Part shown: piece after piece, positions 1 to 64,000 of the stretch
Layout: each line of letters opens with the position of its first letter
Numbering within the stretch: the first letter of the stretch is position 1
Assembly (NCBI GenBank): GCA_902578115.1
Contig: CACHBR010000002.1
Span: 59,863 to 123,862, forward strand
Direction of reading: 5' to 3'
DNA length: 64,000 nt
DNA from: an uncultured Pelagibacteraceae bacterium
GTDB taxonomy: Bacteria; Pseudomonadota; Alphaproteobacteria; Pelagibacterales; Pelagibacteraceae
Program-made: the position numbers and the translations under genes
Notes under the pieces: model-generated
What the model saw: the letters and a program-made list of their open reading frames with translations, nothing else
Databases searched by the model: none
Told to the model about the DNA's origin: nothing

Positions 1-720
1 ATGATTCATACCGACGTCATATAATGTTGCTGCAGAAGCAAAAGTACCTATGTGGCCTCCTAGTTCTGGATTTTTTTTATTAGCCTTTACAACCATGGCA
101 GCTGCATTCCATCTTATGTAAGCTCTAATTTTTCTTTCTAAATTTTGATCTCCAGGCGATCTGATATCTGCACTGGCAGGTATTGTATTTATGTAAGGAG
201 TAGTTCTAGTGTCAGGTAAAGTTAATCCTTGTGTGTATGCTTCATCAATTACTTTTTTAAGTAAGTAACCTGCTCTAGATGAACCATCTGCTTTTACAAC
301 TGCTCGTAAGGAGTCCAGCCATTCTTGTGTTTCTGCAGGATCTATATCATCCTTAGAAATGGGTTGAGCATAAATAGTATCCTTTCCATTTTTTAGACCA
401 TTTGTTTTTTCTATTTTTGGAATTGGTTTTTCTTCAACTTCTATTATTTCTTTTTTTGGTTTGGCAACTTCTTCTTTTTTCTCATTCCCACCATCTAAAG
501 TAGCTATAATACTTCCTTCCGAAACTTTATCTCCTATTTTAACTTTTAGCTGGGATATTTTTCCTTCGTAAGGCGATGGAACCTCAACACTTGACTTGTC
601 ACTTTCTAAAGTAACAATTGGATCATTTTTCTTAATTTGATCTCCAGGTTTTACTAAAACCTCTATAATTTCAACATCCTTAAAATCACCAATATCTGGT
701 ACAGAAATGTTTTTAGACAT
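1..720 (-). CDS. aceE: Pyruvate dehydrogenase E1 component (homodimeric AceE type), 5-prime part only (runs off the window), with an N-terminal lipoyl domain
   Basis: Not in the ORF track because there is no stop in the window. My reverse-complement translation from ATG 720-718 reads MSKNISVPDIGDFKDVEIIEVLVKPGDQIKKNDPIVTLESDKSSVEVPSPYEGKISQLKVKIGDKVSEGSIIATL (lipoyl domain). A K/E/P-rich linker follows, then DPAETQEWLDSLRAVV...PYINTIP...ERKIRAYIRWNAAAMVVKANKKNPELGGHIGTFASAATLYDVGMNH, collinear with the E. coli AceE N-terminus. Confidence 0.8.
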   Translation of the reverse strand, partial: MSKNISVPDIGDFKDVEIIEVLVKPGDQIKKNDPIVTLESDKSSVEVPSPYEGKISQLKVKIGDKVSEGSIIATLDGGNEKKEEVAKPKKEIIEVEEKPIPKIEKTNGLKNGKDTIYAQPISKDDIDPAETQEWLDSLRAVVKADGSSRAGYLLKKVIDEAYTQGLTLPDTRTTPYINTIPASADIRSPGDQNLERKIRAYIRWNAAAMVVKANKKNPELGGHIGTFASAATLYDVGMNH

Positions 721-865
721 TTAATTATTATACACAATTTTTGACACAATTTATCCGCTTTTTTGACACTTAGAATTTGCAATATAATTCATGCAACTTT
801 TAAGACTTATATTTAAAAAAAAGAGAGCAGATGTAAATTCTCAGGTATTAATTCAAAAAATTTTA

Positions 866-1006
866 TTAAGAAAATACCTGGCTAAAACCAATTAGCAATA
901 CTACTAGAATTATAGCACCGTAATAATACTGATAGCCTCTAACAGTAAATGGAATTTTACTTAAAGCTCTATTTTTTATTTTTTTTCTAGGTTTAGATAG
1001 TTTCAT
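866..1006 (-). CDS. Small hypothetical protein (46 aa; basic N-terminus plus one hydrophobic helix)
   Basis: Minus-strand translation is MKLSKPRKKIKNRALSKIPFTVRGYQYYYGAIILVVLLIGFSQVFS. Its ATG overlaps the thiolase TGA as ATGA (1003-1006). A 47-codon open frame is uncommon by chance in DNA this AT-rich. No homology is recognised. Confidence 0.3.
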   Translation of the reverse strand: MKLSKPRKKIKNRALSKIPFTVRGYQYYYGAIILVVLLIGFSQVFS

Positions 1007-2187
1007 TTTCTCTCAATACACATAGCAACGCCCATACCTCCTCCAATACAAAGCGTAGCCAACCCTTTCTTTGAATCTCTTTTTAGCATTTCATGAATAA
1101 GTGTCACGAAAATTCTTGTCCCAGAAGCACCAATAGGGTGTCCTAAAGCAATTGCTCCACCATTAACATTTACTTTTTCCATTGGCAAAGCTAGCTCCTT
1201 AACTACTGCGCAACTTTGTGCAGCAAATGCTTCGTTCGCCTCTATTAAATCTAAATCCTTTGATTGCCATCCAGCAATCTCTAATGCTTTTTTTGAAGAC
1301 GGTATAGGACCTGTTCCCATCACAGAGGGATCAACACCACAAGAAGCCCAAGATTTAATTTCTGCTAAAGGTTTAATACCTTTTTTCTCAGCTTCTTTTT
1401 TTGACATTAAAACTACTGCAGCAGCACCGTCATTTATACCTGAGGCATTTCCTGCGGTAACTGTCCCTTCTTTTTGAAAAGCAGTTTTAAGCCTTTGTAG
1501 TGCCTCCATTGAAATCCCGTCTCTTGGATGCTCATCCTTTTTAAAAACTGCAGTACCTTTTTTAAGTTGAATTGTGTAAGGAACAATTTCATCGTCAAAC
1601 TTATTTTCTTTTTGTGCTTTTAAAGCTTTTGTCTGAGAGTCGAAAGCAAATTTGTCTTGATCTTTTCTTGTAACTTGAAATTTTTGTGCAACATTTTCTG
1701 CTGTTATACCCATATGGTATCCATTGAATGCATCCCATAATCCATCTTTTATCATAGAGTCAACCAAACTAGTGTCCCCAAGTTTTTTTCCGTTTCTTAA
1801 ATGAACTACGTGAGGCGATTGAGACATACTTTCTTGACCTCCCGCTAAAACAATATTTGAACTTCCAGAAAGAATTGAATGATATCCTGATGCAATAGAT
1901 CTTAGACCTGAACCACAAACTTGATTAACAATATATGATGGTGTTTCTTTTGGAATACCTGCATCCATAGCGGCTTGTCTTGCAGGGTTTTGTCCTGCAC
2001 CACCTGTTAAAACTTGGCCCATTATGATTTCGTTTATATCTGAAGCCTTAATATTTGATTTTTTAATAGCGTTTGAAATAGCTGTCGAACCTAGTTTATG
2101 AGCAGAAACATTTTTTAAAGACCCACCTAAATCTCCAATTGCTGTTCTTACAGCAGATGTTATTACAACTCCATTTTCTTTAGACAT
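1003..2187 (-). CDS. Acetyl-CoA C-acetyltransferase (thiolase II)
   Basis: 394 aa. Thiolase signatures are present: VNQVCGSGLRS (nucleophilic Cys), NVNGGAIALGHPIGASG and CIGGGMGVAM. Confidence 0.93.
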   Translation of the reverse strand: MSKENGVVITSAVRTAIGDLGGSLKNVSAHKLGSTAISNAIKKSNIKASDINEIIMGQVLTGGAGQNPARQAAMDAGIPKETPSYIVNQVCGSGLRSIASGYHSILSGSSNIVLAGGQESMSQSPHVVHLRNGKKLGDTSLVDSMIKDGLWDAFNGYHMGITAENVAQKFQVTRKDQDKFAFDSQTKALKAQKENKFDDEIVPYTIQLKKGTAVFKKDEHPRDGISMEALQRLKTAFQKEGTVTAGNASGINDGAAAVVLMSKKEAEKKGIKPLAEIKSWASCGVDPSVMGTGPIPSSKKALEIAGWQSKDLDLIEANEAFAAQSCAVVKELALPMEKVNVNGGAIALGHPIGASGTRIFVTLIHEMLKRDSKKGLATLCIGGGMGVAMCIERK

Positions 2188-2277
2188 AATTTTCTACAAT
2201 TATATTCTTATTCAAAGAATAGCAATAAGCATAAAATCGCTTTATTATAGCTGTTTTCTTTGATATTTTTACTATGT

Positions 2278-2355
2278 GGTCCCATAGCTCAATTGGATTA
2301 GAGCGTCTCGCTACGGACGAGAAGGTTGAGGGTTCAAGTCCTTCTGGGACCTCCA
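2278..2355 (+). tRNA. tRNA-Arg (anticodon ACG), CCA encoded
   Basis: Hand-folded cloverleaf. Acceptor GGTCCCA/TGGGACC. D-arm GCTC-AATTGGATTA-GAGC. Anticodon arm TCTCG-CTACGGA-CGAGA. T-arm GAGGG-TTCAAGT-CCTTC. Discriminator T followed by CCA. Confidence 0.9.
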
Positions 2356-2372
2356 AAATAAGGAGATTTTTT

Positions 2373-2450
2373 ATGTCACTACAAAATTCAGTATTCGTTT
2401 TTTTTATTGTAGTTTTAGCTGTTCTATTTGTACTATCCTTGATTTTATAG
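2373..2450 (+). CDS. Candidate 25-aa hydrophobic micropeptide
   Basis: A perfect AAGGAG (2360-2365) lies 7 nt upstream of the ATG. The peptide is MSLQNSVFVFFIVVLAVLFVLSLIL (one TM-like helix). Its stop overlaps the uppP stop. It is too short for the length alone to be significant. Confidence 0.3.
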   Translation: MSLQNSVFVFFIVVLAVLFVLSLIL

Positions 2451-3209
2451 ATAAACAGTAGCTAGAATAATTGATCCAAGTATTAATCTATATCCAACAA
2501 TGACATTAAAGCTAAAATTCTTTAAGTAGATTAATAAGTATTTGATTGTTAAATAAGAGAAAATGAATGACAAACCTATCGTCATAATTGAGTTGGTATT
2601 TACAATTAAGTCTCCTTCATTAAACATTTTATAAACACCGTATATCGAGCTACCTGCAAGCGCTGGAATTGAAAGTAAAAATGAAATCTTGGCGGCATCT
2701 TCTCTATTAAATTTTAAAAATCTAGCTCCAGTCATTATTATTCCAGATCTGCTTACACCAGGTATAAGAGCTAATACTTGAAAAAACCCAATTAAAATGG
2801 CCTTTTTAAACGTAAATTTATCTTTAATGCTATTTTCAAGGCTTAATTTATCTGAAATAAAAAGTACAATACCAAAAATTATAGTCATCCAACCTATAAG
2901 CTCTAAAGACCTAAATGTATCAATCAAGTTATACTTTAAAATTAAAAATCCAAATCCAAACAATGGAATTGATGCCAAAATTATTTTATAAATTAATTTT
3001 TTATTCTTTCCAAAATTAAAAATATCCTCTTTAAAGAAAAATATTACCGCAAGTAAAGAACCCATGTGAGCATAAACATTTATTAATAATTCATTTTGAA
3101 TACCAAAATATTTTGATATTAAATTTAGGTGAGCCGAAGAGCTAACTGGAAGAAATTCAGTAATACCCTGTGCTATAGATAGGATTAAAATTTGAATAAA
3201 GTTTTCCAT
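2445..3209 (-). CDS. uppP: Undecaprenyl-diphosphate phosphatase
   Basis: 254 aa polytopic protein. It carries the BacA/UppP motifs EFLPVSSSAHL and PGVSRSG. Confidence 0.93.
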   Translation of the reverse strand: MENFIQILILSIAQGITEFLPVSSSAHLNLISKYFGIQNELLINVYAHMGSLLAVIFFFKEDIFNFGKNKKLIYKIILASIPLFGFGFLILKYNLIDTFRSLELIGWMTIIFGIVLFISDKLSLENSIKDKFTFKKAILIGFFQVLALIPGVSRSGIIMTGARFLKFNREDAAKISFLLSIPALAGSSIYGVYKMFNEGDLIVNTNSIMTIGLSFIFSYLTIKYLLIYLKNFSFNVIVGYRLILGSIILATVYL

Positions 3210-3378
3210 TTATTGTGTATTTCCTTATATTTAATTCAACTAGAGAGTTCATTAAAATTACGCATAGCTGATATGCACATATAAAAAACAAGTAAAATAT
3301 GGGTTTTTTGAATTAAAGGTCAATATAACTTACCTAAATAGTCTTTAATTTCTTTAATTTTTATTCTAAAAAACCGTC

Positions 3379-4818
3379 ATGTCAGAAAAAATGTTAAAGT
3401 TTGTAAAAATAGGTCAGCAATCACCACCTAAAAGATCTGCTGATAACAGGAAGAATGACTTTAAAGAAGTCTACGATGAATTTATTAGTAACAAAGCCAA
3501 AGAGCAATCAAGTAGATGCTCGCAATGTGGTGTTCCATTCTGCCAGGTTCATTGTCCTCTTCAAAACAACATACCAGATTGGTTAAAGCTTACCGCGGAG
3601 GGAAGATTAGAAGATGCTTATGAATTATCACAAAGTACAAATAATATGCCTGAGGTTTGTGGAAGAATTTGCCCTCAAGATAGATTATGTGAAGGAAATT
3701 GTGTAATTGAACAGTCTGGACATGGAACAGTAACAATAGGATCGGTTGAGAAATACATTACAGAAACAGCTTGGGAAAAAGGATGGGTCAAACCAATTAA
3801 ATTAAAAAAAGAGAAAAATCAATCAATAGGAATTATCGGAGCTGGTCCAGCAGGATTAGCATGTGCTGAACAGCTTAGAAAATCTGGGTTCAAAATCACA
3901 ATTTACGATCGATATGACAGACCTGGTGGATTATTAATATATGGAATTCCAAACTTTAAACTTGAAAAATTTGTAGTTGAACGAAGAACTAAACTTTTAA
4001 AAGATTCAGGGATTAAATTTAAACATAACTTCGAGGTTGGTAGAGACGCAACTTTAGAAGAATTAAAATCAAAACATGATGCAATACTAATTGCTACCGG
4101 CGTATATAAAGCGAGAGATGTTGATATAGAGGGAAAAAATCTAAAAAATATTTTTCCAGCGATGGATTTTCTTACTGCTTCAAATCGAAAAGGTTTAGGA
4201 GATAAAGTTAAATTATTTGATGATGGTACTTTAAATGCAGAAAATAAAAATATTGTTGTTATCGGCGGTGGTGATACCGCGATGGATTGTGTGAGAACCG
4301 CTATAAGACAAAAAGCTAAATCTGTGAAATGTTTATACAGAAGAGATAGGGAGAATATGCCTGGCTCAGCAAGAGAAGTAAGTAACGCCATAGAGGAAGG
4401 AATTGATTTTCTTTGGCTATCTAATCCAAACAGATTTATCGGTAAAGATAATGTGGAAGCTGTTGAAGTAACAAAAATGGAATTAGGTGAAGCAGACTCC
4501 TCAGGTAGAAGAAAACCTGTTCCAATTAAAAATTCTGAATATAAAGTTGATGCTGACATTGTAATTAAAGCACTTGGTTTCGATCCTGAAGATGTACCTA
4601 AGCTTTTCGGCTCTGAAGATTTATCAGTTTCTAAATGGGGAACTATAAAAATCGACCTTAAAACTATGCAAACTAATTTGCCAGGAGTCTTTGCGGCTGG
4701 AGATATAGTAAGAGGGGCTTCGCTAGTCGTTTGGGCAATTAGAGATGGTAGAGATGCAGCTGCAGAGATTGAAAAATATCTAAATTCACAAGTAATAAAA
4801 AAAACGGAAGCAGCATGA
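3379..4818 (+). CDS. gltD: Glutamate synthase (NADPH) small subunit
   Basis: 479 aa. Cys clusters are present (CSQCGVPFCQVHCP; CGRICPQDRLCEGNC), plus two dinucleotide folds (GAGPAGLA, GGGDTAMD). It overlaps gltB by ATGA at 4815. Confidence 0.93.
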   Translation: MSEKMLKFVKIGQQSPPKRSADNRKNDFKEVYDEFISNKAKEQSSRCSQCGVPFCQVHCPLQNNIPDWLKLTAEGRLEDAYELSQSTNNMPEVCGRICPQDRLCEGNCVIEQSGHGTVTIGSVEKYITETAWEKGWVKPIKLKKEKNQSIGIIGAGPAGLACAEQLRKSGFKITIYDRYDRPGGLLIYGIPNFKLEKFVVERRTKLLKDSGIKFKHNFEVGRDATLEELKSKHDAILIATGVYKARDVDIEGKNLKNIFPAMDFLTASNRKGLGDKVKLFDDGTLNAENKNIVVIGGGDTAMDCVRTAIRQKAKSVKCLYRRDRENMPGSAREVSNAIEEGIDFLWLSNPNRFIGKDNVEAVEVTKMELGEADSSGRRKPVPIKNSEYKVDADIVIKALGFDPEDVPKLFGSEDLSVSKWGTIKIDLKTMQTNLPGVFAAGDIVRGASLVVWAIRDGRDAAAEIEKYLNSQVIKKTEAA

Positions 4819-7800
4819 AGTTATATAAAAAGAACAGAGAAATATTACAAAAAAACTTTTCTTATTCTACAAACATGGAGCATGATGCATGCGGAGTAGG
4901 TCTAATAGCTTCTCTTGATGGTAAAAAAAGTCGGAAAGTTGTTGAGTATGGTATTGAGGCTTTGAAAGCAGTATGGCACCGGGGAGCAGTTGATGCCGAT
5001 GGGAAATCCGGAGATGGAGCAGGTATTAGCTTTGAAATTCCGAAAGATTTTTTTCAAGAAAAAATAGAGGATACAGGTCACAAACATACAGAGGGTGATA
5101 TTTGTGTTGGAATGATTTTTTTACCAAGAACAGACTATTCATCTCAAGAACGTAGCAAAGCATTAGTAGAAAGAAATTTATTAGAAAACGATTTTTATAT
5201 ATATGGTTGGAGACAAGTTCCAGTAAATTCAGATGTTTTAGGAAAAACAGCTGATTCAAACCGTCCAGAAATTACTCAAATTATTTTTAAGTCCAATAAG
5301 AAAAAAGAAAGAAATGAATTAGAAAGATCACTTTATGTAGTTAGAAAAAAAATTCTTAAACAGACTAGAAATGAGCAAATTAACGATTTTTATATATGTT
5401 CCTTGAGTTCAAGATCGATTGTTTATAAAGGCATGTTTTTGGCTGAAGCCTTGTCGGATTTTTATCCAGATTTAAAGGACAAAAGATTTATTTCTAGATT
5501 TTCGATTTTCCACCAAAGATTTTCAACAAATACATTTCCAAGTTGGAAATTAGCTCAACCCTTCAGATCATTGGCTCACAATGGAGAAATTAATACCTTA
5601 AAAGGAAATATAAATTGGATGAAAATTCATGAACAGGATATGTCGAGTGAACTCTTCAAAAATGTAGAGGATTTAAAACCTGTTATAACTCCCGGCAATT
5701 CAGACTCTGCAGCTTTAGACAATGTTTTTGAATTACTTATTCATTCTGGAAAATCAGTTCCACTTATCAAATTAATGATGATGCCAGATGCGTGGTCTAA
5801 GAGAAGTAAAATTTTACCAAAAGCGCATCAGCAACTCTTTGATGTTTTAAACAGCACCATCGAACCATGGGATGGACCAGCTGCAATTTGTGCAACTGAC
5901 AGTAAATGGGCAATAGCAGCAACAGACAGAAACGGATTAAGACCTTTAAGATATTCGATTACGTCGGACAATTTATTATTTGCAGGTTCTGAAACAGGAA
6001 TGGTTTCTATTCCAGAAGAGAATATTATAGAAAAAGGAAGGCTAGGACCTGGTCAACTAATTGCTGTTGATCTAAAAGCAGGTAAAATTTTTAAGGATAA
6101 GGATATAAAAGATTATTTAGCTAAAGATTTTACAAAGTTTCATAAGCAAGTTGTGCACTTTGATAAAAAACTTGGTACAAAAAATGAGTTCCCAAATTTT
6201 CAAAACGAGGAACTAAGACAAAGACAATTTATTTCTGGATACAGCATAGAGGATTTAGAGCTTATTCTTCATCCAATGGCAGAAGAAGCAAAAGAAGCTA
6301 CTGGTTCAATGGGAGACGATACACCTGTTGCTGTATTATCAAACCATTATAGACCAATTACGCATTATTTTAGACAGAACTTCAGCCAGGTAACAAATCC
6401 ACCAATAGACTCTTTAAGAGAAAACAAAGTTATGAGCCTTAAAACAAGATTTGGAAATTTAGGCAACATTTTAGATTTTGACAATTTTACAAAAGAAAAT
6501 ATTTACGTTTTAGACAGCCCTATTTTAACAAACTCAGAATTTAAAAAATTTAAAAGCCATTTTTCCACTAAAATAAAAATTATCGATTGCACATTTGATG
6601 TAAGTAAATCTCTAAAAGATAGGTTGGAAGAAATAAGATCAGAAGCTGAAATTTCAGTTAGAGAGGGTATAAATCATCTTATACTTTCAGATCAAAAAAT
6701 ATCCGAAAAAAAAGCGATTGTACCAATGGTTTTGGCGGTAGGAGCCGTTCATTCAAATTTAGTCAAACATGGACTACGAGGTTATTCATCAATAAATGTT
6801 CAAACCGCAGAAGCTATGGATACACATTCATTTGCTGTTCTGCTTGGAGTAGGAGCAACAACTATAAATCCTTACCTTGCTATAGATAGTATTTACCAAA
6901 GATATACAAAGAAATTATTTGGAAAGTTAGACTTTAATGCTTGTGTAGATAGATTTAAAAAATCCATTAATAATGGTTTGTTAAAAATCATGTCAAAAAT
7001 GGGAATTTCTGTATTAAGCTCCTACAGAGGTGGATGTAATTTCGAAGCCGTGGGCTTAAGCAGAGCTATTGTTGCAGATTATTTTCCAGGAATGTTTTCT
7101 AGAATTTCAGGTATTGGGGTATCGGGCATAGAAAATAAAATAAAAGAACTTCACAAAAAAGCTTATCAAAAAAATGTTACAGTTCTGCCAATTGGTGGTT
7201 TATATAAATATCGGAAATCTGGTGAAGACCATCAATTACAAGGAAGTCTTATACATCTTTTACAACATGCTGTAGGAGTTAAGTCTTACGAACAATATAA
7301 AAAATATTCAGCAGGTATTCATAATTTAACACCAATAAATTTAAGAGATCTCCTAGAATTCAAGAAGAAAAATAATCCAGTAAATATTGATGAGGTAGAA
7401 CCGGTCACAGAGATAATGAAAAGATTTGGAAGTGGAAGCATGTCTCATGGCGCATTATCAGAAGAAGCACACGAAACTTTAGCAATTGGAATGAATAGAA
7501 TTAAGGGGGCTTCCTGCAGCGGTGAAGGTGGTGAGGACTCAAGAAGATTTAAGGTACTTGAGAATGGTGATTCAGCAAATTCTAAAGTTAAACAAGTTGC
7601 ATCTGCAAGATTTGGTGTGACAATAGAATATTTAAATAATTGTAGCGAAATCGAAATCAAAATAGCACAGGGTGCTAAACCAGGAGAAGGAGGACAGCTT
7701 CCAGGATTTAAAGTCACAAAAGATATTGCAAGATTAAGACACTCGACAAAAGGTGTAACATTAATTTCTCCTCCACCTCATCATGATATTTATTCTATAG

Positions 7801-9311
7801 AAGATTTAGCTCAACTCATTTACGATTTAAAACAAATCAATCCTAAAGCAAGAGTAGGTGTTAAACTTGTTGCTTCAACTGGAATAGGAACTATTGCAGC
7901 TGGAGTTGCAAAAGCAAAAGCTGATGTAATTTTAATATCAGGTCACTCAGGAGGTACAGGAGCGAGTCCACAAACTAGTGTTAAATACGCTGGCATACCT
8001 TGGGAGATGGGTTTAACAGAGGCAAATCAAATTCTAACACTAAATCAATTAAGGCAGCAAGTTACACTTCGAACTGACGGTGGATTAAAAACAGGAAGAG
8101 ATGTTGTAATGGCAGCTATGATGGGAGCCGAAGAATTTGGAATGGGAACTTCTTCTTTAATAGCAATGGGCTGTATAATGGTAAGACAATGTCATTCAAA
8201 CACATGTCCTGTAGGTGTTTGTACTCAAGATGATGAACTTAGAAAAAAATTTACTGGAACACCAGAAAAGGTCGTAAACTTTTTTAACTTTGTTGCAATG
8301 GAAGTTAGAGAAATACTTGCTTCACTTGGATTTAAAAATCTAAAAGATATCATCGGAAGAACAGATCTTTTAGCCCAAGTAAGTAGAGGCTCCCCAAACC
8401 TTGACGATCTTGATTTAAATCCTCTATTAGTGCAAACAGATCCAGGAAATCACAACAGATATTCAGACAACAAACTAATCAACAAAGTTCCTGATAATAA
8501 CATAGATGAGAATGTCTGGAAAAAAATAAAAGATAAAGTAAATAATAATGAAAAAATTTCATACGATGGAAATATTAAAAACACAGACAGGGCAGTAGGA
8601 ACTAAGCTATCACACTATATTTTTGATAAATTTAAAAACAAACTGAATAGTGATTTAATTCAAATAAACCTAAATGGTTCAGCAGGTCAGTCATTAGGTG
8701 CTTTTTTATCAAAATCTATTTCATTAAAAATATTTGGAGATGCAAATGACTATGTTGCTAAAGGATTGTCCGGCGGTAAAATTGTTGTTGTTCCATCTAA
8801 AACTAATAGGTTAAAGACAAAAGAAAATACAATTATAGGAAACACGGTTTTATATGGAGCTACATCGGGCAAACTATTTGCGGCTGGTAAAGCTGGCGAA
8901 AGGTTTGCTGTCCGTAATTCTGGAGGAACTGCAATAGTTGAAGGATGCGACTCAAATGGATGTGAATATATGACTGGGGGGAATATAATAATACTAGGAA
9001 GTATTGGAGATAATTTTGGGGCAGGAATGACTGGAGGGATGGCCTTTATATATGATCCAGAAAATACTTTTGAGAACTTCGTAAATCCTGCTTCAATTAC
9101 TTGGCAAAAACTAGAAACAAAATATTGGAAAGAAAAATTAAAGTCTCTAATTCAAGAACACTTACAAGAGACAGACTCCGTTATTGCCAAGAAAATTCTA
9201 AATGATTTCGAAAATGAAATGAATAATTTTAAACAAGTTTGTCCGATAGAAATGTTAGATAAACTAGAGAATCCAATAACATTAAAGGATAGAATTTCTA
9301 AAGCGGTCTAA
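4815..9311 (+). CDS. gltB: Glutamate synthase large subunit
   Basis: 1498 aa. It has an Ntn-amidotransferase N-terminus (HDACGVG), an FMN/3Fe-4S region (CHSNTCPVGVCTQD) and C-terminal GXGXG repeats (GGNIIILG..GAGMTGGMAFIYD). Confidence 0.97.
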   Translation: MKLYKKNREILQKNFSYSTNMEHDACGVGLIASLDGKKSRKVVEYGIEALKAVWHRGAVDADGKSGDGAGISFEIPKDFFQEKIEDTGHKHTEGDICVGMIFLPRTDYSSQERSKALVERNLLENDFYIYGWRQVPVNSDVLGKTADSNRPEITQIIFKSNKKKERNELERSLYVVRKKILKQTRNEQINDFYICSLSSRSIVYKGMFLAEALSDFYPDLKDKRFISRFSIFHQRFSTNTFPSWKLAQPFRSLAHNGEINTLKGNINWMKIHEQDMSSELFKNVEDLKPVITPGNSDSAALDNVFELLIHSGKSVPLIKLMMMPDAWSKRSKILPKAHQQLFDVLNSTIEPWDGPAAICATDSKWAIAATDRNGLRPLRYSITSDNLLFAGSETGMVSIPEENIIEKGRLGPGQLIAVDLKAGKIFKDKDIKDYLAKDFTKFHKQVVHFDKKLGTKNEFPNFQNEELRQRQFISGYSIEDLELILHPMAEEAKEATGSMGDDTPVAVLSNHYRPITHYFRQNFSQVTNPPIDSLRENKVMSLKTRFGNLGNILDFDNFTKENIYVLDSPILTNSEFKKFKSHFSTKIKIIDCTFDVSKSLKDRLEEIRSEAEISVREGINHLILSDQKISEKKAIVPMVLAVGAVHSNLVKHGLRGYSSINVQTAEAMDTHSFAVLLGVGATTINPYLAIDSIYQRYTKKLFGKLDFNACVDRFKKSINNGLLKIMSKMGISVLSSYRGGCNFEAVGLSRAIVADYFPGMFSRISGIGVSGIENKIKELHKKAYQKNVTVLPIGGLYKYRKSGEDHQLQGSLIHLLQHAVGVKSYEQYKKYSAGIHNLTPINLRDLLEFKKKNNPVNIDEVEPVTEIMKRFGSGSMSHGALSEEAHETLAIGMNRIKGASCSGEGGEDSRRFKVLENGDSANSKVKQVASARFGVTIEYLNNCSEIEIKIAQGAKPGEGGQLPGFKVTKDIARLRHSTKGVTLISPPPHHDIYSIEDLAQLIYDLKQINPKARVGVKLVASTGIGTIAAGVAKAKADVILISGHSGGTGASPQTSVKYAGIPWEMGLTEANQILTLNQLRQQVTLRTDGGLKTGRDVVMAAMMGAEEFGMGTSSLIAMGCIMVRQCHSNTCPVGVCTQDDELRKKFTGTPEKVVNFFNFVAMEVREILASLGFKNLKDIIGRTDLLAQVSRGSPNLDDLDLNPLLVQTDPGNHNRYSDNKLINKVPDNNIDENVWKKIKDKVNNNEKISYDGNIKNTDRAVGTKLSHYIFDKFKNKLNSDLIQINLNGSAGQSLGAFLSKSISLKIFGDANDYVAKGLSGGKIVVVPSKTNRLKTKENTIIGNTVLYGATSGKLFAAGKAGERFAVRNSGGTAIVEGCDSNGCEYMTGGNIIILGSIGDNFGAGMTGGMAFIYDPENTFENFVNPASITWQKLETKYWKEKLKSLIQEHLQETDSVIAKKILNDFENEMNNFKQVCPIEMLDKLENPITLKDRISKAV

Positions 9312-10037
9312 TTCTTTCAAGATTTTATTTATACTTAGTTTATTTGAAAGACTATGATCCCCGTTTTTAATGACTACCATTCTTTTTTCTGCATTTGTAA
9401 AAACAGATAAAACTTTTCTCGAAAAAGAAACTGGTACAGCTTCATCTCTTTGACCATGAAACATTGTTACAATGATTTTTGAATTTATTTTTTTTGAAAG
9501 AACCTCGTTTTTTCTACCATCTTTAATTATTTGATAGGTTATCGGGTATTCATAATCACCATTTTTTATTTGAGTGATCCCCTTGAGTTTAATCTCTTTC
9601 TTTAATTTTTTTGAGAATTTTTTCCACATTAATCTCTCTAAAAATTCTGGAGCTGAGCCAATTCCAATAAAACCCTTAATCTGATTTTTAAAATATTTAA
9701 ATTGATTTAATGCAATCCAAGATCCCATGCTTGAACCAATTACGATAAAATTATTTTTTTTCACAAATCTTTTAATCAAAATTTTTGTATCATTCGACCA
9801 TCGACTTATATTTCCTTTAGTAAATTCCCCTGAGGATTTTCCGTGACCTGAATAATCTAAAGTTAAAAAACCTAATTTTTTTCTTACTGCATATTTCTTA
9901 AAAGATTTAGGTTTTTCTCCCTCAATATTTGACATAAAACCAGGCAAAAAAATTATATACAGTTTCTTTTTGAAAAAATTGCCCATATATCTCAGTTTTT
10001 TTGTTTTTGACAATCTAATGTAGTTGTATTTTTTCAT
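9282..10037 (-). CDS. Alpha/beta-fold hydrolase
   Basis: 251 aa. It has the nucleophile elbow GSSMGS, a DYSGHGKSSG segment and a C-terminal GDHS. Its 3-prime end overlaps the gltB 3-prime end by 30 nt. Confidence 0.8.
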   Translation of the reverse strand: MKKYNYIRLSKTKKLRYMGNFFKKKLYIIFLPGFMSNIEGEKPKSFKKYAVRKKLGFLTLDYSGHGKSSGEFTKGNISRWSNDTKILIKRFVKKNNFIVIGSSMGSWIALNQFKYFKNQIKGFIGIGSAPEFLERLMWKKFSKKLKKEIKLKGITQIKNGDYEYPITYQIIKDGRKNEVLSKKINSKIIVTMFHGQRDEAVPVSFSRKVLSVFTNAEKRMVVIKNGDHSLSNKLSINKILKELDRFRNSIL

Positions 10038-10081
10038 ATAAAATTTTTCTTATTAATCTGTTATTATATATCTTTGATTAT

Positions 10082-11245
10082 ATGTCATCTAAAATAAAAG
10101 TTTTACAAGTAATTCCAAGACTTGGTTACGGAGGTGCAGAGACAGGTTGTTATGACCTTGCTCATTATTTAGCCGAGAAAGATTGTAAATCTTACATAGT
10201 TACAAGTGGAGGACCATTACTAAAATTTATTAAAAAAAATAAAGTCAAGGTCATTAGGTTACCAGTTCATTCAAAGAATCCTCTGCTTATGATTATTAAT
10301 GCTATAATTCTTTTAGTTTTAGTATTTATTTTAAACATTGATATTATTCACGCCCGAAGTAGAGCACCCGCTTGGTCTTGTTGGTTGGCGAATCTTCTAA
10401 CACGGAGAAAATTTGTTACTACTTTTCATGGCACATATAATTTTAAAAGCAGAATTAAAAAGTTTTACAATTCTATTATGCTTAGGTCTGAATTAACTAT
10501 TGCTGGATCTAATTTCATTTTTGACCACATACACACTAATTATAGTAGTCATTTAAGTAAAAACAAAAAATTGTTAGTAATATTTAGAGGTATAAATACT
10601 GAATATTTTAACAAATCAAATGTTACTGAAGAAAAAGTAGAAAGATTTAATTCCACATTAAAGTTAGATGTTCAAACTTTTAAAATTCTTTTACCTGGAA
10701 GATTGACTAAGTGGAAAGGTCAAGAAATGTTTTTAGAGGCTATAAAATTGCTAAAAACAAAATATTATAAAACAAATTTTAAGGCCGTAATATTAGGCTC
10801 ACATCAAGGTCGTAAAGTTTTTTTCAAAAAACTTATTTCAATGGTTGATCAATACCAATTGAAAGATAATGTTATATTTTTAAGCTTTTGTGAGGAAATG
10901 CCTGTTGCCTATAAGAGTGCAGATGTAATTGTATCTTCATCTATAGAGCCCGAAGCTTTTGGAAGAGTTGCAGTAGAGGCACAAGCAATGGAAAAACCAA
11001 TTCTCGCAAGTGATTTAGGTGGATCAAAAGAGACTGTAATTAATGGTAAATCAGGATTTTTATTTAAAAATGGAGACCCAAATTCTCTTGCACAAAATTT
11101 AAATTATATTATTGAAATGGATAAAGACAAGTTGCAATCAATTGGAAATGAGGGTAGGAAAAATATATTGATAAAATTTGATGTAGAAAAAATGTGCCAA
11201 TCAACATTTGCTGAGTATAAAAAATTGTTAAAACAAAAACATTAA
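10082..11245 (+). CDS. Glycosyltransferase, GT4 (GT-B fold) family
   Basis: 387 aa. N-terminal GGAETG is present, and the C-terminal E-x7-E region reads EAFGRVAVEAQAMEKPILASDLGG. Confidence 0.85.
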   Translation: MSSKIKVLQVIPRLGYGGAETGCYDLAHYLAEKDCKSYIVTSGGPLLKFIKKNKVKVIRLPVHSKNPLLMIINAIILLVLVFILNIDIIHARSRAPAWSCWLANLLTRRKFVTTFHGTYNFKSRIKKFYNSIMLRSELTIAGSNFIFDHIHTNYSSHLSKNKKLLVIFRGINTEYFNKSNVTEEKVERFNSTLKLDVQTFKILLPGRLTKWKGQEMFLEAIKLLKTKYYKTNFKAVILGSHQGRKVFFKKLISMVDQYQLKDNVIFLSFCEEMPVAYKSADVIVSSSIEPEAFGRVAVEAQAMEKPILASDLGGSKETVINGKSGFLFKNGDPNSLAQNLNYIIEMDKDKLQSIGNEGRKNILIKFDVEKMCQSTFAEYKKLLKQKH

Positions 11246-13165
11246 ATGCCGAATATTACTTTACCAGATGGAAAAAAATTAAGTTTTAAGAACAATGTAA
11301 CTGGATATGAGGTTGCTGAAAAAATTAGTAAGTCACTTTCAAAACAGGCTCTTATAGTAAGTGTGGATGGAGTGTTGAAAGATTTAAGTTTTTCAATTCA
11401 AAAAGACTCTTCTGTTAAAATCATAACTAGCAAAGATAAAGATGGTCTCGATGTAATCAGACATGATGCAGCACACATAATGGCAATGGCCGTTCAAGAA
11501 TTATTTCCAGGAACCCAAGTTACTATAGGTCCTGTTATTGAGAATGGTTTCTTCTATGATTTTGCAAGAAAGGAACCATTTACTAAAGATGATTTAAAAA
11601 AAATTGAGAAGAAAATGTCAGAGATTATCGACAGAGATGTTAAAACAAAACGTGAAGTATGGGACAGAGATAAAGCAATAGCGCATTTTAAAAAAATTGG
11701 CGAAAAGTATAAAGCTGAGATTATTGAGAGCATCCCTAAAAATGAAGAATTATCAATTTATCATCATGGAGATACTTGGCACGATCTTTGTAGAGGTCCG
11801 CATTTAGTTTCATCAGGAAAAATAGGAAAAGCTTTTAAATTAACAAAAGTTTCTGGAGCTTATTGGAGAGGGGACTCAAATAATGAAATGCTACAAAGAA
11901 TTTACGGAACATGTTGGAGTTCTAAAAAAGAATTAGATGAATATTTACACAGACTAGAAGAAGCAGAAAAAAGAGATCATAGGAAGTTAGGTAAAGAGAT
12001 GGATCTTTTTCATTTCAGGGAGGAAAGCCCTGGATCTGTTTTTTGGCACGAGAAGGGCTGGAATTTATTTCAACGGCTTGTAGAGTACATGAGATTAAAG
12101 CAAAGAAATGCTGGATATAAAGAGATAAGCACACCAGAACTTTTAGATAAAAGTCTTTGGGAAAAATCAGGACACTGGGAGAAATTTGGTCATCACATGT
12201 TTACATCAGAAACACCAGACGAAAAAGTTTTTGCTGTGAAACCAATGAATTGTCCTGGTTGTGTTCAAGTATTTAATCAAGGTCTTAAAAGTTATAGAGA
12301 TTTACCTTTAAAGTTATCTGAATTTGGAAAAGTTCATAGATATGAACCATCTGGAGCATTACATGGCCTTCTAAGAGTTAGAGCTTTTACTCAGGATGAT
12401 GCACATATCTTTTGTACCGAAGAGCAGATAACAGATGAATGTATTAGTGTTACAAAATTAATATTGGATATTTACAAAGACTTGGGATTTGAAAAAGTAT
12501 TCCTTAAGTATTCTGACAGACCAGAAAAAAGAGTTGGTGATGATAAAATCTGGGATAAGTCAGAAAAAGCTTTGCTTGCGGCAATTAAAAAAACAAAATT
12601 AGAATATACTATAAATAAAGGAGAGGGTGCTTTTTACGGTCCTAAAATAGAATTTGTTTTGAGAGATGCCATAGGAAGGGACTGGCAATGTGGAACTTTA
12701 CAAGTTGATTTGAATTTACCAGGAAGACTTGGTGCAACTTTCGTAGACAAAGATGGAACTAAAAAAGTACCTGTAATGTTACATAGAGCTCTTTTTGGTT
12801 CTTTAGAGAGATTTATAGGTATAATTATTGAAAACTATGCAGGCAAACTTCCATTTTGGCTATCACCTTCACAAGTTGTTGTATTGCCTATAGCCGAAGA
12901 GCACAATGACTATGCAAAAAAAATATTTAAAGAACTCTTTAAAGAGGGTATAAAATGCGAAGTGGATTTAAGAAATCAAAAAATTAATTATAAAATAAGA
13001 GAACATTCTTTATCAAAAGTTCCTGTACTATTAATTTGTGGAGGAAAAGAAGTAATAGATAAAAGTGTAAGTATACGTAAACTTGGATCTGAAAAACACG
13101 AAGTTAAAAAATTCGAAAAAGCTCTTAAAGAATTTAAATCATCAAATAACCTACCAATTAAATAA
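11246..13165 (+). CDS. thrS: Threonyl-tRNA synthetase
   Basis: 639 aa. It has an N-terminal TGS-like domain, an editing-domain HxxxH (RHDAAHIMA), a class II core (FRVRAFTQDDAHIF; HRALFGSLERFIG) and an anticodon-binding C-terminus. Confidence 0.97.
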   Translation: MPNITLPDGKKLSFKNNVTGYEVAEKISKSLSKQALIVSVDGVLKDLSFSIQKDSSVKIITSKDKDGLDVIRHDAAHIMAMAVQELFPGTQVTIGPVIENGFFYDFARKEPFTKDDLKKIEKKMSEIIDRDVKTKREVWDRDKAIAHFKKIGEKYKAEIIESIPKNEELSIYHHGDTWHDLCRGPHLVSSGKIGKAFKLTKVSGAYWRGDSNNEMLQRIYGTCWSSKKELDEYLHRLEEAEKRDHRKLGKEMDLFHFREESPGSVFWHEKGWNLFQRLVEYMRLKQRNAGYKEISTPELLDKSLWEKSGHWEKFGHHMFTSETPDEKVFAVKPMNCPGCVQVFNQGLKSYRDLPLKLSEFGKVHRYEPSGALHGLLRVRAFTQDDAHIFCTEEQITDECISVTKLILDIYKDLGFEKVFLKYSDRPEKRVGDDKIWDKSEKALLAAIKKTKLEYTINKGEGAFYGPKIEFVLRDAIGRDWQCGTLQVDLNLPGRLGATFVDKDGTKKVPVMLHRALFGSLERFIGIIIENYAGKLPFWLSPSQVVVLPIAEEHNDYAKKIFKELFKEGIKCEVDLRNQKINYKIREHSLSKVPVLLICGGKEVIDKSVSIRKLGSEKHEVKKFEKALKEFKSSNNLPIK

Positions 13166-13705
13166 GTGCAAAAACCAAACTATTTTCAAAGAAGAACTAA
13201 ATTTCAAGGACCCCGTACTAATCACAGAATTAGAAGTATAGATGTTCAAGTTATAAATAGTAGCGGCGAAAACTTAGGAGTTCTTCCTTTAAAGAAAGCA
13301 ATTGAGACAGCCAAAGAAGAAGGACTTGATCTAATCGAAATATCTCCTAATGCAAATCCTCCAGTTTGTAAGATTATGGATATGGGTAAATATAAGTATG
13401 ACATGCAAAAAAAAGCCAACAAGGCAAAAAAGAACCAAAAAATTGCGACACTAAAAGAATTAAAATTAAGACCTGGAACCGAAATACATGATTATAATTT
13501 TAAAATAAAAAATGCAAAAAAGTTTCTTCAAAAGGGTGATAAAGTAAAATTTACGGTAAGATTTAAAGGCAGGGAAATGCAACACGTCAACCTAGGTAAA
13601 GATTTGATGAATAGAATTATTGAGGATACGAAGGAAATTGGGAAAGTAGAAGTAAAACCAAAATTTGAAGGCCGCCAAATGATAATGATTATTCACCCTA
13701 ATTAA
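13166..13705 (+). CDS. infC: Translation initiation factor IF-3
   Basis: 179 aa with IF-3 N and C domains ([12 protein letters not shown]...; [17 protein letters not shown]). The only in-frame start is GTG, immediately after the thrS TAA. Confidence 0.92.
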
Positions 13706-13746
13706 TCATTGTAAATTTAAATCAAAATATATATAAATCCGATACC

Positions 13747-13953
13747 ATGCCAAAACTTAAAACTAAAAGTTCAGCTAAAAAACGATTTAGATTAACTAAA
13801 TCTGGAAAAGTAAAAATGCCACAAGCTGGAAAAAGACACGGTATGATAAAAAGAACTAATTCTCAAATTAGAAAACAAAGAGGCACTACCATTATGTCAA
13901 AACAAGATTCTAAAATTGTTAAATCATATATGCCTTATAGCTTAAGGGGATAA
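13747..13953 (+). CDS. rpmI: 50S ribosomal protein L35
   Basis: 68 aa. The sequence begins [23 protein letters not shown], and the gene sits in the infC-rpmI-rplT context. Confidence 0.93.
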
Positions 13954-13958
13954 AAAAA

Positions 13959-14315
13959 ATGTCTAGAACAAAAAGAGGTGTTACAAGTAGAGCAAGACAT
14001 AAAAAAGTTTTCAAAGCTGTAAAAGGTCAATGGGGCAGAAGAAAAAATACTATTCGTATTGCTCGACAAGCTATGGAAAAAGCTTTGCAGTATGCTTACC
14101 GAGATAGAAGAGCCAAAAAAAGGGAATTCAGATCTTTATGGATTCAAAGGATAAACGCAGGTGTGAGAGCTGAGGGGCTAACTTATTCAAGATTTATAAA
14201 TGGTCTTAACAAATCGAAAATCAAATTAGACAGAAAAGTTTTAGCTGATTTAGCCTACAATAATCCAGAAGCTTTCAAATCACTTGTAAAAAAAGTTCAG
14301 TTATCAGTAAAATAA
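13959..14315 (+). CDS. rplT: 50S ribosomal protein L20
   Basis: 118 aa. It reads [17 protein letters not shown]...[23 protein letters not shown]. Confidence 0.95.
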
Positions 14316-14356
14316 ACTTGTTTTTTCTTTTATAAAGTTAGAGTAAAAACTAACTA

Positions 14357-15412
14357 ATGATAGATTTACGAGAATTAATTCAAAAGATCTCACAAGCTAA
14401 AGATAAACTGGAGTTGCAAAATATTAAATCACAGTTTTTAGGTAAAAATAGCCAAATCAATCAAGAATTTAAAAAACTTGGCTCTTTATCTGAAAAGGAA
14501 AAAAAAATTAAAGCTTCATCATTAAATAATGAAAAACAAAAAATTACTGAAGCTATTAACAATAGGTTTAAAGAATTAGAAAAATTAGAAATAAGCAAAA
14601 AATTACAAAAAGACAAAGTTGATGTTACTTTACCAGCAAGAGAGAGACCTAATGGTAAAATACATCCAGTCTCCCAGGTGATAGATGAAATCTCATCAAT
14701 TTTTTCTGAGATCGGTTTTTCTGTTGCAGAAGGTCCCGATGTTGAGACCGAATATAATAATTTCACAGCATTGAATACTCCAGAGGATCATCCTGCAAGA
14801 GATATGCACGACACCTTTTATCTAGATAATGACAAAAAAATTTTATTGAGAACTCATACTTCTCCAGTTCAAGTAAGAACAATGCTAAATGGCAAACCTC
14901 CTTTTAAAATTATTGTTCCTGGAAGAACTTATCGTTGTGATAGTGATCAAACCCATGCACCAATGTTCCATCAACTTGAGGGCTTACATATAGATAAAGA
15001 TATAACCATGGGGCATCTGAAAGGTTGTTTAGATTATTTTGTAAAAGAATTTTTTGAAGTTAAAAAAATCAGAATGAGATTTAGACCAAGTCACTTTCCT
15101 TTTACTGAACCATCAGCTGAAGTAGATATTGGTTACAAACTTGAAAACGGAAGAATAATTGTGGGTGAAGGAGATAAGTGGTTAGAAATTTTAGGCTGTG
15201 GAATGGTTCACCCTAATGTTTTAAAAAATGCGAAAGTTGATCCTAATAAGTATCAAGGTTTTGCATTTGGCATGGGTATAGATAGACTTGCTATGTTAAA
15301 ATATGGAATCAACGATCTTAGATCTTTTTTTGAAAGTGATTATAGATGGTTGAATTATTTTGGTTTTGATCCATTGGATGTTCCAACTAACTATCGAGGT
15401 TTGAGTAGATGA
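14357..15412 (+). CDS. pheS: Phenylalanyl-tRNA synthetase alpha subunit
   Basis: 351 aa. Class II motifs are present ([16 protein letters not shown]; [14 protein letters not shown]). Confidence 0.96.
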
Positions 15413-17814
15413 TCATAACTCTATCATGGTTAAAAAATCATTTAACTACATCATTAAATCTTGAAAAAATTATAAACAAACTAACGGACATTGGTTTGGA
15501 AGTAGAGGGAGTTAAAGAAGCTCAAAATGAATTATCTGATTTTAAAATTGCAAAAGTTCTTAAAGCAGAAAAACATCCAAACGCAGATAAACTTAAGCTT
15601 TGTGAAGTAAGTATTGGAAACAATAACGACATCAAGAAAGTTGTTTGTGGAGCCCAAAATGCGAGAAAAGGTTTAGTAACTATCTACGCACCACCAGGTT
15701 CTATTATTCCAAAATCAAAAATAAAATTAAAAATTGCCAAAATAAGAGGAGTTGAGTCACATGGAATGTTGTGCTCTGGAAATGAATTAAATATTTCAGA
15801 CGATAGTGAGGGAATTATAGAACTAAAAAATAGAGAAAACGATATTGGGAAAAACTACTTTAAGAGCAAAGGTGAAAAATCAATAGATATATCCGTGACA
15901 CCTAATAGACCTGATTGTTTAGGTGTTAGGGGAATAGCAAGAGATTTAGCTTCTGCTGGTCTAGGTAAATTTTCAAATTTAAAAAAAATAAATATAAAGC
16001 AAAGTTTTAAACAACCTATAAAAATTTCAATAACAAAAGAAAAAAATCAAGGCTGCTTAAATTTTGGTGCTTGTTATATAAAAAATATTCAAAATAAAGA
16101 AAGTCCAGAATGGCTAAAAGAGAAAATAATTTCTCTTGGTTTAAAACCAATTTCTGCTGTAGTTGATATTACTAACTACGTAATGTTTGACCTTAACAGA
16201 CCTTTGCATGCTTATGACGCTGACAAAATAGATAAAGAGATAGTTGTAAGAAACTCAAAGTCTGACGAAACTTTTACTGGACTTGATGGTAAAAACTACA
16301 AGCTTGGAAATAATATGTGTGTAATTTCTGATAGAAGCGGACCTTTAGGTCTTGGCGGTATAATAGGTGGTTCACGGTCAGGCACTGAATTTGATACAAA
16401 AAATATTTTATTAGAGGCAGCATATTTTCATCCTTCATCTATAAGAAAAACTGCAAGCAATTTAGGTGTTGATACAGATGCTAAATACAGATTCGAGAGG
16501 GGTATTGACCCAAATTCAATTATTGAGGGACTTGAAGTTGCAACAAATTTAATTGTTAAAATCTGCGGTGGGGAAGCTAGTAAATTTTCGGTAGAAGGAA
16601 AATCTAAAGTTAAGAATAAAATTTTAGAAATTGATCAAACAAAATTTAAAAAGATAATAGGGATACCACTACCTTCTGGAGAAGCTAAAAAGATTTTAAA
16701 CTCACTTGGATTTGATACGAAAATCAAAAAAAATAAACTTTTAGTAAAGATACCAACTTGGAGACCTGACATCCATCAAGATGTTGATGTAATCGAGGAA
16801 TTAATAAGAATTAAAGGCTTTGATAAAATTTCATTAATACACCCAGAGAGATCAAGGAATAAAGATACCTTAAGTTTTGAGCAAAAGTTATTTCACCTTT
16901 CTCAAAGAGCTGTAGCTACAAAAGGGTATATGGAGGCAGTCACATGGTCATTTACTGACTCACGGATTGATAAATATTTTTCACAAGGAAAGAAAGAAAT
17001 TGAAATTACAAATCCAATTTCAAGTGATTTAAATGTTTTAAGGACGTCAATTTTTTCTAACTTGATTGTGTGTTTGAAAAGAAATCAGGATAGAGGATAT
17101 TTAGATCTATCGTTATTTGAAATTGGTCCTACTTTCTTCGGCAAAAAACCTGGAGAACAACAGGTAGTAATAGGTGGTTTAAGGTCGGGAGTAGTAAACA
17201 GAAAGACTTGGGAGTCTAAACCAAGAAACGTTGATGTGTTTGATGTAAAGGCTGACGTTGTAAAGACATTGTTGGAGCTTGGGATTCAAGAAAATAATAT
17301 TCATGTAAGTAACAAGACTCAAGATTACTATAATCCGGGTAGATCTGGGTCAATAAATTTAAATTCAGAAAATGGAGCACTTCTTGCTTCATTCGGTGAA
17401 ATTCATCCGTCAATAATTTCTAGTCTAGACTTAAAAGAGCAAAATGTAAGCGGATTTGAAATTTTTTTAAAAAACATTCCAAAACCAAAAACTAAATATA
17501 GATTTTCTAAAAAAGATTACTCTATTTCAGAGTATCAAAAATCTGAGAGAGATTTTGCTTTTATTATTAATGAAGATTTTAAAGCAGGAGACATTAAGAA
17601 ATTAATAAGCGATGTTGATACAAATCTAATTAAAAATGTAAAAATATTTGATGTTTTTTCAGGTGGTAATATGCCCGCTGGTAAAAAATCAATAGCCATA
17701 AATGTTTTAATCCAGTCTAAAGAAAAAACACTTTCCCAAAAAGACCTTGATGATATAAGTCAAAAAATAATTGATATTGTAAAAGCCAAAACTGGTGGAA
17801 CAATAAGATCCTAA
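15409..17814 (+). CDS. pheT: Phenylalanyl-tRNA synthetase beta subunit
   Basis: 801 aa. It has an N-terminal tRNA-binding domain ([13 protein letters not shown]), B3/4 and B5 regions and a C-terminal FDX-ACB-like domain. It overlaps pheS by ATGA. Confidence 0.95.
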
Positions 17815-19622
17815 TGTCAGATATAAAGAGAGTAAGAAATTTTGCGATTATCGCACATATTGATCATGGAAAGTCAACAATAGCTGACAGGATGATACAA
17901 ATTTGTGGTGGCTTATCAAAAAGAGAAATGAAAGAGCAAGTTTTAGACTCAATGGACATTGAGAGAGAAAGGGGTATTACAATTAAAGCACAAACAGTGA
18001 AACTTAATTATAAATCGAAAAATGGAAATGATTATCTCTTAAATATTATTGATACCCCAGGCCATGTTGACTTTAGTTATGAAGTAAGTAGATCGCTACT
18101 TGCTTGTGAAGGTTCAGTTCTGATTGTTGATAGTTCACAAGGTGTTGAGGCTCAAACTCTTGCAAATGTATATCAAGCACTTGACACAAATCATCATATA
18201 ATTCCTGTGCTTAACAAGATAGATCTTCCAGCATCTGATGTTGATAAAGTTAAAAAACAAATAGAAGATGTAATAGGTATAGAAACTTCTAAAGCTATCT
18301 CTTGTTCGGGAAAAACTGGAGAAGGTGTTGAAGAAATTTTAGAGACGATTGTTTCAGATTTACCTTCCCCTCAAGGCGATCAAAAGTCTAAGCTCAAATC
18401 TTTATTAGTAGATAGCTGGTATGATAGTTATTTAGGTGTTGTAATTCTTGTGCGAGTTATTGATGGAAGTATCACAAAAGGAATGAAGGTAAAACTAATG
18501 TCTACAAACCAAGAATACGAAATTGAAAAAGTTGGTGTTTTTACACCAAAGGCCAAAGATATAGATGAATTAAATTCAGGAGAAATTGGATTTATAATAA
18601 CTGGTATTAAAAGTTTATCAGAAACAAAAGTAGGAGATACAATTTGTGATGCCAAAGATCCAATTGAAAAACCGTTACCAGGTTTTAAACCCAGCAAGCC
18701 TGTTGTTTTTTGTGGCCTTTTCCCAGTTGATAGCTCAGAGTACCAAAGATTAAAAGATGGACTTGGTAAACTAAAACTTAATGACTCTAGTTTTTCTTAT
18801 GAACCAGAGTCCTCAAGTGCACTTGGTCTTGGTTTTAGATGTGGATTTCTAGGATTGCTACACTTAGAAATTATAACTCAAAGATTAACAAGAGAATTTG
18901 ATATCAATTTAATCACAACAACTCCTGGAGTTGTATACAAATTAAATAAAATTAATGGTGATGTTATAGATCTTCAAAATCCAACCATGATGCCAGATCC
19001 AACTCAAATAAAATTTATTGAGGAGCCTTGGATAAAAGCCACAATTATTACCCCAGATGAATATTTGGGATCCATAATAAAAATTTGCCAAGATAAAAGA
19101 GGTGTTCAAAAAGATTTATCTTATTCAGGAAACAGAGCAGTTCTAGTTTACGAACTACCCCTTAATGAAGTTGTTTTTGATTTTTATGATAGACTGAAAT
19201 CAATTACTAGCGGATATGCCAGTTTCGATTATGAAATTACTGGTTACAAAGAAGGTAATTTAGTAAAATTAGGAATCTTGGTAAACAATGAGCCAGTTGA
19301 TGCCCTTTCAATGATTATTCATAAAGAATTTGCACAAAATCAAGGAAGATTAGTATGTGAAAAATTAAAAGATCTTATACCTAGACACAATTTTATGATT
19401 CCCATCCAGGCTGCAATTGGAGGAAAAATTATTGCAAGGGAAAGTATAAAAGGTTTTAAAAAAGACGTTTTAACTAAAATTCATGGTGGAGGGGCAAGGG
19501 ATAGGAAGAGAAAATTATTAGAAAAACAAAAAAAGGGTAAAGCACGTTCAAAACAATTTGGTAGAGTTGAGATACCACAAGAAGCTTTTATTGGGGTTTT
19601 AAAAATCAACAAAGAAACCTAA
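17814..19622 (+). CDS. lepA: Elongation factor 4
   Basis: 602 aa. G-motifs are [17 protein letters not shown] and NKIDL. The LepA-specific C-terminal domain is present. Confidence 0.96.
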
Positions 19623-19712
19623 GGAGAGATGGCCGAGTGGTTGAAGGCGCACGCTTGGAAAGTGTGTAAACGGGAAACCGTTTCGTGGGTTCGAATCCCA
19701 CTCTCTCCGCCA
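19623..19712 (+). tRNA. tRNA-Ser (anticodon GGA), long variable arm, CCA encoded
   Basis: It starts at the base after the lepA stop. Acceptor GGAGAGA/TCTCTCC. Anticodon arm CACGC-TTGGAAA-GTGTG. Long variable arm TAAACGGGAAACCGTTTC. T-arm GTGGG-TTCGAAT-CCCAC. Confidence 0.92.
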
Positions 19713-19716
19713 TTTT
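19650..19716 (+). repeat. Direct repeat copy 1 (att-like): 3-prime 63 nt of tRNA-Ser plus TTTT
   Basis: By my base-by-base comparison it is identical over 67 nt to 20452-20518 (cacgcttggaaagtgtgtaaacgggaaaccgtttcgtgggttcgaatcccactctctccgccatttt). Confidence 0.9.
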
Positions 19717-20451
19717 TTGAAACTTCCCACAACTAAAAATATACGTTAAGGTTATCTCTGCCGTCACTGTGCCGTCGGCAGTTATGAAAAAAAAAATTAA
19801 AGAAATCGAAGCACTACAAGATGATATAAGAAACCTCAAAAAAACTTTTGATAATTATGACAATGAAGTAAACAAACTTCAAAAAATAACAAGTAATTCA
19901 ATTAAAAGATCTAATCTCGAGCTCATCGTATTTGCCACTAAGCAGTTGAAAGATGCAATTGAATTTGGTTTTCAAAAAAATGTTGCAAGTCGAAGTCTTA
20001 ATATTACCTTAAACCATCATTGGCAAGCCAAAGAGGTTGGAGCTCATATTGGATGGCACAAAGAAAAATTTACTCACTCATTACTTGCGAAAAGAGAATT
20101 TAAAAAACTTGGTAAAAAATCTAAATTAATCATGGAGCATGTCGTTCCAATGAATATAATCATAGATATGTTGCTTACCCTTGAACCATTAAACGAGACA
20201 AATGTTAAGAAAATTTTGTCTAAATTTTGGAAAGTAATAAGGATAACTAAAAGTGAAGATTTAAAATTGAACAAATTAGGCTTAAATAGGAAAATGCCAA
20301 AAGACTGGGATGGAAAAGACCCCTTTGCTAGATACAAAAAAGCAAAAATAGAATTTTGACTCCGCTCTGCCGTCGCCAACTCTAAATTTATACTTTTTGA
20401 ATAAAAATTCTTTAATGATACCAACAAAAATTTAAGCCTTAGTTCAAAGCA
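19717..20451. mobile_element. Putative remnant or minimal integrated element (735 bp, one ORF, no recombinase) between tRNA-Ser-derived direct repeats
   Basis: It is bracketed by the 67-bp perfect repeats. The layout matches an attL (intact tRNA) and attR (displaced 3-prime tRNA fragment) arrangement. No integrase is seen anywhere in the window. Confidence 0.5.
19784..20359 (+). CDS. Hypothetical protein (191 aa from the ATG): N-terminal coiled-coil-like region and a C-terminal EHVVP...N motif reminiscent of His-Me finger (HNH/DUF1524-like) nucleases
   Basis: It is the only long ORF in the insert. The track starts it at GTG 19769, but I prefer ATG 19784 (MKKKIKEIEALQDD...). The motifs are LIMEHVVPMN and, 30 aa later, IRITKSEDLKLNKLGLN. 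The functional call is pattern-based only. Confidence 0.6.
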   Translation: MKKKIKEIEALQDDIRNLKKTFDNYDNEVNKLQKITSNSIKRSNLELIVFATKQLKDAIEFGFQKNVASRSLNITLNHHWQAKEVGAHIGWHKEKFTHSLLAKREFKKLGKKSKLIMEHVVPMNIIIDMLLTLEPLNETNVKKILSKFWKVIRITKSEDLKLNKLGLNRKMPKDWDGKDPFARYKKAKIEF

Positions 20452-20518
20452 CACGCTTGGAAAGTGTGTAAACGGGAAACCGTTTCGTGGGTTCGAATCC
20501 CACTCTCTCCGCCATTTT
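20452..20518 (+). repeat. Direct repeat copy 2: orphan 3-prime fragment of tRNA-Ser (not a functional tRNA)
   Basis: It is identical to 19650-19716 but lacks the acceptor 5-prime strand and the D-arm. It ends 10 nt from the stop of the convergent methyltransferase gene. Confidence 0.9.
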
Positions 20519-20528
20519 AAATAATTCG

Positions 20529-21446
20529 TTACTTTGATATCAATAGTCGATTGATCGGCATTGAAAAACGACCTTGTCTTTCAGGATCTCTACTCTGTTT
20601 TGATACCGCCAGAAGATTAGATAACTCAGAAAGTAATATCCCACGAGTCTCTGGTGGTAAGATGAATGAAGCATAAAAAAATCCTGCGGTAGTTTCGGCC
20701 ACTTCAGTAACGGGTCCTTCCATGGATACCACGCTAGTTTTGATATTAATATTAGCATCTGGAAAAGCCTCACTTAAAAGATTTTTTGAGCTATCTGTAC
20801 TACGTATTCTTGGATCACCTAAATCAATCTCGCCATACTTTGGTAGCTTAGCTTGTACGTATTCATAGATTAAATTGTATACATCATTATATCCTGGCGC
20901 TGCATCCATAGGTCCATTGACCAATGCTGCAAACTTTCCACCTGTGGACAGTACACGACGGATTTCATTTAACACTGGAGTAATTGGGTTCATTAATGTC
21001 AAAGCCCAATGGCACAGCACAACGTCTACTGAGTTATCATCAATAGCCGTCAAATTTTGTGCTTTTAACTCAAAAAGATCAACAGAACCTTTTGGTAGAC
21101 GCGCCTTAGCCAGTTCTAATTCTTCAGGACTTATATCCGCTCCTTTTAATTTGAAGTTTTTATTACGATCGTATAAGATTTTTAGTAATGGTCCTGATCC
21201 ACAAGCAAGATCCAGCACACGGATACCATCAACATTAGGCACAATTTCAGCTAACCATTCGTAACTATTGCGTCCAGCCTTGTCGCGGCAAGAACTCGCA
21301 CACTTTTCTGTGAAACCCGCATTATTTCGATGAACAGTTCTTAGATGGGCGAGTAGCGCTTTACTATCTGGCTGTTGATTGTTAGCAAGACTTTCAGTCC
21401 AGGTCGAGTTAAGAACCGCCTGATTATTTTTATTTTTATTTGTCAT
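20529..21446 (-). CDS. Class I SAM-dependent methyltransferase, unknown substrate
   Basis: 305 aa. Motif I is RVLDLACGSGP, motif II-like is VDVVLCHWAL and a post-I acidic residue is present (GADIS). It overlaps the upstream PhyH gene by 11 nt. Confidence 0.85.
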   Translation of the reverse strand: MTNKNKNNQAVLNSTWTESLANNQQPDSKALLAHLRTVHRNNAGFTEKCASSCRDKAGRNSYEWLAEIVPNVDGIRVLDLACGSGPLLKILYDRNKNFKLKGADISPEELELAKARLPKGSVDLFELKAQNLTAIDDNSVDVVLCHWALTLMNPITPVLNEIRRVLSTGGKFAALVNGPMDAAPGYNDVYNLIYEYVQAKLPKYGEIDLGDPRIRSTDSSKNLLSEAFPDANINIKTSVVSMEGPVTEVAETTAGFFYASFILPPETRGILLSELSNLLAVSKQSRDPERQGRFSMPINRLLISK

Positions 21447-22431
21447 CTACTGGCCAGCAAATTGGATTTAGTGGACTAGCTGCTACGTCGCCAGGATTTA
21501 CATTTGGCATGAATTTTTGCCAGTCACCAGAAACCATTGTAGGATTATTTATTACTCGTGCCCCATCCCTAAAATAAGTATTTGCTAAAGCTACTCGGCT
21601 TCGATTAGTTCGGTTTCGTGACGCAGTATGAAAATTTAAATTGTGATGAAAGCTAACTTCACCTAACTCAAATGGTGTTTCATTCACAGTCACACCATTT
21701 TTTCTAAAAACTTCTGATACTCCACGGTCATAACCAGTACCGGTTTTTTCAAAAGTTACAGCATTAACTAGATTATGCACGTCAAGTGGATAAGCGAAAG
21801 AAAGTGGCCCCATTTCAATCGGAGTTGGTTGTGCTGGTACCCAAGCAGTAACTACATCATTGGTATCTAATGGAAAATGATGGTCATCAAAATGCCATGG
21901 TGTTCTTCCACATCCAGCTTGTTTTGCTAAAACGTTATCATGGTAAAGTCTAACCGAAGGAACACCAAGTAGATCCGCTGAAATTTGTCCAAGACGTGGT
22001 GATAATACGTATGCACGTAAAAGTTTGTTTTTAGGCCAGATCATTTCAAGGCTAAGAAACCGGTCATGCGCCTGTGTGTCAGGATCAACATTAAATTCTT
22101 TTTTTAATAGGCTGATCAACTCAGCTCTAAGTTTAAGTATAACACCAGGTGAGAAAACTTTTTTTAGTTTAATAAAACCGTTTTTTCTAAAGAAATTAAT
22201 TTGTTCATTTTTCAATGGGTAAACCTCGGTCAGTTCAAAAACAACCTCATCATCAGTTGGGATTGCAACATTCGGTAAAGGTTCGGCGTTTATTATTGGA
22301 TCCTTTTTTTTGTCATTATCTGCAAGACCAACATACCAGTCCCACCAGGCTTGATTATCTTTATCCCATGGCTTACTAATATCCGCAGCATCAGATATTT
22401 TTGAATTTATCTTGTCTCGAGATGTTTTCAT
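21436..22431 (-). CDS. Fe(II)/2-oxoglutarate dioxygenase of the phytanoyl-CoA dioxygenase (PhyH) family
   Basis: 331 aa. The HxD facial-triad region is TPWHFDDHHFP, and the distal His/Arg region is FHHNLNFHTASRNRTNRSR. This arrangement is PhyH-like. Confidence 0.8.
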   Translation of the reverse strand: MKTSRDKINSKISDAADISKPWDKDNQAWWDWYVGLADNDKKKDPIINAEPLPNVAIPTDDEVVFELTEVYPLKNEQINFFRKNGFIKLKKVFSPGVILKLRAELISLLKKEFNVDPDTQAHDRFLSLEMIWPKNKLLRAYVLSPRLGQISADLLGVPSVRLYHDNVLAKQAGCGRTPWHFDDHHFPLDTNDVVTAWVPAQPTPIEMGPLSFAYPLDVHNLVNAVTFEKTGTGYDRGVSEVFRKNGVTVNETPFELGEVSFHHNLNFHTASRNRTNRSRVALANTYFRDGARVINNPTMVSGDWQKFMPNVNPGDVAASPLNPICWPVDDK

Positions 22432-22544
22432 ATAAATAATCTATACTGTTTTTTTAAATTAGTAAGTACACTTTTTGACCATTTTTAAGAATCTTACTCT
22501 CCGTCATAACTTTTTGATATAGTAAACGAATCGAAAGGAGAACA

Positions 22545-22604
22545 ATGAGCGGTTGGGAAATTTTGGCAGTAGTTTATATAATTTATTATATTTCAAGTAA
22601 CTAA
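22545..22604 (+). CDS. Candidate 19-aa hydrophobic micropeptide
   Basis: AAGGAG (22535-22540) lies 4 nt upstream of the ATG. The peptide is MSGWEILAVVYIIYYISSN. The only support is the Shine-Dalgarno motif, which is rare in this window. Confidence 0.2.
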   Translation: MSGWEILAVVYIIYYISSN

Positions 22605-22606
22605 GT

Positions 22607-23386
22607 TTAACTTTTTACTTTTAATATAATCTGATTTGAAATCGACTTGATCTCAATATTTGGATCAGCATGAATAATGGGCATGATTCCTCCAATAGGA
22701 TTTTCATCAATTTTTTCATAATAGTCCCATATAAAATCATCTAGTATAATAATTCCATTATTATTGATAAACTTTATGCTGTTTATCAAATCTTTCTTAA
22801 CATCAAGGTAATGATGTGAACCGTCAATATAAATTAAATCAAATTTTTTTTTATTTTTTTTAAAAAACTCATTTGAAGTTATTCGATTTATACTTATACG
22901 ATCAGAGAAATTAAAAGAATTTTTTTTAAATCTCTCAAATACGTTTTCCATGTTCGAGTCTTTAACAACAGAATTAACTTCGTTATATTCAATATAGGGA
23001 TCAACTACTGTTATTTTGAAATTTTTAAAGTTTTCACAAATATGAATTGTAGATCTTCCCTCATACGTACCAATTTCAAGGTACTCGATTTTTTCTTTAT
23101 TAAAAAATGTTTGCTTTAATACTGTATCCCAAATCGGTATATTTGGAGAAAACCAGTCGATGTCTGTAAAATTATATTTTTTTTGATAATAATTTTTTTG
23201 ATTTTCAAGAGATGACTTTTGTTTTTTTTTAATTATTTCTGATTTTAAAAGATACATTATAAATTGTAATTTATTAATCTTAACTTTCGAAACTTTTAAA
23301 TATTCAGAAATAAAATTAAATTTTCGGTAAGCACCTTTAATTACACCAATTCTTAATAGATAAATTAAATTTTTTATTAAAAACAT
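22607..23386 (-). CDS. Class I SAM-dependent methyltransferase (Methyltransf_24 / TylF-like O-methyltransferase type)
   Basis: 259 aa. It contains YLEIGTYEGRST (motif I-like), ITVVDP, FDLIYIDGSHHY and GIIILDDF. Confidence 0.7.
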   Translation of the reverse strand: MFLIKNLIYLLRIGVIKGAYRKFNFISEYLKVSKVKINKLQFIMYLLKSEIIKKKQKSSLENQKNYYQKKYNFTDIDWFSPNIPIWDTVLKQTFFNKEKIEYLEIGTYEGRSTIHICENFKNFKITVVDPYIEYNEVNSVVKDSNMENVFERFKKNSFNFSDRISINRITSNEFFKKNKKKFDLIYIDGSHHYLDVKKDLINSIKFINNNGIIILDDFIWDYYEKIDENPIGGIMPIIHADPNIEIKSISNQIILKVKS

Positions 23387-23462
23387 TTAGTTAAAATAAA
23401 TATTTATCACCAAGATAAAATAAAAAACCAAGAGCTATACCATATAATATATAGCGCAACAT

Positions 23463-24206
23463 CTATATCCTCCTAACACTTGTTACATCTAAATCGGCAG
23501 TTCTTTTAATTCTATTTATTGTTTTTTTTATATCCATAACTACCACTTTTTTTAATGGCCCATAAGCATGTATTAATTTATTTTTTGATAAAGCTACAGC
23601 TACGTGACCTTTCCAGAATATAATATCATTTTTTTTTATATTTTTGATATTTATTCTTTTCTTAAAATATTTTTCTTGGTCTTTCGAGTCTCTTGGACAA
23701 AATTTATTATTTTGATTTAAACACACTTGAACTAATGCAGAACAGTCAATACCTTTATAACTCTTACCACCCCATAAGTATCTTGTATTTTTAAAAATTT
23801 GAATATCTTTAAAAATATTTTTATTTTTTATATTAATTTTTAGAATATCAGAATTTTTTATCCAATATTTATCAAATTTGCTAAATTTTCCAGATCTTTT
23901 AAATATTTTTATTCGTGAGTCGTAAGGTAGGAATTTTTTAAGTTTATTTCTTAAACTTGGCTTATTGTAAAGTCTTGCTTTTAAAACTGAAACTTTAAAA
24001 TTTGCCTTTATAGGATCAGAAAAATTTCCATTCTTAATAAAGCCTATATAACCATCTTTTTTAATTTTAATCTTTGAAAAACCTTTTAGTTTCTTATTAA
24101 CTTTAAAATTATCTCCGAAGAGTAATTGGGTATCAATTTTAGAATTTAAACTCTTTTTCTTGTAAAGGTTAACTATAGGAAAATTATTTCTAAAACTATT
24201 TTTCAC
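23463..24206 (-). CDS. NlpC/P60 (C40) family peptidoglycan peptidase with an N-terminal SH3-like region
   Basis: 247 aa. The catalytic Cys context is YLWGGKSYKGIDCSALVQ, with His in WKGHVAVAL. It overlaps the ampG 3-prime end by 11 nt. Confidence 0.85.
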   Translation of the reverse strand: MKNSFRNNFPIVNLYKKKSLNSKIDTQLLFGDNFKVNKKLKGFSKIKIKKDGYIGFIKNGNFSDPIKANFKVSVLKARLYNKPSLRNKLKKFLPYDSRIKIFKRSGKFSKFDKYWIKNSDILKINIKNKNIFKDIQIFKNTRYLWGGKSYKGIDCSALVQVCLNQNNKFCPRDSKDQEKYFKKRINIKNIKKNDIIFWKGHVAVALSKNKLIHAYGPLKKVVVMDIKKTINRIKRTADLDVTSVRRI

Positions 24207-25575
24207 TTAATTTGATATCTTTTTTTATTACATAAAGAAAAATTAAAGAAGGTATAACCATAACTGCGGTTAGTATAAAGAATATTCCCCAGTCTCCATT
24301 TAACCAATCTACCATAGCACCTGACGAGGCAGCCAAAGTGGTTCTACCCGCTGTTCCAATAGATGCAAGAAGAGCATACTGTGTTGCAGTGTAAGTTCTG
24401 TCTACTAACATTGAAATAAAAGCTACAAAGGCGACAGTAGCGAATGCTGCAGCCATATCATCGAAAATGACAGCTATTGCAAATAACAATTCAGATTTTC
24501 CTGACCACGCTAGTAGAGAAAATAATAAATTTGTTGATGCCATCAATATTCCAGATAAAAACATAGCCTTAATTACACCAGATCTAATTGCAAATAATCC
24601 ACCTAAAAGAGTAAAAATAACAGTAGTAATCCAACCCAAACCTTTAGAATAAATCGCGATATCAGTTTTAGAGAAACCAATTTCTTTATAAAATATTATT
24701 GACATTCGCCCAAGAAAAGCCTCACCAATTTTAAAAAGAAACACAAAGCAAAGTATTCCTAAAGCAATTTTAAAACCATTTTTCTTGAAAAAGCTAACAA
24801 TTGGTCCAGCAACTGTTCCACTTATCCAGGATATAATTTTTGTTAGAATATTTGAACGACCTAATTTATTTTGTATATTTTCGTCTGTTTTTTTTTGTGC
24901 TTCAAATCTTTCATTTTTTTGTTTTTCGTGAACAAACATTAAAGCTATGTTGCAAGCAATAATGATAATCCCAAGAATTAAAAAAGTAATTTGCCAATAA
25001 TTTTCAAAACCTAATTTTTGAAGGTATTCTGCTGAATTTAATGCAACTACTCCACCAAGTTTGTATCCAGTCCACCAACCAACTACTGCAATAGCAGCCC
25101 CAGCCTGCATTGATTTGCCTTCATTTTCTCCAATCTGCTCAATTCTTAGAGCATCCACAGTTATATCTTGAGTTGCAGAAGCTACAGCAATAATTAAACC
25201 TATAGTGATGACTAATGCTAAGTTTTTAGTTGGGTCAACAAAATTCCAAAAAATCAAACTTAGAAGAATAATTAGTTGCATAATAATTATCCAACTTCGA
25301 CGATGACCAACTTTATTTGTTAACCAAGGTATTTTTATTCGATCAATTAATGGAGCCCACAAATAATTAAATGCGTAAACTGCAAATATCAATCCAGCCC
25401 ATCCAATAGTACTTCTGCTAAGTCCTTCCTCTTTTAACCAGAGACTTAAACTACTTCCTATAATTACCCACGGAAAACCACTTATCGAACCTAATAAAAG
25501 AATACGAAGCATTCTTTTATCAAAATAAATTTTAAAAGAGTCTTTAAATGACTGTTTTTGATAAATTTCCATCAC
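24196..25575 (-). CDS. ampG: AmpG-family MFS muropeptide permease
   Basis: 459 aa with about 12-14 TM segments. The N-terminus is AmpG-like (RILLLGSISGFPWVIIGSSLSLWLKEEGLSRSTIG). Confidence 0.85.
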   Translation of the reverse strand: MMEIYQKQSFKDSFKIYFDKRMLRILLLGSISGFPWVIIGSSLSLWLKEEGLSRSTIGWAGLIFAVYAFNYLWAPLIDRIKIPWLTNKVGHRRSWIIIMQLIILLSLIFWNFVDPTKNLALVITIGLIIAVASATQDITVDALRIEQIGENEGKSMQAGAAIAVVGWWTGYKLGGVVALNSAEYLQKLGFENYWQITFLILGIIIIACNIALMFVHEKQKNERFEAQKKTDENIQNKLGRSNILTKIISWISGTVAGPIVSFFKKNGFKIALGILCFVFLFKIGEAFLGRMSIIFYKEIGFSKTDIAIYSKGLGWITTVIFTLLGGLFAIRSGVIKAMFLSGILMASTNLLFSLLAWSGKSELLFAIAVIFDDMAAAFATVAFVAFISMLVDRTYTATQYALLASIGTAGRTTLAASSGAMVDWLNGDWGIFFILTAVMVIPSLIFLYVIKKDIKLSEK

Positions 25576-25591
25576 TTTATTATAGATTAGT

Positions 25592-27064
25592 TTATGTTCT
25601 CCAGAAAGACGGTAAAAACAACACTAAAACTGCAAAAATTTCTAATCTTCCTAACAACATCGCAAAAGATAATATCCATTTTGAAATTTCAGAAACTTGA
25701 CTAAAATTACCGTTTGGACCAATCATTTCACCTAAACCAGGACCAACATTTGATATTGCAGTAGCAGCTCCTGATATAGCTGATAAAAAATCTAATCCTG
25801 AAATTGATAGTAAAATTGAAATTATTAAAAATATAAATAGATATGAAAAAATAAAAACCACAACAGAGTTTATAAAACCATCCTCTATTTTTTGCTTATT
25901 GTAATTGACTAAAAAAATACTATTAGGATAAATCAACTTTTTAATTTGAGTTTTTAAAAATATAAAAAGTATCTGTAATCTAAATATTTTAATTCCACAT
26001 GTGGTAGAACCAGCACAACCGCCGATAAACATTAAAAATAAAAAAAATATTAATGGAAATTTACCCCATAATCCAAAATCATCGGTGACGTATCCAGTCC
26101 CAGATAAAATAGATAAAACATTAAAAGAGGAAATTCTCAAATTATCTAAAAAAGATAATTCACTATTATTTAAAAATAAATATAAAAACATTACAAAAAC
26201 AGATACTATCAATAAATAAATAAAACCTTTAACTTGAACATCCTGTAAAAAAATTCTTTTATTACCTTTAATAAATTTAAGGTAAGCAATAAACGGTATA
26301 CTACCTAAAATTATAAAAATTGTTGCTGTAATCTCAATACCTGGGCTATTAAAGTAGCCGATTGAATCATTGTGAGTTGAAAAACCTCCAGTAGCCAAAG
26401 TCGTAAATGAATGTGCAATACTATCAAATATACTCATTCCTTGTGCCCAATAAAAAAATGCACATGCAATGGTTAGTGATGAATAAATTGTAATTATCAA
26501 AGTTGAGATCTCAACTGTTTTTGGTAAAATTTTTTCAGTTCCAGATGTGTCTAATTGAAATAGTTGCATGCCACCAACTTTTAAAAGAGGCAAAACTGTA
26601 GTAGCCATAACTATAATACCTATGCCTCCAAGCCATTGCATAATAGCTCTCCAAAGTAAAATGCTTTTAGGTGATGTATCTAAATCAAGTATCACAGTTG
26701 AACCTGTAGTAGTTATACCTGACATACTCTCAAAAAAAGACTCACTAAAAGAAAGATTTAAACTCGAAAGCATGAAAGGAATACTTCCAAAAAGAGCAAT
26801 ACTAATCCATGCCAGCGATGAGAATAGAAACGCTTGCTTAAGGTTTAGCTGTTTCTCTTTTGTCAAACTGGTAAGTACAGTTAAAATTCCAATTATGATA
26901 GTGATTATTGCAGATGAAAAAAAACTACTACTCTTTTCGTTGTATATAAGTTGTATAGCATAAGGCGCCAGCATAAATATGCCTAGTATGATCAACAGAA
27001 TACCAATAATAAAAAAAACAGTTTTATTAGATGCCATAAAATCTGGACAATATTTAAATAGCAA
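25592..27064 (-). CDS. trkH: Trk/Ktr-type potassium uptake protein, membrane subunit
   Basis: 490 aa polytopic protein. It has the repeated M1-P-M2 units with selectivity-loop glycines (TTTGST, ATGGFS, LSGTGY, ISNVGPG). Confidence 0.9.
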   Translation of the reverse strand: MLFKYCPDFMASNKTVFFIIGILLIILGIFMLAPYAIQLIYNEKSSSFFSSAIITIIIGILTVLTSLTKEKQLNLKQAFLFSSLAWISIALFGSIPFMLSSLNLSFSESFFESMSGITTTGSTVILDLDTSPKSILLWRAIMQWLGGIGIIVMATTVLPLLKVGGMQLFQLDTSGTEKILPKTVEISTLIITIYSSLTIACAFFYWAQGMSIFDSIAHSFTTLATGGFSTHNDSIGYFNSPGIEITATIFIILGSIPFIAYLKFIKGNKRIFLQDVQVKGFIYLLIVSVFVMFLYLFLNNSELSFLDNLRISSFNVLSILSGTGYVTDDFGLWGKFPLIFFLFLMFIGGCAGSTTCGIKIFRLQILFIFLKTQIKKLIYPNSIFLVNYNKQKIEDGFINSVVVFIFSYLFIFLIISILLSISGLDFLSAISGAATAISNVGPGLGEMIGPNGNFSQVSEISKWILSFAMLLGRLEIFAVLVLFLPSFWRT

Positions 27065-27093
27065 TAAAATTCAACTTATTATAAACCTAAGTA

Positions 27094-28659
27094 ATGCTTG
27101 AATCTGAACTACTTAAATCAACATCTTCTTGGCCATTTGTCGAAATTCGAAAACTTTTAAAAGATCGAGACAGTATAATAAAGAAAAAAAATAAAATTAT
27201 TTTTCAAACAGGATATGGTCCAAGTGGTCTTCCACATATAGGGACTTTCGGGGAAGTATCACGAACTTCAATGATGATCAATGCCTTAAAGCATATTAAA
27301 AAAATTGAAACAGAATTAATAACTTTCTCAGATGACATGGACGGTTTAAGAAAAGTTCCTGAGAACATACCAAATGATAAAATTTTACATGATAATTTAG
27401 GAAAACCATTGACTGATATTCCTGACCCTTTTAAAAAATTTAAAAGTTTTGGTGAACACAACAATAAAATGCTAATAGAATTCCTTAAAAAATTTAATTT
27501 CACTTTTTCTTTTAAAAGTTCAACACAAAATTATAAAAATGGTACTTTTAACAACTCAATAATAAGAGTTTTAGAAAAATTTGATGATATCATGAATATT
27601 ATTTTGCCTACATTAAGAAGTGAAAGAAGAAAAACATATTGCCCATTTTTACCAATATGTCCAGAAACTGGAAAAGTATTAGAAATACCAGTAATCGAAA
27701 TTGATAAGAAAAAAAACACATTAGTCTTTGATAATAATGGAAAAAAAATTGAAACAGAAATATTGAATGGCAAATGTAAATTACAATGGAAGGTAGATTG
27801 GGCTATGAGGTGGTTTGCATTTGATGTAGATTTTGAAATGTACGGTAAAGATCTAATAGAGAGCGCGATAATATCTAGTAAAATTTGCAAGGTAATGGGC
27901 AAACAACCACCTAATGGTTTTGCTTACGAGTTATTTTTAGATGAAAAAGGAGAAAAAATTTCGAAATCAAAAGGTAATGGAATAACTATTGAACAGTGGC
28001 TAAGGTATGCTTCTCCTGAAAGCTTATCACTTTATATGTATCAAAATCCAAAAAGAGCAAAAAAACTTTACCCAGATGTAGTTCCTAAAGCTGTTGATGA
28101 ATATCTTTCTTTGATTGAAAAATATGAAAACCAAAAAGAAAAAGAAAAACTTTTAAATCCAGTATGGCATATTCATAATGGTTCCCCTCCTAACGAAAAA
28201 ACAGTTATGCCATTTTCAATGTTATTGAATATCGTTGGATCAAGTAATGCAAAAACCAAAGAAGTATTATGGAAATTTATTAAAAAATTTCATAGTGAAC
28301 TTGACCCAAAAAATCATAAAATTTTAGACGAACTTACAAATTATGCTATCAATTACTTTATAGACGAGGTTGAACCAAAGAAAAAATATAAAAAACCAAA
28401 CGACTCTGAACAAAAAGCTTTAAAAAATTTGATATCAGTTTTAAAGCAAGTATCTCAAGATACCCCAGCAGAAGAAATACAAACAAAGATTTACACTGCA
28501 GGAAAAGAAAATGGTTATAGTAAAAATTTAAGAGATTGGTTCAAATTAATATATCAGGTCTGTTTTGGAGAGGAAAACGGTCCAAGAATGGGTTTTTTTA
28601 TCAGCTTTTTTGGGGTCAAAGAGACAATTGATTTAATGGAAAAAAAGTTGAAAATATAA
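27094..28659 (+). CDS. lysK: Lysyl-tRNA synthetase, class I
   Basis: 521 aa. The HIGH motif appears as PHIGTF, and KMSKS as KISKSKG. The class I LysRS architecture is typical of alphaproteobacteria. Confidence 0.9.
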   Translation: MLESELLKSTSSWPFVEIRKLLKDRDSIIKKKNKIIFQTGYGPSGLPHIGTFGEVSRTSMMINALKHIKKIETELITFSDDMDGLRKVPENIPNDKILHDNLGKPLTDIPDPFKKFKSFGEHNNKMLIEFLKKFNFTFSFKSSTQNYKNGTFNNSIIRVLEKFDDIMNIILPTLRSERRKTYCPFLPICPETGKVLEIPVIEIDKKKNTLVFDNNGKKIETEILNGKCKLQWKVDWAMRWFAFDVDFEMYGKDLIESAIISSKICKVMGKQPPNGFAYELFLDEKGEKISKSKGNGITIEQWLRYASPESLSLYMYQNPKRAKKLYPDVVPKAVDEYLSLIEKYENQKEKEKLLNPVWHIHNGSPPNEKTVMPFSMLLNIVGSSNAKTKEVLWKFIKKFHSELDPKNHKILDELTNYAINYFIDEVEPKKKYKKPNDSEQKALKNLISVLKQVSQDTPAEEIQTKIYTAGKENGYSKNLRDWFKLIYQVCFGEENGPRMGFFISFFGVKETIDLMEKKLKI

Positions 28660-28664
28660 TTTTA

Positions 28665-29714
28665 ATGTTTTCTTTTATAAGACCTTTTATATTTAATCTA
28701 GATCCAGAAAAAGCACATGATTTAGCAATTAAATCGCTTAAATACAATTTTTTACCAAGCAGTTTATTTTCAGTTCAGGGTGAAGAAATTTTAAATACAA
28801 GTCTTTTCGGAAAAGAAATTAGTAATCCAATTGGGCTAGCGGCAGGTTTTGATAAAAGTGCAGAGGTTTATAATGAGATATTTAAAATCGGTTTTGGATT
28901 TGTTGAGATTGGAACTGTAACTCCAAAACAACAGTTTGGAAATGAAAAACCGCGCGTCTTTAGATTAGAAAAAGATAAGGCACTTATAAATAGACTTGGG
29001 TTTAACAATGATGGATCTGATGTGATTAGAAAGAGAATAGAAGCTAATATTCCTTCAAGCCTTTTAGGAATTAACATAGGACCTAATAAAGACACAGACA
29101 ATATGACTGATGATTTTTTGAAATGTGCTGAAATTTTTTTTCCAATTGGCGATTACATAACAATAAACATTTCCTCACCTAACACCAAAGGTCTTAGAGA
29201 TTTTCATAATAAAGATGATTTAAAAAATCTACTTTCAAAAATCAATGAGATAAGAGAAAAAAGTAATTTTAAAAAGTCTTTTTTATTAAAGATATCACCT
29301 GATTTGGAAGACTCTCAAATCTCAGGGATAGTAAATTTAATTTTGGAATATAAAATTGATGGTATTATTTTGACAAATACCACAAATAAAAATAGAGAAA
29401 GTTTGATTGATGTAAATAGTAAGGAGGACGGCGGATTGTCTGGAAAGCCTATTAAGGAACTATCAACTGAATTCGTCAAAAAATTTTATAAAGAGCTAAA
29501 TGGAAAAATACCAATTATCGGTGTTGGAGGGGTTGACTCAGGAGAATCTGCCTTTGAAAAAATTGCTGCAGGCGCATCAGCAGTTCAATTATATACAGGT
29601 CTAATTTATAAAGGTCCTAATATTGTGAAAGAGATCAAAAAAGATTTAATTCAAATTTTGAAAAACAAAGGTTTCACTAATATTAATGAGGCTGTAGGTT
29701 CTTCTTTAAATTAA
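28665..29714 (+). CDS. pyrD: Dihydroorotate dehydrogenase (quinone), class 2
   Basis: 349 aa. Motifs are GLAAGFDK, NRLGFNNDG, NISSPNTKGLR, GLSG and GVGGV. Confidence 0.93.
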   Translation: MFSFIRPFIFNLDPEKAHDLAIKSLKYNFLPSSLFSVQGEEILNTSLFGKEISNPIGLAAGFDKSAEVYNEIFKIGFGFVEIGTVTPKQQFGNEKPRVFRLEKDKALINRLGFNNDGSDVIRKRIEANIPSSLLGINIGPNKDTDNMTDDFLKCAEIFFPIGDYITINISSPNTKGLRDFHNKDDLKNLLSKINEIREKSNFKKSFLLKISPDLEDSQISGIVNLILEYKIDGIILTNTTNKNRESLIDVNSKEDGGLSGKPIKELSTEFVKKFYKELNGKIPIIGVGGVDSGESAFEKIAAGASAVQLYTGLIYKGPNIVKEIKKDLIQILKNKGFTNINEAVGSSLN

Positions 29715-30836
29715 TTATTTAAAAAAATTATATTTTTTTTTATCGAGATCGAATTTAATATAGTGGAAGAGTTCTCTCGCATAAGAAAATGAAATTCCTA
29801 TTAGCACAACAATAATGATCGATAAGAAACCATATGCTATAGGATTATTTGTTGAAAGAGATAAAATTACTTCAGAAAGTTTGTTATCTATTTCACCAGT
29901 TTTATTAGTAGCAAACAAACTTGATCCCTTTTCAATTACAAAAGTTTCTATTCCCATAATAACACCAACAGCAAGAAGTAAAATTGCTAATAAAGTTTTA
30001 TACTCAGAGGCATTTAATTTTTGAGAAATTTTAAGACCAATATGTAAACCAATTATAGAACCGGTAAGTAAAATAAAAACTAATATGAAGTCTATAGTTT
30101 GAAATTTAAGAGCGTGCACAATAACAACTAAACCTGTAATAAAAATTGTTACAAACAAAGATGTGCCTGGAACCAACTTTGTTGGAACCCCAATAATATA
30201 AATCATTGCTGGAACCATTAAAAAAGCTCCACCTACTCCCATAATTGATGCAAATATTCCAACAATAAATCCTAACATTATTGGAACTATCGCACTTTCA
30301 TAAAGTCTGGATTTATGAAATTTCATTCTAAATGGGAGACCATGTATCCAATAGTGATCGTGAGCTTTCTTTCTTACAACAGTCTTTTTTCTTAGATCTG
30401 CTAATTCTTTATAACCTTTAGCAAACATTAATGTACCAATTACAACCAAAACATAAATATAAGCTAATGTAATACTTACATTAATAACTCCTTTTTCTCT
30501 TAGGTAAGCAAAGATTAACATTCCAACACCAGTACCAACTACTCCTCCAGCAACAATTGTTATTCCCATTTTGTAATCAAGGGTTTTTCTAAACCAGTGG
30601 TGAAGGGCACCAGATACTGACGTGCCTAGTATATTGTTAGCTTCATTAGCTACAGCATAAGTTGGAGGGATCCCTAGAAAAATTAAAACTGGTGTCATGA
30701 GAAAACCACCTCCGATACCAAAAAGACCAGATATAATACCGACTAAAAAGCTAAGCAATAGAATTACTATTATACTTACTTGAACTTGTGCTACAGGTAG
30801 GAAAAAATCCATTAAGTTTATTATTCTTTGGTACAA
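29715..30836 (-). CDS. TauE/SafE (DUF81) family anion exporter-like membrane protein
   Basis: 373 aa. It has two halves of glycine-rich TM helices (GIGGGFLMTPVL; GVGGAFLMVPAM) separated by a basic loop. Confidence 0.75.
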   Translation of the reverse strand: MYQRIINLMDFFLPVAQVQVSIIVILLLSFLVGIISGLFGIGGGFLMTPVLIFLGIPPTYAVANEANNILGTSVSGALHHWFRKTLDYKMGITIVAGGVVGTGVGMLIFAYLREKGVINVSITLAYIYVLVVIGTLMFAKGYKELADLRKKTVVRKKAHDHYWIHGLPFRMKFHKSRLYESAIVPIMLGFIVGIFASIMGVGGAFLMVPAMIYIIGVPTKLVPGTSLFVTIFITGLVVIVHALKFQTIDFILVFILLTGSIIGLHIGLKISQKLNASEYKTLLAILLLAVGVIMGIETFVIEKGSSLFATNKTGEIDNKLSEVILSLSTNNPIAYGFLSIIIVVLIGISFSYARELFHYIKFDLDKKKYNFFK

Positions 30837-30905
30837 ACATTGTCAATAGACATATATTTACTTGATAAAACGTTCATGTCGAATTATATACCAAATGTAT
30901 AATTT

Positions 30906-31187
30906 ATGAGTAATAAATGTGAACTCACTGGAAAAGGACCTCTTAAAGGGCATAACGTTAGCCATGCTAACAATAAAACCAAAAGGAAATTTAATCCTAG
31001 CGTAAAAAAAATAAGATTCAAAAGTGATATTTTAAAAAAGAATATTACTCTTAAGGTTTCAAATGCTGCACTTAGAACAGTAGATTTCAAAGGTGGAATT
31101 GATAAATTTCTTACATCTGCAAAGGCTTATAAACTCTCAAAAAGAGCAAAAAAACTGAGAAATAAAATTGTATTAAAAGCAGTTTAA
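30906..31187 (+). CDS. rpmB: 50S ribosomal protein L28
   Basis: 93 aa. The sequence begins MSNKCELTGKGPLKGHNVSHANNKTKRKFNPS. Confidence 0.93.
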   Translation: MSNKCELTGKGPLKGHNVSHANNKTKRKFNPSVKKIRFKSDILKKNITLKVSNAALRTVDFKGGIDKFLTSAKAYKLSKRAKKLRNKIVLKAV

Positions 31188-31193
31188 TAAATT

Positions 31194-31775
31194 ATGCTCA
31201 GATCTAAATTTTTTTATACTTTAGCTACTTGTATGGCTGGTATAGTAGCTATTTCTAATTTTTTAGTTCAATTTCCTGTTAATTATCTTGGACTAGAAAA
31301 TATTTTAACCTACGCAGCGTTTACATATCCAATTACGTTTTTAATAACAGACCTTGCTAATAGAAAATATGGAAAACTAATTGCAAGACGAGTCGTCTAT
31401 TTTGGTTTTTTTATAGGTATTATATTAACCTTATATTTTTCTACAAATTTTGAAGACCTTATTTCAATTAGAATTGCAATAGGATCTGGTACTGCATTTC
31501 TAGTCGCTCAATTGTTGGATGTAAGAGTTTTTGACTTATTAAGAAAAAAAATGTGGTTTATAGCCCCCTTGTCTTCATCCTTATTGGGATCATTAATTGA
31601 TACATTCTTATTCTTTTCTATATCTTTTTATAATACGGATGTTCCGTGGATTACTTTAGCTATGGGAGATTTTATCGTAAAAGTTTTAATATCTTTAATA
31701 ATGCTTATACCTTTTAGGCTTCTATTAAATAAAACTATTCCAGATGACATCAACTTACCTGGAAAACTTTATTAG
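31194..31775 (+). CDS. Queuosine-precursor transporter (YhhQ/DUF165, VUT family)
   Basis: 193 aa with 6 TM segments. It contains [23 protein letters not shown] and [14 protein letters not shown]. Confidence 0.8.
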
Positions 31776-33550
31776 TGAATAACTTTTTTACTAGAGAACA
31801 AATCTGTTAATTGATTTATCATTGCATCACCAAGATCATGAACATCAGTTATTTTTATAGCTTTGTTATAATAACGAGTTACATCATGGCCTATTCCGAT
31901 TGCTAATAATTCAATAGATGAAAGTTTTTCAATTGCATTTACTGTATTTTTTAAATCAATTTCAAGATAATCGTTGGCATTAGTTGATAAAGTTGAGTCG
32001 TCAACTGGTGCTCCATCCGATATAACCATTAATATTTTTCTCTCTTCTTTTCGTTTCTTCATTTTATTAAAAGTCCACCTCAAAGCTTCGCCATCGATAT
32101 TTTCTTTTAACAACCCCTCCTTGAGCATTAAACCAATATTATTCTTTGATTGACGCCAAGGTGTATCTGCGGATTTATAAACTATATGCCTAAGATCATT
32201 TAATCTTCCTGGAAATTTTGGTTTCTCATTGCTTATCCATTTTTCTCTGCTCGAACCACCTTTCCAATGTTTTGTTGTAAAACCTAAAACCTCAACCTTT
32301 ACTGAGCATCTCTCTAAAGTCCTTGATAGTATGTCTGCGCATACAGCTGCTACTGAAATAGGTTTTCCTCTCATAGAGCCAGAGTTGTCTATTAATATTG
32401 TTACAAGTGTATCCTTAAAGTCGGTTTCTTTTTCTTTTTTAAAAGATAATGAATTTAATGGATCTATAATCAATCTTGTAAGTTTTGATGAGTCTAACAA
32501 GCCTTCCTCTAAATCAAAATCCCAAGATCTATTTTGTTTAGCCAAAAGTTTTCTTTGTAATTTATTTGCCAACTTTGATACAAAACTTTTCAGCTGTAAA
32601 AGTTGTTGATCTAGAGTCGATCGAAGTCTTTCTAACTCCTCTTTAGTTTCTAAATTCTCAGCTTTTATAACTTCATCAAATTGATCAGTATAAATTTTAT
32701 ATTTTCTTCCTTTTTCAGAAAATATTGATTTCGGCCTAATATTTGTCTTTTCTCCTGTCTCATCAATTTCCTCAATACTTTTTTCATCTTCACCTAATAA
32801 ATCTTTTGTATCTGGAGGTCTTGTATCAATAGAGAGCTCTTGTTCATTCTCCTTTTCAGCAATTTGTCCATCAGCCTTGTCTTTGGACTCTTGGCTTTCA
32901 GGATTTTTTACGTTTTTGTCACTTTCTTCCCTATCTTCAGTAAATTCTTTATCGTCGATATTTAATTCTGATATTATCTCAGAAATCATCTCATTAAATT
33001 TACCCTGATCATTTAAATTATCTTTAAGAAAATTAAGATTTTGATTGAATTTTTTGGCAAAATTTACTCTAGATTTTTTTGGCTCTTTTATATTAAAAAA
33101 GAAACTTTTAAGATAATTGTCAAAAGACTCCTCAAGTTTATTCTTATTTGACTTTAATTTTAATTGATTTTCTTTGTATTGAATAAATAAGTTTTTTTTA
33201 ACCCCTGCAAAATCTTCGCTTCCTATTTTCTCATATCTTATCTTTTCAGCAATTTGATAAAGTTTTTGAGACATTTCTCCTTTTGGCTTGTAACGCTCAA
33301 AAATATCTTTATCACTATACTTAAGTCTTAAAGCCTCAGAGTCCGCTTTTGCTCTAAATAATAAAAAGTCATTTAAATTCTCCAGTTTATTTATTTCAGG
33401 TAAATTTATAAATTTATCACTACTTGTTTGATTTGTAGATTTACCAAATTTTACCTCACAGTTTTTCTTTTTGGAAATTGATTTAACAGTTGAAATTATT
33501 GCACTTTTAAAAAACTCTAAACGACTTTCTTTTTTTTGCATTTCAAACAA
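31772..33550 (-). CDS. cobT: CobT-like protein (acidic middle region plus C-terminal vWA domain)
   Basis: 592 aa. The vWA MIDAS motif reads [12 protein letters not shown], and a highly acidic E/D/K-rich central segment is present. It overlaps the cobS-like gene by 8 nt. Confidence 0.85.
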
Positions 33551-34517
33551 TTTTAACGTTCACAGAGGATTCTGGGAGGTCCTCGCCGAAACATCTTTGA
33601 TAATACTCGGCAACAATTTTTCTTTCTAACTCATCACATTTATTCAAAAAAGTCACTCTGAACGCGTATCCAATATCTTTAAATATTTCTGAATTTTCCG
33701 CCCAATGAAGGACTGTTCTGGGACTCATTACAGTGGATATGTCGCCATTAACAAAACCGTTTCTAGTTAAATCAGCTACCTTTATCATTTTGAGAACTTT
33801 CTCTTTACCCTTCGAATTATTAAGAGCTTTATTTTTTGCTAAAATTATCTCTAATTCTTTTTCTGTTTTAAGATAGTTTAATGTAGTAACAATATTCCAA
33901 CGATCCATTTGGCCCTGATTAATTTGTTGGGTTCCATGATAAAGACCCGTAGTATCCCCTAGGCCAACTGTATTTGTTGTTGCAAACATTCTAAAAAATT
34001 TGTTTTGATTAATAACTTTATTTTTATCTAAAAGCGTAAGTTTTCCATCGCTTTCCAAAATTCTCTGTATGACGAACATTACGTCAGGTCTGCCAGCATC
34101 ATATTCATCAAAAACTAAAGCAACAGGATTTTGCACAGACCAAGGCAGAACTCCTTCTTTAAATTCTGTAATTTGTTTTCCGTCTTTAATTACAATTGCA
34201 TCTTTACCAATTAAATCTATTCTACTTATATGACTATCAAGGTTTACTCTTACGCATGGCCAATTTAATCTTGATGCTACTTGCTCTATGTGTGTAGATT
34301 TTCCTGTACCATGATAACCTTGTATTAAAACTCGTTTATTAAATGCAAAACCCGATAGTATAGCTAGAGTTGTATCTCTATCGAATTTATAATTTTCATC
34401 TATTTCAGGCACATAAGGATTTTTTTCTGAAAAACTATCGACTTCCATTTCAGTATCTATTCCAAATGTTTGCCTTACAGAAATTTTTATGTCTGGTTTT
34501 TTATTTTCTAAGTTCAT
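33543..34517 (-). CDS. cobS: CobS-like AAA+ ATPase (MoxR-related)
   Basis: 324 aa. Walker A is GYHGTGKST and Walker B is [13 protein letters not shown]. The length and order are typical of cobS-cobT pairs. Confidence 0.88.
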
Positions 34518-35026
34518 TTATTCATGCTCGTTCTAAGTTGGCTATATGCCAAAGTAATTTTTTTTAAAATATCCTCATATTTTTTACTTCCACGGTTTTT
34601 ATCAGGATGGTACTTCTTTACAAGTATTTTAAATTTTTTTTGAATATCAGACCAATTTGTATCACTTTTTAGGCCTAAAATTTTAAGGGCTTCTTTATCT
34701 TTAACTGTCAAATTGGATTTTTCAAACTTCCTAGAGTCAGAATTTCTAAAAATTCCAGTCTTGTCGTCCAAAGCGTTAAGCCACAATATCCTAAAAAAGT
34801 TTTCGGATGATCCAAAACTTTTTGTAGGTTTATGCCATGTGAGGTCAGACTTTACGAAATTTTCAATTTCTTCATTATTCATATCAGAAAAATAGTTCCA
34901 GCTTTTATTGAACTCTTTGATATGTTCTAAACAAAGTAATCTAAATTTTTTACTGTTATCTTTTTCTATTGGAGCTTTATACATACCTATTTTGTTACAT
35001 TTACTCCAGTCACAAATATTTTTCAT
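34514..35026 (-). CDS. J-domain protein (C-terminal DnaJ domain, Cys-rich N-terminus)
   Basis: 170 aa. The C-terminal J domain reads [32 protein letters not shown] and carries HPD. The N-terminus reads [10 protein letters not shown]...LLCLEH. It overlaps cobS by ATGA-type coupling. Confidence 0.85.
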
Positions 35027-35061
35027 AATAAATTTTAATTATATAGTACAATGTTACTTTA

Positions 35062-35316
35062 ATGAAAAGTTTAATAGAAATAGTTAAAGAAAAAATTATT
35101 AAAGATATACCAGATTGTAATATCGATATTATTGATAATACACATCTACATAAACACCATAAATCATTTAATAAAAGCAAAACACATTTAAAAATAATTA
35201 TACAGTCTGAAATTCTTAAAAAATTAAAACGAATAGATTCACATAAAAAAATAACAGGTATTCTTAAAGATGAGATTGAAACAAAAATTCACTCCCTAGA
35301 AATTAAAATCTTATAA
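35062..35316 (+). CDS. BolA family protein
   Basis: 84 aa. The BolA pattern is D-N-T-H-L-H-K-H-H ... THLKIIIQS ... RIDSHKKI ... IHSLEIKI. Confidence 0.75.
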   Translation: MKSLIEIVKEKIIKDIPDCNIDIIDNTHLHKHHKSFNKSKTHLKIIIQSEILKKLKRIDSHKKITGILKDEIETKIHSLEIKIL

Positions 35317-36418
35317 TTTTTTTTAAAACGTTCTTCATCTCTTTAGGACTAAATCTATATTGACCTGGCTTTGTCGTTTTACCTATTCTTTTAAGAAGTA
35401 TTAGATTAATTTTTTTGTCATAATTTTTTTTATCAACTTCCATAAAGTTAACTATTTTATTTAAATTATTTTTATTTAAAAAGTTTAAAAACTTTTTAAG
35501 TAGTTTCTGATTTAAATAAAGTTTTTCTATTTTATCTAATGTTTGTTTAGAACAAACTTTTTTAATAAAAGAGAGTCTAGTTGCTAAAATCATTCCAATT
35601 AAAACAGCTTCCCCATGATTAATTTTTCCAGAGTACTTATTTGCCGCTTCAATCCCGTGAGCAAAGGTGTGTCCAAAATTTAGTATCATTCTTTCATTTT
35701 GCTCTTTTTCATCTTTATTTACAAAAGATAGTTTAATCTTACAACTTCTAAATATTATCTCTGCCAAAACATTAAAATTGAAGTTTTCAAAAATCTTATT
35801 TTTGTCCTTGTCTAATTTTTTAAAAAATTTACCATCTTTTATTATTGAATGTTTTAAAATTTCCGCAAAACCGCAGACTAAATTTCTCTTTGATAAACTT
35901 TTTAAAAGTGTTAAATCGCTTAAAACTAATTTTGGTTGATAGAACGTACCAATAAGATTTTTACCACCTACTGAATTAACAGCTGTTTTTCCTCCAATTG
36001 ATGAGTCAACTTGCGCCAAAAGTGTGGAGGGAATACTTATTAGATTAATTCCTCTTTTGTAAATACTTGCAACAAAACTTCCAAAATCACCTATTATTCC
36101 TCCACCTACAGTTATGATTGTATCATTTCTACTTAGATTATTTTTGATTAGACTTTCTAATAGACTATTTGCTTTTTTAAATGATTTTAATCTTTCATTA
36201 GGAAGAAATTCATAAACATAAACATTGTATTTTTTGAGTTGTTTTTTAATTTTTATCTTAAAATTGTTTGGAATATTTTTATCTAAAATTAATCCTACTT
36301 TTTTTGTCCGGGGGCACAACTTATTTAATTGTTTTTTTAATATTCCTAATGATCCTTTACCAATAATAATTGTATAGCGGGTATTTTTACTTTTCACATA
36401 AATTTTATTTATTTTCAT
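35303..36418 (-). CDS. aroB: 3-dehydroquinate synthase
   Basis: 371 aa. It contains GGGIIGDFGSFVA, SSIGGKTAVN, NFGHTFAH and HGEAVLIG. Confidence 0.9.
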   Translation of the reverse strand: MKINKIYVKSKNTRYTIIIGKGSLGILKKQLNKLCPRTKKVGLILDKNIPNNFKIKIKKQLKKYNVYVYEFLPNERLKSFKKANSLLESLIKNNLSRNDTIITVGGGIIGDFGSFVASIYKRGINLISIPSTLLAQVDSSIGGKTAVNSVGGKNLIGTFYQPKLVLSDLTLLKSLSKRNLVCGFAEILKHSIIKDGKFFKKLDKDKNKIFENFNFNVLAEIIFRSCKIKLSFVNKDEKEQNERMILNFGHTFAHGIEAANKYSGKINHGEAVLIGMILATRLSFIKKVCSKQTLDKIEKLYLNQKLLKKFLNFLNKNNLNKIVNFMEVDKKNYDKKINLILLKRIGKTTKPGQYRFSPKEMKNVLKKIIRF

Positions 36419-36914
36419 AAATATTATAAATTTCCTCTATTATTTGATTTTTATTTTTAGCATTACAATCTATCCTATAGTCAGAAAGTGAGTAAATTGT
36501 TTCTCTAGACTTACAAATTTTTTTAATTTCACTTTCTGAAGTATTATTATTCAATAGCGGCCTTTTCATGTTAACTTTAATTCTTTGAAAAATGACCTTC
36601 GAGTCTAGATCTAACCAAAATGAAATACCTTTTTTCCTTGATTCATCTCTAATTTTTTCATTCATAAAAGCTCCACCACCAAGAGCTATAACAATTTTTT
36701 TTTTATTAAAATAATTTATAGTTTCTTTTTCCTCTATATCTCTAAAAAATTTTTCACCTTTTTGCTTGAATACTTCACTTATGGATAATGAAAGTTTTTT
36801 TTCTATTATGGAGTCTATATCTATAAATTCCATATTAAGCTTGTAAGACAAATCTTTACCAATGGAAGATTTACCAACACCCATCATTCCAGTTAATATA
36901 AGGTTTTTTTTCAA
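36405..36914 (-). CDS. aroK: Shikimate kinase
   Basis: 169 aa. Walker A is GMMGVGKSSIGK, and the sequence continues FRDIEEKE...ALGGGAF. It overlaps aroB by 14 nt. Confidence 0.9.
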   Translation of the reverse strand: MKKNLILTGMMGVGKSSIGKDLSYKLNMEFIDIDSIIEKKLSLSISEVFKQKGEKFFRDIEEKETINYFNKKKIVIALGGGAFMNEKIRDESRKKGISFWLDLDSKVIFQRIKVNMKRPLLNNNTSESEIKKICKSRETIYSLSDYRIDCNAKNKNQIIEEIYNIYENK

Positions 36915-36987
36915 TTTATACCCAAATTTTAATTTGATTTATCACAAATTTGTCTTAATTTCCGAGTTTAAATATATTTTAACAACT

Positions 36988-37170
36988 ATGCAACCAAGAT
37001 TAAATTTAAGATCAAAAAATAATTCATCCCTGTTTGGTATAGCCATAAAAGGTTTAGTAATTATTGTTTTTATAAGTTTGGCGTTCTACCTGGTTGATAA
37101 GATAGATTTTCCATCTCCACAAAGTGAAACAAAAGAAGATGTTACCAATCAAATTATTAAGCTCAAATAG
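36988..37170 (+). CDS. Small hypothetical membrane protein (60 aa from ATG 36988)
   Basis: The track ORF 36862-37170 overlaps the aroK start. The first ATG outside aroK gives MQPRLNLRSKNNSSLFGIAIKGLVIIVFISLAFYLV... with one TM helix. Confidence 0.35.
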   Translation: MQPRLNLRSKNNSSLFGIAIKGLVIIVFISLAFYLVDKIDFPSPQSETKEDVTNQIIKLK

Positions 37171-38896
37171 AAAATTTCTTAAATTTCTTATTATAAGTTT
37201 ATTTTTTTTTCAAAATATTCTTGCAGAGGAAAAATCTATTGATATCTGGAATAATAATAACAAACCTAAGTCTGAAAATAATAAAATTCAAGAAAAATTA
37301 ATCCAGGAACCCAAAATTGATATTTCTAAACTAAATCAAAATCAGAATGAACTTATTAAAATTTCAGAGCCTCAAAGTGAAGACACTAACTTAAAATTAA
37401 TTGGACTGTATGACCCTGGACAAAACGATCTAAGTTTGGAAATGTGGATGCGTACAAATGGGGAATTAATAAAACAATCATTAAAAAGGATAGAAAAAAT
37501 AAAATTATCAAAGTTTTCAGAAGAAATATTTCTAAATACAATTTTAACTTATTCTTATTCTCCACAAAAAAACCTATCTGAAAAAGAATTTTTAAAAATA
37601 AAAATAGATTGGTTAATCAAAAATAATAAAATAGAAATAATTGAAAATTTCTTAAATAAAAATTTAGAATTTGATGGGAAATCAAAATTAATAAAATATT
37701 TAGTCGATCATTACATTTCGTCAGCTAATATTTCGGAAGGATGTAATAAAGCAGAATTTATAAATAAAGAAATAAAAGATAATTATTTGGAAAAATTTAG
37801 AATTTATTGCTTAATATTAAATAAGAAAAAAGAGGAGGCAATATTAAACTTTGATTTATTAAGAGAGGAGGGAAGATCAGATAAATTCTTTAACGACAAA
37901 ATTTCATATTTACTTGGGTTACAAGAAAAAACAGGCGATAAAATCTCTGACAAAAATTTATTAAATTTTTATTTATCTTCAATTACTATTGAGGGATTTA
38001 AATATGAACCTACCGAAAAAACTGATAAAAATATTTGGAAATTTTTAGTAGCCTCAAATCTTATAGTAATCGATGAACTTGAGGATTCAGAAACGATCAA
38101 AAAATATGAAGTTGCTGCAAATGATGGCTCATTTGATAAAAATAAAATATTTGAAATATATATGTCGATACCATTTAGTATCAATCAACTATTAAATGCA
38201 TCAACAATTTATCAAGGTCTAGAAGGTTATGAGGGAAGAGCATTAATTTATCAAAGAGCTCTATTGTCAGATAATATTGAAAATAAATTAAAGCTATTTT
38301 TTCTCTTAAAAGACTCTTTTGATAAAGAAAAACTAAACAATATTTTTAAAGATAAATTAAGTGAAATACTTAAAGAAATAGATCCTAGTGATGTTCCAGA
38401 GGATTTTAAGAAAATAGTTGAAAAAAATATAATTATTGAAGAAAATTTTGAGCTAGGAAAAATAAAATTTGACGACAAGGTCTTACATAGGTCTAAAGTA
38501 ATTAAAATTTTTACTGAAGATGATATAAAAAAAGATAAAGTAAATAAGGATCTAGAGAGCGTTTATAAAAAAATTAAACGAAACAAAAAATATTTTTACT
38601 CTATAAAAGACATTATGCTTTTAGAAACTTTAATTGCCGATGGAATATCAATTCCATCTGATTTAGATGTGAAAAGTCTCTCTAAAGATTTAACGATTCC
38701 AAACACAATGGAATCGCTTATAGAAGAAGGTCAAATAGGTTTATTCATGTTGAAGCTTGTTGAGATTATTGGGAGCGATGATATAGAGAATTTAGATCCT
38801 GAAACTTTATATTTTATTAACAACCTATTAAATAAAGGAAAAATTAAAAAAGTTAGAAATCAAATTTTAAATCTCGCCCTACCTTTGAGAGTATAA
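37139..38896 (+). CDS. Hypothetical secreted/periplasmic protein, alpha-helical repeat-like
   Basis: The track starts it at GTG 37124. ATG 37139 gives MLPIKLLSSNRKFLKFLIISLFFFQNILAEEK, which is signal-peptide-like. No catalytic motif is recognised. Confidence 0.7.
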   Translation: MLPIKLLSSNRKFLKFLIISLFFFQNILAEEKSIDIWNNNNKPKSENNKIQEKLIQEPKIDISKLNQNQNELIKISEPQSEDTNLKLIGLYDPGQNDLSLEMWMRTNGELIKQSLKRIEKIKLSKFSEEIFLNTILTYSYSPQKNLSEKEFLKIKIDWLIKNNKIEIIENFLNKNLEFDGKSKLIKYLVDHYISSANISEGCNKAEFINKEIKDNYLEKFRIYCLILNKKKEEAILNFDLLREEGRSDKFFNDKISYLLGLQEKTGDKISDKNLLNFYLSSITIEGFKYEPTEKTDKNIWKFLVASNLIVIDELEDSETIKKYEVAANDGSFDKNKIFEIYMSIPFSINQLLNASTIYQGLEGYEGRALIYQRALLSDNIENKLKLFFLLKDSFDKEKLNNIFKDKLSEILKEIDPSDVPEDFKKIVEKNIIIEENFELGKIKFDDKVLHRSKVIKIFTEDDIKKDKVNKDLESVYKKIKRNKKYFYSIKDIMLLETLIADGISIPSDLDVKSLSKDLTIPNTMESLIEEGQIGLFMLKLVEIIGSDDIENLDPETLYFINNLLNKGKIKKVRNQILNLALPLRV

Positions 38897-38913
38897 TTGT
38901 ATTATAAACTTTC

Positions 38914-39438
38914 ATGGCTTTAAGAAAAATTTTAACAATACCAGATTCTATTTTAAGGCAAAAATCTTTACCAGTAGATAAAGTAAATAAAGAAATCAAA
39001 ACTCTCATGGATGACATGCTAAACACAATGTACGATGCGCCAGGAATTGGTTTAGCCGCTATACAAATTGGTATTCCAAAAAGGATTGTAGTTATGGACT
39101 TATCTAAAGATCCTGAAAAAAAAAATCCAATGTATTTTGTTAATCCTGAGATCACTTGGAAATCAGATTTAAAGTCAACTTATGAAGAGGGATGTCTTTC
39201 TATACCAAATCAATTTGCAAAAATTGAAAGACCTGAAAAATGTAATGTTAAATTTTTAGACTATGATGGAAACCATAAAGAAATAAAAGCTGAAGGACTT
39301 CTATCAACTTGTATTCAACATGAAATTGATCATCTAAATGGAGTTTTATTCATTGATTATTTGTCAAAGCTTAAAAAAGATATAATTATTAAGAAAGTAT
39401 CAAAAGATAAAAAAGAGACAGAAAGAGTAGTAGTTTAA
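38914..39438 (+). CDS. def: Peptide deformylase
   Basis: 174 aa. All three PDF motifs are present: GIGLAAIQIG, EGCLSIP and HEIDHLNG. Confidence 0.95.
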   Translation: MALRKILTIPDSILRQKSLPVDKVNKEIKTLMDDMLNTMYDAPGIGLAAIQIGIPKRIVVMDLSKDPEKKNPMYFVNPEITWKSDLKSTYEEGCLSIPNQFAKIERPEKCNVKFLDYDGNHKEIKAEGLLSTCIQHEIDHLNGVLFIDYLSKLKKDIIIKKVSKDKKETERVVV

Positions 39439-39451
39439 ATTAAAAAATTTA

Positions 39452-40372
39452 ATGTCAAAAAAAATTGTTTTTATGGGAACACCAGAGTTTGCAGTTCCTA
39501 CTTTAGAAGCTTTAAAGAATTCCAATAATGAAATTATAGTTGTTTATTCTCAACCAGCTAGCAAAGCAAATAGAGGTCAAAAATTATTAGACTCAAAAGT
39601 TGGAAGTTTAGCAAAAAAATTTTCCTTAAGTTTAAGAACACCTAAAACTTTAGATAGCGATGAAGAGTTTAAATTTTTTAGCTCATTAAAACCAGACATC
39701 GCTGTAGTCGTTGCATACGGCCAAATAATACCCAGTAGATTTTTAGATATTCCCAAATATGGTTTCATTAATGTTCACGCTTCACTGTTGCCGAAGTGGA
39801 GAGGGGCAGCTCCTATACAAAGATCTATAATGAATTTAGATAAGGAAACTGGCGTAAGTATAATGAAAATTGTTGAAAAACTAGACGCTGGACCTGTTAT
39901 TCAACAGGATAAAATTAATTTAAATGAAAATATAGATACTTCAATATTATCAAAGTTACTCTCTCAGTTAGGTGCAAAATCTTTAATGAATGCGATCGAT
40001 AAATTAGAAAAGAACGAAGTCAACTTTGTTGAGCAAAATCATAATGAAGCTACATACGCAAAAAAAATTACAAAAGAAGAGGCTGAATTAAAATGGAATC
40101 AAAATGCAAAAATAATTTTAGCAAAAATCAATGGATTAAATCCAAATCCAGGAGCTTGGTTTAAATATAAAAACGAAAGATATAAGGTGTGGAAAGCAAA
40201 AATATCCAATACAAGTGGTGTACAAGGATCAACAATCGATAACAACTTAACAATTGCATGTAAAGATAAATCAATAAGTATTCTTGAAATACAAAAGGAG
40301 GGTAAAAGTAGACAAGCAACTGGTCAATTCCTACTTGGTAGTAAAATTCCTAAAGGTGAAAAAATTGCATAA
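39452..40372 (+). CDS. fmt: Methionyl-tRNA formyltransferase
   Basis: 306 aa. It contains FMGTPEFAVP and NVHASLLPKWRGAAPIQRS. Confidence 0.94.
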   Translation: MSKKIVFMGTPEFAVPTLEALKNSNNEIIVVYSQPASKANRGQKLLDSKVGSLAKKFSLSLRTPKTLDSDEEFKFFSSLKPDIAVVVAYGQIIPSRFLDIPKYGFINVHASLLPKWRGAAPIQRSIMNLDKETGVSIMKIVEKLDAGPVIQQDKINLNENIDTSILSKLLSQLGAKSLMNAIDKLEKNEVNFVEQNHNEATYAKKITKEEAELKWNQNAKIILAKINGLNPNPGAWFKYKNERYKVWKAKISNTSGVQGSTIDNNLTIACKDKSISILEIQKEGKSRQATGQFLLGSKIPKGEKIA

Positions 40373-41112
40373 TGACAACGTATCAAATTAGAGTTGAATA
40401 TCTTGGTACAAATTTTGTTGGATGGCAATTTCAAAAAAATGGTCTTTCAATTCAAGAAGTTTTAGAAACGGCTTTATCGAAATATTTAAAAGAAAATATT
40501 AGAGTAATAGGTTCTGGAAGAACTGATTCCGGCGTTCATGCGAGTGAACAATCAGCGCATTTTAATACAAAAAATAAGATAAATAATATTGGTATTTTCC
40601 TAAATGCAGTGAATTTTTTTTTAAAGAAACATCCTGTATCAATTTTAAATATTCAGAAAAGATCCAATAATTTTCATGCAAGGCACAGTGCTAAAGAAAG
40701 AGTTTATAAATATTTCATTGTTAATCGACCCTCATCTCTTGCTATAGATAAAAATAAGGCCTGGCATATTAAAAAAAAACTAGATGTAAAATTAATGAAA
40801 AAGGGCGCTACAATTTTAAAAGGAACACATAATTTTACGACATTTAGAGCTTCAAATTGTCAGGCTAAATCGCCAATCAGAACATTGAAAAAACCTTTAA
40901 TTATTAAAAGCAAAAATAAGATTATATTTACCTTTCAATCAAAGTCTTTTCTACAGCAACAAGTAAGGTCAATGGTAGGTTCTTTAAAATATTTAGGTGA
41001 GGGAAAATGGAATTTAAAAGATTTTAAAAAAGCATTTAAATCAAAAAAAAGATCAATGTGTGCTCCCCCAGCTCCAGCACATGGATTATATTTAGTCAAA
41101 GTCAAATATTAA
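40372..41112 (+). CDS. truA: tRNA pseudouridine(38-40) synthase
   Basis: 246 aa. It contains YLGTNFVGWQFQ and GSGRTDSGVHA (catalytic Asp). Confidence 0.93.
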   Translation: MTTYQIRVEYLGTNFVGWQFQKNGLSIQEVLETALSKYLKENIRVIGSGRTDSGVHASEQSAHFNTKNKINNIGIFLNAVNFFLKKHPVSILNIQKRSNNFHARHSAKERVYKYFIVNRPSSLAIDKNKAWHIKKKLDVKLMKKGATILKGTHNFTTFRASNCQAKSPIRTLKKPLIIKSKNKIIFTFQSKSFLQQQVRSMVGSLKYLGEGKWNLKDFKKAFKSKKRSMCAPPAPAHGLYLVKVKY

Positions 41113-41117
41113 AAGTA

Positions 41118-41147
41118 CTTGAATTATTTTTTTTAATTACCATATAG
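41118..41147 (+). promoter_or_regulatory. Candidate RpoH (sigma-32)-type heat-shock promoter for the hsp20 gene
   Basis: CTTGAAT (41118-41124), a 13-nt spacer, then TACCATAT (41138-41145). This resembles the CTTGAAA-N13-15-CCCCATNT consensus and lies 60 nt upstream of the sHSP start. The match is partial. Confidence 0.35.
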
Positions 41148-41204
41148 AAATTGTAGGTCGCCAAATGGGACTTACAAATAACCTTGCTAACAAAGGAGGA
41201 AAAT

Positions 41205-41648
41205 ATGACAAGTAAGGACATTTCTGTCTTTAACTCATTAAGACCTTTCAGCATTGGATTCGACGACATGTTTGATCAGTTTGAGTCTATGTTAGGGAAT
41301 GGTGGATTAGGCGTACAAACAAATTATCCCCCATACAACATCAGGAAAGCAGGTAAAGATAAGTATGCTATAGAAGTAGCTCTTGCAGGCTTTAACAAAA
41401 GTGATGTTGAAATTGAGTATGAAGACAATACTTTAACAGTGAGAACTAAAAAAGTTCAAAAATCTGAAAATAAAGATGGTGACGAGATTATTCATCGAGG
41501 AATATCTCAAAGATCATTTTCTAGATCATTTACAGTAGCAGATGATGTAAAGGTAAATGGCGCTGAGTTAAAAGATGGTCTTTTAACTATCGATTGTGAA
41601 AAAATCGTACCAGAAATAAAAAAGAGAAAACTAATACCTATTAAATAA
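41205..41648 (+). CDS. Small heat-shock protein (Hsp20/alpha-crystallin family)
   Basis: The track starts it at TTG 41184. ATG 41205 is preceded by AAGGAGG (41193-41199). The alpha-crystallin domain reads YPPYNIRK...IEVALAGF...GISQRSFSRSFTVADDVKV..AELKDGLLTI. Confidence 0.9.
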   Translation: MTSKDISVFNSLRPFSIGFDDMFDQFESMLGNGGLGVQTNYPPYNIRKAGKDKYAIEVALAGFNKSDVEIEYEDNTLTVRTKKVQKSENKDGDEIIHRGISQRSFSRSFTVADDVKVNGAELKDGLLTIDCEKIVPEIKKRKLIPIK

Positions 41649-41658
41649 GGTAGCCTTG

Positions 41659-41681
41659 CTTGCGGGGCCTGTCTCCGCAAG
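41659..41681. terminator. GC-rich hairpin between convergent genes (possible bidirectional terminator)
   Basis: The stem is cttgcgg (41659-41665) paired with ccgcaag (41675-41681), with a 9-nt loop. It sits between the hsp20 stop (41648) and the stop of the convergent HDAC-like gene (41688). It stands out as GC-rich in an AT-rich spacer. Confidence 0.5.
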
Positions 41682-41687
41682 TAACTT

Positions 41688-42608
41688 TTAGTTTTCTAAC
41701 AAAGCTTTTAGGTGGTACTCAGAACTCTCCTTAAGGGCATTTAAATCATAACCACCCTCTAAAATTGAAACAACTTTATTATTAATACTTTTATTAATAA
41801 CTTTTAATGTTCTTTTTGTAATATCGTAAAAATCTTTTGACTTTAATTTAAATTGAGCAAGAGGATCGTCTTGGTGTGCATCAAATCCTGCAGAAAATAA
41901 TAAAAATTCTGGTTTAAATTCCTTAAGTTTTTTTAAAACATGTTCATATGCATTCATGTATTCCTCAGAGTTTGTTCCAGCTGGCAACGGAATATTTAAA
42001 ATATTACTATGTTTACCTTTTTCATTATTTGCACCCGTTCCAGGATAGAAGGGGTATTGATGGGTTGAAATATATAAAACTTTTTCATTATCATAAAAAA
42101 TATTTTGTGTTCCATTTCCATGATGAACATCGAAATCTATTATAGCAATTTTGTTAAGTTTATATTTTTCTATAAGATAATGAGCTCCAACTGCCACATT
42201 ATTGTATATACAAAATCCCATTGCTTTATCTTTTTCTGCATGATGCCCTGGTGGTCTTACAGGGCAGAAAACATTTTTAAACTCTTTATTTTGAACACTA
42301 TCAATAGCAGTAACTATTGATGCAACTGCATCTGATGAAGCTTGTTTACTACCTGGAGACACAATGGTATCACCATCTAAAAAATGTAGTCCCTTCTTTG
42401 GAAAAGAATTTTCCACTTCATCAATATAATCAGATTTATGAGCAATTTTTAAATATTTAGCATCAAACTTTAATGGTTTTTTCCAAATCAATTTTTTGTT
42501 CTTTTTTAAGTTTTCAATAACAACAGAAACACGATCTGCTCTTTCAGGATGACCTTGACCGGTGTCGTGATCTAAATAAGTCTCTGTAGTAATAATTCCT
42601 GTCTTCAC
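41688..42608 (-). CDS. Histone deacetylase-family amidohydrolase (acetoin utilization/acetylpolyamine deacetylase-like)
   Basis: 306 aa. It contains RPPGHHA, DFDVHHGNGTQ and GFDAH. Confidence 0.88.
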   Translation of the reverse strand: MKTGIITTETYLDHDTGQGHPERADRVSVVIENLKKNKKLIWKKPLKFDAKYLKIAHKSDYIDEVENSFPKKGLHFLDGDTIVSPGSKQASSDAVASIVTAIDSVQNKEFKNVFCPVRPPGHHAEKDKAMGFCIYNNVAVGAHYLIEKYKLNKIAIIDFDVHHGNGTQNIFYDNEKVLYISTHQYPFYPGTGANNEKGKHSNILNIPLPAGTNSEEYMNAYEHVLKKLKEFKPEFLLFSAGFDAHQDDPLAQFKLKSKDFYDITKRTLKVINKSINNKVVSILEGGYDLNALKESSEYHLKALLEN

Positions 42609-43744
42609 TTAAAATAACTTACCAAAATATTTTCATATATTTTAGTTAATTTTTTTAAATCAGAAACAGACACACTCTCATCTATTTTGTGCATTGTCTT
42701 ACCTACCAAGCCAAATTCTAGACAAGGTGCAATATTTTTTATAAATCTTGCATCAGATGTACCGCCTGAGGTAGATAGTTTTGGTTTAAGACCAGTGACT
42801 TTTTTAACGATATTTTGAACCATATAAGTAGTTTTATTTGGTTTAGTTAAAAATGCTTCGCCTGAAACTTCGTAAGTTATTTTGAATCTAGATTTATTAG
42901 ATTTCGTAACTGATTTAAATATTTTATTAAGTTTATTTTTTAGGGAACTAGATGAGTGTTTATCATTAAATCTGATATTAAAAACAGCCTCAGCTGATCC
43001 TGGAATAACATTATCCGCATGATTATCAATATTAATTTTTGTTACCTCAAGATTAGAAGGCTGAAAGTTTTTTGTTCCTTTATCAAGTTTTAAATCCTTA
43101 ATTTTTTTTAAAATTTTAATTAAAGTACTCGAGGGATTATTGGCTCTGTGTGGATAAGCAACATGGCCCTGCGAACCTATTATAGTAAGTCTACCTGTCA
43201 AACTTCCTCTTCTTCCAATTTTTATCATTTCACCAAGTTTATTTGGATTAGTTGGTTCGCCTACTATACAAAAATTAATTTTTTCTCTTTTTCTTTTTAA
43301 ATACTTTATAAGTCTTTTTGTTCCATTCACCGCTATTCCTTCCTCATCTCCTGTAATAAGTAAACTTATTGATCCTTTAAAATTTTTATTTTCATTTTTA
43401 AATCTACTTACTGCAGCCACAAAACATGCAATTGATGCTTTCATATCATTAGCACCTCGTCCAATTAATTTGTTATTTCTTACAATTGGTTTAAATGGAT
43501 TAGTGGTCCAGTTTTTAATATTTCCTGGAGGAACCACATCTGTATGTCCTGCATAGCAAAAATTTGGAGAGGATTTTCCAAGTTTTGCATAAAGGTTTTT
43601 TATATTTTTAAAATTAATAATTTTACAATTAAAACCTATAGATCTTAAATTTTTAGCTAATAAATTTATAGCACCAGCATCTTTAGGTGTAATACTAGGT
43701 TTACGAATCAAATCTTTTGCTAACTTTAATTCACTTATTTGCAT
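42605..43744 (-). CDS. dapE: Succinyl-diaminopimelate desuccinylase
   Basis: 379 aa M20 peptidase. It contains GHTDVVPPG, GRGANDMK and ITGDEEG, and sits next to dapD. Confidence 0.9.
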   Translation of the reverse strand: MQISELKLAKDLIRKPSITPKDAGAINLLAKNLRSIGFNCKIINFKNIKNLYAKLGKSSPNFCYAGHTDVVPPGNIKNWTTNPFKPIVRNNKLIGRGANDMKASIACFVAAVSRFKNENKNFKGSISLLITGDEEGIAVNGTKRLIKYLKRKREKINFCIVGEPTNPNKLGEMIKIGRRGSLTGRLTIIGSQGHVAYPHRANNPSSTLIKILKKIKDLKLDKGTKNFQPSNLEVTKINIDNHADNVIPGSAEAVFNIRFNDKHSSSSLKNKLNKIFKSVTKSNKSRFKITYEVSGEAFLTKPNKTTYMVQNIVKKVTGLKPKLSTSGGTSDARFIKNIAPCLEFGLVGKTMHKIDESVSVSDLKKLTKIYENILVSYFK

Positions 43745-43748
43745 GATT

Positions 43749-44573
43749 TTAATCTCTTAACAAATCATTAATAGAAGTTTTACTTCTAGTTTTCTCATCT
43801 ACTTTTTTTACAATTACCACACAATATAGCGATGGTCCTTTAGGATTATTTGCACTTGGCATTGAGCCTGGAACAACAACAGAATAGGCAGGTACTTTAC
43901 CATAATGAATTTTGCCAGTTGCACGATCAATTATTCTTGTTGATGCACCAATATAAACACCCATCGACAGCACCGATCCTTTCTCGACAATTACACCTTC
44001 CGCTATTTCTGCTCTTGCTCCTAAAAAACAATTGTCCTCTACAATAGTTGGATTTGCTTGCATCGGTTCTAAGACACCACCAATACCAGCACCACCAGAA
44101 ATATGACAATTTTTTCCAACCTGCGCACATGACCCAACTGATGCCCATGTATCTATCATTGTTCCTTCGTCTACGTACGCTCCAACATTTATAAACGAAG
44201 GCATTAAAACAACATTCTTTGCTATGTGAGCTCCTTTTCTAATTACGCCATTGGGAACATATCTAAATCCAGCTTTCTTAACTTGCTCTTCACTCCATCC
44301 TTGTGTTTTTCCATCAACTTTATCGTACCAAGTAGAGTAAGGACCTTTAGATGCTTTCATTTTATTCACCCGAAAACTTAAAAGTATAGCTTTTTTAATC
44401 CATTGATTGACTTGCCATTTGTCACCTTTTTTTTCTGCAACTCTGATTTTACCGTTATCTAACAAGTCAATAGTTTCACGCACCAAATCATTTAGCGTTT
44501 TATCTGAACTATCAATTTTATCTTTTTTTTCAAAAGCTTCGTTTATAGTTTTTTCAATTTTTTCTAAGTTCAT
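43749..44573 (-). CDS. dapD: 2,3,4,5-tetrahydropyridine-2,6-dicarboxylate N-succinyltransferase
   Basis: 274 aa. It has left-handed beta-helix hexapeptide repeats and the DapD N-terminal domain ([19 protein letters not shown]). Confidence 0.92.
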
Positions 44574-45225
44574 TTATTTCCTTTAAGAAAGTTGTTAAAT
44601 TAGCTGTTTTATAATCTATAAAATTTTCATTTGAATATTTTGCAGCCCAAGGTTCATCATTTTTAATCCAAACAGTTTTCATACCCAATTCATGTGCTGG
44701 CTTCAAATTTCTTGCAATATCCTCTATAAATATACAATATTGTGGCTCAATTTTGTATTTATCAATTAATCTTTTGTAAGTTTCGATAGCAGGTTTAGGG
44801 ATAAAATCTGAGTCTACAATATCAAAAATTCCATCAAAAAGCCTATTAATCCCAATTCTTTTAGTAACATTCTCGGCATGAGCACGGGAGCCGTTGGTAA
44901 ATATTATTTTTTTATCTTTTATTCTACTGAGCTCTATTTCTAAACCCTTATCATTTTTGAGAAATTCTAAATCAATATCGTGAACAAAATCTAGAAACTC
45001 TTGCGCATCTATCTCATGATTTTTGATCATACCATTTAAAGTCGTATTATATTCATGGAAATAATTTTTTTGTATTTTTCTAGCTTCCTCAATGCTTACT
45101 TTTAATTTATTTGAAATATATTTAGACATTCGTTTATCAACTTGATCGAAAACTTTTGTATCACCAGAATAAAGTGTATTATCTAAATCAAATAGCCAAT
45201 ACTTTATATTTAAAAGATCTTTCAT
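44554..45225 (-). CDS. HAD-superfamily hydrolase (pyrimidine 5-prime-nucleotidase-like)
   Basis: 223 aa. HAD motif I is [10 protein letters not shown], followed by later FTNGS and FIEDIARN motifs. Confidence 0.82.
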
Positions 45226-46091
45226 TTTCTAATTAAAGTACCAGCACCTTGATCTGAGAAAATTTCTTTCAATATAGCTCTTGGTTTTCTACCATCAAGA
45301 ATAACAACACCTCTAACCCCATTCTCAACAGCCTCAATACAATTTTTTATTTTAGGTAACATTCCACCCTGGACAATCTTTAGATTAACTAAATTTTCCA
45401 TATCGTATGGCTTTATTTCTGAAATTAAAGTTTTTCTATCATCATAAACACCCTCAACATTTGTCATTAATAAAAGTCTTCTAGATTTCAATTTTTTAGC
45501 TATAGCACTCGCCGCAGTATCCCCATTAATATTATAAGTTTGATTATTTTTATCTAAACCTAATGGTGCAACAATTGGTATTTGATTTTGACTAATTATA
45601 TTTCTTATTACTTCAATATTTATTTCTTGTGGTACTCCCACAAAACCTAACTCAGGTTTATCAGGAATTACGTTTATAATATTATTTATTTTTGTATTTA
45701 CTGAAATTGCTTTAGACCCTTTTTTGTTTAATGAACTTACGATATCTTTATTAAAATCTATAAGAACTTTTTCTACAATATTAATAACATCTTTATCTGT
45801 TACTCTTAGACCATTTATAAATTTACTTTGAATATTTCCTTTTTTTAATTCCCTTTCTATTCTTGGACCTCCACCATGTACAACTACAATTGAAAGACCT
45901 AGTTTATTTAATATGCTTATATCTTGAATGAAATTATTAAAAATATTTCTATCAATTAAAACATTGCCACCATATTTTATTACTATTAAATCTTTTTTAT
46001 ATTTTTTTACGTATTTTGGAACATTCGTCACATCTGGAGCATCTTTTGGCCAAAACTTTTTTATTTCTTCTAAATTATTTTCTTCGGACAT
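45222..46091 (-). CDS. argB: Acetylglutamate kinase
   Basis: 289 aa amino-acid kinase fold. It contains IKYGGN, VHGGGP and NINGDTAA. Confidence 0.93.
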   Translation of the reverse strand: MSEENNLEEIKKFWPKDAPDVTNVPKYVKKYKKDLIVIKYGGNVLIDRNIFNNFIQDISILNKLGLSIVVVHGGGPRIERELKKGNIQSKFINGLRVTDKDVINIVEKVLIDFNKDIVSSLNKKGSKAISVNTKINNIINVIPDKPELGFVGVPQEINIEVIRNIISQNQIPIVAPLGLDKNNQTYNINGDTAASAIAKKLKSRRLLLMTNVEGVYDDRKTLISEIKPYDMENLVNLKIVQGGMLPKIKNCIEAVENGVRGVVILDGRKPRAILKEIFSDQGAGTLIRK

Positions 46092-47792
46092 TTATTTTGT
46101 TTTGACAGTTGTTGATCTGTAAATCACCCATTGTTGAGCAATTGTTAGTATGTTGTTAATTGTCCAATAAACAACAAGACCTGAAGGAAATGGTGCTAAA
46201 ATTATTGTTAAAAATAACGGAAAAAACATAAAAATTTTTGCTTGTATAGGATCTGGAGGAGTAGGGTTAAGTTTCTGCTGTAAATACATTGTCGCTCCCA
46301 TCATTATAGGCCATGCTCCAATAATTAGAAACGATGGTGGATCCCAAGGTATCAAACCAAAAAAGTTAAAAATGGAAGTTGGATCCTGTGCTGATAAATC
46401 TTTAATCCAACCAAAAAATGGTTGATGTCTCATTTCCAGTGAAATGAAAAGCATTTTATATATTGCAAAAAAGAAAGGTATCTGAATTAAAATTGGAAGA
46501 CATCCAGAAAGTGGGTTTACTTTCTCTCTTTTGTAAAGCGCCATCATTTCTTGCTGAAGTTTAACTTTATCCTCTTTGTGTAATTCTTTTAATCTTAACA
46601 ACTCGGGTTGTAATATCTTCATTTTTGCCATTGATCTAAATGAGTAATTTGCAAGTGGGAAAAATAATAATCTTACAGCTGCAGTTACTAAAACAATTGC
46701 TATTCCAAAGTTTTTTGTAAGTTCGAATAAATAATTCATTATAAAAAATAGTGGTTTAGTGAAAAAGTAGAACCAACCCCAATCAATTGTTAAATCAAAT
46801 TTGTTAATACCTTCTGTTTCAGCATAACCATCTATTACTTTAACTTCTTTTGCTGCTATAAATACTTTTGACTCGGATATTCCTGAGCCTGAAGGTTGAA
46901 TAACAACAGGTTTATTTTGAATGTAGTTTGCTTTGAAACCATTTTTGTAAGTAAACTCACCTTTAAATGATTGATTTTTTTCAGGTACTAATGCGGTTAA
47001 CCAATATTTATCTGTGATACCCAACCAACCTTCTCCAGCGGAGTACTCTTTTTTCTTTTCTTTAATGTCATCATACCCTTCCTCTTGTAAGTCCTCATCA
47101 AAAACTCCAATAAACCCCTCGTGCAAAATATAAAAGTCTACAACATCTGGATCTTGGTTTCTTGTTATCTGCGCGTACGGATAAAGCTCTACTCTTTGAC
47201 TTGAATTATTTTGAACTTCTTGCGTTACTTTAAATAAAAACTTTTCATCTAATTCTATTTTTTTTCTAAAAGTCAAACCTGATTTATTATTCCACTCAGC
47301 TGTAACTGGATTGCCTACTGAAAGTTTATTATTTCCAACTACATTCCATATCGAATTTTTTGTTGGAAGAGGTGTATTAGTTGTATTGCTTGCTGCCCAC
47401 CCAGTTTCAACAAAGTACCCATCATTTGTTTCAGAAGGATTTAAATATTTTACTTTTTCATCTGAATTGACCTCTGTGTTATATTTTTTAAAAAGAATGT
47501 CATCTATCAAAAATCCTTTTAGTGAGATTGAACCTTTAACATTCTCATTTTCAAAATTTACTCTTTTTACAGATTTAATCGCATCATCCCTAGATATGTT
47601 TACAACTTTTTCCTTTTCTATATTAACATTTGGTGAAGGTGCATCAGTATTTTTATTGTCAGTCTTTTCTGAACCCTGAGTTTGTTCTAATTTTTTTTGC
47701 TCTTCGATTTGAGGTGTTTCAAAAATTACTGACCAACCAAATAAAACAGCGAATGATAAAGCTATAGCAAAAACTACGTTTCTAAGATCCAT
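46092..47792 (-). CDS. yidC: Membrane protein insertase YidC
   Basis: 566 aa. It has an N-terminal TM, a large periplasmic P1 domain and a conserved C-terminal 5-TM core (NPLSGCLPILIQIPFFFAIY). Confidence 0.94.
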   Translation of the reverse strand: MDLRNVVFAIALSFAVLFGWSVIFETPQIEEQKKLEQTQGSEKTDNKNTDAPSPNVNIEKEKVVNISRDDAIKSVKRVNFENENVKGSISLKGFLIDDILFKKYNTEVNSDEKVKYLNPSETNDGYFVETGWAASNTTNTPLPTKNSIWNVVGNNKLSVGNPVTAEWNNKSGLTFRKKIELDEKFLFKVTQEVQNNSSQRVELYPYAQITRNQDPDVVDFYILHEGFIGVFDEDLQEEGYDDIKEKKKEYSAGEGWLGITDKYWLTALVPEKNQSFKGEFTYKNGFKANYIQNKPVVIQPSGSGISESKVFIAAKEVKVIDGYAETEGINKFDLTIDWGWFYFFTKPLFFIMNYLFELTKNFGIAIVLVTAAVRLLFFPLANYSFRSMAKMKILQPELLRLKELHKEDKVKLQQEMMALYKREKVNPLSGCLPILIQIPFFFAIYKMLFISLEMRHQPFFGWIKDLSAQDPTSIFNFFGLIPWDPPSFLIIGAWPIMMGATMYLQQKLNPTPPDPIQAKIFMFFPLFLTIILAPFPSGLVVYWTINNILTIAQQWVIYRSTTVKTK

Positions 47793-48050
47793 TTAAATTT
47801 TCTTTCCTACATTTTTCTTTTTCGGTACAAAATCTAATCCTGAGCTTCCTCCCAATAATTTTATAGGGTGACATTTTGATATCCTTTTAAAAGTTAAGGA
47901 TAAACCTTTTATTAGACCATGAGTTTTTAATGACTCTTCAGCATACTCAGAACAAGTGGGAAGAAATCTACAATTTTGTCCAAGTAGAGGTGATATTAAA
48001 TATTTATAAATTTTAATAAAAAATATTAATGTTAAACTAATTAATTTCAT
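47793..48050 (-). CDS. yidD: Membrane protein insertion efficiency factor YidD
   Basis: 85 aa. It contains [15 protein letters not shown] and abuts yidC. Confidence 0.9.
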
Positions 48051-48409
48051 ACTTTTAAACTTTGCATCCTTTTAAAACTTTTTTTCATTTTTTCATACAG
48101 TGAATTATTATACTCATTATAGGCTTTATCCTTTCCAAAAATTATATATATATAATCTAAATTAATTGTACTGTTCATCATTAACAACTTTTGTACAATA
48201 GATCTTAACTTCCTTTTGATTCTATTCCTTTTAACTGCATTTCCGATTTTTTTTCTCATGACAAAACTTACGTAAAGTTTTTTACCCTTATTTTTTTTAT
48301 CTAAAAAATTTTTTGAACGATATATAGTAAAGCATTCATTATTTATAACTCTATTTCTTAAGACTCTTTGGAAATGGGAATTTTTTTTTAAACTTTCTAG
48401 CTTTGTCAT
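48047..48409 (-). CDS. rnpA: Ribonuclease P protein component
   Basis: 120 aa basic protein. It sits between rpmH and yidD and carries the RNR-like motif ([13 protein letters not shown]). Confidence 0.9.
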
Positions 48410-48414
48410 TATCT

Positions 48415-48549
48415 TTAAGTAGAAAGTCTTTTTCGACCTTTTGCTCTACGTCTAGCTAAAAGTTTTCTACCTGCCTTTGTGGCCATTCTTGATCTAAAGC
48501 CATGCCTTCTTTTTCTAACTAGCTTACTTGGTTGATACGTTCTTTTCAT
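48415..48549 (-). CDS. rpmH: 50S ribosomal protein L34
   Basis: Below the ORF-track length cutoff. My translation is [44 protein letters not shown] (44 aa), a near-consensus L34. It lies 5 nt upstream of rnpA. Confidence 0.95.
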
Positions 48550-48625
48550 AAGATTTCTTTGGTTCTGTTAAATTTTTTGATATTTATAGGTAATAAGATT
48601 GTATAAGTACAGTTAAAAATTATTT

Positions 48626-49354
48626 ATGAATTTAAGTTCTAGAAATCTAAAACTTATAATTGGAGTATTTTATCTACTAATTCTATTTTTTGGTCTATAT
48701 TATTTATTTTCTCTAATTGATATTAGAGATTTGACAAGCTATGAGTTTATTAAGTCAAACAAAGAGATTATTATTGATTACAAGAATAATAATTTTCTAT
48801 TTCTTACTATAACATTTTTCTTATTTTCAATAGTTTGGTATTTACTTTTGGGATTTGCATCACCAATTTTGTTATTTTCTGGTTTTGTTTTTGGAAAGTG
48901 GTATGGAATTATAATCGCTGTTGTATCCGCTTCAATTGGAACAACCCTGCTATATCTATTAGCAAAACTCTTTTTTACCGATTTAATAAAAGAGAAATTA
49001 GATCCAAAATTTTCAAGTTTTAAACTTGCCTTTCAAAAAAATGAATTTTTATATTTTACATTATATAGACTTGGCGGTGGAGGTGGAATCCCCTATGGAA
49101 TACAAAATGTCTTACCCGTTTTATTTAATATTTCCATAAAAAATTATTTCATTGGAACATTTATCGGTAGTTGGCCAGCAATGTTCATAAGTGTTGCACT
49201 AGGAGCAGGGATAGAAAAATATATTGAGACAAATGAAAAATTAAGTTTAATAAATATAATCTTATCTCCTGATATTTACTTACCAATCTTAGGTTTTATA
49301 TTGATGCTTTTAGTTGGACTTTTAATTAAAAAATTATTTTTTAAAAAAAATTAG
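48626..49354 (+). CDS. TVP38/TMEM64 (DedA-superfamily, SNARE-associated) membrane protein
   Basis: 242 aa with 5-6 TM segments. The glycine-rich re-entrant-like segment (LLFSGFVFGKWYGIIIAVVSASIGTTLLY) is typical of the family. Confidence 0.7.
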   Translation: MNLSSRNLKLIIGVFYLLILFFGLYYLFSLIDIRDLTSYEFIKSNKEIIIDYKNNNFLFLTITFFLFSIVWYLLLGFASPILLFSGFVFGKWYGIIIAVVSASIGTTLLYLLAKLFFTDLIKEKLDPKFSSFKLAFQKNEFLYFTLYRLGGGGGIPYGIQNVLPVLFNISIKNYFIGTFIGSWPAMFISVALGAGIEKYIETNEKLSLINIILSPDIYLPILGFILMLLVGLLIKKLFFKKN

Positions 49355-49355
49355 A

Positions 49356-49511
49356 ATGAACAATTTTAAAATAATTAATTGGCTAGTATGGTTGGTTTTA
49401 GTAATTATTTGGAATTATGGGTATCCAGAAGCAAGCCCACTCCTTGATGTAATTATTGCAGTTATTTTATCTTTCGTAAGTATTATTTTAATGAGATTTA
49501 TAAAAAAATAA
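49356..49511 (+). CDS. Small hypothetical two-TM membrane protein (51 aa)
   Basis: Below the track cutoff. The peptide is MNNFKIINWLVWLVLVIIWNYGYPEASPLLDVIIAVILSFVSIILMRFIKK. It starts 1 nt after the preceding stop and ends 2 nt before the next ATG. A 52-codon open frame is unlikely by chance at this AT content. Confidence 0.4.
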   Translation: MNNFKIINWLVWLVLVIIWNYGYPEASPLLDVIIAVILSFVSIILMRFIKK

Positions 49512-49513
49512 TT

Positions 49514-50956
49514 ATGAATATAAATTATTTTAAAAGTGCTCTTTTACATCATAGCAAAGGAAACTGGAATAAAGCTAAAGAAATTTACGAACATATTTTA
49601 AAAACAGAACCAAATAATTATCCAGTGCTTCAAAATTACGGTCCATTACTCTGTCAATTAAGAGAATATAAATTGGCAAAAAATATTTTTGAAAAAAGTT
49701 TAAAAATAAAACCCCAAGATCCTTTGCTATTATATAACTATGGAAAATTTTACCATGATCAAAAATTGTTTGATGAAGCAATTAAATTCTATAAAGAATC
49801 TTTTAAAATTGAGCCAAAAAATAATTTCTCAATGTATAATATTGGAAATATTTATTTTGCATTAAGTAAATTAGATTTAGCTATTTCAGCATACAGAGAT
49901 AGTTTAAAAATAAATCCAAAAAATTTTTTAGCTCATAATAATTTGGCAAACGCTCTAAAAAATACAGGAAATTTTGAAGAGGCAATTCAATACTATAAAA
50001 GTTCACTTAAACTAAAAAAAGATTATCCTGATATTCACATAAATTATGCCACACAATTACTTATGTTAGAGGATTTTGAAGAGGGTTTTGAGGAATATGA
50101 ATGGAGAAAAAAAAGTAAGTCATTTTTGGACTACATAAATTACAATAAACTTAATTTAAAAAGCAAAGAGTGGAGAGGTGAAAATTTACAAGATAAAAAA
50201 CTACTGGTTATTTCAGAGCAAGGCATTGGCGACCTAATTCAATTTACTAGATATTTATTTGAGCTTAAAAAAGAGAAAGTAAAAATAATAATTTATTTAA
50301 AAAGTAAAAAATTTTCTCATTTTTTTGATAATAAAATTTTTGATATTGTATTTGAGGGCAAGGATATACCTGATCACGACTATCATGTTCACTTATTGAG
50401 TATTTTAAAAATCTTTAATAAAAAAAATAAACTCTTTATAAATCCCGTAAATTTTTTTCAAAAAAATGAAAAAACTCAAATTAAATGGAATAAACTACTT
50501 TCAAACCATAGCGGAATTAAGATAGGTATAAACTGCAACACATCTTTAACTAAAAAAAATATACCAATTAAATTTTTTGTCAATTTAGCATCCGTTTTTA
50601 ACTTTAAATTTATTATGTTGCAAAAAAACTTCAGTAGTGAAAAAGTAAAAAATTCAAAAAATATATTATTTTTCCAGGAAATGGACTCATCAAATGATGC
50701 TTTTGTAGATAGTATTGAAATAATTAAAAAATTGGATCTTGTTATAACTTCCGATACATCAATTGCACATTTATCTGCTACACTAGGGATTAAAACTTGG
50801 ATAGTTCTCCCATTTGTAAGTGATTGGCGTTGGTTTCAAGATAAAAAAAAAACGAAATGGTACAAGAATGTTACTCTTTATAAATCAAAAAAAATTGATG
50901 ATTGGGATAAACCATTCGAAGAAATTAAATTAGATTTAAAAAAAAAGGTTTTCTAA
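49514..50956 (+). CDS. TPR-repeat protein with a C-terminal GT9 (heptosyltransferase-like) glycosyltransferase domain
   Basis: 480 aa. About 5 N-terminal TPR units are present (AKEIYEHILKTEPNN..., AISAYRDSLKINPKN...). The C-terminal half carries ISEQGIGDLIQFTRY and LVITSDTSIAHLSATLG. Confidence 0.75.
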   Translation: MNINYFKSALLHHSKGNWNKAKEIYEHILKTEPNNYPVLQNYGPLLCQLREYKLAKNIFEKSLKIKPQDPLLLYNYGKFYHDQKLFDEAIKFYKESFKIEPKNNFSMYNIGNIYFALSKLDLAISAYRDSLKINPKNFLAHNNLANALKNTGNFEEAIQYYKSSLKLKKDYPDIHINYATQLLMLEDFEEGFEEYEWRKKSKSFLDYINYNKLNLKSKEWRGENLQDKKLLVISEQGIGDLIQFTRYLFELKKEKVKIIIYLKSKKFSHFFDNKIFDIVFEGKDIPDHDYHVHLLSILKIFNKKNKLFINPVNFFQKNEKTQIKWNKLLSNHSGIKIGINCNTSLTKKNIPIKFFVNLASVFNFKFIMLQKNFSSEKVKNSKNILFFQEMDSSNDAFVDSIEIIKKLDLVITSDTSIAHLSATLGIKTWIVLPFVSDWRWFQDKKKTKWYKNVTLYKSKKIDDWDKPFEEIKLDLKKKVF

Positions 50957-50969
50957 AAAAATTTGATTT

Positions 50970-51045
50970 TGGTGCCCATAGCAAGAATCGAACTTACGAC
51001 CTCTTCCTTACCATGGAAGTGCTCTACCAGCTGAGCTATATGGGC
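50970..51045 (-). tRNA. tRNA-Thr (anticodon GGT), CCA encoded
   Basis: The reverse complement is GCCCATATAGCTCAGCTGGTAGAGCACTTCCATGGTAAGGAAGAGGTCGTAAGTTCGATTCTTGCTATGGGCACCA. It folds as a canonical cloverleaf with anticodon loop ATGGTAA. Confidence 0.92.
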
Positions 51046-52650
51046 CTTTTAAAGTATGAACAATCTTTGATTAATAATTTTTTTACATCCGCAATTGTCT
51101 TATCTTCTTCAAAACAATCTTTGCTAACATAGCGATAAAGCTCATCAACCTTTACTGGAGAAATAATATAAATTACCGAGATTTTTTTTCTTGTAATTAG
51201 ATCAATTAAAAAATTTTTATATTCATCAAAATACTTATTATTTTGAATCGGGTATGCCGCACCATTTGGAATGTACCATCGACTTGGAGAATGAAGATTT
51301 TTATTAATTATAAGGGAAAGAAAAGAATAGTTTGACATAACCATAGCTTCATTATTTTCAGCGTTTAATACACCTATAATTTCTCTTAAGAATTTAATTT
51401 CTTCTTCGGGAGAGTTAGGGAATATTGGTGTTATCCATTTTAAACCAGAAAGTTTTTTGTCAATTTTTTTTGCATTTACTGATAAATCAAAATTTATTTT
51501 AGACATTTCATGAAATCTTCTTTCATCATTAAATCTTAAATGATATTTTGAAGTAACAAACAAACAAAATAACAATAAAAAAAATGAAAAGTATTTTTTA
51601 TACCTTATTTCATAATTGTAGATAAATATTGATGAAAAAGCACACAAAACAGGAATTAGAAAAAAAATAAATTCCTGATTTCTGGTATTTATCTGATGAA
51701 TAACTAAACTAAGAATTAATAAAAGAAAAGATAAGAAAAAAAAGAAATTCTCATTAAATATATTTTTTTTAGATTTAATTACATCAAGCAATGTAACTAA
51801 TAATAAAGGTATAAAAGAAATATAGATAAACTTGTAATCAAAAATTATATCACCGGACAAAAAATTAAGTTCGGCAATTCTATTTTTTCCGATCGAAGAA
51901 GGAAAAAGTATGTACTGATCAAAAAAATTCTCAAGTTTAATATTAGTAAAATCAAAAAATAATAGAATAATTATTATGAAAGATAAGGAACTAAAAGTTA
52001 AATACAATAGCCAATTAAATCTTTTTTTAATAAAAATATACAAGATAAGTATTAATGAGACTGAAAAAAAAACATAGACCGAAGGTGCTGATTTGGTCAA
52101 AAAAGCAAGTCCTAAAACAACTGGTAAAAAAATTAGGAATTTTTTTTTATCAGTTTTTAAAGCCATTATTAAACAATAAACAGCCAGTAAACATAATAAA
52201 GATGAATGGTGATCTACATATAAAGTCCCACTAGTTGTATACCCAAGAATCGCAAAACAAAAAGAATAAAAAAAACATTGATAAATATTTAAATTAAAAT
52301 TTTTTAAAATATAAAAAGTTGCAATCGTTAATAAGCAATTAATTAGAGATGCATGCAAAATATAAACTTGAAAATTTTGTCCAAATGCTTTGAAAAAAAA
52401 CAGCTTGCACATAATCGATTAATAATCCCGAAACCAACCAATAATCTTGAAAAGGAATATCTCCATTAATAATTCTAAAAGCTATGTCAAAATGAGCAAA
52501 ACTTTCTATTGGGAAAACGCCTCTATTGGCATAGTATTGGTTTATAATTATAGAAAATACTAAAATAATTAATACAAGAATTTTTTCGTTGAGTTGTAAA
52601 TTTTTTTTAAGCATTTTTGGTAGAAGTAATTTAATTTTTAAAATATACAC
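51036..52650 (-). pseudogene. Polytopic GT-C-like membrane glycosyltransferase (ArnT/PMT-like topology) split into two overlapping ORFs by a frameshift at a T8 run
   Basis: ORFs 52339-52650 (103 aa) and 51036-52412 (458 aa) overlap by 74 nt in different frames. The run of 8 A on the plus strand (52393-52400) is T8 on the coding strand. T7 would fuse them as ...DYVQAVFFKAFGQNFQVYILH..., about 537 aa with roughly 12 or more TM helices. Confidence 0.55.
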
Positions 52651-52659
52651 TTAATTATT

Positions 52660-53976
52660 ATGAAATCCCAATCAAATTTTTCTTTAAATTGGAGTGGTAA
52701 TACTAAAGCGACCCCAAGGATAATTTATCCAAAAAATCTGGAAGAATTAAAAAAAATTATGTCAGAAAAAAATTTTATAATTGCAGGAAATCAGAGATCA
52801 TTTGGAGATAATTCTATTAATACAAACTTGATTGTATCCATGAAAAATTTTAAACAAATTTTAAATTTTGATAAGTCAAAAGGGATCATAGAAGCTCAAG
52901 GTGGCGTATTACTTAAAGATGTACTAGGTTTAATTGTAGAAGCAGGATGGTTTGTACCTGTTACACCTGGTAGCAAATATGTTTCAATTGGTGGAATGGT
53001 TGCTAACAATGTTCACGGCAAAAACATTTCAAATAACCAAATAAAGCACCATATACTTGAGCTTAAAATATTAAATGAGAATAATGAAATTGTAACTTGT
53101 ACTCCAACACAAAAAAAAAATTATTTTGAAAGTACGATAGGCGGATTTGGTTTAACTGGGTGTATTTTATCAGCAAAGTTTAGATTGAAAAAAATCAACT
53201 CAATATTTATGAACCAGGAAATTTTAGAATTCACAAGTTATAATAGTTTTTTTTCACTATTAGCAAAATCAAATTTATATGAATATAACGTAAATTGGAT
53301 AGAAAGTTTTGGTAATGGCTCAATTAAAGGACTATGTTATTTTGGAAAACATGAAAATAATAATAACTCAGATCCTTTGCAAAAATTTAATTTTAAGGAA
53401 AAGGAAATTGATTTTTTTAATTATTTTATTTTGAAAATTTTTACTCAAAATTATTACTTAATAAAATTAACTAAATTTATATTCAGAAAGTTTAAAAAAA
53501 TATTTTATAAAAAAGTCTCAGGTTTTGATGAATTTTTTTACCCCCAAGATTACTTCATAAATTGGAATAAAATTTATGGAAAAAAAGGATTCTTTCAAGC
53601 TCAGTTTTTGGTAAAAGAAAATAATTTTAAAGATATAATGAATAAAATTGCTAAATTTTTTAAAGATGAAAAAATTTTTAGTACTTTTATTATAATTAAA
53701 AAATTTGATGAAAAAGGTAAATATTTGAATTTTTATGGACAAGGTTTTTCAATCTCAATGGATATTCCGATAAACTCAAACTTTGAAAAAACTAAGAATT
53801 TTTTAAATAGTATATTTCAAGAATATGATATAAAAGTTAATTTCTCAAAAGACTCTATTGCAAACAAAGATGTAATAAAAAATAAAGAAGAGTATTCAGA
53901 ATTTGTTAAAGAGTTGAATCTTATTAGTCCAGAAAGGAAATTTAATTCTATTTTCTCTAAAAGACTAGAAATGTAA
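52660..53976 (+). CDS. FAD-dependent oxidoreductase, DprE1-like (polyprenyl-phospho-sugar 2-prime oxidase family)
   Basis: 438 aa. From memory it is collinear with mycobacterial DprE1: NWSGNT.., QRSFGDNS (RSYGDNA in DprE1) and WFVPVTPGSKYVSIGGMVANNVHGKN ([27 protein letters not shown] in DprE1). Confidence 0.8.
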   Translation: MKSQSNFSLNWSGNTKATPRIIYPKNLEELKKIMSEKNFIIAGNQRSFGDNSINTNLIVSMKNFKQILNFDKSKGIIEAQGGVLLKDVLGLIVEAGWFVPVTPGSKYVSIGGMVANNVHGKNISNNQIKHHILELKILNENNEIVTCTPTQKKNYFESTIGGFGLTGCILSAKFRLKKINSIFMNQEILEFTSYNSFFSLLAKSNLYEYNVNWIESFGNGSIKGLCYFGKHENNNNSDPLQKFNFKEKEIDFFNYFILKIFTQNYYLIKLTKFIFRKFKKIFYKKVSGFDEFFYPQDYFINWNKIYGKKGFFQAQFLVKENNFKDIMNKIAKFFKDEKIFSTFIIIKKFDEKGKYLNFYGQGFSISMDIPINSNFEKTKNFLNSIFQEYDIKVNFSKDSIANKDVIKNKEEYSEFVKELNLISPERKFNSIFSKRLEM

Positions 53977-53977
53977 A

Positions 53978-54703
53978 ATGCCAAAAAAAATTTTGATATA
54001 TGGTGGAAGTTCTCTAATTTCAAAGGAGTTAATAAGTATTTATTCTAGGGAAGATTATAATTTTATTATTTTCTGTAGAAAAAAAGAGTCTGTGCTAAGT
54101 GATCTATCAAACCTAAAACTGGATAATAATAAGTTTGAAATTTTTGAGACAGATTTAATTGATCTTCAAAAAAACCTAGAACTAATATCAAAACTAGATG
54201 ACAACATTGATGGAGTTATCTGGATCTCTGGTTATACAGGGGATCCTGTAAAAGAAATCAACGATACAGAATTAGCATTAAATAATATTAAAATAAATTT
54301 TCTAAACCCAGTTTTAATTATAAGTAAGTTATTACCAAAAATTATCAATAATGGAGAAGGTTTTTTGGCCGTGATGTGCTCTGTTGCAGGGTTAAGGGGT
54401 AGAGCTAAAAATATTTTTTATGGCAGCTCAAAATCAGGTTTAATAACTTTTTTATCTGGTTTAAGACAAAAATTTCATAATAAGTTAAATATTGTAACAA
54501 TTATACCTGGCTATATGTCCACAAATTCTTTTAAGGAAAGTGCTCCAAATTTTTTAATTACTTCACCAAAAAAAGCTGCAACTATTATAAGTAAAGCAAT
54601 CAAGACAAAAAAAGAAATTATATATATAAACTCTTATTGGAGAATAATAATGTTTTTTGTCAAAAATATTCCAGAAAAAATTTTTAAAAAATTAAAATTT
54701 TAA
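53978..54703 (+). CDS. Short-chain dehydrogenase/reductase, DprE2-like
   Basis: 241 aa. It has an N-terminal Rossmann GGSSLIS and an SDR YxxxK (FYGSSKSG). The C-terminal tail WRIIMFFVKNIPEKIFKKLKF matches the DprE2 tail pattern ([21 protein letters not shown]) from memory. It starts 1 nt after the DprE1-like stop. Confidence 0.78.
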   Translation: MPKKILIYGGSSLISKELISIYSREDYNFIIFCRKKESVLSDLSNLKLDNNKFEIFETDLIDLQKNLELISKLDDNIDGVIWISGYTGDPVKEINDTELALNNIKINFLNPVLIISKLLPKIINNGEGFLAVMCSVAGLRGRAKNIFYGSSKSGLITFLSGLRQKFHNKLNIVTIIPGYMSTNSFKESAPNFLITSPKKAATIISKAIKTKKEIIYINSYWRIIMFFVKNIPEKIFKKLKF

Positions 54704-54707
54704 AATA

Positions 54708-55895
54708 TTAATTTAAATCTTTAAAAATTTTATAATATGTGAATTCGAGTTTTGTATCTTTAGAAAAATATTCTTCATGATGTAAAAAGGTACAATAGGT
54801 TAAAAGTAGTAAAAAAAATAATACTTTTTTATTCATAAAAAAATCATTAAATTTTTTTGCATTTTTACTTATTTCATATTTAATTATTTTTTTATTTTGT
54901 AAAAAAAATAATAAAAATACAGTCAAATGAATATGTATTGAAAACCAACGTGACCAATCTTCTGCCACATGGAATAGTGGAAAGCTAAAAACAATTATTA
55001 AGAAATAAATTAAAATATAAAAAATTTTATTTTTTATTTTTGCAAAATTAAAAAGTAATATTAATGGAATAAAACTATAAATAATATACGTCAAATAACC
55101 TATCCAGCTAGTATAACTCGCACTTAAATAAAAGAATAACATCGAATTATTTGCCTGATCTTTTAACAAATTATGTTTCAGAGCAAAGATTGGTCCACGT
55201 TCAAGACATCCAATCGGAGTATAATTTAATAAACTTTTACATATTTCATAAACACTTTTCTCTGAACCCTTAAAATAAAATAAAATTACCATCGATATTA
55301 TTGAAATAAAAATTAATACCAAAAAATGAGGAATAAAATTTTTATATTCTTCTTTTTTTTTGACCAATAAAATAGGAATAAGAATATAAGGTAAATAAAA
55401 AAATATACCCTCATGAATAAATAAAAGAATCGGAAAAATAAAAATGAATTTCCATAAGCTATTTTTGTTGAAATGTTTGGAAGAAATACTTATCAGGTAC
55501 CACAGATAAAATAAAAATAGTAATATTTCTTTTCTAATACCAACACCATTAATAATTATGAAGAAAAAATATAAAAGTGGTGAGAATAATACTAAAATAG
55601 TAAAAAAATTAAATTTAATATTTTTTAATAAAATATAATTCAATCTATAAAACATTAGGCAGATACCTGACAAAATTACAAAATAAGCTAATTGTAAATT
55701 ACCGTTAAATATTTTTGATAGCTGAAAAATAATTTCACCACTTAAGCCTCTTCTTATAAATCCTGACTGATAATTTATTAACCATTCTCCGTACTCATAA
55801 GTGTCTAGATTCACTGCATTGTTGAATACCTTTAAAAGTGAAAATGTGGATAGAAAAACGATGAAAAATAATAAAAAATAATTTTTTTTAACCAT
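54708..55895 (-). CDS. Polytopic membrane protein, possible glycan polymerase/GT-C-type transferase (EpsG/Wzy-like topology)
   Basis: 395 aa with about 10-11 hydrophobic helices. No soluble domain and no diagnostic motif are recognised. The functional guess comes from context only. Confidence 0.45.
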   Translation of the reverse strand: MVKKNYFLLFFIVFLSTFSLLKVFNNAVNLDTYEYGEWLINYQSGFIRRGLSGEIIFQLSKIFNGNLQLAYFVILSGICLMFYRLNYILLKNIKFNFFTILVLFSPLLYFFFIIINGVGIRKEILLFLFYLWYLISISSKHFNKNSLWKFIFIFPILLFIHEGIFFYLPYILIPILLVKKKEEYKNFIPHFLVLIFISIISMVILFYFKGSEKSVYEICKSLLNYTPIGCLERGPIFALKHNLLKDQANNSMLFFYLSASYTSWIGYLTYIIYSFIPLILLFNFAKIKNKIFYILIYFLIIVFSFPLFHVAEDWSRWFSIHIHLTVFLLFFLQNKKIIKYEISKNAKKFNDFFMNKKVLFFLLLLTYCTFLHHEEYFSKDTKLEFTYYKIFKDLN

Positions 55896-55973
55896 AATTT
55901 AGTTACTTTTATAGTAGAAGCTTGCATAATTGAACTCTACAAAGTAAAACAATATAAAAACTATGGTGCAAAA

Positions 55974-56165
55974 ATGGGAATTCATTACACTTATAAATCA
56001 ATTAGAGGCGAAAAGGCCATGAAAAAAGAGGCTAAAAGAAAAGCCCGTTTAGAACAAAGAAGAGCTAAAAAGGGATACAAGCCAATTCAAAGCGAAAGTG
56101 AAAAAATGCACGATATTGAAAAAACTATTACTTTAGAAGATTTAACAAATCCCAATAAAAATTAA
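55974..56165 (+). CDS. Small basic hypothetical protein
   Basis: 63 aa with a lysine/arginine-rich helix (KKEAKRKARLEQRRAKKGYKP). No homology is recognised. Confidence 0.45.
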   Translation: MGIHYTYKSIRGEKAMKKEAKRKARLEQRRAKKGYKPIQSESEKMHDIEKTITLEDLTNPNKN

Positions 56166-56170
56166 TTTTA

Positions 56171-56290
56171 ATGAAATCTGCTTCAAAAAAAGAGTCATCT
56201 CTTGACAGGAAAGAATTGGCCTTGAGGTCAAATTTAAAAAAAAGAAGAGAATATAAAAACAAATATTATAAAAAAAGAAAAAAAGTATGA
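56171..56290 (+). CDS. Candidate 39-aa highly basic protein
   Basis: Below the track cutoff. The peptide is [39 protein letters not shown]. Its TGA overlaps the dcd ATG as ATGA (56287-56290). Confidence 0.3.
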
Positions 56291-56841
56291 CTGTTCTATC
56301 AGATAAATGGATAAAAAAGATGGTTAAAAGCCATAAAATTATAACTCCATTTATTCCAAAACAAACAAGAAAAGGAAAAATTTCATACGGTTTATCCTCA
56401 TACGGATACGATGCAAGAGTTTCTGATGATTTTAAAATATTCACAAATGTAAATTCTACAATAGTTGATCCTAAAAATTTTAATCAGGACGGATTTGTCT
56501 CAAAAAAATCAAAAATTTGTGTGATACCTCCAAATTCCTTCGCCTTAGCAAGAACAGTCGAATATTTTAAAATACCAGAAAATGTACTTGTAATTTGTTT
56601 AGGAAAATCTACATACGCAAGATGTGGGATTATTGTTAATGTGACACCATTAGAACCAGGCTGGGAAGGGCATGTTACACTTGAATTTTCTAACACAACA
56701 CCTCTTCCTGCAAAAATTTATGCAAATGAGGGTGCCGCACAATTTGTTTTTATTAAAGGTAACGAAAAACCAGAGGTAACATATGCCAAACGAAAAGGAA
56801 AATATATGAAACAAAAAGGTGTTACTCTTCCAAAAATTTAA
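56287..56841 (+). CDS. dcd: dCTP deaminase
   Basis: 184 aa. It contains [15 protein letters not shown] and [14 protein letters not shown]. Confidence 0.93.
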
Positions 56842-56844
56842 TTA

Positions 56845-58110
56845 ATGCAAAAATTAATTATTAAAGGTAATAAAACTTTATCTGGTACTATTAAAATTTC
56901 AGGTTCAAAAAATGCAACACTACCAATCCTGGCCTCTACAATCTTAAATGATAAAAAAATTGAAATAAATAATATTCCTTTAGTCAAGGATGTCATTACA
57001 ATGACGGAATTATTAAAGCATATTGGATCAAATATTAAAATAAATTTAGCAAAAAAGAAGATTATAATAAATAACAAAGAAAAATTTCTTAAAACTTTAG
57101 CGCCTTATAGTTTTCTAAAAACAATGAGAGCAGGAGTTATCGTACTAGGTCCACTATTATCAAAATTTGGGAAAGCTAAAGTATCTCTACCAGGCGGTTG
57201 TGCAATTGGAACAAGACCAGTTGATATTCATCTATATGGACTAAAAAAATTAGGAGCTAAGATAAAAATAAAAAATGGTTATATTGAAGCAGAGGCTAAA
57301 AACGGTTTAAGTGGAAAAAAAATTAAACTTCCTAAGATATCAGTGGGTGCAACAGAAAATTTAATAATTGCAGCTAGTTATGCAAATGGGACAACATTTA
57401 TTAAAAACTGTGCATGTGAACCAGAAATACTTGATTTAACAAATTTTTTGAAAAAAATGGGTGTAAATATAAAATGGATTAGTAAAAGGGAAATAAAAAT
57501 TATAGGTGGAAAAAAATTTAAGCCAGTGAGCCACTCTGTAATGTTTGATAGAATTGAAGCTGGTACTTTTGTAATAGCAGGAGCATTAATAGCAAAAAAA
57601 CTTAAAATAGTTTCACTGGAAACAAAGATAATTAAAAAAGAACTTAAAATCTTAAAAAAAATGGGTATTAAATTGAAAATAAATAAAAATGAAATAGTAA
57701 TTTTAAATTCAAAAAATATTAAACCAGTTAAAATTAAAACCGAACCTTATCCTGGTTTTCCAACTGATCTTCAAGCTCAAATTATGGTATTGATGACAAG
57801 AGCAAATGGTACGTCAAAAATAAAAGAAAATATTTTTGAAAATCGATTTATGCATGTCCCAGAATTAAATAGAATGGGTGCAAAGATAAAAGTGTCTGGA
57901 AATCTATCTAAAATTGACGGTATTAAAAGTTTGTATGGCGCTGAAGTAATGGCAACTGATCTTAGGGCTTCTGTGAGCTTGGTTTTAGCAGGTTTAATTG
58001 CAAAAAATAGAACAATTATAAACAGAGTTTATCATTTAGATAGAGGTTATGAAAATTTGGAAAACAAGCTTCGAAAATGTGGTGCAAATATTTCTAGAAC
58101 GAATTACTAA
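56845..58110 (+). CDS. murA: UDP-N-acetylglucosamine 1-carboxyvinyltransferase
   Basis: 421 aa. It contains ISGSKNATLPILA, the active-site loop LPGGCAIGTRPVD and DRGYENLENKL. Confidence 0.96.
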   Translation: MQKLIIKGNKTLSGTIKISGSKNATLPILASTILNDKKIEINNIPLVKDVITMTELLKHIGSNIKINLAKKKIIINNKEKFLKTLAPYSFLKTMRAGVIVLGPLLSKFGKAKVSLPGGCAIGTRPVDIHLYGLKKLGAKIKIKNGYIEAEAKNGLSGKKIKLPKISVGATENLIIAASYANGTTFIKNCACEPEILDLTNFLKKMGVNIKWISKREIKIIGGKKFKPVSHSVMFDRIEAGTFVIAGALIAKKLKIVSLETKIIKKELKILKKMGIKLKINKNEIVILNSKNIKPVKIKTEPYPGFPTDLQAQIMVLMTRANGTSKIKENIFENRFMHVPELNRMGAKIKVSGNLSKIDGIKSLYGAEVMATDLRASVSLVLAGLIAKNRTIINRVYHLDRGYENLENKLRKCGANISRTNY

Positions 58111-58559
58111 TGGAAAAAAAAAGTTTAAAGTTAAATGCAGTTTCACAAAATGATTTACAGGTAATGTCTGCTCATCTACAGGATTCTATTACACAAATAA
58201 AAAATATAGCTCATTTAAAAAAAAATAGAATTTTTTTAATTCAATTTAACAGGTTTATGTGGGAAGACATTGAAAAAGGTGTGTTTAGAAAGAATAAAAG
58301 AGTATTATCAGTTTTAAAATTTGAGAATGTAATTAATGTTTACTCAAAAAACCTTAATCAAAAGAATAAAGAACGTTTTTTAGATTTTTTAGCAATTGAA
58401 AGTAAATTTTTGTCTGATAAAAACTACGAAATAAAATTAAATTTTGCAGGAGATATATTGATTAAATTAAATTCAGAAGTAATAGAATGTTTTCTTGAAG
58501 ATATTAGTGATCCATGGGAAACCAAAAATAAACCAAAACACGACCTTATAAATGATTAA
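58110..58559 (+). CDS. Conserved hypothetical protein (DUF2948-like by position between murA and hisD)
   Basis: 149 aa. It overlaps murA by 1 nt and hisD by 8 nt. The family assignment comes from remembered alphaproteobacterial synteny, not from a search. Confidence 0.55.
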   Translation: MEKKSLKLNAVSQNDLQVMSAHLQDSITQIKNIAHLKKNRIFLIQFNRFMWEDIEKGVFRKNKRVLSVLKFENVINVYSKNLNQKNKERFLDFLAIESKFLSDKNYEIKLNFAGDILIKLNSEVIECFLEDISDPWETKNKPKHDLIND

Positions 58560-59853
58560 AATATTAAATACAAAATCACAAGATTTCAAAAAGAAATTTA
58601 ATTATTATTTAAATATAAGAAGGAAATATTCTTCAAGTAAGATAAGCGTTGTAAAAAAAATTGTTAATGACGTGAAGAAAAATAAAGACAAATCATTAAT
58701 AAAATATGAGAAAAAATTTAACAATATTAAAAGTTTAAATGTAAATAAATTATTTTTTTCAAAAAATGAGATTGAAAAAAGTGTTAAAACACTAGACAAA
58801 AAAATTAAAAATTCAATTGATATAGCCTTTAAAAGAATCTTTAATTTTCATAAAAATCAAAAATTTAAAGGTTTCAAAATTAAAGATAGTTTTAATAATT
58901 CTTTAAGCTATAGATCAAAACCAATTAATAAGATAGGAGTATACGTTCCTGGCGGTAGGGCAAGCTACCCAAGTTCAGTTTTGATGAATTGTATACCAGC
59001 TTTAATTGCTGGAGTTAAAGAAATTTATATGACAGTGCCTTCTATTAATGGAAAAATAAATCCGGGAGTTTTATATGCAGCAAAAAAATGTAAAGTTAAA
59101 AAGATTTTTAAACTCGGGGGAGCACAAGCTATTGCAGCTTTAGCTTTTGGTACAAAAACAATAAATAAAGTTGATAAAATTGTTGGTCCAGGAAATGAGT
59201 ATGTTGCACTAGCAAAAAAAGAAGTTTCAGGTGTATCTGGTATTGATATATTTGCTGGGCCATCAGAAGTTACTATTATTGCAGATAAAAACTCTAATCC
59301 AGAATGGATTTCCGCAGACCTAATCGCTCAATCTGAACACGATGAAATGTCACAATCTATTTTAGTATCCGATAGTAAATATTTAATTGATAAGGTTCAA
59401 TATTATCTTATTAAGCAACTTAAATTCTTACCAAAAAAAAAGATCGCATCAATAAGTTTAGGTAAATTTGGTTTAGCAATTTTAGTAAGAAATTCACGTG
59501 AAGTTTCAGAAATAACTAATATAATTGCTCCGGAACATCTTCAAATTTATACTAAAAAACCAGATAGATATTTAAAATCAATTGATAACGCTGGATCAAT
59601 ATTTTTAGGCGCGTATTCACCCGAAGCAGTTGGTGATTATATTGCAGGACCTAATCATGTTCTCCCAACATCAGGCACTGCAAAATTTTCATCTGGTTTA
59701 TCTGTTTTAGATTTTCTTAAAAGACAATCAATAATTAAAATTTCTAAAAGAGGTATTGAAAAATTAGGTCCATCCGTTGTAACCTTATCAAAATATGAAA
59801 ATCTCTACGGGCATGCTAATTCTGTAAAACTTAGGCTTAAAGAAAGGGAGTAA
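58552..59853 (+). CDS. hisD: Histidinol dehydrogenase
   Basis: 433 aa. It contains [29 protein letters not shown] and [13 protein letters not shown]. Confidence 0.95.
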
Positions 59854-59854
59854 T

Positions 59855-60070
59855 TTGGCTAAACAAGAAAAGATAGAATTTAAGGGAAAAGTAACAGAAT
59901 TATTACCAAACGCTATGTTTAGAGTTAAGCTTGAAAATAATCATGAAGTTTTGGCTCATACGGCTGGAAAATTGAGAAAGAATAGAATAAGAGTCTTAGC
60001 CGGTGATCAGGTCTTAGTTGAAATGACTCCTTACGATTTGACTAAAGGTAGGATTACTTTTAGATTTTAG
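59855..60070 (+). CDS. infA: Translation initiation factor IF-1
   Basis: 71 aa starting at TTG. The sequence is [70 protein letters not shown]. Confidence 0.94.
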
Positions 60071-60077
60071 GATATTT

Positions 60078-60149
60078 GGCCTTGTAGCTCAGTAGTAGAG
60101 CAGTACCCTGAAAAGGTATGTGTCGTTTGTGCGATTCAAACCAAGGCCA
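60078..60149 (+). tRNA. tRNA-Phe (anticodon GAA) with a non-canonical D-loop and T-loop; CCA not encoded
   Basis: Acceptor GGCCTTG/CAAGGCC. D-arm GCTC-AGTAGTA-GAGC. Anticodon arm GTACC-CTGAAAA-GGTAT. T-arm GTTTG-TGCGATT-CAAAC. Discriminator A. The D-loop lacks GG, and the T-loop has G where the conserved U55 belongs. Confidence 0.75.
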
Positions 60150-60204
60150 CCTCTAACAATAATTCTGGACATCACATAGGTTTGACTGGTATATCCGGAA
60201 AAAT

Positions 60205-60933
60205 ATGAACTTTTCTTTAGAGATAACTATGAAAACAGACCTTTCTGATTTACCAAAGGTTAAAGATGTTTACATAACAATGCTTCCAGGAAATGATTTT
60301 AGGGAGGTTGCAAAAAAAGCAAAAGAGCTAGTCCAATCCGGGTTTAATCCAGTACCCCACTTTCCTGCGAGATCAATTAAAAATTTAGATGAGTTAAAGC
60401 AGTACGTTTCTATGTGTAAAGATTTCGGCGTAAAACAAGCTTTGGTAATAGGTGGAAGTGCTGAACCAATAGGTGATTACCACTGCTCGTTGCAGATTTT
60501 AGAAACAGGATTATTTGAGGGGTTTAGGATAGGAATTGCTGGACATCCTGAGGGGTCCCCTGATATATCGGAATCTGATTTGGAGAAAGCGATGAAAGAT
60601 AAAAAACCATTCGCAGATTACATTGTCACCCAGTGGCTTTTAAATCCAGAACCAATAAATAAATTTATTTCAAAACAAAGTTTGCCAGTTCATGTTGGAA
60701 TTACTGGACCTTTAAAGCTTACAAGTTTAATAAAATTTGCAAATATTGTTGGAGCTAAAAATTCACTTAACTTTATTAAATCTAATGCCTCTAAAGCCAT
60801 AAATTTGTTGAAACCATCGGATCCTAATGAATTAATTGATCAAGTTAAGAAATCAACAGGTCATTTTCATATTTATACTTTTGGTGGATTAAAAGAAACC
60901 AACAAGTGGTTAGTTAAAAATAATTATGCCTAA
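60205..60933 (+). CDS. Methylenetetrahydrofolate reductase (MetF/MTHFR-fold) family protein, short form
   Basis: 242 aa. From memory it is collinear with E. coli MetF blocks: FSLEI (FSFEFFPP), PHFPARSI (PHLTCIDA), IGIAGHPEGSP (VAAYPEVHPEA), YIVTQWLL (AITQFFF) and HFHIYTFGG (FHFYTLN). Confidence 0.72.
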   Translation: MNFSLEITMKTDLSDLPKVKDVYITMLPGNDFREVAKKAKELVQSGFNPVPHFPARSIKNLDELKQYVSMCKDFGVKQALVIGGSAEPIGDYHCSLQILETGLFEGFRIGIAGHPEGSPDISESDLEKAMKDKKPFADYIVTQWLLNPEPINKFISKQSLPVHVGITGPLKLTSLIKFANIVGAKNSLNFIKSNASKAINLLKPSDPNELIDQVKKSTGHFHIYTFGGLKETNKWLVKNNYA

Positions 60934-62296
60934 AAAGGTTCCCAATTCTTACAAAGTTGAAAAAGTAAATTACGATAAAGTTAAACACGAAACTTCAGTT
61001 GATCAATCAGATAGACAAATTCCATATAATTTAAGACAAAGCGGCCCCACCAAAGTAGAAATGCTTATCTCAACTCGAGTAAGAAAATCTCCTTATTGGC
61101 ATTTATCTATGAAAGCTGGTTGTTGGAGAGCTACAGTTTATAATCGTATATACCATCCAAGAGGATACGTAAGACCTGAAAAGGGTGGCGCGATGGTTGA
61201 ATATAAAGCTATAAAAAATCACGTTACAATGTGGAACGTAGCAGTTGAAAGACAAATTCGTGTTAAAGGCCCAGACGCCGAAAAATTTGTTGATTATGTA
61301 ATTACAAGAGATGCCACAAAAATTTCAACTATGCGAGGTCGTTACGTGATACTTTGCAATTACAAAGGTGGTGTTCTTAACGACCCTGTTTTGTTAAGGG
61401 TTGAAGACGACGAATTTTGGTTTAGTTTGTCAGACTCTGACATTGGTTTATATCTTCAAGGTGTTAATGCTGACAAAAGATTTAATGTCGAAATAGATGA
61501 AATCGATGCTTGTCCAGTTCAAATACAAGGACCAAAGTCTAAAGCTTTAATGAAAGATCTGGTAGGAGACCAAGTAGATATGGATAATATTCCATTCTAT
61601 GGTTTGGCTAAAGCGAAAATAGGTGGGAGAGATTGTGTAATTTCACAATCAGGTTTTTCAGGCGAAGCTGGATATGAAATTTATTTGAAAAATGCAACTT
61701 TGTACGCAGAGGATATGTGGAATACTGTTCTAAAGGCTGGAAAAAAACATAAATTGATGGTCATAGCACCAGCACACCACAGAAGAATACAAGCTGGAAT
61801 ACTATCTTGGGGGCAGGATTTAGATCACGAACACAACCCATTTCAATGTAACCTTGGTTATCAAGTTTCATTATCAGGTAAAGGAGCATGGGATAAACAA
61901 ACAGACTATGTAGGTAAAGATGCATTGGAGAAAATGAAAGAACAAATCAAAAATGGAAAAAAACCATATAAACTTCAACTTGTAGGTTTAGAAATGGGTG
62001 GTAAGCCTATCGAAGATTATGCAAATGATTTTTGGTTAATATCAAATGATAAAGGAGGAAAGCCTGTAGGATTTATTACTTCTCCTTGGTACCATCCTGA
62101 AAAAGGTACAAATATAGCTATGGGCTATGTTCCATTTGAGGGAAATTTAAACGCCAATGGTTTTCCAATTGGAAATTTTGGAAAAAAATACAAAGTACAT
62201 TTGCCAAAAAAATACTCAAACAAGCCTGTTAATGCGACAGTTGTACCAATACCATTTACTCAGTCTTACAATAAGAATACTAGAGAAACAAACTAG
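60926..62296 (+). CDS. GcvT-fold aminomethyltransferase-family protein, DmdA-like THF-dependent demethylase candidate
   Basis: 456 aa. Family blocks are RVRKSPYW, HVTMWNVAVERQIRVKGPDAEKFV, LNDPVLLRVEDDEFWFSLSDSD, VQIQGPKS and ISQSGFSGEAGYEIYL. It has about 45 extra N-terminal residues and a longer C-terminus than typical DmdA. It overlaps the MetF-like gene by 8 nt. Confidence 0.78.
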   Translation: MPKKVPNSYKVEKVNYDKVKHETSVDQSDRQIPYNLRQSGPTKVEMLISTRVRKSPYWHLSMKAGCWRATVYNRIYHPRGYVRPEKGGAMVEYKAIKNHVTMWNVAVERQIRVKGPDAEKFVDYVITRDATKISTMRGRYVILCNYKGGVLNDPVLLRVEDDEFWFSLSDSDIGLYLQGVNADKRFNVEIDEIDACPVQIQGPKSKALMKDLVGDQVDMDNIPFYGLAKAKIGGRDCVISQSGFSGEAGYEIYLKNATLYAEDMWNTVLKAGKKHKLMVIAPAHHRRIQAGILSWGQDLDHEHNPFQCNLGYQVSLSGKGAWDKQTDYVGKDALEKMKEQIKNGKKPYKLQLVGLEMGGKPIEDYANDFWLISNDKGGKPVGFITSPWYHPEKGTNIAMGYVPFEGNLNANGFPIGNFGKKYKVHLPKKYSNKPVNATVVPIPFTQSYNKNTRETN

Positions 62297-62321
62297 TTAA
62301 TAAACCTTAATTTAAGTTTTT

Positions 62322-62738
62322 ATGATAGATAAATTTGGAAACGTATTTTATTTAATAATCTTCTTGGCACACTTTATTATAGTTGGTAGCTACGCTTATC
62401 AATTAGTCTTTGATACTAAAAAATTTCTTAAGGATAGAGGGGTTGATAAAACCGCTACTTTGATCACGAGATTTGCAGGCTCATTCATGGTTGCCACTGT
62501 TTTAATGGCAATCTATGTTGCTTTTATTAGATCAGGTGGTTTAGTTGCTACTTGGGCTTTCTTTAACCTAGTTTTTATAATGAACGTTTCAATATTAATC
62601 GTAAATTTTTATACATTGAAGATTGATAAAACAGGATTAACAAAAAAAACTAGAAATGATGGAATTTATGCTCCGATAGTTCTTGTTATCATTAGTGCTG
62701 TTCTTTGCTACGGTTTAGCAGATAAGATATACGTTTAG
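62322..62738 (+). CDS. Hypothetical 4-TM membrane protein
   Basis: 138 aa with four hydrophobic helices. No motif is recognised. Confidence 0.55.
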   Translation: MIDKFGNVFYLIIFLAHFIIVGSYAYQLVFDTKKFLKDRGVDKTATLITRFAGSFMVATVLMAIYVAFIRSGGLVATWAFFNLVFIMNVSILIVNFYTLKIDKTGLTKKTRNDGIYAPIVLVIISAVLCYGLADKIYV

Positions 62739-62739
62739 T

Positions 62740-63366
62740 TTACTGAAGCGTATCTTTATCATTTAGATCTTCATAAAATCCAAACTTGGTTATTTCATTT
62801 AAAGTACTTGCTGCCTCATTTAAATCAGGTATTTCTAAAACTTTTTGTTTTTCGCTCACAGAAAATGGGGAAATCATTGCTAATGTATAAATTTGTTCAA
62901 AAGCTTTTAGTTTTGAAATTTCTTTCCAATCAATCAATACTCCTTGTTGATTAAAATATTTTTTCGAATTATCGATTAATTTTTCAAGTATTTCGTTTTT
63001 AACTGCATACTCTTTTAATTTCATATCTTCTTTAAAATCATCATAATTAACAATGAATTCACGATAAAGTTTATCATTATTTATTTCTTCGTCTATTTTA
63101 AATCTTGTTAAACCATTCAGATTAATTAAAATTCTTCCATCGGAAGTTCTTTCATGCCTGTCAATTTTACCTAAACAACCAACTCTGAAAACATCGCCTT
63201 CTACCTTTTTCGTTTGTACCATACCAATATATTTTTCACCTTTTAAAGCATCTTCTATCATGCTGACATATCTTCTTTCAAAAATATTTAATGGTAAATT
63301 TGTTTTTGGAAAAAATATCGCCCCTCTTAAGGGGAACACAGAAATTTTTTTAGGAAAATTATTCAT
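62740..63366 (-). CDS. LON N-terminal (substrate-binding) domain protein
   Basis: 208 aa. The sequence FPLRGAIFFPKTNLPLNIFERRYVSMIEDAL is typical of stand-alone LON-domain proteins. Confidence 0.8.
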   Translation of the reverse strand: MNNFPKKISVFPLRGAIFFPKTNLPLNIFERRYVSMIEDALKGEKYIGMVQTKKVEGDVFRVGCLGKIDRHERTSDGRILINLNGLTRFKIDEEINNDKLYREFIVNYDDFKEDMKLKEYAVKNEILEKLIDNSKKYFNQQGVLIDWKEISKLKAFEQIYTLAMISPFSVSEKQKVLEIPDLNEAASTLNEITKFGFYEDLNDKDTLQ

Positions 63367-64000
63367 TTAAGCCACCTTTCCATGACAATGTTTGTATTTT
63401 TTGCCTGAACCACAGGAGCATGGTTCATTTCTAGAAATTTTTTTCTTTTTAATAAATTTATTTTTTTGAGTTTCATCTTGTTTCTCTTGAATTACAACAT
63501 TTGTATTAATTAAAAATTTAATAGTTTCTGTCTTTATTTTAAATAATAAATTTTCAAACAGTTCAAATGACTCTCTTCTAAATTCTGCTAAAGGATCTTT
63601 TTGTCCATAACTTCTCAAGCCAATGACTTGTCTTAATTGCTCTAAATACTGCAAGTGAGATCTCCAAAGAAAATCCATTATTTGTAAAAAAATTCTCTTC
63701 TCAATCTCAATATTTTGATTATCACCTAAAGTTTTTATTCTTTCATTTCGTTTTTCTTGAAAAAAATTTATAAGACTCTTACTTATATCTTTTGTTTCCA
63801 TTTTAGAAAACTCTTCAATTTTTTGGTCATCAAAAGCGTTACCGTAGCTTGATTTAATCTCATTAGAGAATACTTTAAAATCATTACTTTTAGTATAATT
63901 TTGATGCGCCGACTCTAAATTTTTGTTCAACTCATCAAGGAAAGATAAAACCATTTTTTTAATATCACTATTTTTTAGAACTTCTATTCTTTGTCCAAAT
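63367..64000 (-). CDS. secA: Preprotein translocase SecA, C-terminal part (gene continues beyond the window)
   Basis: The frame is open to the window edge. It contains FLQIMDFLWRSHLQYLEQLRQVIGLRSYGQKDPLAEFRRESFELFENLL and the C-terminal zinc motif CSCGSGKKYKHCHG. Confidence 0.9.
   Translation of the reverse strand, partial: FGQRIEVLKNSDIKKMVLSFLDELNKNLESAHQNYTKSNDFKVFSNEIKSSYGNAFDDQKIEEFSKMETKDISKSLINFFQEKRNERIKTLGDNQNIEIEKRIFLQIMDFLWRSHLQYLEQLRQVIGLRSYGQKDPLAEFRRESFELFENLLFKIKTETIKFLINTNVVIQEKQDETQKNKFIKKKKISRNEPCSCGSGKKYKHCHGKVA

Follow-up and report, generated by a model that had tools for sequence, protein, structure and literature searches.

A conserved attP-like module in small integrase-less cassettes at the tRNA-Ser(GGA) gene of SAR11 bacteria suggests recombination in trans

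Background

No bacterial group in the ocean is more abundant than SAR11, and its pangenome is open. Its genomes are almost devoid of recognisable mobile-element genes, which raises the question of how they acquire new genes. In the locus analysed here, from a genome of the Pelagibacteraceae (SAR11), a single gene lies between two copies of the 3′ part of a tRNA gene. The window is the whole stretch of DNA that was analysed, 64,000 nucleotides (64 kb) in length, and all positions refer to it.

The tRNA-Ser(GGA) gene and its repeat

The lepA gene ends at position 19622, 1 nt ahead of an intact tRNA-Ser(GGA) gene, the 3′ part of which recurs downstream. The features of this region are:

19623-19712, + strand: tRNA-Ser(GGA), intact, on the attL side (ARAGORN; Rfam RF00005, 59 bits)
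19650-19716, + strand: repeat copy 1, from the anticodon stem to CCA plus TTTT (repeat search)
19784-20359, + strand: cargo ORF of 191 aa (ORF191), of an uncharacterised family (ORF call)
20452-20518, + strand: repeat copy 2, an orphan tRNA-Ser 3′ part (tRNA positions 28-90) plus TTTT, on the attR side (repeat search)

The repeat search delimited a direct repeat of 77 nt (19640-19716 and 20442-20518; 96% identity), the last 67 nt of which (19650-19716 and 20452-20518) are 100% identical. The perfect block begins where the anticodon stem does, at tRNA position 28 (tRNA positions 28-90 correspond to 19650-19712), and 7 of the 10 nt immediately 5′ of it match (GTTGAAGGCG vs. GTTCAAAGCA). Between the two copies lie 735 bp (19717-20451) with one ORF. 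Thus, ARAGORN, Rfam and the repeat search bear out the original prediction of a perfect 67-bp repeat that brackets a 735-bp single-ORF insert. A perfect repeat of 67 nt cannot be a matter of chance; it is the sole partial tRNA repeat within the 64-kb window, where no 14-mer from the other three tRNAs recurs, and the only match in the Rfam scan of the locus was the tRNA itself. The order tRNA, cassette, fragment was found, with both junctions spanned, in a single-cell genome (L145) and in four metagenome contigs from different projects (L024, L146, L148 and L149). The arrangement is not an assembly artefact.

Insertion polymorphism and recent spread

The DNA that follows position 20518 is the same DNA that lies directly 3′ of tRNA-Ser in empty sites. 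By our judgement, approximately 15 of the 21 species-level Pelagibacteraceae genomes have such an empty site, as do L155 and L156, and the flanks of one occupied locus (L157) are 98.4% identical to those of an empty one (L019). Alleles with other cargo and/or tandem arrays were found in L011, L014, L023, L151 and L157; L011 contains three tRNA halves, with two cassettes in tandem. These alleles demonstrate insertion polymorphism at this site. Empty-site alleles and alleles carrying other cargo were among the checks proposed with the original prediction, and, together with the tandem arrays, they support the original reading of the repeat as the footprint of integration into the 3′ end of a tRNA gene.

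The ORF191 cassette is present on 12 other contigs, where it is 99.3-100% identical to the copy in the window. In those contigs that include flanking genes, identity to the window is only 84% for lepA, 84-95% for the methyltransferase gene and 85-88% for the PhyH gene that lie beyond the cassette, and therefore the cassette has spread horizontally in recent time. The high identity stops at the attR fragment wherever a contig continues into host DNA. Its copies are thus almost the same among hosts with a divergence of 5-16% in the neighbouring genes, as if captured in the middle of their spread, and comparison of these sequences indicates that the cassette is a real mobile unit.

In some loci, the orphan fragment and the local tRNA are not identical: the variable arms are different in L014 and L023, and one base is different in L145. 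Hence, the fragment is not a local duplication. Contigs of 837 bp were considered as possible circular forms of the cassette and rejected: they end inside the repeat with equal overhangs, and were accordingly read as truncations of the assembly graph. Neither a circular junction nor a product of excision was seen.

A conserved module with several arm types

Across the cassette family, the order of elements is the same: a P′ arm of ~70 nt that follows the tRNA end, 1-3 small ORFs, a P arm of ~100 nt, and the tRNA 3′ part. The P arm opens with TGACTCCG throughout the family, whereas the cargo ORFs are unrelated between cassettes. In the window, the arms comprise:

19713-19783, + strand: P′ arm, 71 nt, ending just ahead of the cargo ATG and conserved across 7 unrelated cargos
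19728-19733, + strand: CACAAC box in P′, part of the conserved arm
19741-19750, + strand: ATACGTTAAG box in P′, part of the conserved arm
19759-19765 and 19770-19776, + strand: two copies of TGCCGTC in P′, 11 nt apart (motif search)
20357-20451, + strand: P arm, 95 nt, opening with TGACTCCG and conserved across cassettes
20368-20374, + strand: single copy of TGCCGTC in the P arm (motif search)

The stop codon of the cargo is the TGA inside TGACTCCG, and the final ~10 nt of the P arm (20442-20451) repeat tRNA positions 18-27 in diverged form. TGCCGTC occurs three times in the 64 kb, every time in the arms, and TGACTCCG occurs once. Seven unrelated cargos have their arms and cargo boundaries in common (...GCCGTCGGnAG, cargo, TGACTCCG...). 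In tandem arrays (L011 and L151), a P arm, a tRNA part and a P′ arm stand between one cargo and the next, and small co-oriented tandem cassettes with unrelated cargo are present in L011, L151 and L002. Neither this arm module nor the cassette family figured in the original prediction.

At least four arm types share one layout: type 1, type 2 (L002), type 3 (L022) and type 4 (L158). Written as a pattern, the module reads TGACTCCG-N3-6-motif ... tRNA-Ser 28-90 ... CACAAC-N7-10-ACGTTAAG ... motif-N4-motif. In types 1, 2 and 3, the motif co-varies in both arms (TGCCGTC, CGTATTGCTGTC and GGCGCCAGTAG, respectively); in type 4, from which P′ alone was recovered, it is TGGTCAC. The 11-nt-phased motif pair is present in types 1, 3 and 4, and arm lengths are alike wherever an arm was recovered, which was the case for both arms of types 1-3 and for P′ of type 4. 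The cassettes are 0.5-1.5 kb in size and contain no recombinase or replication gene; every cargo ORF is co-oriented with the tRNA and begins directly after P′. The block identical to the tRNA spans 63-74 nt, from the anticodon stem or the D loop to the 3′ end. Besides ORF191, the cargo consists of small orphans, a trypsin-like peptidase and a DUF805 protein, with no phage-like gene in any cassette.

This architecture bears on the decayed-remnant option, one of three offered in the original prediction. In this view, a prophage or island has lost its integrase and other genes by deletion, and the insert is all that is left. Temperate pelagiphages do integrate in many SAR11 tRNA genes (10.1101/410191, PMC8477408), and decayed tRNA fragments are present deeper in the locus. 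Against this stand the identical boundaries of seven unrelated cargos, the 99.3-100% identity of the cassette among hosts with flanks that differ by 5-16%, the occurrence of cassettes in tandem and the lack of phage-like genes in any of them. These observations contradict the remnant explanation, which we consider highly improbable.

Search for a recombinase

As originally noted, the insert encodes no recombinase, and no recombinase or integrase was found in the rest of the 64-kb window or in the related loci examined either. In exact scans, no IMG/VR viral contig matched 62 nt or 35 nt of the tRNA end or the patterns of the two arms; a 28-nt scan was unspecific, all 120 of its matches being full tRNA-Ser genes from other taxa. 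A BLASTN search against 50,697 phage records (INPHARED) returned unrelated phage tRNA-Ser genes only. Thus, no helper with an integrase and matching arms or core was detected in IMG/VR, INPHARED or the loci examined.

The outcome of these searches is compatible with a route that dispenses with a dedicated recombinase, whereby a circle formed in a donor by recombination between the 67-nt repeats enters the recipient tRNA-Ser by a single RecA-dependent crossover and the arms are kept because they drive or terminate cargo expression. Recombinase cores are rarely as long as this block of identity (63-74 nt), and 63-67 nt would suffice for RecA to insert a circle on rare occasions; the arms could serve expression instead of recombination. 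The cargo ORFs are all co-oriented with the tRNA and start right at the P′ end. Canonical mobile elements are reported to be missing from SAR11 islands, with only one integrase over 61 islands (PMC11796062). However, a simple scan found no sigma-70-like promoter on the + strand of P′, and a role as promoter or terminator fails to explain why type-specific direct repeats of 7-12 nt co-vary in both arms in three types. Arm lengths held at ~100 and ~70 nt across types are likewise left unexplained, and the high-identity block stops at the tRNA-identical core wherever a contig enters host DNA. On balance, homologous recombination seems to us an unlikely source of the cassettes.

The lack of an integrase in cis or nearby would also be expected if a host recombinase, XerC/XerD or another core enzyme, captured the cassettes in an integron-like manner, with the tRNA gene as platform and the arms as accessory sequences. 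Such accessory sequences have parallels in the cer and psi sites of plasmids and in the pdif modules of Acinetobacter. The cassettes, with 1-3 co-oriented genes each and stacked, would suit this scheme, and there is a loose likeness between the P′ box ATACGTTAAG and the XerD half-site TATGTTAAA (7 of 9 positions, read by eye), although it is weak given AT-rich DNA. A dif-like 11-6-11 site is not evident in the tRNA-identical core, and the existence of four arm types, each with its own motif, points to more than one cognate protein and away from a single host enzyme; we regard capture by a host recombinase as a decidedly poor prospect. Neither xerC nor xerD is located in the 64-kb window.

Proposed mechanism

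We consider it probable that the insert is an integrase-less mobile cassette of the SAR11 tRNA-Ser(GGA) gene, with an attP-like module that is acted upon by a tyrosine-type recombinase in trans. Among the three options originally put forward, minimal cargo mobilised in trans appears to fit best. The circular cassette would consist of the cargo and a ~230-bp module resembling attP (P arm of ~100 nt, tRNA positions 28-90, P′ arm of ~70 nt). A tyrosine-type recombinase supplied from elsewhere, by a helper phage or element or possibly by the host, would recombine the tRNA-identical core with the chromosomal tRNA, and the TGCCGTC motifs (two in P′ at 11-nt phase, one in P) are putative arm-type or accessory binding sites. 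Integration would keep a working tRNA at attL and leave a tRNA 3′ part at attR, and repeated events would stack cassettes in tandem, the newest beside the tRNA.

The distribution of tRNA alleles provides a hint as to the crossover site. The tRNA part beside P′ is invariably the allele typical of the arm type (for type 1, allele 'a' in 7 of 7 cargos), whereas several alleles (a, a′, c and d) occur after the P arm. A fixed allele on the P′ side and a variable one on the P side fit a crossover at positions 28-40, towards the anticodon, in which case the 3′ part would come from the element; the number of heteroallelic loci behind this argument is small, and allele 'a' is a frequent one. No chimeric T stems were seen among the loci compared, and no close empty-site relative from which the host allele could be read was found for L014 or L145.

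More broadly, the data raise the possibility, which we put forward tentatively, of a SAR11 cassette-capture system on a tRNA gene, analogous to integrons, in which integrase-less cassettes with at least four specificity types of module, each with matched arm motifs, are served by helper or host recombinases and which would constitute a general, hitherto undescribed route of gene flow into genomes otherwise devoid of mobile-element machinery. A cassette with a conserved attachment module of ~230 bp hints at how stripped-down genomes exchange genes, and the locus supplies a searchable unit, made up of the cargo and a 230-bp module whose boxes are defined. If the arms are binding sites of a recombinase, they offer a handle to find the enzyme and to count cassette traffic in metagenomes, and possibly an integration tool for SAR11, which is genetically hard to manipulate. 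Otherwise, the locus still illustrates cleanly how an additive island is organised at a tRNA gene.

Comparison with known systems

Additive flexible genomic islands have been described in streamlined marine bacteria, namely in the SAR11 gMED pangenome (PMC11796062) and as fGI-2 of Methylophilaceae (PMC10872708). According to both papers, these islands are, like the present locus, adjacent to a tRNA gene and consist of variable cassettes split by partial tRNA repeats, with cargo of mostly unknown function and no canonical mobile-element genes; here too, the content varies among strains and partial tRNA repeats lie inside. SAR11 cassettes flanked by partial tRNAs have been reported already, whereas conserved arms forming a module, arm motifs and types, and near-identical cassettes across diverged hosts are not mentioned in the text searched. 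In Methylophilaceae, the last 20 bp of tRNA-Lys are repeated, compared to 63-74 nt here, and inserts range from 330 bp to 42 kb (PMC10872708).

In Prochlorococcus, tycheposons (Hackl et al., bioRxiv 10.1101/2020.12.28.424599) likewise use tRNA genes as integration sites and have partial tRNAs on their flanks. They form tandem stacks in which new arrivals push older elements inward, and the islands contain degenerate remnants and extra partial tRNAs. The SAR11 cassettes share the tRNA site, the partial tRNA flanks, the tandem stacking and the degenerate remnants. However, tycheposons are defined by an integrase, usually have replication genes and measure 4-200 kb (size as given in PMC10872708), whereas the cassettes are 0.5-1.5 kb and have neither kind of gene. 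Pelagiphages have the same host group, an attB inside a tRNA gene and a core identical in element and tRNA (10.1101/410191; PMC8477408). Their cores are 11-46 bp (10.1101/410191), and the targets named are tRNA-Cys, Leu, Arg, Asn and Met, tRNA-Ser(GGA) not being among them (10.1101/410191; PMC8477408); the cassette core and arms were not found in any phage sequence searched (IMG/VR, INPHARED).

Elements that target tRNA genes with their own tyrosine integrase likewise have a direct repeat of the tRNA 3′ end with an intact tRNA at one end, and presence/absence polymorphism (empty attB alleles); the cassette differs from them in having no integrase. In layout, the arms appear to match a complex attP of the lambda type, with short direct repeats in both arms, two in P′ at 11-nt phase and one in P. 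CIMEs and mobilizable islands are bounded by att sites, lack an integrase, are moved by the integrase of a related ICE or phage in trans, and accrete in tandem at tRNA or att sites. Such elements have mostly arisen by deletion from a parent that is known, whereas the SAR11 cassettes look like a designed minimal unit, with a complete attP module and cargo.

Integron cassettes are, like those described here, small, mostly single-ORF, co-oriented, promoter-poor and stacked at one platform, and carry their own recombination site while depending on a recombinase encoded elsewhere, as the SAR11 cassettes presumably do. The SAR11 locus differs in having no intI, attI or Pc and in its platform, a tRNA gene downstream of lepA. 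Furthermore, attC of integrons folds as a single-strand hairpin. An attC-like hairpin was rejected for the ~230-bp module, which includes the tRNA part: the reconstructed 229-nt junction gave z = −1.6 on both strands, its stems being the tRNA arms only, and the arms alone gave z = +0.7 and −0.7.

The cargo and older events at the site

ORF191 consists of an N-terminal long helix and a conserved domain of ~150 aa (EHxVP...ITKxED...MPxDWDGxDxxARY). Its dN/dS is 0.05 compared to L022, and by this codon-level measure the gene is under purifying selection. No family match was obtained in Pfam, NCBIfam, PHROG or PADLOC, and a PDB profile search yielded no match under E = 0.47. The AF2 model has a pLDDT of 91.8; Foldseek searches with it gave nothing significant, the top matches being T5 endonuclease in the PDB (E = 2.1) and uncharacterised phage proteins in BFVD (E = 7 × 10−3). 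An HNH-like nuclease, prompted by the EHxVP motif, was considered and found no supporting evidence.

Two features downstream of the cassette may reflect older use of the site:

20529-22431, − strand: methyltransferase (305 aa) and PhyH-family dioxygenase (331 aa) (ORF and family calls)
22489-22506, + strand: candidate decayed tRNA-Ser 3′ remnant (GAATCTTACTCTCCGTCA), just past the start of the PhyH gene (score 16, with a shuffle maximum of 22, and thus not significant alone)

The methyltransferase-PhyH pair has a GC content of ~40%, compared to ~30% for the genome, and looks like an older, now fixed cassette of the same site, suggesting that the tRNA-Ser site has long been in use. At the position of the candidate remnant, tRNA-Ser stretches of 87 nt (L010), 34 nt (L008), 23 nt (L005) and 20 nt (L020) are present in other loci.

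The tRNA-Ser site and its repeat

The window is AT-rich (GC ~30%), and the gene order at the site is pheS-pheT-lepA-tRNA-Ser(GGA), followed by the insert and then by a methyltransferase and a PhyH-family dioxygenase (minus strand). The original prediction of a 67-bp perfect direct repeat around a 735-bp, one-ORF insert proved exact by repeat finder, ARAGORN and Rfam. The repeat finder, applied to the window, returned a direct repeat of 96% identity (19640-19716 and 20442-20518), whose perfect part starts where the anticodon stem starts, at tRNA position 28, and extends to CCA plus TTTT; 7 of the 10 bases preceding this block also match.

Features of the site in the window
19623-19712, intact tRNA-Ser(GGA) at the attL side (ARAGORN; Rfam 59 bits)
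19650-19716 and 20452-20518, the perfect repeat copies, the second being the orphan tRNA 3' part at the attR side
19784-20359, ORF191, a 191-aa ORF and the only one in the 735 bp between the copies

Partial copies of the remaining three window tRNAs were sought in the window and none was found. One of these, tRNA-Thr (50970-51045, minus strand), adjoins a membrane/sugar-related gene cluster (50970-56000) with an EpsG-like protein (tool match), an unassigned membrane protein, a candidate FAD-linked oxidase and, judging from sequence, a candidate short-chain dehydrogenase; no partial tRNA-Thr repeat is present within the window. The longest ORF call there (51036-52412) overlaps tRNA-Thr by 10 nt, and its true start is probably further in.

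Occupied and empty sites in relatives

When one genome per species was scanned for exact matches to 58 nt of the tRNA 3' part, 21 loci came up, all from single-cell or metagenome-assembled genomes of Pelagibacteraceae (SAR11). Approximately 15 of these are empty, as called from the downstream sequence and gene positions: right after the tRNA comes the sequence that the window has beyond 20518, the end of the methyltransferase gene. Locus L014 carries a single insert, L011 has three tRNA parts delimiting two tandem inserts (1515 and 1325 bp), and two inserts with different arms occur in L002. Scanning metagenomes with a pattern from the P' arm (the ~70 nt after the tRNA end) added L023, with a different cargo, and L024, with the cargo of the window, and methyltransferase look-ups added two empty sites (L155, L156) and an occupied one (L157). 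The methyltransferase-PhyH flanks of L157 and the empty locus L019 are 98.4% identical, and in both the tRNA-identical block is followed by the same sequence, so that the two form a nearly isogenic occupied/empty pair. The integration reading of the insert is thus supported by empty and occupied alleles, by alleles with other cargos (e.g. L011, L014, L023, L157) and by the near-identity of the cassette in diverged hosts.

At the same tRNA end, L015 (oriented, 3048-4950) and L147 (887-2790, after an ORF191 cassette) contain a ~1.9-kb insert encoding a ~600-aa repeat-rich protein that looks secreted; its left end is different (TAAATAAGACCCAAAATG...), and on the right there is only a 7-8-nt tRNA-end relic (ATCCACCA).

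Recent movement

The exact 191-aa protein is recorded on 13 contigs, 10 of which were read, one of them a single-cell contig of 167 kb (L145) and the others metagenome contigs of several projects. In those ten and in L024, the P' arm, cargo and P arm (the ~100 nt before the attR tRNA part) show 99.3-100% DNA identity to the window, whereas the flanks, where included in the contigs, are only 84% (lepA), 84-95% (methyltransferase) and 85-88% (PhyH) identical. The near-identity ends at the attR fragment wherever a contig continues into host DNA, and the hosts of this cassette have different tRNA 5' halves and different genes separating lepA from the tRNA. This pattern rules out vertical inheritance and is evidence against both an assembly artefact and the suggestion that the insert is the last remnant of a decayed island. 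We consider it highly probable that an additive tRNA island holds the insert as a discrete mobile cassette.

The window has lepA and tRNA-Ser directly next to each other (19622/19623). Several relatives have 1-10 kb of sugar-modification genes (glycosyltransferases, NTP-transferase, epimerases, carbamoyltransferase) in between (L145 7138-9837; L024, oriented, 1-1346; L011 393-2764; L156 11198-20918; L157 4960-8823), so upstream of the tRNA there is another variable slot, one of a different type.

Cassette design and arm types

A single design is common to all type-1 inserts (window, L011 A and B, L014, L023, L024, L145-L154, the second unit of L151, and L157).

Type-1 cassette
P' arm, ~70 nt after the tRNA end: TTTTTnnAAnCTTTTCACAACTAAnAATATACGTTAAGnTTATnTCTGCCGTCnCTGTGCCGTCGGnAG
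Cargo, 1-3 small ORFs, same strand as the tRNA
P arm, ~100 nt: begins TGACTCCG, then CTCTGCCGTCGC, then an AT-rich stretch

The TGA of TGACTCCG is often the cargo stop codon. A diverged copy of tRNA positions 18-27 closes the P arm and is followed by the tRNA part 28-90. The cargos are mutually unrelated: the 191-aa protein, two sets of three orphan ORFs, a lipoprotein-looking 102-aa protein, a secreted trypsin-like peptidase, a DUF805/SHOCT membrane protein and one ORF that was partly read. The arms hold all three TGCCGTC copies of the 64 kb, each on the plus strand: a pair at 19759 and 19770, spaced by 11 nt, and one copy at 20368. TGACTCCG occurs once, at 20357. At L016 (2519-2580), the P' arm is kept only to ACGTTAAGATT and then joined to an ORF with a purM-looking C-terminal part, which is either a rearrangement endpoint within the arm or a chimeric single-cell assembly.

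In further cassettes, the layout is constant and the motifs differ.

Motifs of the four arm types
Type 1 (window and others): P', TGCCGTC twice, 11 nt apart; P, TGACTCCG and CTCTGCCGTCGC
Type 2 (L002a): P', ...GACGTATTGCTGTC...; P, TGACTCCGTATTGCTGTCACC
Type 3 (L022): P', GGCGTCACATA GGCGCCAGTAG ahead of ATG; P, TGACTCCGTACTGGCGCCAGTAGAC
Type 4 (L158): P', TGGTCACACAC TGGTCACAAAT ahead of ATG; P arm not recovered

The cargo of L022 is an ortholog of the window cargo and that of L158 a homolog (68% identical). The arms of types 1-3 align colinearly. Their P arms all measure ~100 nt; the P' arm of types 1 and 3 has ~70 nt, and that of type 2 is longer, with ~96 nt ahead of the ATG. Two boxes are conserved, TGACTCCG and one resembling CACAAC, which reads TACAAC in type 2. 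In complex attP sites of the lambda type, the binding sites of the cognate protein lie at fixed distances from the core. Given that the motif switches jointly in both arms and the arm lengths stay alike, the arms show, by analogy with complex attP, the pattern expected of putative cognate-protein binding sites. An integron attC-like hairpin was ruled out: the single-strand fold of the reconstructed circular junction (229 nt) is not significant beyond the tRNA arms (z = −1.6), unlike attC. No sigma-70-like promoter was found on the P' plus strand. The 11-nt phasing is seen in the P' arm of types 1, 3 and 4 and in the P arm of the second L002 cassette (oriented 6664-6690), which has two TGGTCG repeats (TGGTCGCCATA TGGTCGTCGCT).

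Inferred crossover position and search for a recombinase

At some loci, the orphan fragment deviates from the local tRNA: L014 and L023 have a fragment with another variable arm, compensated internally, and the L145 fragment departs by a single base, a variant that is the native allele at the empty site L156. Among the alleles of the tRNA 3' part (a, a', b, c, d), the copy beside the P' arm is always the one typical of the arm type, that is, 'a' in type 1 with all seven cargos, 'b' in type 2, type 3 and the second L002 cassette, and a further allele in type 4; the copy after the type-1 P arm is a, a', c or d, and the order in L002 is b, b, a. None of the tRNA copies has a chimeric T stem, which places the exchange outside positions 41-79. 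With few informative loci and allele 'a' common, the simplest reading of these alleles is a crossover in the anticodon stem-loop, whereby the tRNA 3' part would come from the element and that of the host would be displaced to attR; a crossover near the tRNA 3' end is a possible alternative. An identity block starting at the anticodon stem fits a class of tRNA integration sites (Williams 2002, as cited in PMC8477408).

The window ORFs can be recognised as core genes; no integrase domain was detected in the ten least certain of them, no integrase in the gene tables of L145 and L155-L157, and no element with this core or these arms in scans of viral contigs and phage records. The best explanation, which we hold with moderate confidence, is an integrase-less mobile cassette with an attP-like module that is mobilised in trans, and it incorporates the earlier proposal of a minimal cargo mobilised in trans, by a recombinase without a match in the window, the loci read or the phage and viral scans. 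As for the mechanism, we lean slightly towards site-specific recombination using the arms; it is possible that a host enzyme moves the cassettes, as is RecA-dependent insertion of a circle.

This kind of feature is already known. Published accounts describe SAR11 islands in which partial tRNAs flank the cassettes and state that canonical mobile elements are absent there (PMC11796062), present an additive island of Methylophilaceae in which the final 20 bp of tRNA-Lys are repeated (PMC10872708), and report pelagiphage integration into tRNA-Cys, Leu, Arg, Asn and Met (10.1101/410191; PMC8477408). Prochlorococcus tycheposons also stack at tRNA genes but carry integrases (10.1101/2020.12.28.424599). 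In the searchable literature, we found no description of the conserved ~230-bp module, of matched arm motifs in several types, of the precise cargo boundaries or of near-identical cassettes in diverged hosts.

The cargo protein ORF191

A word-indexed database returned only two close clusters for ORF191, and exhaustive HMMER 540 relatives with a common region at residues 42-190, i.e. a widespread ~150-aa domain with no curated family match. In the family alignment (A1), H119, P122, P172, W175, R183 and Y184 are invariant and E158 nearly so. Fusions to DUF429 or a polynucleotide-kinase-like ATPase occur in a few relatives and hint at a role in nucleic-acid biology. The AlphaFold model is confident (pLDDT 91.8) and had no significant structural match. 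Between the window and L022, dS = 0.90 and dN = 0.046 (dN/dS = 0.05), which marks ORF191 as a working gene. A 47%-identical relative is located on a short contig without tRNA sequence, downstream of a short partial ORF read as a putative fabI-like C-terminus; if this is right, the family occurs beyond cassettes too.

Older layers at the site

The methyltransferase-PhyH pair (window 20529-22506, including a candidate remnant) has ~40% GC compared to ~30% for the genome, and tRNA-Ser-like copies lie just beyond the PhyH start.

tRNA-Ser-like copies beyond PhyH
L010 4428-4514, 87 nt, nearly full length, anticodon changed to GTA
L008 2620-2653, 34 nt, remnant
L005 4012-4034, 23 nt, remnant
L020 3061-3080, 20 nt, remnant
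Window 22489-22506, weak candidate remnant

These decaying copies, together with the raised GC, suggest that the pair is probably an old cassette, now fixed at the same site. The stretch from the remnant to the NlpC/P60 gene contains further variable genes. The window has a Methyltransf_24 gene there (22607-23386, ~24% GC); most relatives lack it or have other genes in its place.

Follow-up and report, generated by a model that had tools for sequence, protein, structure and literature searches.

A DprE1/DprE2-like pair beside membrane glycosyltransferase-type proteins in SAR11-type DNA: a predicted lipid-linked sugar epimerisation module

SAR11 is the ocean's most abundant bacterial lineage. 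How phages and grazers recognise it is believed to depend on its surface glycans, of whose chemistry very little is known. In a 64,000-nucleotide stretch of Pelagibacteraceae DNA (the window), 94% identical to the single-cell genome AG-909-P19 and 84% identical to AG-359-B04, a gene for a FAD-dependent oxidase is followed by one for a short-chain dehydrogenase/reductase (SDR), with membrane proteins encoded on both sides (Table 1). An earlier note on this locus compared the two products with mycobacterial DprE1 and DprE2 and suggested that they make a D-arabinofuranose-type donor. Is the pair of this type, which sugar would it modify and where would the product go? A literature search linking DprE1, decaprenyl or arabinofuranose to SAR11 or Pelagibacter found nothing relevant.

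Table 1. Features of the locus (window positions)
Feature	Position	Strand	Basis
DedA/VTT-domain membrane protein (context only, outside the mobile module)	48626–49354	+	
TPR-repeat protein with a weak C-terminal GT9-like region (context only)	49514–50956	+	
GT-C fold glycosyltransferase (PMT_2 / GT39-GT83-like), 525 aa if intact	51036–52614	-	Pfam, fold
DprE1-like FAD-dependent oxidase, 438 aa	52660–53976	+	Pfam, NCBIfam, PDB matches
DprE2-type short-chain dehydrogenase/reductase, 241 aa	53978–54703	+	Pfam, NCBIfam, PDB matches
Polytopic membrane protein, Rv1490 family, 395 aa	54708–55895	-	Pfam PF27463 via homologues' precomputed annotation

An oxidase and a reductase of the DprE1 and DprE2 families

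The two reading frames have exactly the positions and lengths given in the earlier note. The SDR starts 1 nt past the oxidase stop, and in the SAR11-type loci L003 to L007 the two genes overlap by 4 nt.

The oxidase matches Pfam FAD_binding_4 (E = 6e-20) and aligns end to end with the NCBIfam DprE1 model NF053785 (E = 1.3e-62, 212.5 bits; residues 15-438 against profile positions 12-449 of 449). The second-best family reaches only 54 bits, giving DprE1 a lead of about 160 bits. The equivalog cut-off of 500 bits is not reached; the oxidases of Ruegeria and Chondrinema, which are linked to a polyprenyl-phosphate phosphoribosyltransferase (PPPRS), also stay below it at 386 and 428 bits, far above the SAR11 protein. 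In the PDB, DprE1 chains are matched at E of about 3e-31 (DprE1 residues 58-466 against oxidase residues 39-437), compared to about 1e-7 for unrelated FAD oxidases, which match over the FAD domain only. Sugar-lactone and alditol oxidases are weak secondary matches confined to the same domain. Both DprE1 domains, FAD_binding_4 and the C-terminal substrate-binding domain, are present at full length. Profile and PDB searches thus agree in grouping the protein with DprE1, apart from FAD-linked oxidases such as those of gulonolactone and alditols. The RSFGDNS and VPVTPGSKYVSIGGMVANNVHGKN blocks, on which the comparison had first been based, are found in the translation and align with the matching blocks of mycobacterial DprE1.

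The oxidase keeps H132, K134, Q334, Q336, K367, K418 and D419 (M. tuberculosis numbering), and the first six are each kept in at least 87% of 116 SAR11-type sequences. No signal peptide was evident by eye. Judged from these alignments, the oxidase is a full-length but divergent DprE1 homologue. It is predicted to oxidise a sugar linked to polyprenyl phosphate at its 2-hydroxyl, giving a keto intermediate, a step that would take place on the cytoplasmic side of the inner membrane.

The SDR matches Pfam adh_short (E = 1e-19) and scores best with PRK07102 (NF005489; E = 7.7e-50, 169.8 bits against a cut-off of 267), ahead of the DprE2 model NF053786 (E = 2.7e-32, 112.4 bits against a cut-off of 250). 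PRK07102 is the model that fits the SDRs encoded in UbiA-GtrA-DprE1-like operons of other bacteria, which bears out the assignment to the DprE2 type; the Ruegeria and Chondrinema SDRs clear its cut-off with 339 and 322 bits. The top PDB match is DprE2 of the DprE1-DprE2 complex (E = 2e-14, residues 2-239 against 9-252). The cofactor motif and the Ser-Tyr-Lys residues (GGSSLIS, SVAGLRGR and YGSSKSG) align with the M. tuberculosis and operon-linked proteins; GxSSxI, SSxAGxRGR, YGSxKxG and the tail W-R-x-I-M..IPE..FKK are common to the SDR and its operon-linked relatives. The block WRIIMFFVKNIPEKIFKKLKF, also singled out in the earlier note, is present and aligns with the corresponding mycobacterial DprE2 block. 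The DprE2 tail claimed there is likewise retained: WRIIMFFVKNIPEKIFKKL, with the pattern W/F-R-x-I/V-M ... IP-x-x-x-F-K/R-K-L, aligns with the tail of DprE2, and this tail is kept in 14 of 14 aligned sequences. By the same kind of evidence the SDR is a full-length member of the DprE2-type family; it would reduce the keto intermediate so that the stereochemistry is inverted. It is probably bound to the membrane through its amphipathic C-terminal tail, and there the translationally coupled enzyme would reduce the 2-keto group from the opposite face and so yield the C2 epimer.

Compared to M. tuberculosis DprE1/DprE2 (Rv3790/Rv3791), the window pair comprises the same two families, adjacent and in the same order, aligned over their full length, with FAD-pocket and catalytic residues, SDR motifs and the C-terminal tail in common. 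It differs in its identity of only about 25-28%, in its scores below the equivalog cut-offs, in a Ser in place of Cys387 and in changes of its own at Y60, L317, L363 and Y415. The host differs as well, being Gram-negative and lacking arabinogalactan.

The low scores and the weak lactone and alditol oxidase matches, limited to the FAD domain, could be taken to mean that the two proteins are generic FAD-oxidase and SDR paralogues whose substrate is a soluble alcohol or sugar, with no part in glycan assembly and next to membrane proteins by coincidence. We regard this as highly improbable given the end-to-end DprE1 match about 160 bits above any other family, the DprE2-specific tail of the SDR and the recurrence of the oxidase beside GT-C or Rv1490-type proteins in several unrelated contexts, together with an SDR or, in one lineage, an aminotransferase.

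Membrane proteins on either side of the pair

The earlier note had placed a GT-C-like gene at 51036-52650. The GT-C assignment holds by Pfam and by fold, but the gene is not a single reading frame in the window: it is split into ORFs at 51036-52412 and 52339-52650 by a 1-nt insertion relative to the close relatives L001 and L002 (C at 52401, plus strand), which breaks the frame past the first periplasmic loop. Deleting this base in silico joins the two into one ORF of 525 aa. With 30.9 bits, the intact orthologue exceeds the Pfam PMT_2 cut-off of 26.1. In its AlphaFold model (pLDDT 87.8) about 15 long helices were counted by eye, with no formal assignment of transmembrane segments; after them, near residue 365, begins a domain of mixed alpha/beta structure. 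Foldseek matches the model to STT3, AglB, ArnT, PglB and AftA with E values of 2e-5 to 3e-3. A profile built from the family alignment found no match among PDB sequences. Among 36 homologues D43 is invariant and D67 nearly so, with D43 in the first periplasmic loop as read from the model. According to the model, then, the protein has a GT-C fold with significant structural matches, and it is predicted to be a periplasmic transferase using a lipid-linked sugar.

The insertion at 52401 is either a pseudogene mutation or a sequence error. Since the orthologues are intact in L001, L002 and hundreds of metagenomic homologues, the pathway might be decaying in the window genome, its donor left unused or used by the 395-aa protein only. 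This strikes us as unlikely: the remaining three genes are intact, the inserted base lies next to a homopolymer run of 8 bases and may be an error made in sequencing or assembling single-cell or metagenomic DNA, and modules that have one membrane partner instead of two occur naturally.

On the other side, the polytopic 395-aa protein was confirmed as described, on the minus strand. It has no match in our local Pfam and NCBIfam libraries (in Pfam not even at E <= 5), while most of its homologues carry a precomputed PF27463 hit, some of them marked as faint. The family has a set of invariant residues (W38, N41, G45, F46, R48, R49, G50, G53, P106, K122, L307, D313 and R316), and we found no function described for Rv1490 in the literature. 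Foldseek returned nothing significant for the structure model (pLDDT 90.3); its top-ranked entries are the GT-C enzymes PglB, STT3, ALG3, ALG9, AftB and AftA. Neither an hhalign comparison with the GT-C family (not significant) nor a search of the family profile against PDB sequences (no match) added to this. Because hhalign is not significant and the Foldseek matches are sub-threshold, the protein could not be shown to be a GT-C enzyme. Its weakly GT-C-like modelled fold makes it a candidate second polyprenyl-phosphate-sugar-dependent transferase, and in one relative an Rv1490-family protein is the sole membrane partner of the pair. We also considered it as a possible phosphoribosyltransferase and ruled this out, as neither Pfam and HMM searches nor the fold show a UbiA signal.

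A module conserved and relocated among SAR11-type contexts

The oxidase, its partner enzyme and the membrane proteins recur in at least six genomic contexts of SAR11-type DNA. The contexts examined comprise the window type, sucC-mdh (both with the Rv1490-family protein and lacking it), the lpd side, fumC, icl/purH and an aminotransferase cluster. The module is conserved and relocated as a unit among these contexts, and its membrane partners are interchangeable. Every context seen has at least one large polytopic partner (a PMT_2-type GT-C protein, an Rv1490-family protein or both), two of these partners being unclassified: a 607-aa protein without Pfam match in L094 and a 415-aa protein beside P0084. 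The soluble part varies too. In L096 the order of oxidase and SDR is reversed, and in L097, L101 and L102 a DegT aminotransferase stands in place of the reductase, with a 237-aa GT2 gene about 5 kb downstream in this aminotransferase cluster. The lpd-to-mdh region of Pelagibacter is normally an uninterrupted block; hence the module behaves as an insertion and must work with the recipient's own products.

Two further neighbours mentioned in the earlier note do not travel with the module. The DedA/TVP38-family protein was recovered (VTT_dom, E = 9e-15), only in the window-type context. The 'TPR-GT9' protein, a neighbour of the module in the window, L001 and L002, has strong TPR repeats (E = 1e-27), but its GT9 part scores 16.4 bits with Glyco_transf_9, below the cut-off of 22. 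Both genes were rejected as parts of the module because they are missing in the other contexts examined.

Taken together, homology and context make a module for lipid-linked sugar 2-epimerisation and GT-C glycosylation well supported. As relatives of DprE1/DprE2 adjoin membrane glycosyltransferases, the module probably places an unusual sugar on the cell surface. Such a widely distributed and relocatable module predicts a testable surface modification, with D-arabinofuranose or another C2-epimerised sugar.

Donor supply and the identity of the sugar

Which sugar is epimerised depends on how the lipid-linked donor is made. The earlier note had seen no UbiA-family phosphoribosyltransferase in the window, and tblastn and HMM searches agree: no UbiA-type PPPRS was found in the window and nine SAR11-type loci (about 230 kb), nor any GtrA homologue in the same DNA (tblastn). 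No Rv3806c-like, Rv3807c-like or GtrA-like Rv3789 gene was found near the SAR11 pair, the window holds no GT2 polyprenyl-phosphate sugar synthase, and inspection of its ORF list, without a MATE profile, revealed no MATE-like ORF.

The closest relatives outside SAR11 are UbiA(HAD)-GtrA-oxidase-SDR-GT39 operons of Alphaproteobacteria and Bacteroidota (Ruegeria, Rhizobium, Azospirillum, Cereibacter and Chondrinema plasmids), whose oxidases are 27-34% identical by tblastn and whose SDRs are 27-29% identical in the alignment. They share the PRK07102 family and the proximity of large membrane proteins or GT39 genes with the SAR11 modules. In contrast to the latter, where it is never seen, a UbiA-type phosphoribosyltransferase lies directly upstream in five of the five non-SAR11 loci examined, four of which also have a GtrA gene. 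Likewise, a DprE1-like gene adjoins the PPPRS in at least 29 of 80 listed metagenomic PPPRS loci; as these loci are Bacteroidota-like with a GC of at least 0.31, the scan is uninformative on SAR11.

The oxidases of the two groups also separate by phylogeny. While the operon-linked oxidases cluster with mycobacterial DprE1, the SAR11-type ones make up a long-branch clade of their own, which excludes M. smegmatis DprE1 and 27 PPPRS-linked sequences (neighbour joining, midpoint root). This separation is only indicative, since it comes from a distance method without outgroup, and long branches or AT bias could have produced it as an artefact. SAR11 differs consistently at 29 of the 94 positions that are conserved in the PPPRS-linked clade, including Y60F, L317Q, L363F and Y415N. 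Profile and PDB searches keep the window oxidase apart from unrelated FAD oxidases, but the tree does not place it with the mycobacterial and PPPRS-linked proteins.

With no PPPRS found in SAR11-type loci and the oxidases outside the PPPRS-linked clade, the D-arabinofuranose donor of the earlier note is not established. D-arabinofuranose is still the likeliest product, unproven insofar as it depends on a PPPRS that was found neither in the window nor in the SAR11-type flanks. Undecaprenyl-phosphate-beta-D-ribofuranose would most likely be converted to undecaprenyl-phosphate-beta-D-arabinofuranose, and a phosphoribosyltransferase with its gene at another place in the genome would provide the ribosyl lipid. 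The epimerised lipid-linked sugar would then be flipped and transferred by the GT-C protein (frameshifted in the window) and/or the Rv1490-family protein to an acceptor in the periplasm, for example LPS core, a different surface glycan or a protein. We give this scheme as a whole a probability of about 0.5.

The same chemistry may instead act on another substrate, the C2 editing of a polyprenyl-phosphate sugar not derived from PRPP, for example a GT2-loaded hexose, with a product other than arabinofuranose. We consider this possible but on balance doubtful. The module moves as a unit, yet neither PPPRS nor GtrA accompanies it in any of the eight SAR11-type contexts examined, and the oxidase clade has changes at otherwise conserved residues. 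Insertion into the lpd-to-mdh block, with its reliance on the recipient's products, points the same way, as do the DegT replacement with its downstream GT2 gene and the distant Bacteroidota Rv1490-family genes, which adjoin small GT2 genes resembling ArnC, PgfS or Dol-P-hexose transferases and not PPPRS. On the other hand, we know of no DprE1-family enzyme acting on a sugar other than ribofuranose, the window itself lacks a GT2 synthase, and the clade separation has the possible artefacts named above. Furthermore, absence of the PPPRS in cis does not imply absence from the genome, as the P. aeruginosa pathway is also divided among unlinked clusters (bioRxiv 10.1101/2020.04.19.049825).

That pathway offers the nearest precedent for a ribose-derived donor. 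In strains Pa5196/PA7, PsPA7_6245-6249 make D-arabinofuranose for the type IV pilin, to which it is added by the GT-C enzyme TfpW; the pilin precedent invoked by the earlier note is thus real (bioRxiv 10.1101/2020.04.19.049825). Both cases have a proteobacterial DprE1/DprE2 pair supplying a lipid-linked sugar to a GT-C enzyme, by prediction on the SAR11 side. In Pseudomonas the pair is clustered with a phosphatase, the PPPRS and a GtrA-like protein, and the GT-C gene is unlinked, whereas the SAR11 pair sits beside the transferase genes, is unlinked from any PPPRS, if one exists, and has no adjacent pilin gene.

The general idea is not new. DprE1/E2 homologues accompanying GT-C systems that add pentofuranose to Gram-negative glycans were described in 2024 (PMC11127046): these three-component systems, as in Citrobacter youngae O1/O2, consist of PPPRS-PRP, a MATE flippase and a GT136 GT-C enzyme with auxiliary epimerases. 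The concept of a lipid-linked pentofuranose, epimerised where Araf is present and used by a periplasmic GT-C enzyme, is shared, and in SAR11 too the GT-C gene (frameshifted in the window) is encoded beside donor-pathway genes. Unlike in those systems, of which three components are diagnostic, neither PPPRS-PRP nor the flippase was found in cis, and the GT-C protein is PMT_2/GT39-like and comes with an extra Rv1490-family partner. If the donor is ribose-derived, SAR11 would join these recently defined extracytoplasmic pentofuranose glycosylation systems.

A common logic also links the module to ArnC/ArnT lipid A modification and GtrABC glycosylation, where a sugar on undecaprenyl phosphate is modified and then transferred by a GT-C enzyme; in its modelled fold, the 525-aa protein resembles ArnT. 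There the donor is modified by a deformylase, in SAR11 by an oxidase/reductase pair, and the SAR11 module has neither a GT2 synthase nor a small flippase. Tentatively, and more as a conjecture than as an expectation, the SAR11-type oxidases might define a PRPP-independent module in which a lipid-linked sugar supplied by a GT2 enzyme undergoes 2-keto editing, a swappable second enzyme yields a C2 epimer (DprE2-type) or a 2-amino sugar (DegT), and swappable GT-C/Rv1490 transferases place the product on the surface. A donor not derived from ribose would widen the chemistry of the DprE1 family and provide a functional lead for the mycobacterial Rv1490 family; if the PRPP-independent module holds, it would be the first functional context for that family, including the uncharacterised membrane protein of M. 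tuberculosis.

We favour the reading (probability about 0.8) that the module first oxidises and then re-reduces C2 of a polyprenyl-phosphate sugar anchored in the membrane and hands the product to periplasmic GT-C-type transferases. The genes and loci discussed below are collected in the table.

Coordinates of the module, its neighbours and related loci (L numbers denote DNA loci carrying relatives of module genes)
Feature	DNA	Position	Strand	Remark
GT4 glycosyltransferase, then thrS, infC, rplT, pheS	window	10082-15412		
Methyltransferase-like ORF, 305 aa	window	20529-21446		inside GC 0.38 segment
PhyH-like ORF, 331 aa	window	21436-22431		inside GC 0.38 segment
DedA/VTT-domain protein	window	48626-49354	+	two genes upstream of module
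GT-C-like gene	window	51036-52650	-	
DprE1-like oxidase, 438 aa	window	52660-53976		
DprE2-type SDR, 241 aa	window	53978-54703		
395-aa protein	window	54708-55895	-	Rv1490 family by annotation of homologues
Basic ORF, 63 aa	window	~55974-56165	+	between 395-aa gene and dcd
Same ORF, called as a gene	L095	9138-9329		
HemN-like radical SAM, PhyH dioxygenase, unknown 302-aa protein, aldo-keto reductase, Zn-dependent ADH	L001	2992-8307		extra genes between TPR protein and GT-C gene
Last four of these five genes	L095	213-4127		visible up to contig end
Four genes between sucC and mdh	L003-L007	8387-13226		
sucC-mdh site, module without 395-aa gene	L098	5000-8637		
Oxidase and 431-aa DegT/DnrJ/EryC1 aminotransferase	L097; L101; L102	10001-12632; 5240-7870; 4082-6712		one SAR11-type lineage
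Rv1490-family gene, two SDR dehydratase/epimerase genes, Methyltransf_21, 244-245-aa GT2	L008; L099	10001-16743; 8571-13378		Bacteroidota

Relationship of the pair to DprE1 and DprE2

Both open reading frames of the pair are present as the earlier note described them, and the sequence blocks it quoted are found in the translations. The oxidase gives an end-to-end alignment to the NCBIfam DprE1 model (E = 1.3e-62), and its proposed kinship with DprE1 is upheld by 212.5 bits for that family against only 54 bits for the runner-up, the sugar-lactone oxidases. Among solved structures, DprE1 chains align across residues 39-437 (E ~3e-31), and xylitol and cytokinin oxidases match the FAD domain alone (E ~1e-7).

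The second protein is a classical SDR; PRK07102 is the model that it fits best (E = 7.7e-50), ahead of DprE2 (E = 2.7e-32). Its top match among solved structures is DprE2 of the DprE1-DprE2 complex, in an alignment that runs through the C-terminal tail, and with its operon-linked relatives it has in common the cofactor motif, SSxAGxRGR, YGSxKxG and the tail W-R-x-I-M..IPE..FKK; the suggested DprE2 type, tail included, is thereby supported. Since the operon-linked SDRs of Ruegeria and Chondrinema (two loci tested) pass the PRK07102 cut-off with 339 and 322 bits, DprE2 again coming second, we take PRK07102 to be the non-actinobacterial DprE2-type family, of which the SAR11 SDR is, judged by its sequence, a distant member. 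Both SAR11 proteins score under the curated equivalog cut-offs and are therefore divergent relatives rather than annotatable orthologues.

The divergence can be followed residue by residue. We compared 116 SAR11-type oxidases in one alignment with 28 further sequences, namely M. smegmatis DprE1 and plasmid or metagenome sequences linked to PPPRS, the UbiA-family polyprenyl-phosphate phosphoribosyltransferase that makes lipid-linked ribose. The SAR11-type oxidases retain 65 of the 94 columns that are at least 90% conserved in the 28, including H132, K134, Q334, Q336, K367, K418 and D419 (M. tuberculosis numbering), and are consistently altered in 29, including Y60F, L317Q, L363F, C/A387S, R413K and Y415N. 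In a neighbour-joining tree, which is indicative only because it is a midpoint-rooted distance tree of AT-rich sequences, every SAR11-type oxidase falls in a single long-branch clade outside the one holding M. smegmatis DprE1 and all PPPRS-linked homologues. DprE1 is the nearest family by profile, as had been expected.

Membrane proteins flanking the pair

The neighbour at 51036-52650 had been described as one GT-C-like gene; it is GT-C, but in the window it consists of two ORFs. Aligned with the intact copies of loci L001 and L002 it has one extra base, and deletion of C52401 restores a 525-aa ORF from 52614 to 51036. The inserted base adjoins an 8-base homopolymer run and splits the gene into ORFs of 103 and 458 aa, so that the window copy is a pseudogene unless the extra base is a sequence error. 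The 525-aa protein is a GT-C glycosyltransferase, since the intact orthologue lies above the Pfam PMT_2 cut-off and an AlphaFold model (pLDDT 87.8) finds STT3, AglB, ArnT, PglB and AftA in Foldseek (E from 2e-5 to 3e-3). Asp43 is invariant among 36 homologues.

The 395-aa protein has no match in the local Pfam and NCBIfam libraries, and its homologues carry the precomputed annotation PF27463 'Rv1490', a family for which our literature search found no published function. Its model is confident (pLDDT 90.3); Foldseek gave no significant match, the top-ranked entries all being GT-C enzymes, and hhalign of its family against the 525-aa family was not significant. Distant Bacteroidota homologues lie in O-antigen-type clusters beside GT2 proteins of 244-245 aa, the best matches of which, all under cut-off, are ArnC, PgfS, AglJ, Dol-P-hexose transferase and PpgS. 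These are polyprenyl-phosphate sugar synthases. The GT2 association fits a 395-aa protein that would act as a periplasmic transferase dependent on a polyprenyl-phosphate sugar. No DprE1-like gene is found in the two clusters, L008 and L099, the latter of which also holds Wzm/Wzt ABC-transporter genes.

Some DedA proteins recycle undecaprenyl phosphate. The DedA/VTT protein near the module is found in the window-type context only, and is therefore probably a housekeeping neighbour and not part of the module. On the other side, a small, very basic ORF (MGIHYTYKSIRGEKAMKKEAKRKARLEQRRAKKG...) is conserved in L095.

Gene contexts and the identity of the sugar

Loci L001, L002 and L095 share the window-type context, with four or five extra genes beside the GT-C gene in L001 and L095; these genes, missing from the window, mark a small variable spot adjoining the module. 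Elsewhere the module occupies the sucC-mdh site, a block that most Pelagibacter genomes keep without interruption, according to a 2026 preprint on 135 complete genomes (bioRxiv 10.64898/2026.04.03.716430). In L094 the pair adjoins fumC and has an unrelated membrane protein of 607 aa as partner; in L096 it lies near icl and purH in reversed gene order with a different PMT_2 protein; and on one contig it stands beside lpd, with an unclassified 415-aa protein as its one other neighbour.

In a further variant, within a large glycan cluster, a DegT aminotransferase replaces the SDR behind the oxidase and two weakly PMT_2-like proteins (sub-threshold in Pfam) flank the two genes. From its gene content this arrangement suggests that the keto intermediate would be transaminated to a lipid-linked amino sugar. 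Taken over the contexts surveyed, three parts are constant: the oxidase, a second enzyme that works on the keto intermediate, and one or more large polytopic membrane proteins, of GT-C or Rv1490 type or, in two contexts, unclassified.

Outside SAR11, a plasmid search with the oxidase led to five loci that we opened (Chondrinema, Ruegeria, Azospirillum, Rhizobium, Cereibacter). All five show one operon type, in which PPPRS, in many cases as a HAD fusion, is accompanied by the DprE1-like oxidase, the SDR and, as a rule, a flippase-type GtrA gene; GT39 genes or large hypothetical membrane proteins lie close by. Of the 80 metagenomic PPPRS loci listed, which are Bacteroidota-like (GC of at least 0.31), 29 have an adjoining DprE1-like gene. 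The earlier note saw no UbiA-family phosphoribosyltransferase in the window, and our searches agree: tblastn with 5 PPPRS and 4 GtrA sequences and an HMM of the PPPRS alignment found neither gene in the window and nine SAR11-type loci (~230 kb), compared with PPPRS in 5/5 of the non-SAR11 loci.

This consistent lack of PPPRS and GtrA favours the main rival reading, a PPPRS-independent substrate. So do the long-branch clade of the oxidases, the replacement of the SDR by an aminotransferase and the GT2 genes that accompany Rv1490-family members. Nevertheless, absence in cis does not imply absence from the genome, because in P. aeruginosa the sugar-synthesis cluster is separate from the GT-C gene (bioRxiv 10.1101/2020.04.19.049825). 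We regard the rival as rather unlikely. The D-arabinofuranose donor proposed earlier keeps the homology of the pair in its favour and has the missing PPPRS against it; on sequence grounds, conversion of ribofuranose to D-arabinofuranose has perhaps an even chance.

We found no paper linking the DprE1/DprE2 pathway to SAR11, so that the suggested novelty stands for the organism but not for the concept, which is already known in Gram-negatives. Established members are the mycobacterial pair and the Pseudomonas pilin D-Araf pathway (bioRxiv 10.1101/2020.04.19.049825), and in 2024 three-component pentofuranose systems were described, with DprE1/E2 homologues accompanying Araf-containing Gram-negative glycans (PMC11127046). 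The SAR11 pair would be a divergent addition, and a variant with a different donor is a real possibility.

Composition of the window

The composition and gene content of the window are those of a SAR11 genome. Its GC is ~0.29 overall, with a dip to 0.23-0.25 over 48-56 kb, and the oxidase shares 94% and 84% of its residues with its counterparts in two Pelagibacteraceae single-cell genomes, AG-909-P19 and AG-359-B04 respectively. The gene order from the GT4 glycosyltransferase to pheS corresponds to a conserved Pelagibacter block joining a glycosyltransferase to translation genes (bioRxiv 10.64898/2026.04.03.716430). Finally, GC rises to 0.38 at 20001-22500, compared with ~0.30 in the flanks, and the methyltransferase-like and PhyH-like ORFs of this segment may be a foreign acquisition.

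What the first reader, a model, noticed from the sequence alone, without database searches (positions are those of the whole stretch)
60205..62738. A short MetF-like gene is translationally coupled to a long DmdA/GcvT-family gene, suggesting a THF-dependent demethylase module of unknown substrate
The 242-aa MTHFR-fold protein overlaps the 456-aa aminomethyltransferase-fold protein by 8 nt (ATGCCTAA). The larger protein has the blocks seen in DMSP demethylase DmdA: HVTMWNVAVERQIRVKGPDAEKF, LNDPVLLRVEDDEFWFSLSDSD, VQIQGPKS and SGFSGEAGYEIYL. It is nevertheless about 85 aa longer than the canonical DmdA as I remember it (about 370 aa), with an N-terminal extension of about 45 aa and an extended C-terminus. 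Pairing a THF-dependent demethylase, which makes 5-methyl-THF, with an MTHFR-type enzyme, which interconverts methyl- and methylene-THF, follows the same logic as ligM-metF in Sphingobium lignin-derived aromatic O-demethylation. This could be a dedicated route that feeds methyl groups from an unidentified methylated compound into C1 oxidation. Candidates include an osmolyte, a methoxylated aromatic or a methylated sulfur or amine compound. A 4-TM membrane protein follows at 62322-62738.
Basis: partly seen in the sequence, partly recalled or inferred. Interest (0 to 1): 0.6.

Follow-up and report, generated by a model that had tools for sequence, protein, structure and literature searches.

The report
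SAR11 methyl-folate demethylase and oxidase pair
This is the conserved SAR11 gene pair first pointed out in 2011, a DmdA-like methyltransferase overlapping a short MetF-like methyl-folate oxidase; its substrate is still unproven, but gene neighbourhoods and co-occurrence point to glycine betaine.

Summary
A 242-aa MTHFR-fold gene (60205-60933) overlaps a 456-aa GcvT/DmdA-family gene (60926-62296) by 8 nt.

The pair matches SAR11_1264 (metF) / SAR11_1265 (AMT) of 'Ca. Pelagibacter ubique'. Sun et al. 2011 described this adjacency and the methyl-THF logic, so the idea is published. This scan also noted the pair before on other SAR11 DNA.

- The short MetF is closest to the Sphingobium SYK-6 'type 4' CH3-THF-oxidising MTHFR (PDB 7XG9, E 2e-33). 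It is the only MTHFR homologue found in this genome assembly.
- The long protein lies outside the DmdA clade. The genome has its own canonical dmdA and gcvT. The N-terminal extension is conserved across phyla, so it is not a mis-called start.
- In 151 Pelagibacteraceae genomes, both genes occur in the same 93, adjacent in every listed pair (88 of 93 have listed coordinates).
- Outside SAR11, orthologues are unlinked to metF. Instead, 26 of 29 loci sit next to DMGDH/SARDH-like, soxBDAG, GbdR-like, GbcA-like or DgcA-like genes.

Best reading: a betaine-type methyl:THF methyltransferase, most likely acting on glycine betaine, coupled to a methyl-THF oxidase. The substrate is inferred, not shown.

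The parts
60205..60933 (+). Short MTHFR-fold gene (242 aa), a type-4-like CH3-THF-oxidising MTHFR; inferred orthologue of SAR11_1264 'metF'
   Evidence: ORF. PDB 7XG9 (S6MTHFR) at E 1.8e-33. AlphaFold pLDDT 87, with best Foldseek hits 7xg9/7xlf at TM 0.8. The conserved FS-x-E N-terminal strand (E6) supports the ATG at 60205 as the start. It is the only MTHFR homologue in the assembly.
60926..62296 (+). DmdA-sister aminomethyltransferase-fold gene (456 aa); inferred orthologue of SAR11_1265. Proposed onium-methyl:THF methyltransferase, with glycine betaine the favoured substrate
   Evidence: Pfam GCV_T plus GCV_T_C. DmdA model 244 bits against a cut-off of 410. Best PDB hit is Pelagibacter DmdA 3tfh at E 2e-45. 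Orthologue clade is separate from DmdA. Neighbourhoods.
60926..60933 (+). 8-nt overlap ATGCCTAA (stop of the MetF-like gene inside the start of the AMT), implying translational coupling
   Evidence: Sequence read directly. The same arrangement is seen in 55 of 75 related loci by first-start ORF calling; the remainder reflect longer upstream start calls.
62322..62738 (+). 138-aa hydrophobic ORF 25 nt downstream, probably not part of the module
   Evidence: No Pfam or NCBIfam family. A homologue is present in only 11 of 80 related SAR11 loci. No terminator-like site lies between it and the AMT, so co-transcription in this genome is possible.

Best explanation
This is a two-enzyme methyl-harvesting module. 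The 456-aa protein is a DmdA-sister member of the GcvT fold. It is proposed to transfer a methyl group directly from an 'onium' donor to N5 of tetrahydrofolate, giving 5-methyl-THF. The most likely donor is glycine betaine, which would yield dimethylglycine. The overlapping 242-aa protein is a minimised relative of the Sphingobium 'type 4' MTHFR. It would oxidise 5-methyl-THF to 5,10-methylene-THF, using an acceptor other than NAD(P)+. That regenerates THF and feeds the methyl carbon into FolD/Fhs/FDH oxidation or into C1 biosynthesis.

Shown here: folds, family placement, co-occurrence, adjacency and neighbourhoods. Inferred: the methyl-transfer chemistry (by analogy with DmdA), the direction of the MTHFR reaction (by analogy with S6MTHFR), and the substrate. 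My odds are about 0.8 for 'methyl-THF-forming demethylase plus methyl-THF oxidase' and about 0.5 for glycine betaine specifically.
For: (1) MetF-like. Its closest solved relative is S6MTHFR (E 1.8e-33, TM 0.8 and 31% identity, against 16-20% identity for canonical MTHFRs). S6MTHFR oxidises CH3-THF and barely reacts with NADH (PMC11868366). The SAR11 protein keeps E6, T25, L27-P28, Q143, F178 and Y224-x-F-G-G-L.

(2) No other sink for methyl-THF. No Pfam MetE domain (PF01717) and no MetH/BHMT-type homocysteine-binding domain (PF02574) were found in the assembly. The single pterin-binding hit is a 211-aa frame at a contig end. 'Ca. P. ubique' lacks metH and metE (PMC5069961).

(3) Tight coupling in Pelagibacteraceae. 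Both genes are in the same 93 of 151 genomes, adjacent in every listed pair, and neither was found in genera g2 (0/10), g315 (0/12) or g316 (0/4). Two genomes have a DmdA-like gene but neither member of the pair.

(4) AMT. It is nearest to DmdA, which performs a redox-neutral methyl transfer giving 5-methyl-THF (PMC5395565). It is nonetheless a separate orthologue group, at 46% identity or more within the group against 31-41% to DmdA-like proteins.

(5) Substrate clue from neighbourhoods. In 29 orthologue loci outside core SAR11 (Alpha- and Gammaproteobacteria, Latescibacterota, Dehalococcoidia), 26 have methylamine or betaine catabolic neighbours. These are a DMGDH/SARDH-like DAO+GcvT protein (14 loci, 10 of them within about 220 nt), soxB/soxA (7-8), a GbdR-like AraC+DJ-1 regulator (7), a GbcA-like Rieske oxygenase (5), a DgcA-like flavoprotein (3), and GMC oxidoreductase, aldehyde dehydrogenase or GBBH-like dioxygenase. 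In 16 SAR11 loci a DMGDH-type gene lies about 2 kb downstream, and in 16 loci fhs lies about 2 kb upstream.

(6) Missing-step logic. Every genus of the sample with the pair also has DMGDH-type genes (FAO_M), and genera g2, g315 and g316 have neither. In genus g310, 10 of the 11 pair-bearing genomes have a DMGDH-type gene and none has a PF02574 (BHMT/MmuM-family) gene. Of the 7 DMGDH-bearing genomes without the pair, 6 have PF02574. This window's genome has a DMGDH-type gene and soxA but no PF02574.

(7) Expression. In HTCC1062 grown with glycine betaine, sulfur limitation raised bhmT about 30-fold and lowered SAR11_1264/1265 mRNA 5-10-fold (PMC5069961). This is compatible with re-routing betaine methyl groups.
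Against: - No biochemical evidence exists for any member of this AMT group. No paper describing a THF-dependent glycine betaine demethylase was found.
- A quaternary ammonium is a poorer methyl donor than a sulfonium, so a direct attack by THF N5 is chemically less easy than in DmdA (general chemistry, my inference).
- Five orthologue loci already carry a GbcA-like Rieske oxygenase. That would make a second glycine betaine demethylase redundant there.
- Most Pelagibacter (genus g3) genomes have both the pair and PF02574 genes, so the complementarity is not general. Related genomes are not independent samples.
- NCBIfam could not tell which SAR11 PF02574 proteins are BHMT; all score below the cut-offs.
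- The sulfur-limitation data equally fit induction by DMSP or its products.
- The MetF-like protein departs from S6MTHFR at Asp107 (Ser85), Arg78 (Ser57), Cys219 (Val182) and Pro268 (Thr225). Its reaction direction, flavin content and electron acceptor are therefore not secure.
Confidence: 0.55

Rival explanations
1. The AMT demethylates another quaternary-amine or sulfonium osmolyte, giving 5-methyl-THF. Candidates include choline, carnitine or gamma-butyrobetaine, proline betaine, beta-alanine betaine, homarine or trigonelline, dimethylsulfonioacetate, and S-methylmethionine.
For: The family placement and MetF coupling are the same as for the best explanation. Some loci carry a GBBH-like dioxygenase, a GMC oxidoreductase, an aldehyde dehydrogenase, Rieske oxygenases (Stc2/CntA/GbcA-like) or a DgcA/N-methylproline-demethylase-like flavoprotein. 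These fit other betaines as well as glycine betaine.
Against: The commonest and closest neighbours are DMGDH/SARDH-like and sox genes, which act downstream of glycine betaine. The choline, carnitine and gamma-butyrobetaine routes all funnel into glycine betaine.
Confidence: 0.2
2. The AMT is a second, divergent DMSP demethylase (an isozyme of DmdA).
For: DmdA is the closest characterised relative, at 38-40% identity. GOS abundance is similar to that of dmdA (PMC3160333). The mRNA falls when DMSP is limiting (PMC5069961).
Against: The DmdA equivalog model scores 244 bits against a cut-off of 410. The AMT is separate from the DmdA-like group in the tree. The Trp reported as DMSP-specific ('W171' in PMC7487153, which is W197 in 3tfh numbering) is Phe in at least 90% of orthologues. 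Orthologues occur in Latescibacterota and Dehalococcoidia MAGs, and next to N-methyl catabolic genes. A DmdA-like paralogue of R. pomeroyi (SPO1648) is reported as non-functional for DMSP, although I did not test whether it belongs to this group (PMC12992908).
Confidence: 0.1
3. The AMT removes the second methyl group of the DMSP pathway (MMPA to 3-mercaptopropionate), as Sun et al. 2011 speculated.
For: This is a published speculation, based on relatedness to DmdA, adjacency to metF and similar abundance (PMC3160333). The enzyme for that step is still unidentified.
Against: A thioether is not an activated methyl donor for a DmdA-type SN2 transfer (chemistry, my inference). The neighbourhoods outside SAR11 are N-methyl, not organosulfur. 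The pair co-occurs with DMGDH-type genes, and two genomes with a DmdA-like gene lack it.
Confidence: 0.04
4. The long protein is a GcvT-like methylene-THF-forming helper. It would capture formaldehyde or iminium from neighbouring oxidative demethylases. The MetF-like enzyme would be an ordinary reductase.
For: The protein has the GcvT fold. Its neighbours include DgcA-like and Rieske demethylases, which release formaldehyde.
Against: In SAR11 it is tied one-to-one to a MetF-like gene, even though no methionine synthase that would use methyl-THF is present (PMC5069961). It is much closer to DmdA than to GcvT (244 against 138-160 bits). The MetF-like protein is closest to a CH3-THF oxidase.
Confidence: 0.06

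Closest known systems
SAR11_1264 (metF) / SAR11_1265 (gcvT-like AMT) of 'Ca. Pelagibacter ubique' HTCC1062 (Sun et al. 2011, PLoS One, PMC3160333)
   Same: Same lineage and same adjacency of a metF homologue with an AMT that is the closest paralogue of DmdA. It has a near single-copy distribution in Pelagibacter, and the same methyl-THF oxidation logic applies. The window's pair is 81-83% (AMT) and 71-74% (MetF-like) identical to the pair in the sampled genus that holds most complete Pelagibacter-sized genomes.
   Different: Nothing essential: this is an orthologue in another SAR11 genus. Orthology to the named locus tags is inferred, because no named HTCC1062 sequence was available. The published guess for the substrate (MMPA) differs from the one favoured here.
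LigM/DesA + S6MTHFR ('type 4' MTHFR) of Sphingobium lignivorans SYK-6 (Yu et al. 2025, Commun Biol, PMC11868366; PDB 7XG9/7XLF)
   Same: A GcvT-fold, THF-dependent demethylase that makes 5-methyl-THF, genetically linked to an MTHFR that runs in the oxidative direction. S6MTHFR is the closest solved structure to the short protein. The Glu, Gln, Leu-Pro, Phe and Y-x-F-G-G-L motifs are kept.
   Different: The demethylase here belongs to the DmdA branch, not the LigM/DesA branch (33-44 bits on those models). The MTHFR is 46 residues shorter. It has Ser for Asp107, Ser for Arg78, Val for Cys219 and Thr for Pro268. The gene order is metF first with an 8-nt overlap. Yu et al. did not include DmdA-type enzymes or SAR11 in their survey.
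DmdA, DMSP demethylase (PDB 3TFH; NCBIfam NF009133)
   Same: It is the closest characterised relative, at 38-40% identity. It shares the GCV_T plus GCV_T_C architecture and the G-Y-E-x-Y folate-binding motif.
   Different: The window protein scores below the family cut-off and forms a separate clade. It has a conserved N-terminal extension of about 40 aa, plus internal and C-terminal additions of about 47 aa. It has Phe in place of the Trp reported as DMSP-specific. The genome has its own bona fide DmdA.
Known glycine betaine demethylating systems: BHMT (homocysteine acceptor), GbcAB/BmoAB (Rieske oxygenase), MtgB/MtgA (corrinoid-dependent, to THF)
   Same: The proposed net reaction, glycine betaine to dimethylglycine, feeds DMGDH/DgcAB and sarcosine oxidase. 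The MtgB/MtgA route also ends in methyl-THF.
   Different: No sequence relationship. A direct, corrinoid-free transfer to THF by a GcvT-fold enzyme has not been described in the literature I could search.

Membership tests
DmdA (DMSP demethylase, NCBIfam NF009133 equivalog) | Score at or above the curated cut-off (410 bits) | tested here: not met
   244.2 bits. The genome's own DmdA on contig C5 scores 503.3.
DmdA (DMSP demethylase, NCBIfam NF009133 equivalog) | Falls inside the DmdA clade in a phylogeny | tested here: not met
   The DmdA-like group (80 rows, including the genome's own DmdA) is one side of a branch with SH-aLRT 100, and all 33 orthologues of the window protein lie on the other side. 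Identity is 31-41% to the DmdA-like group against 46% or more within the orthologue group.
DmdA (DMSP demethylase, NCBIfam NF009133 equivalog) | Trp reported as DMSP-specific ('W171' of PMC7487153, equal to W197 of 3tfh) beside the G-Y-E-x-Y folate motif | tested here: not met
   SGWSKQGGYEVY in 3tfh aligns to SGFSGEAGYEIY. F244 is conserved in at least 90% of 33 orthologues, and E251 and Y253 are invariant.
GcvT (glycine cleavage T protein, TIGR00528 / NF001567) | Score at or above the curated cut-offs (235.85 / 300 bits) | tested here: not met
   138.3 and 159.9 bits. The genome has a separate gcvT of 362 aa on contig C7.
LigM / DesA aryl O-demethylases (NF047885, NF047633) | Score at or above the cut-offs (580 / 800 bits) | tested here: not met
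   32.8 and 43.7 bits.
Canonical MTHFR (Pfam PF02219) | Score at or above the gathering cut-off (24 bits) | tested here: not met
   16.8 bits. The fold is nevertheless an MTHFR TIM barrel.
Type 4 (S6MTHFR-type) CH3-THF-oxidising MTHFR (Yu et al. 2025) | Closest to S6MTHFR rather than to type 1-3 MTHFRs | tested here: met
   7XG9 at E 1.8e-33, against E 0.01 or worse for all other MTHFR chains. Foldseek gives 31% identity and TM 0.8, against 12-20% identity for the others.
Type 4 (S6MTHFR-type) CH3-THF-oxidising MTHFR (Yu et al. 2025) | Catalytic residues Glu21, Asp107 and Gln175 | tested here: inconclusive
   Glu corresponds to E6 (FS-x-E strand, conserved in at least 90% of 29 relatives) and Gln to Q143 (invariant). 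Asp107 aligns to Ser85. That position is G, S, D or A among relatives.
Type 4 (S6MTHFR-type) CH3-THF-oxidising MTHFR (Yu et al. 2025) | Loop beta2-alpha3 Leu48-Pro49, buttressed by Arg78 (blocks NADH) | tested here: inconclusive
   L27-P28 are present, but Arg78 aligns to Ser57. The preceding Arg (R56) is invariant.
Type 4 (S6MTHFR-type) CH3-THF-oxidising MTHFR (Yu et al. 2025) | Helix alpha8 Phe215/Cys219 and loop beta8-alpha11 Tyr267-Pro268-Phe269-Gly-Gly-Leu | tested here: inconclusive
   F178 is kept and Cys is replaced by V182. The loop reads Y224-T225-F226-G-G-L, so Pro268 is Thr, the residue of type 1/2 enzymes (PMC11868366).
Type 4 (S6MTHFR-type) CH3-THF-oxidising MTHFR (Yu et al. 2025) | Genomic coupling to a THF-dependent demethylase | tested here: met
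   An 8-nt overlap with the DmdA-sister gene. Both genes are in the same 93 of 151 Pelagibacteraceae genomes. In a sample of 401 Alphaproteobacteria, relatives were found in 23 of 34 genomes with an AMT or DmdA-like gene, against 51 of 367 without.
Type 4 (S6MTHFR-type) CH3-THF-oxidising MTHFR (Yu et al. 2025) | FAD-bound; oxidises CH3-THF; no NADH activity | not testable with these tools
   Needs purified protein.
SAR11_1264/1265 orthologue pair (Sun et al. 2011) | metF homologue adjacent to the AMT that is the closest paralogue of DmdA, in a SAR11 genome that also has dmdA and gcvT | tested here: met
SAR11_1264/1265 orthologue pair (Sun et al. 2011) | Direct sequence identity to the HTCC1062 locus | not tested
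   No named HTCC1062 sequence was available, and the cluster look-up gave no locus tags.

The most novel reading that the evidence does not exclude
The DmdA-sister protein is a direct, corrinoid-free glycine betaine:tetrahydrofolate N-methyltransferase. This enzyme activity has not been described. Together with a minimised CH3-THF oxidase, it would give SAR11 and scattered other bacteria a homocysteine-independent route from glycine betaine to dimethylglycine. It would replace BHMT in SAR11 lineages where no BHMT/MmuM-family gene was found, including this genome.
Probability: 0.45. Interest if true: 0.7.

Novelty: already known. Interest (0 to 1): 0.42.

Why it matters
SAR11 is the most abundant heterotroph in the ocean, and methyl-group oxidation is a large part of its energy budget. 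The substrate of SAR11_1265 has been open since 2011. If the enzyme demethylates glycine betaine straight onto THF, three things follow. It would be a new reaction for the GcvT/DmdA fold. It would explain how SAR11 lineages in which no BHMT-family gene was found could still use betaine. It would also change how betaine, DMSP and methionine fluxes are modelled from metagenomes, in which this gene is often counted as a DmdA-like or GcvT gene. The short MetF-like protein would extend the recently defined CH3-THF-oxidising MTHFR type to marine oligotrophs, and would show which of its 'defining' residues are dispensable.

Tried and rejected
- A riboswitch or other RNA element upstream: the Rfam E-value scan of 59500-63000 found only tRNA-Phe at 60078-60149.
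- Promoter and terminator scans: promoter-like sites are at the chance level, and there is no terminator after the AMT.
- Physical complex of the two proteins: one complex-prediction job with both alignments gave no verdict. This is not evidence either way.
- One Pfam batch on neighbours in high-GC loci was largely wasted on spurious wrong-strand ORFs. Neighbour families were then defined by clustering and phmmer probes instead.
- Telling BHMT from MmuM among the SAR11 PF02574 proteins with NCBIfam: all three tested types fall below every cut-off. The complementarity is therefore stated for the PF02574 family only.
- Confirming the HTCC1062 locus tags by cluster look-up: no tags were returned.
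- Literature searches for a characterised member of the AMT group, or for a THF-dependent glycine betaine demethylase, found none.
- Housekeeping MetF reading: rejected, see the rivals.
- Mis-called start as the cause of the extra length: rejected, because the N-terminal segment is conserved. However, AlphaFold models residues 1-53 with pLDDT below 50, so its structure and role remain unknown.


Full report
OBSERVATION

They overlap by ATGCCTAA. A 138-aa hydrophobic ORF follows at 62322-62738. All quoted peptide blocks are present.

A tRNA-Phe(GAA) ends 54 nt upstream of the first ATG. No known riboswitch was found. Promoter and terminator pattern scans are uninformative.

WHAT THE GENOME IS

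The window lies in a 0.96-Mb, 82%-complete, AT-rich assembly of the Pelagibacteraceae. The assembly encodes:
- a bona fide DmdA (369 aa, 503 bits on NF009133 against a cut-off of 410);
- a GcvT (362 aa);
- a DMGDH/SARDH-type protein (820 aa);
- a SoxA-type protein.

The only MTHFR homologue found is the short gene of this finding. No MetE domain and no MetH/BHMT-type homocysteine-binding domain were found. The single pterin-binding hit is a 211-aa frame at a contig end.

PRIOR KNOWLEDGE

The pair corresponds to SAR11_1264 (metF) and SAR11_1265 (gcvT-like AMT) of 'Ca. P. ubique' HTCC1062. Sun et al. 2011 (PMC3160333) noted four things:
- the adjacency of the two genes;
- the precedent of the Methylobacterium CM4 MetF, which oxidises methyl-THF;
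- the close relationship of SAR11_1265 to dmdA;
- its roughly 1:1 ratio to recA in GOS metagenomes.

They speculated that SAR11_1265 demethylates MMPA. Smith et al. 2016 (PMC5069961) found both mRNAs 5-10-fold lower under sulfur limitation, while bhmT rose about 30-fold. The medium contained 500 nM glycine betaine. They also state that the organism lacks metH and metE.

This scan had also noted the same pair on other SAR11 DNA, with one follow-up reaching the glycine betaine reading. I reached that reading from my own searches before seeing that note.

THE SHORT PROTEIN

Pfam MTHFR is sub-threshold (16.8 bits). PDB 7XG9/7XLF, the MTHFR of Sphingobium lignivorans SYK-6, matches at E 1.8e-33, while every other MTHFR chain is at E 0.01 or worse. 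An AlphaFold model built on 29 relatives (pLDDT 87) is a TIM barrel. Its best Foldseek hits are 7xg9/7xlf (TM 0.79-0.80, 31% identity), followed by canonical MTHFRs at 16-20% identity.

Yu et al. 2025 (PMC11868366) showed that S6MTHFR oxidises CH3-THF, hardly reacts with NADH, and defines a 'type 4' MTHFR that pairs with THF-dependent demethylases (LigM, DesA, CmuAB, Dmt). They did not consider DmdA-type enzymes or SAR11.

Mapping their residues through the HMMER alignment and a family alignment gives:

Kept:
- Glu21 = E6, in a conserved FS-x-E-x-T strand. This also supports the ATG at 60205 as the true start.
- Thr46 = T25
- Leu48-Pro49 = L27-P28
- Gln175 = Q143
- Phe215 = F178
- Tyr267 and Phe269-Gly-Gly-Leu = Y224 and F226-G-G-L

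Changed:
- Asp107 to S85
- Arg78 to S57
- Cys219 to V182
- Pro268 to T225

The Asp position is also variable (G, S, D or A) in relatives from other Alphaproteobacteria. The SAR11 protein is best described as a minimised, divergent member of the S6MTHFR-like branch. Its flavin content, reaction direction and electron acceptor are inferred, not shown.

THE LONG PROTEIN

It has GCV_T plus GCV_T_C domains. The best family model is DmdA, but below the cut-off (244 against 410). GcvT, Tdm, SoxA, DesA and LigM models score lower. The best PDB hit is Pelagibacter DmdA 3tfh at E 2e-45.

Whole-genome searches show a clean gap. Orthologues are 46-100% identical, while DmdA-like proteins are 31-41% identical. 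In a maximum-likelihood tree of 117 sequences, the DmdA-like group, including the genome's own DmdA, is split from all 33 orthologues by a branch with support 100. Both groups together are separated from GcvT, DMGDH and SoxA domains.

The extra length is real. Positions 30-59 hold 13 invariant residues across orthologues from several phyla, although AlphaFold does not model residues 1-53 with confidence. The Trp that Hernandez et al. 2020 (PMC7487153) give as DMSP-specific is Phe here and in at least 90% of orthologues. The G-Y-E-x-Y folate motif is invariant.

COUPLING OF THE TWO GENES

Among 80 related SAR11 loci, the MetF-like gene is immediately upstream on the same strand in all 75 where the upstream DNA exists. 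The wider flanks differ between subclades (hisD, tRNA-Phe, secA, fhs, an ABC transporter, a DMGDH-type gene), so the pair behaves as a unit.

In a sample of 151 Pelagibacteraceae genomes that are at least 85% complete:
- The orthologue and the MetF-like gene occur in the same 93 genomes, adjacent in every pair whose coordinates are listed (88 of the 93).
- Neither was found in genera g2 (0/10), g315 (0/12) or g316 (0/4), nor in 26 of 37 genomes of g310.
- Two genomes have a DmdA-like gene but not the pair.

The MetF-like gene is therefore not housekeeping, and it tracks this AMT rather than DmdA.

Outside Pelagibacterales the two are not adjacent. S6MTHFR-like genes were still found in 11 of the 16 sampled alphaproteobacterial genomes that have the orthologue. 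They were found in 23 of 34 genomes with any AMT or DmdA-like hit, against 51 of 367 without. Related genomes are not independent, so these counts are descriptive only.

SUBSTRATE CLUES

Orthologues occur in other Alphaproteobacteria, Gammaproteobacteria, Latescibacterota and Dehalococcoidia MAGs. In 29 such loci, 26 carry betaine or methylamine catabolic genes nearby:
- a DMGDH/SARDH-like DAO+FAO_M+GcvT protein in 14 loci (10 within about 220 nt);
- soxB/soxA in 7-8;
- a GbdR-like AraC+DJ-1 regulator in 7;
- a GbcA-like Rieske oxygenase in 5;
- a DgcA-like flavoprotein in 3;
- GMC oxidoreductase, aldehyde dehydrogenase, GBBH-like dioxygenase and a MetE-like protein in two genomes.

Some SAR11 subclades place a DMGDH-type gene about 2 kb downstream and fhs about 2 kb upstream.

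In the Pelagibacteraceae sample, DMGDH-type genes are present in every genus that has the pair and were not found in g2, g315 or g316. In genus g310:
- 10 of the 11 pair-bearing genomes have a DMGDH-type gene, and none has a PF02574 (BHMT/MmuM-family) gene;
- 6 of the 7 DMGDH-bearing genomes without the pair do have PF02574.

This window's genome and most of its congeners have a DMGDH-type gene and the pair but no PF02574. A step from glycine betaine to dimethylglycine is thus missing there unless the AMT provides it.

Caveats:
- Assemblies are incomplete and lineages are related.
- NCBIfam cannot say which PF02574 proteins are BHMT.
- Most Pelagibacter genomes have both systems.
- Five loci already hold a GbcA-like oxygenase.

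MECHANISM PROPOSED

By analogy with DmdA (redox-neutral SN2 methyl transfer to N5 of THF; PMC5395565), the AMT would take a methyl group from an onium donor, most likely glycine betaine, and form 5-methyl-THF. With no MetH or MetE, THF can only be recovered by oxidation. The overlapping MetF-like enzyme would provide this, feeding FolD, Fhs and formate dehydrogenase (pathway as drawn by Sun et al. 2011).

The reciprocal regulation of bhmT (up) and SAR11_1264/1265 (down) under sulfur limitation fits competition for betaine. It fits a DMSP-linked role equally well.

VERDICT

New here are:
- the assignment of the short protein to the S6MTHFR-like branch, with a residue-level membership test;
- the co-occurrence and adjacency statistics;
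- the comparative case for glycine betaine, which makes a 15-year-old open question directly testable.

No experiment supports the substrate. One complex prediction gave no verdict.

Noticed in passing
window 60078-60151: tRNA-Phe(GAA) ends 54 nt before the MetF-like start codon. No separate promoter stands out, so the pair may be read through from the tRNA transcript. The tRNA scores 65 bits on Rfam.
   Followed up: partly
G459:C1:347910-349245 and G519:C1:842069-843404 (genus g3 genomes); G404:C3:73697-74421: In two complete Pelagibacter-type genomes the AMT orthologue is split into two open frames (residues 13-170 and 164/168-454), while the MetF-like gene is intact. In another genome the MetF-like gene carries an in-frame TAG while the AMT is intact. 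These are possible recent pseudogenes of one partner.
   Followed up: no
Genus g310 of the Pelagibacteraceae sample: The MetF-AMT pair (11 genomes) and PF02574 homocysteine-methyltransferase genes (22 genomes) never occur in the same genome among the 37 sampled. DMGDH-bearing genomes have one or the other.
   Followed up: partly
L095:8007-9263 and L096:8001-9251 (G300, contigs C4 and C2): One alphaproteobacterial genome has two copies of the AMT orthologue with identical protein sequence over the aligned region, in different neighbourhoods. One is next to a DMGDH-like gene. The other is next to GMC oxidoreductase, MetE-like and GBBH-like genes. Each lies near a 391-aa HTH (transposase-like) ORF, which suggests a recent mobile duplication.
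   Followed up: no
L147-L188 (Actinomycetota MAG loci, e.g. L152:8872-10119 and 10272-11474): Many Actinomycetota loci carry two adjacent DmdA-like paralogues (about 385-415 aa each) that form two separate subclades in the tree. Their function is unknown.
   Followed up: no
Genus g3 genomes, e.g. G484:C2:476132-493426: In Pelagibacter-type genomes, a 347-aa PF02574 gene and one or two DMGDH/SARDH-type genes lie 3-15 kb from the MetF-AMT pair. Together they form a loose methyl-group oxidation neighbourhood.
   Followed up: partly
window 62322-62738: The 138-aa four-segment hydrophobic ORF has no family in Pfam or NCBIfam and is conserved only among close relatives (11 of 80 loci).
   Followed up: partly
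G017:C83:2443-4843: In one alphaproteobacterial genome, an S6MTHFR-like gene lies about 700 nt from a DmdA-like gene (41% identity to the window AMT). MetF coupling therefore also occurs with the DmdA branch outside SAR11.
   Followed up: no
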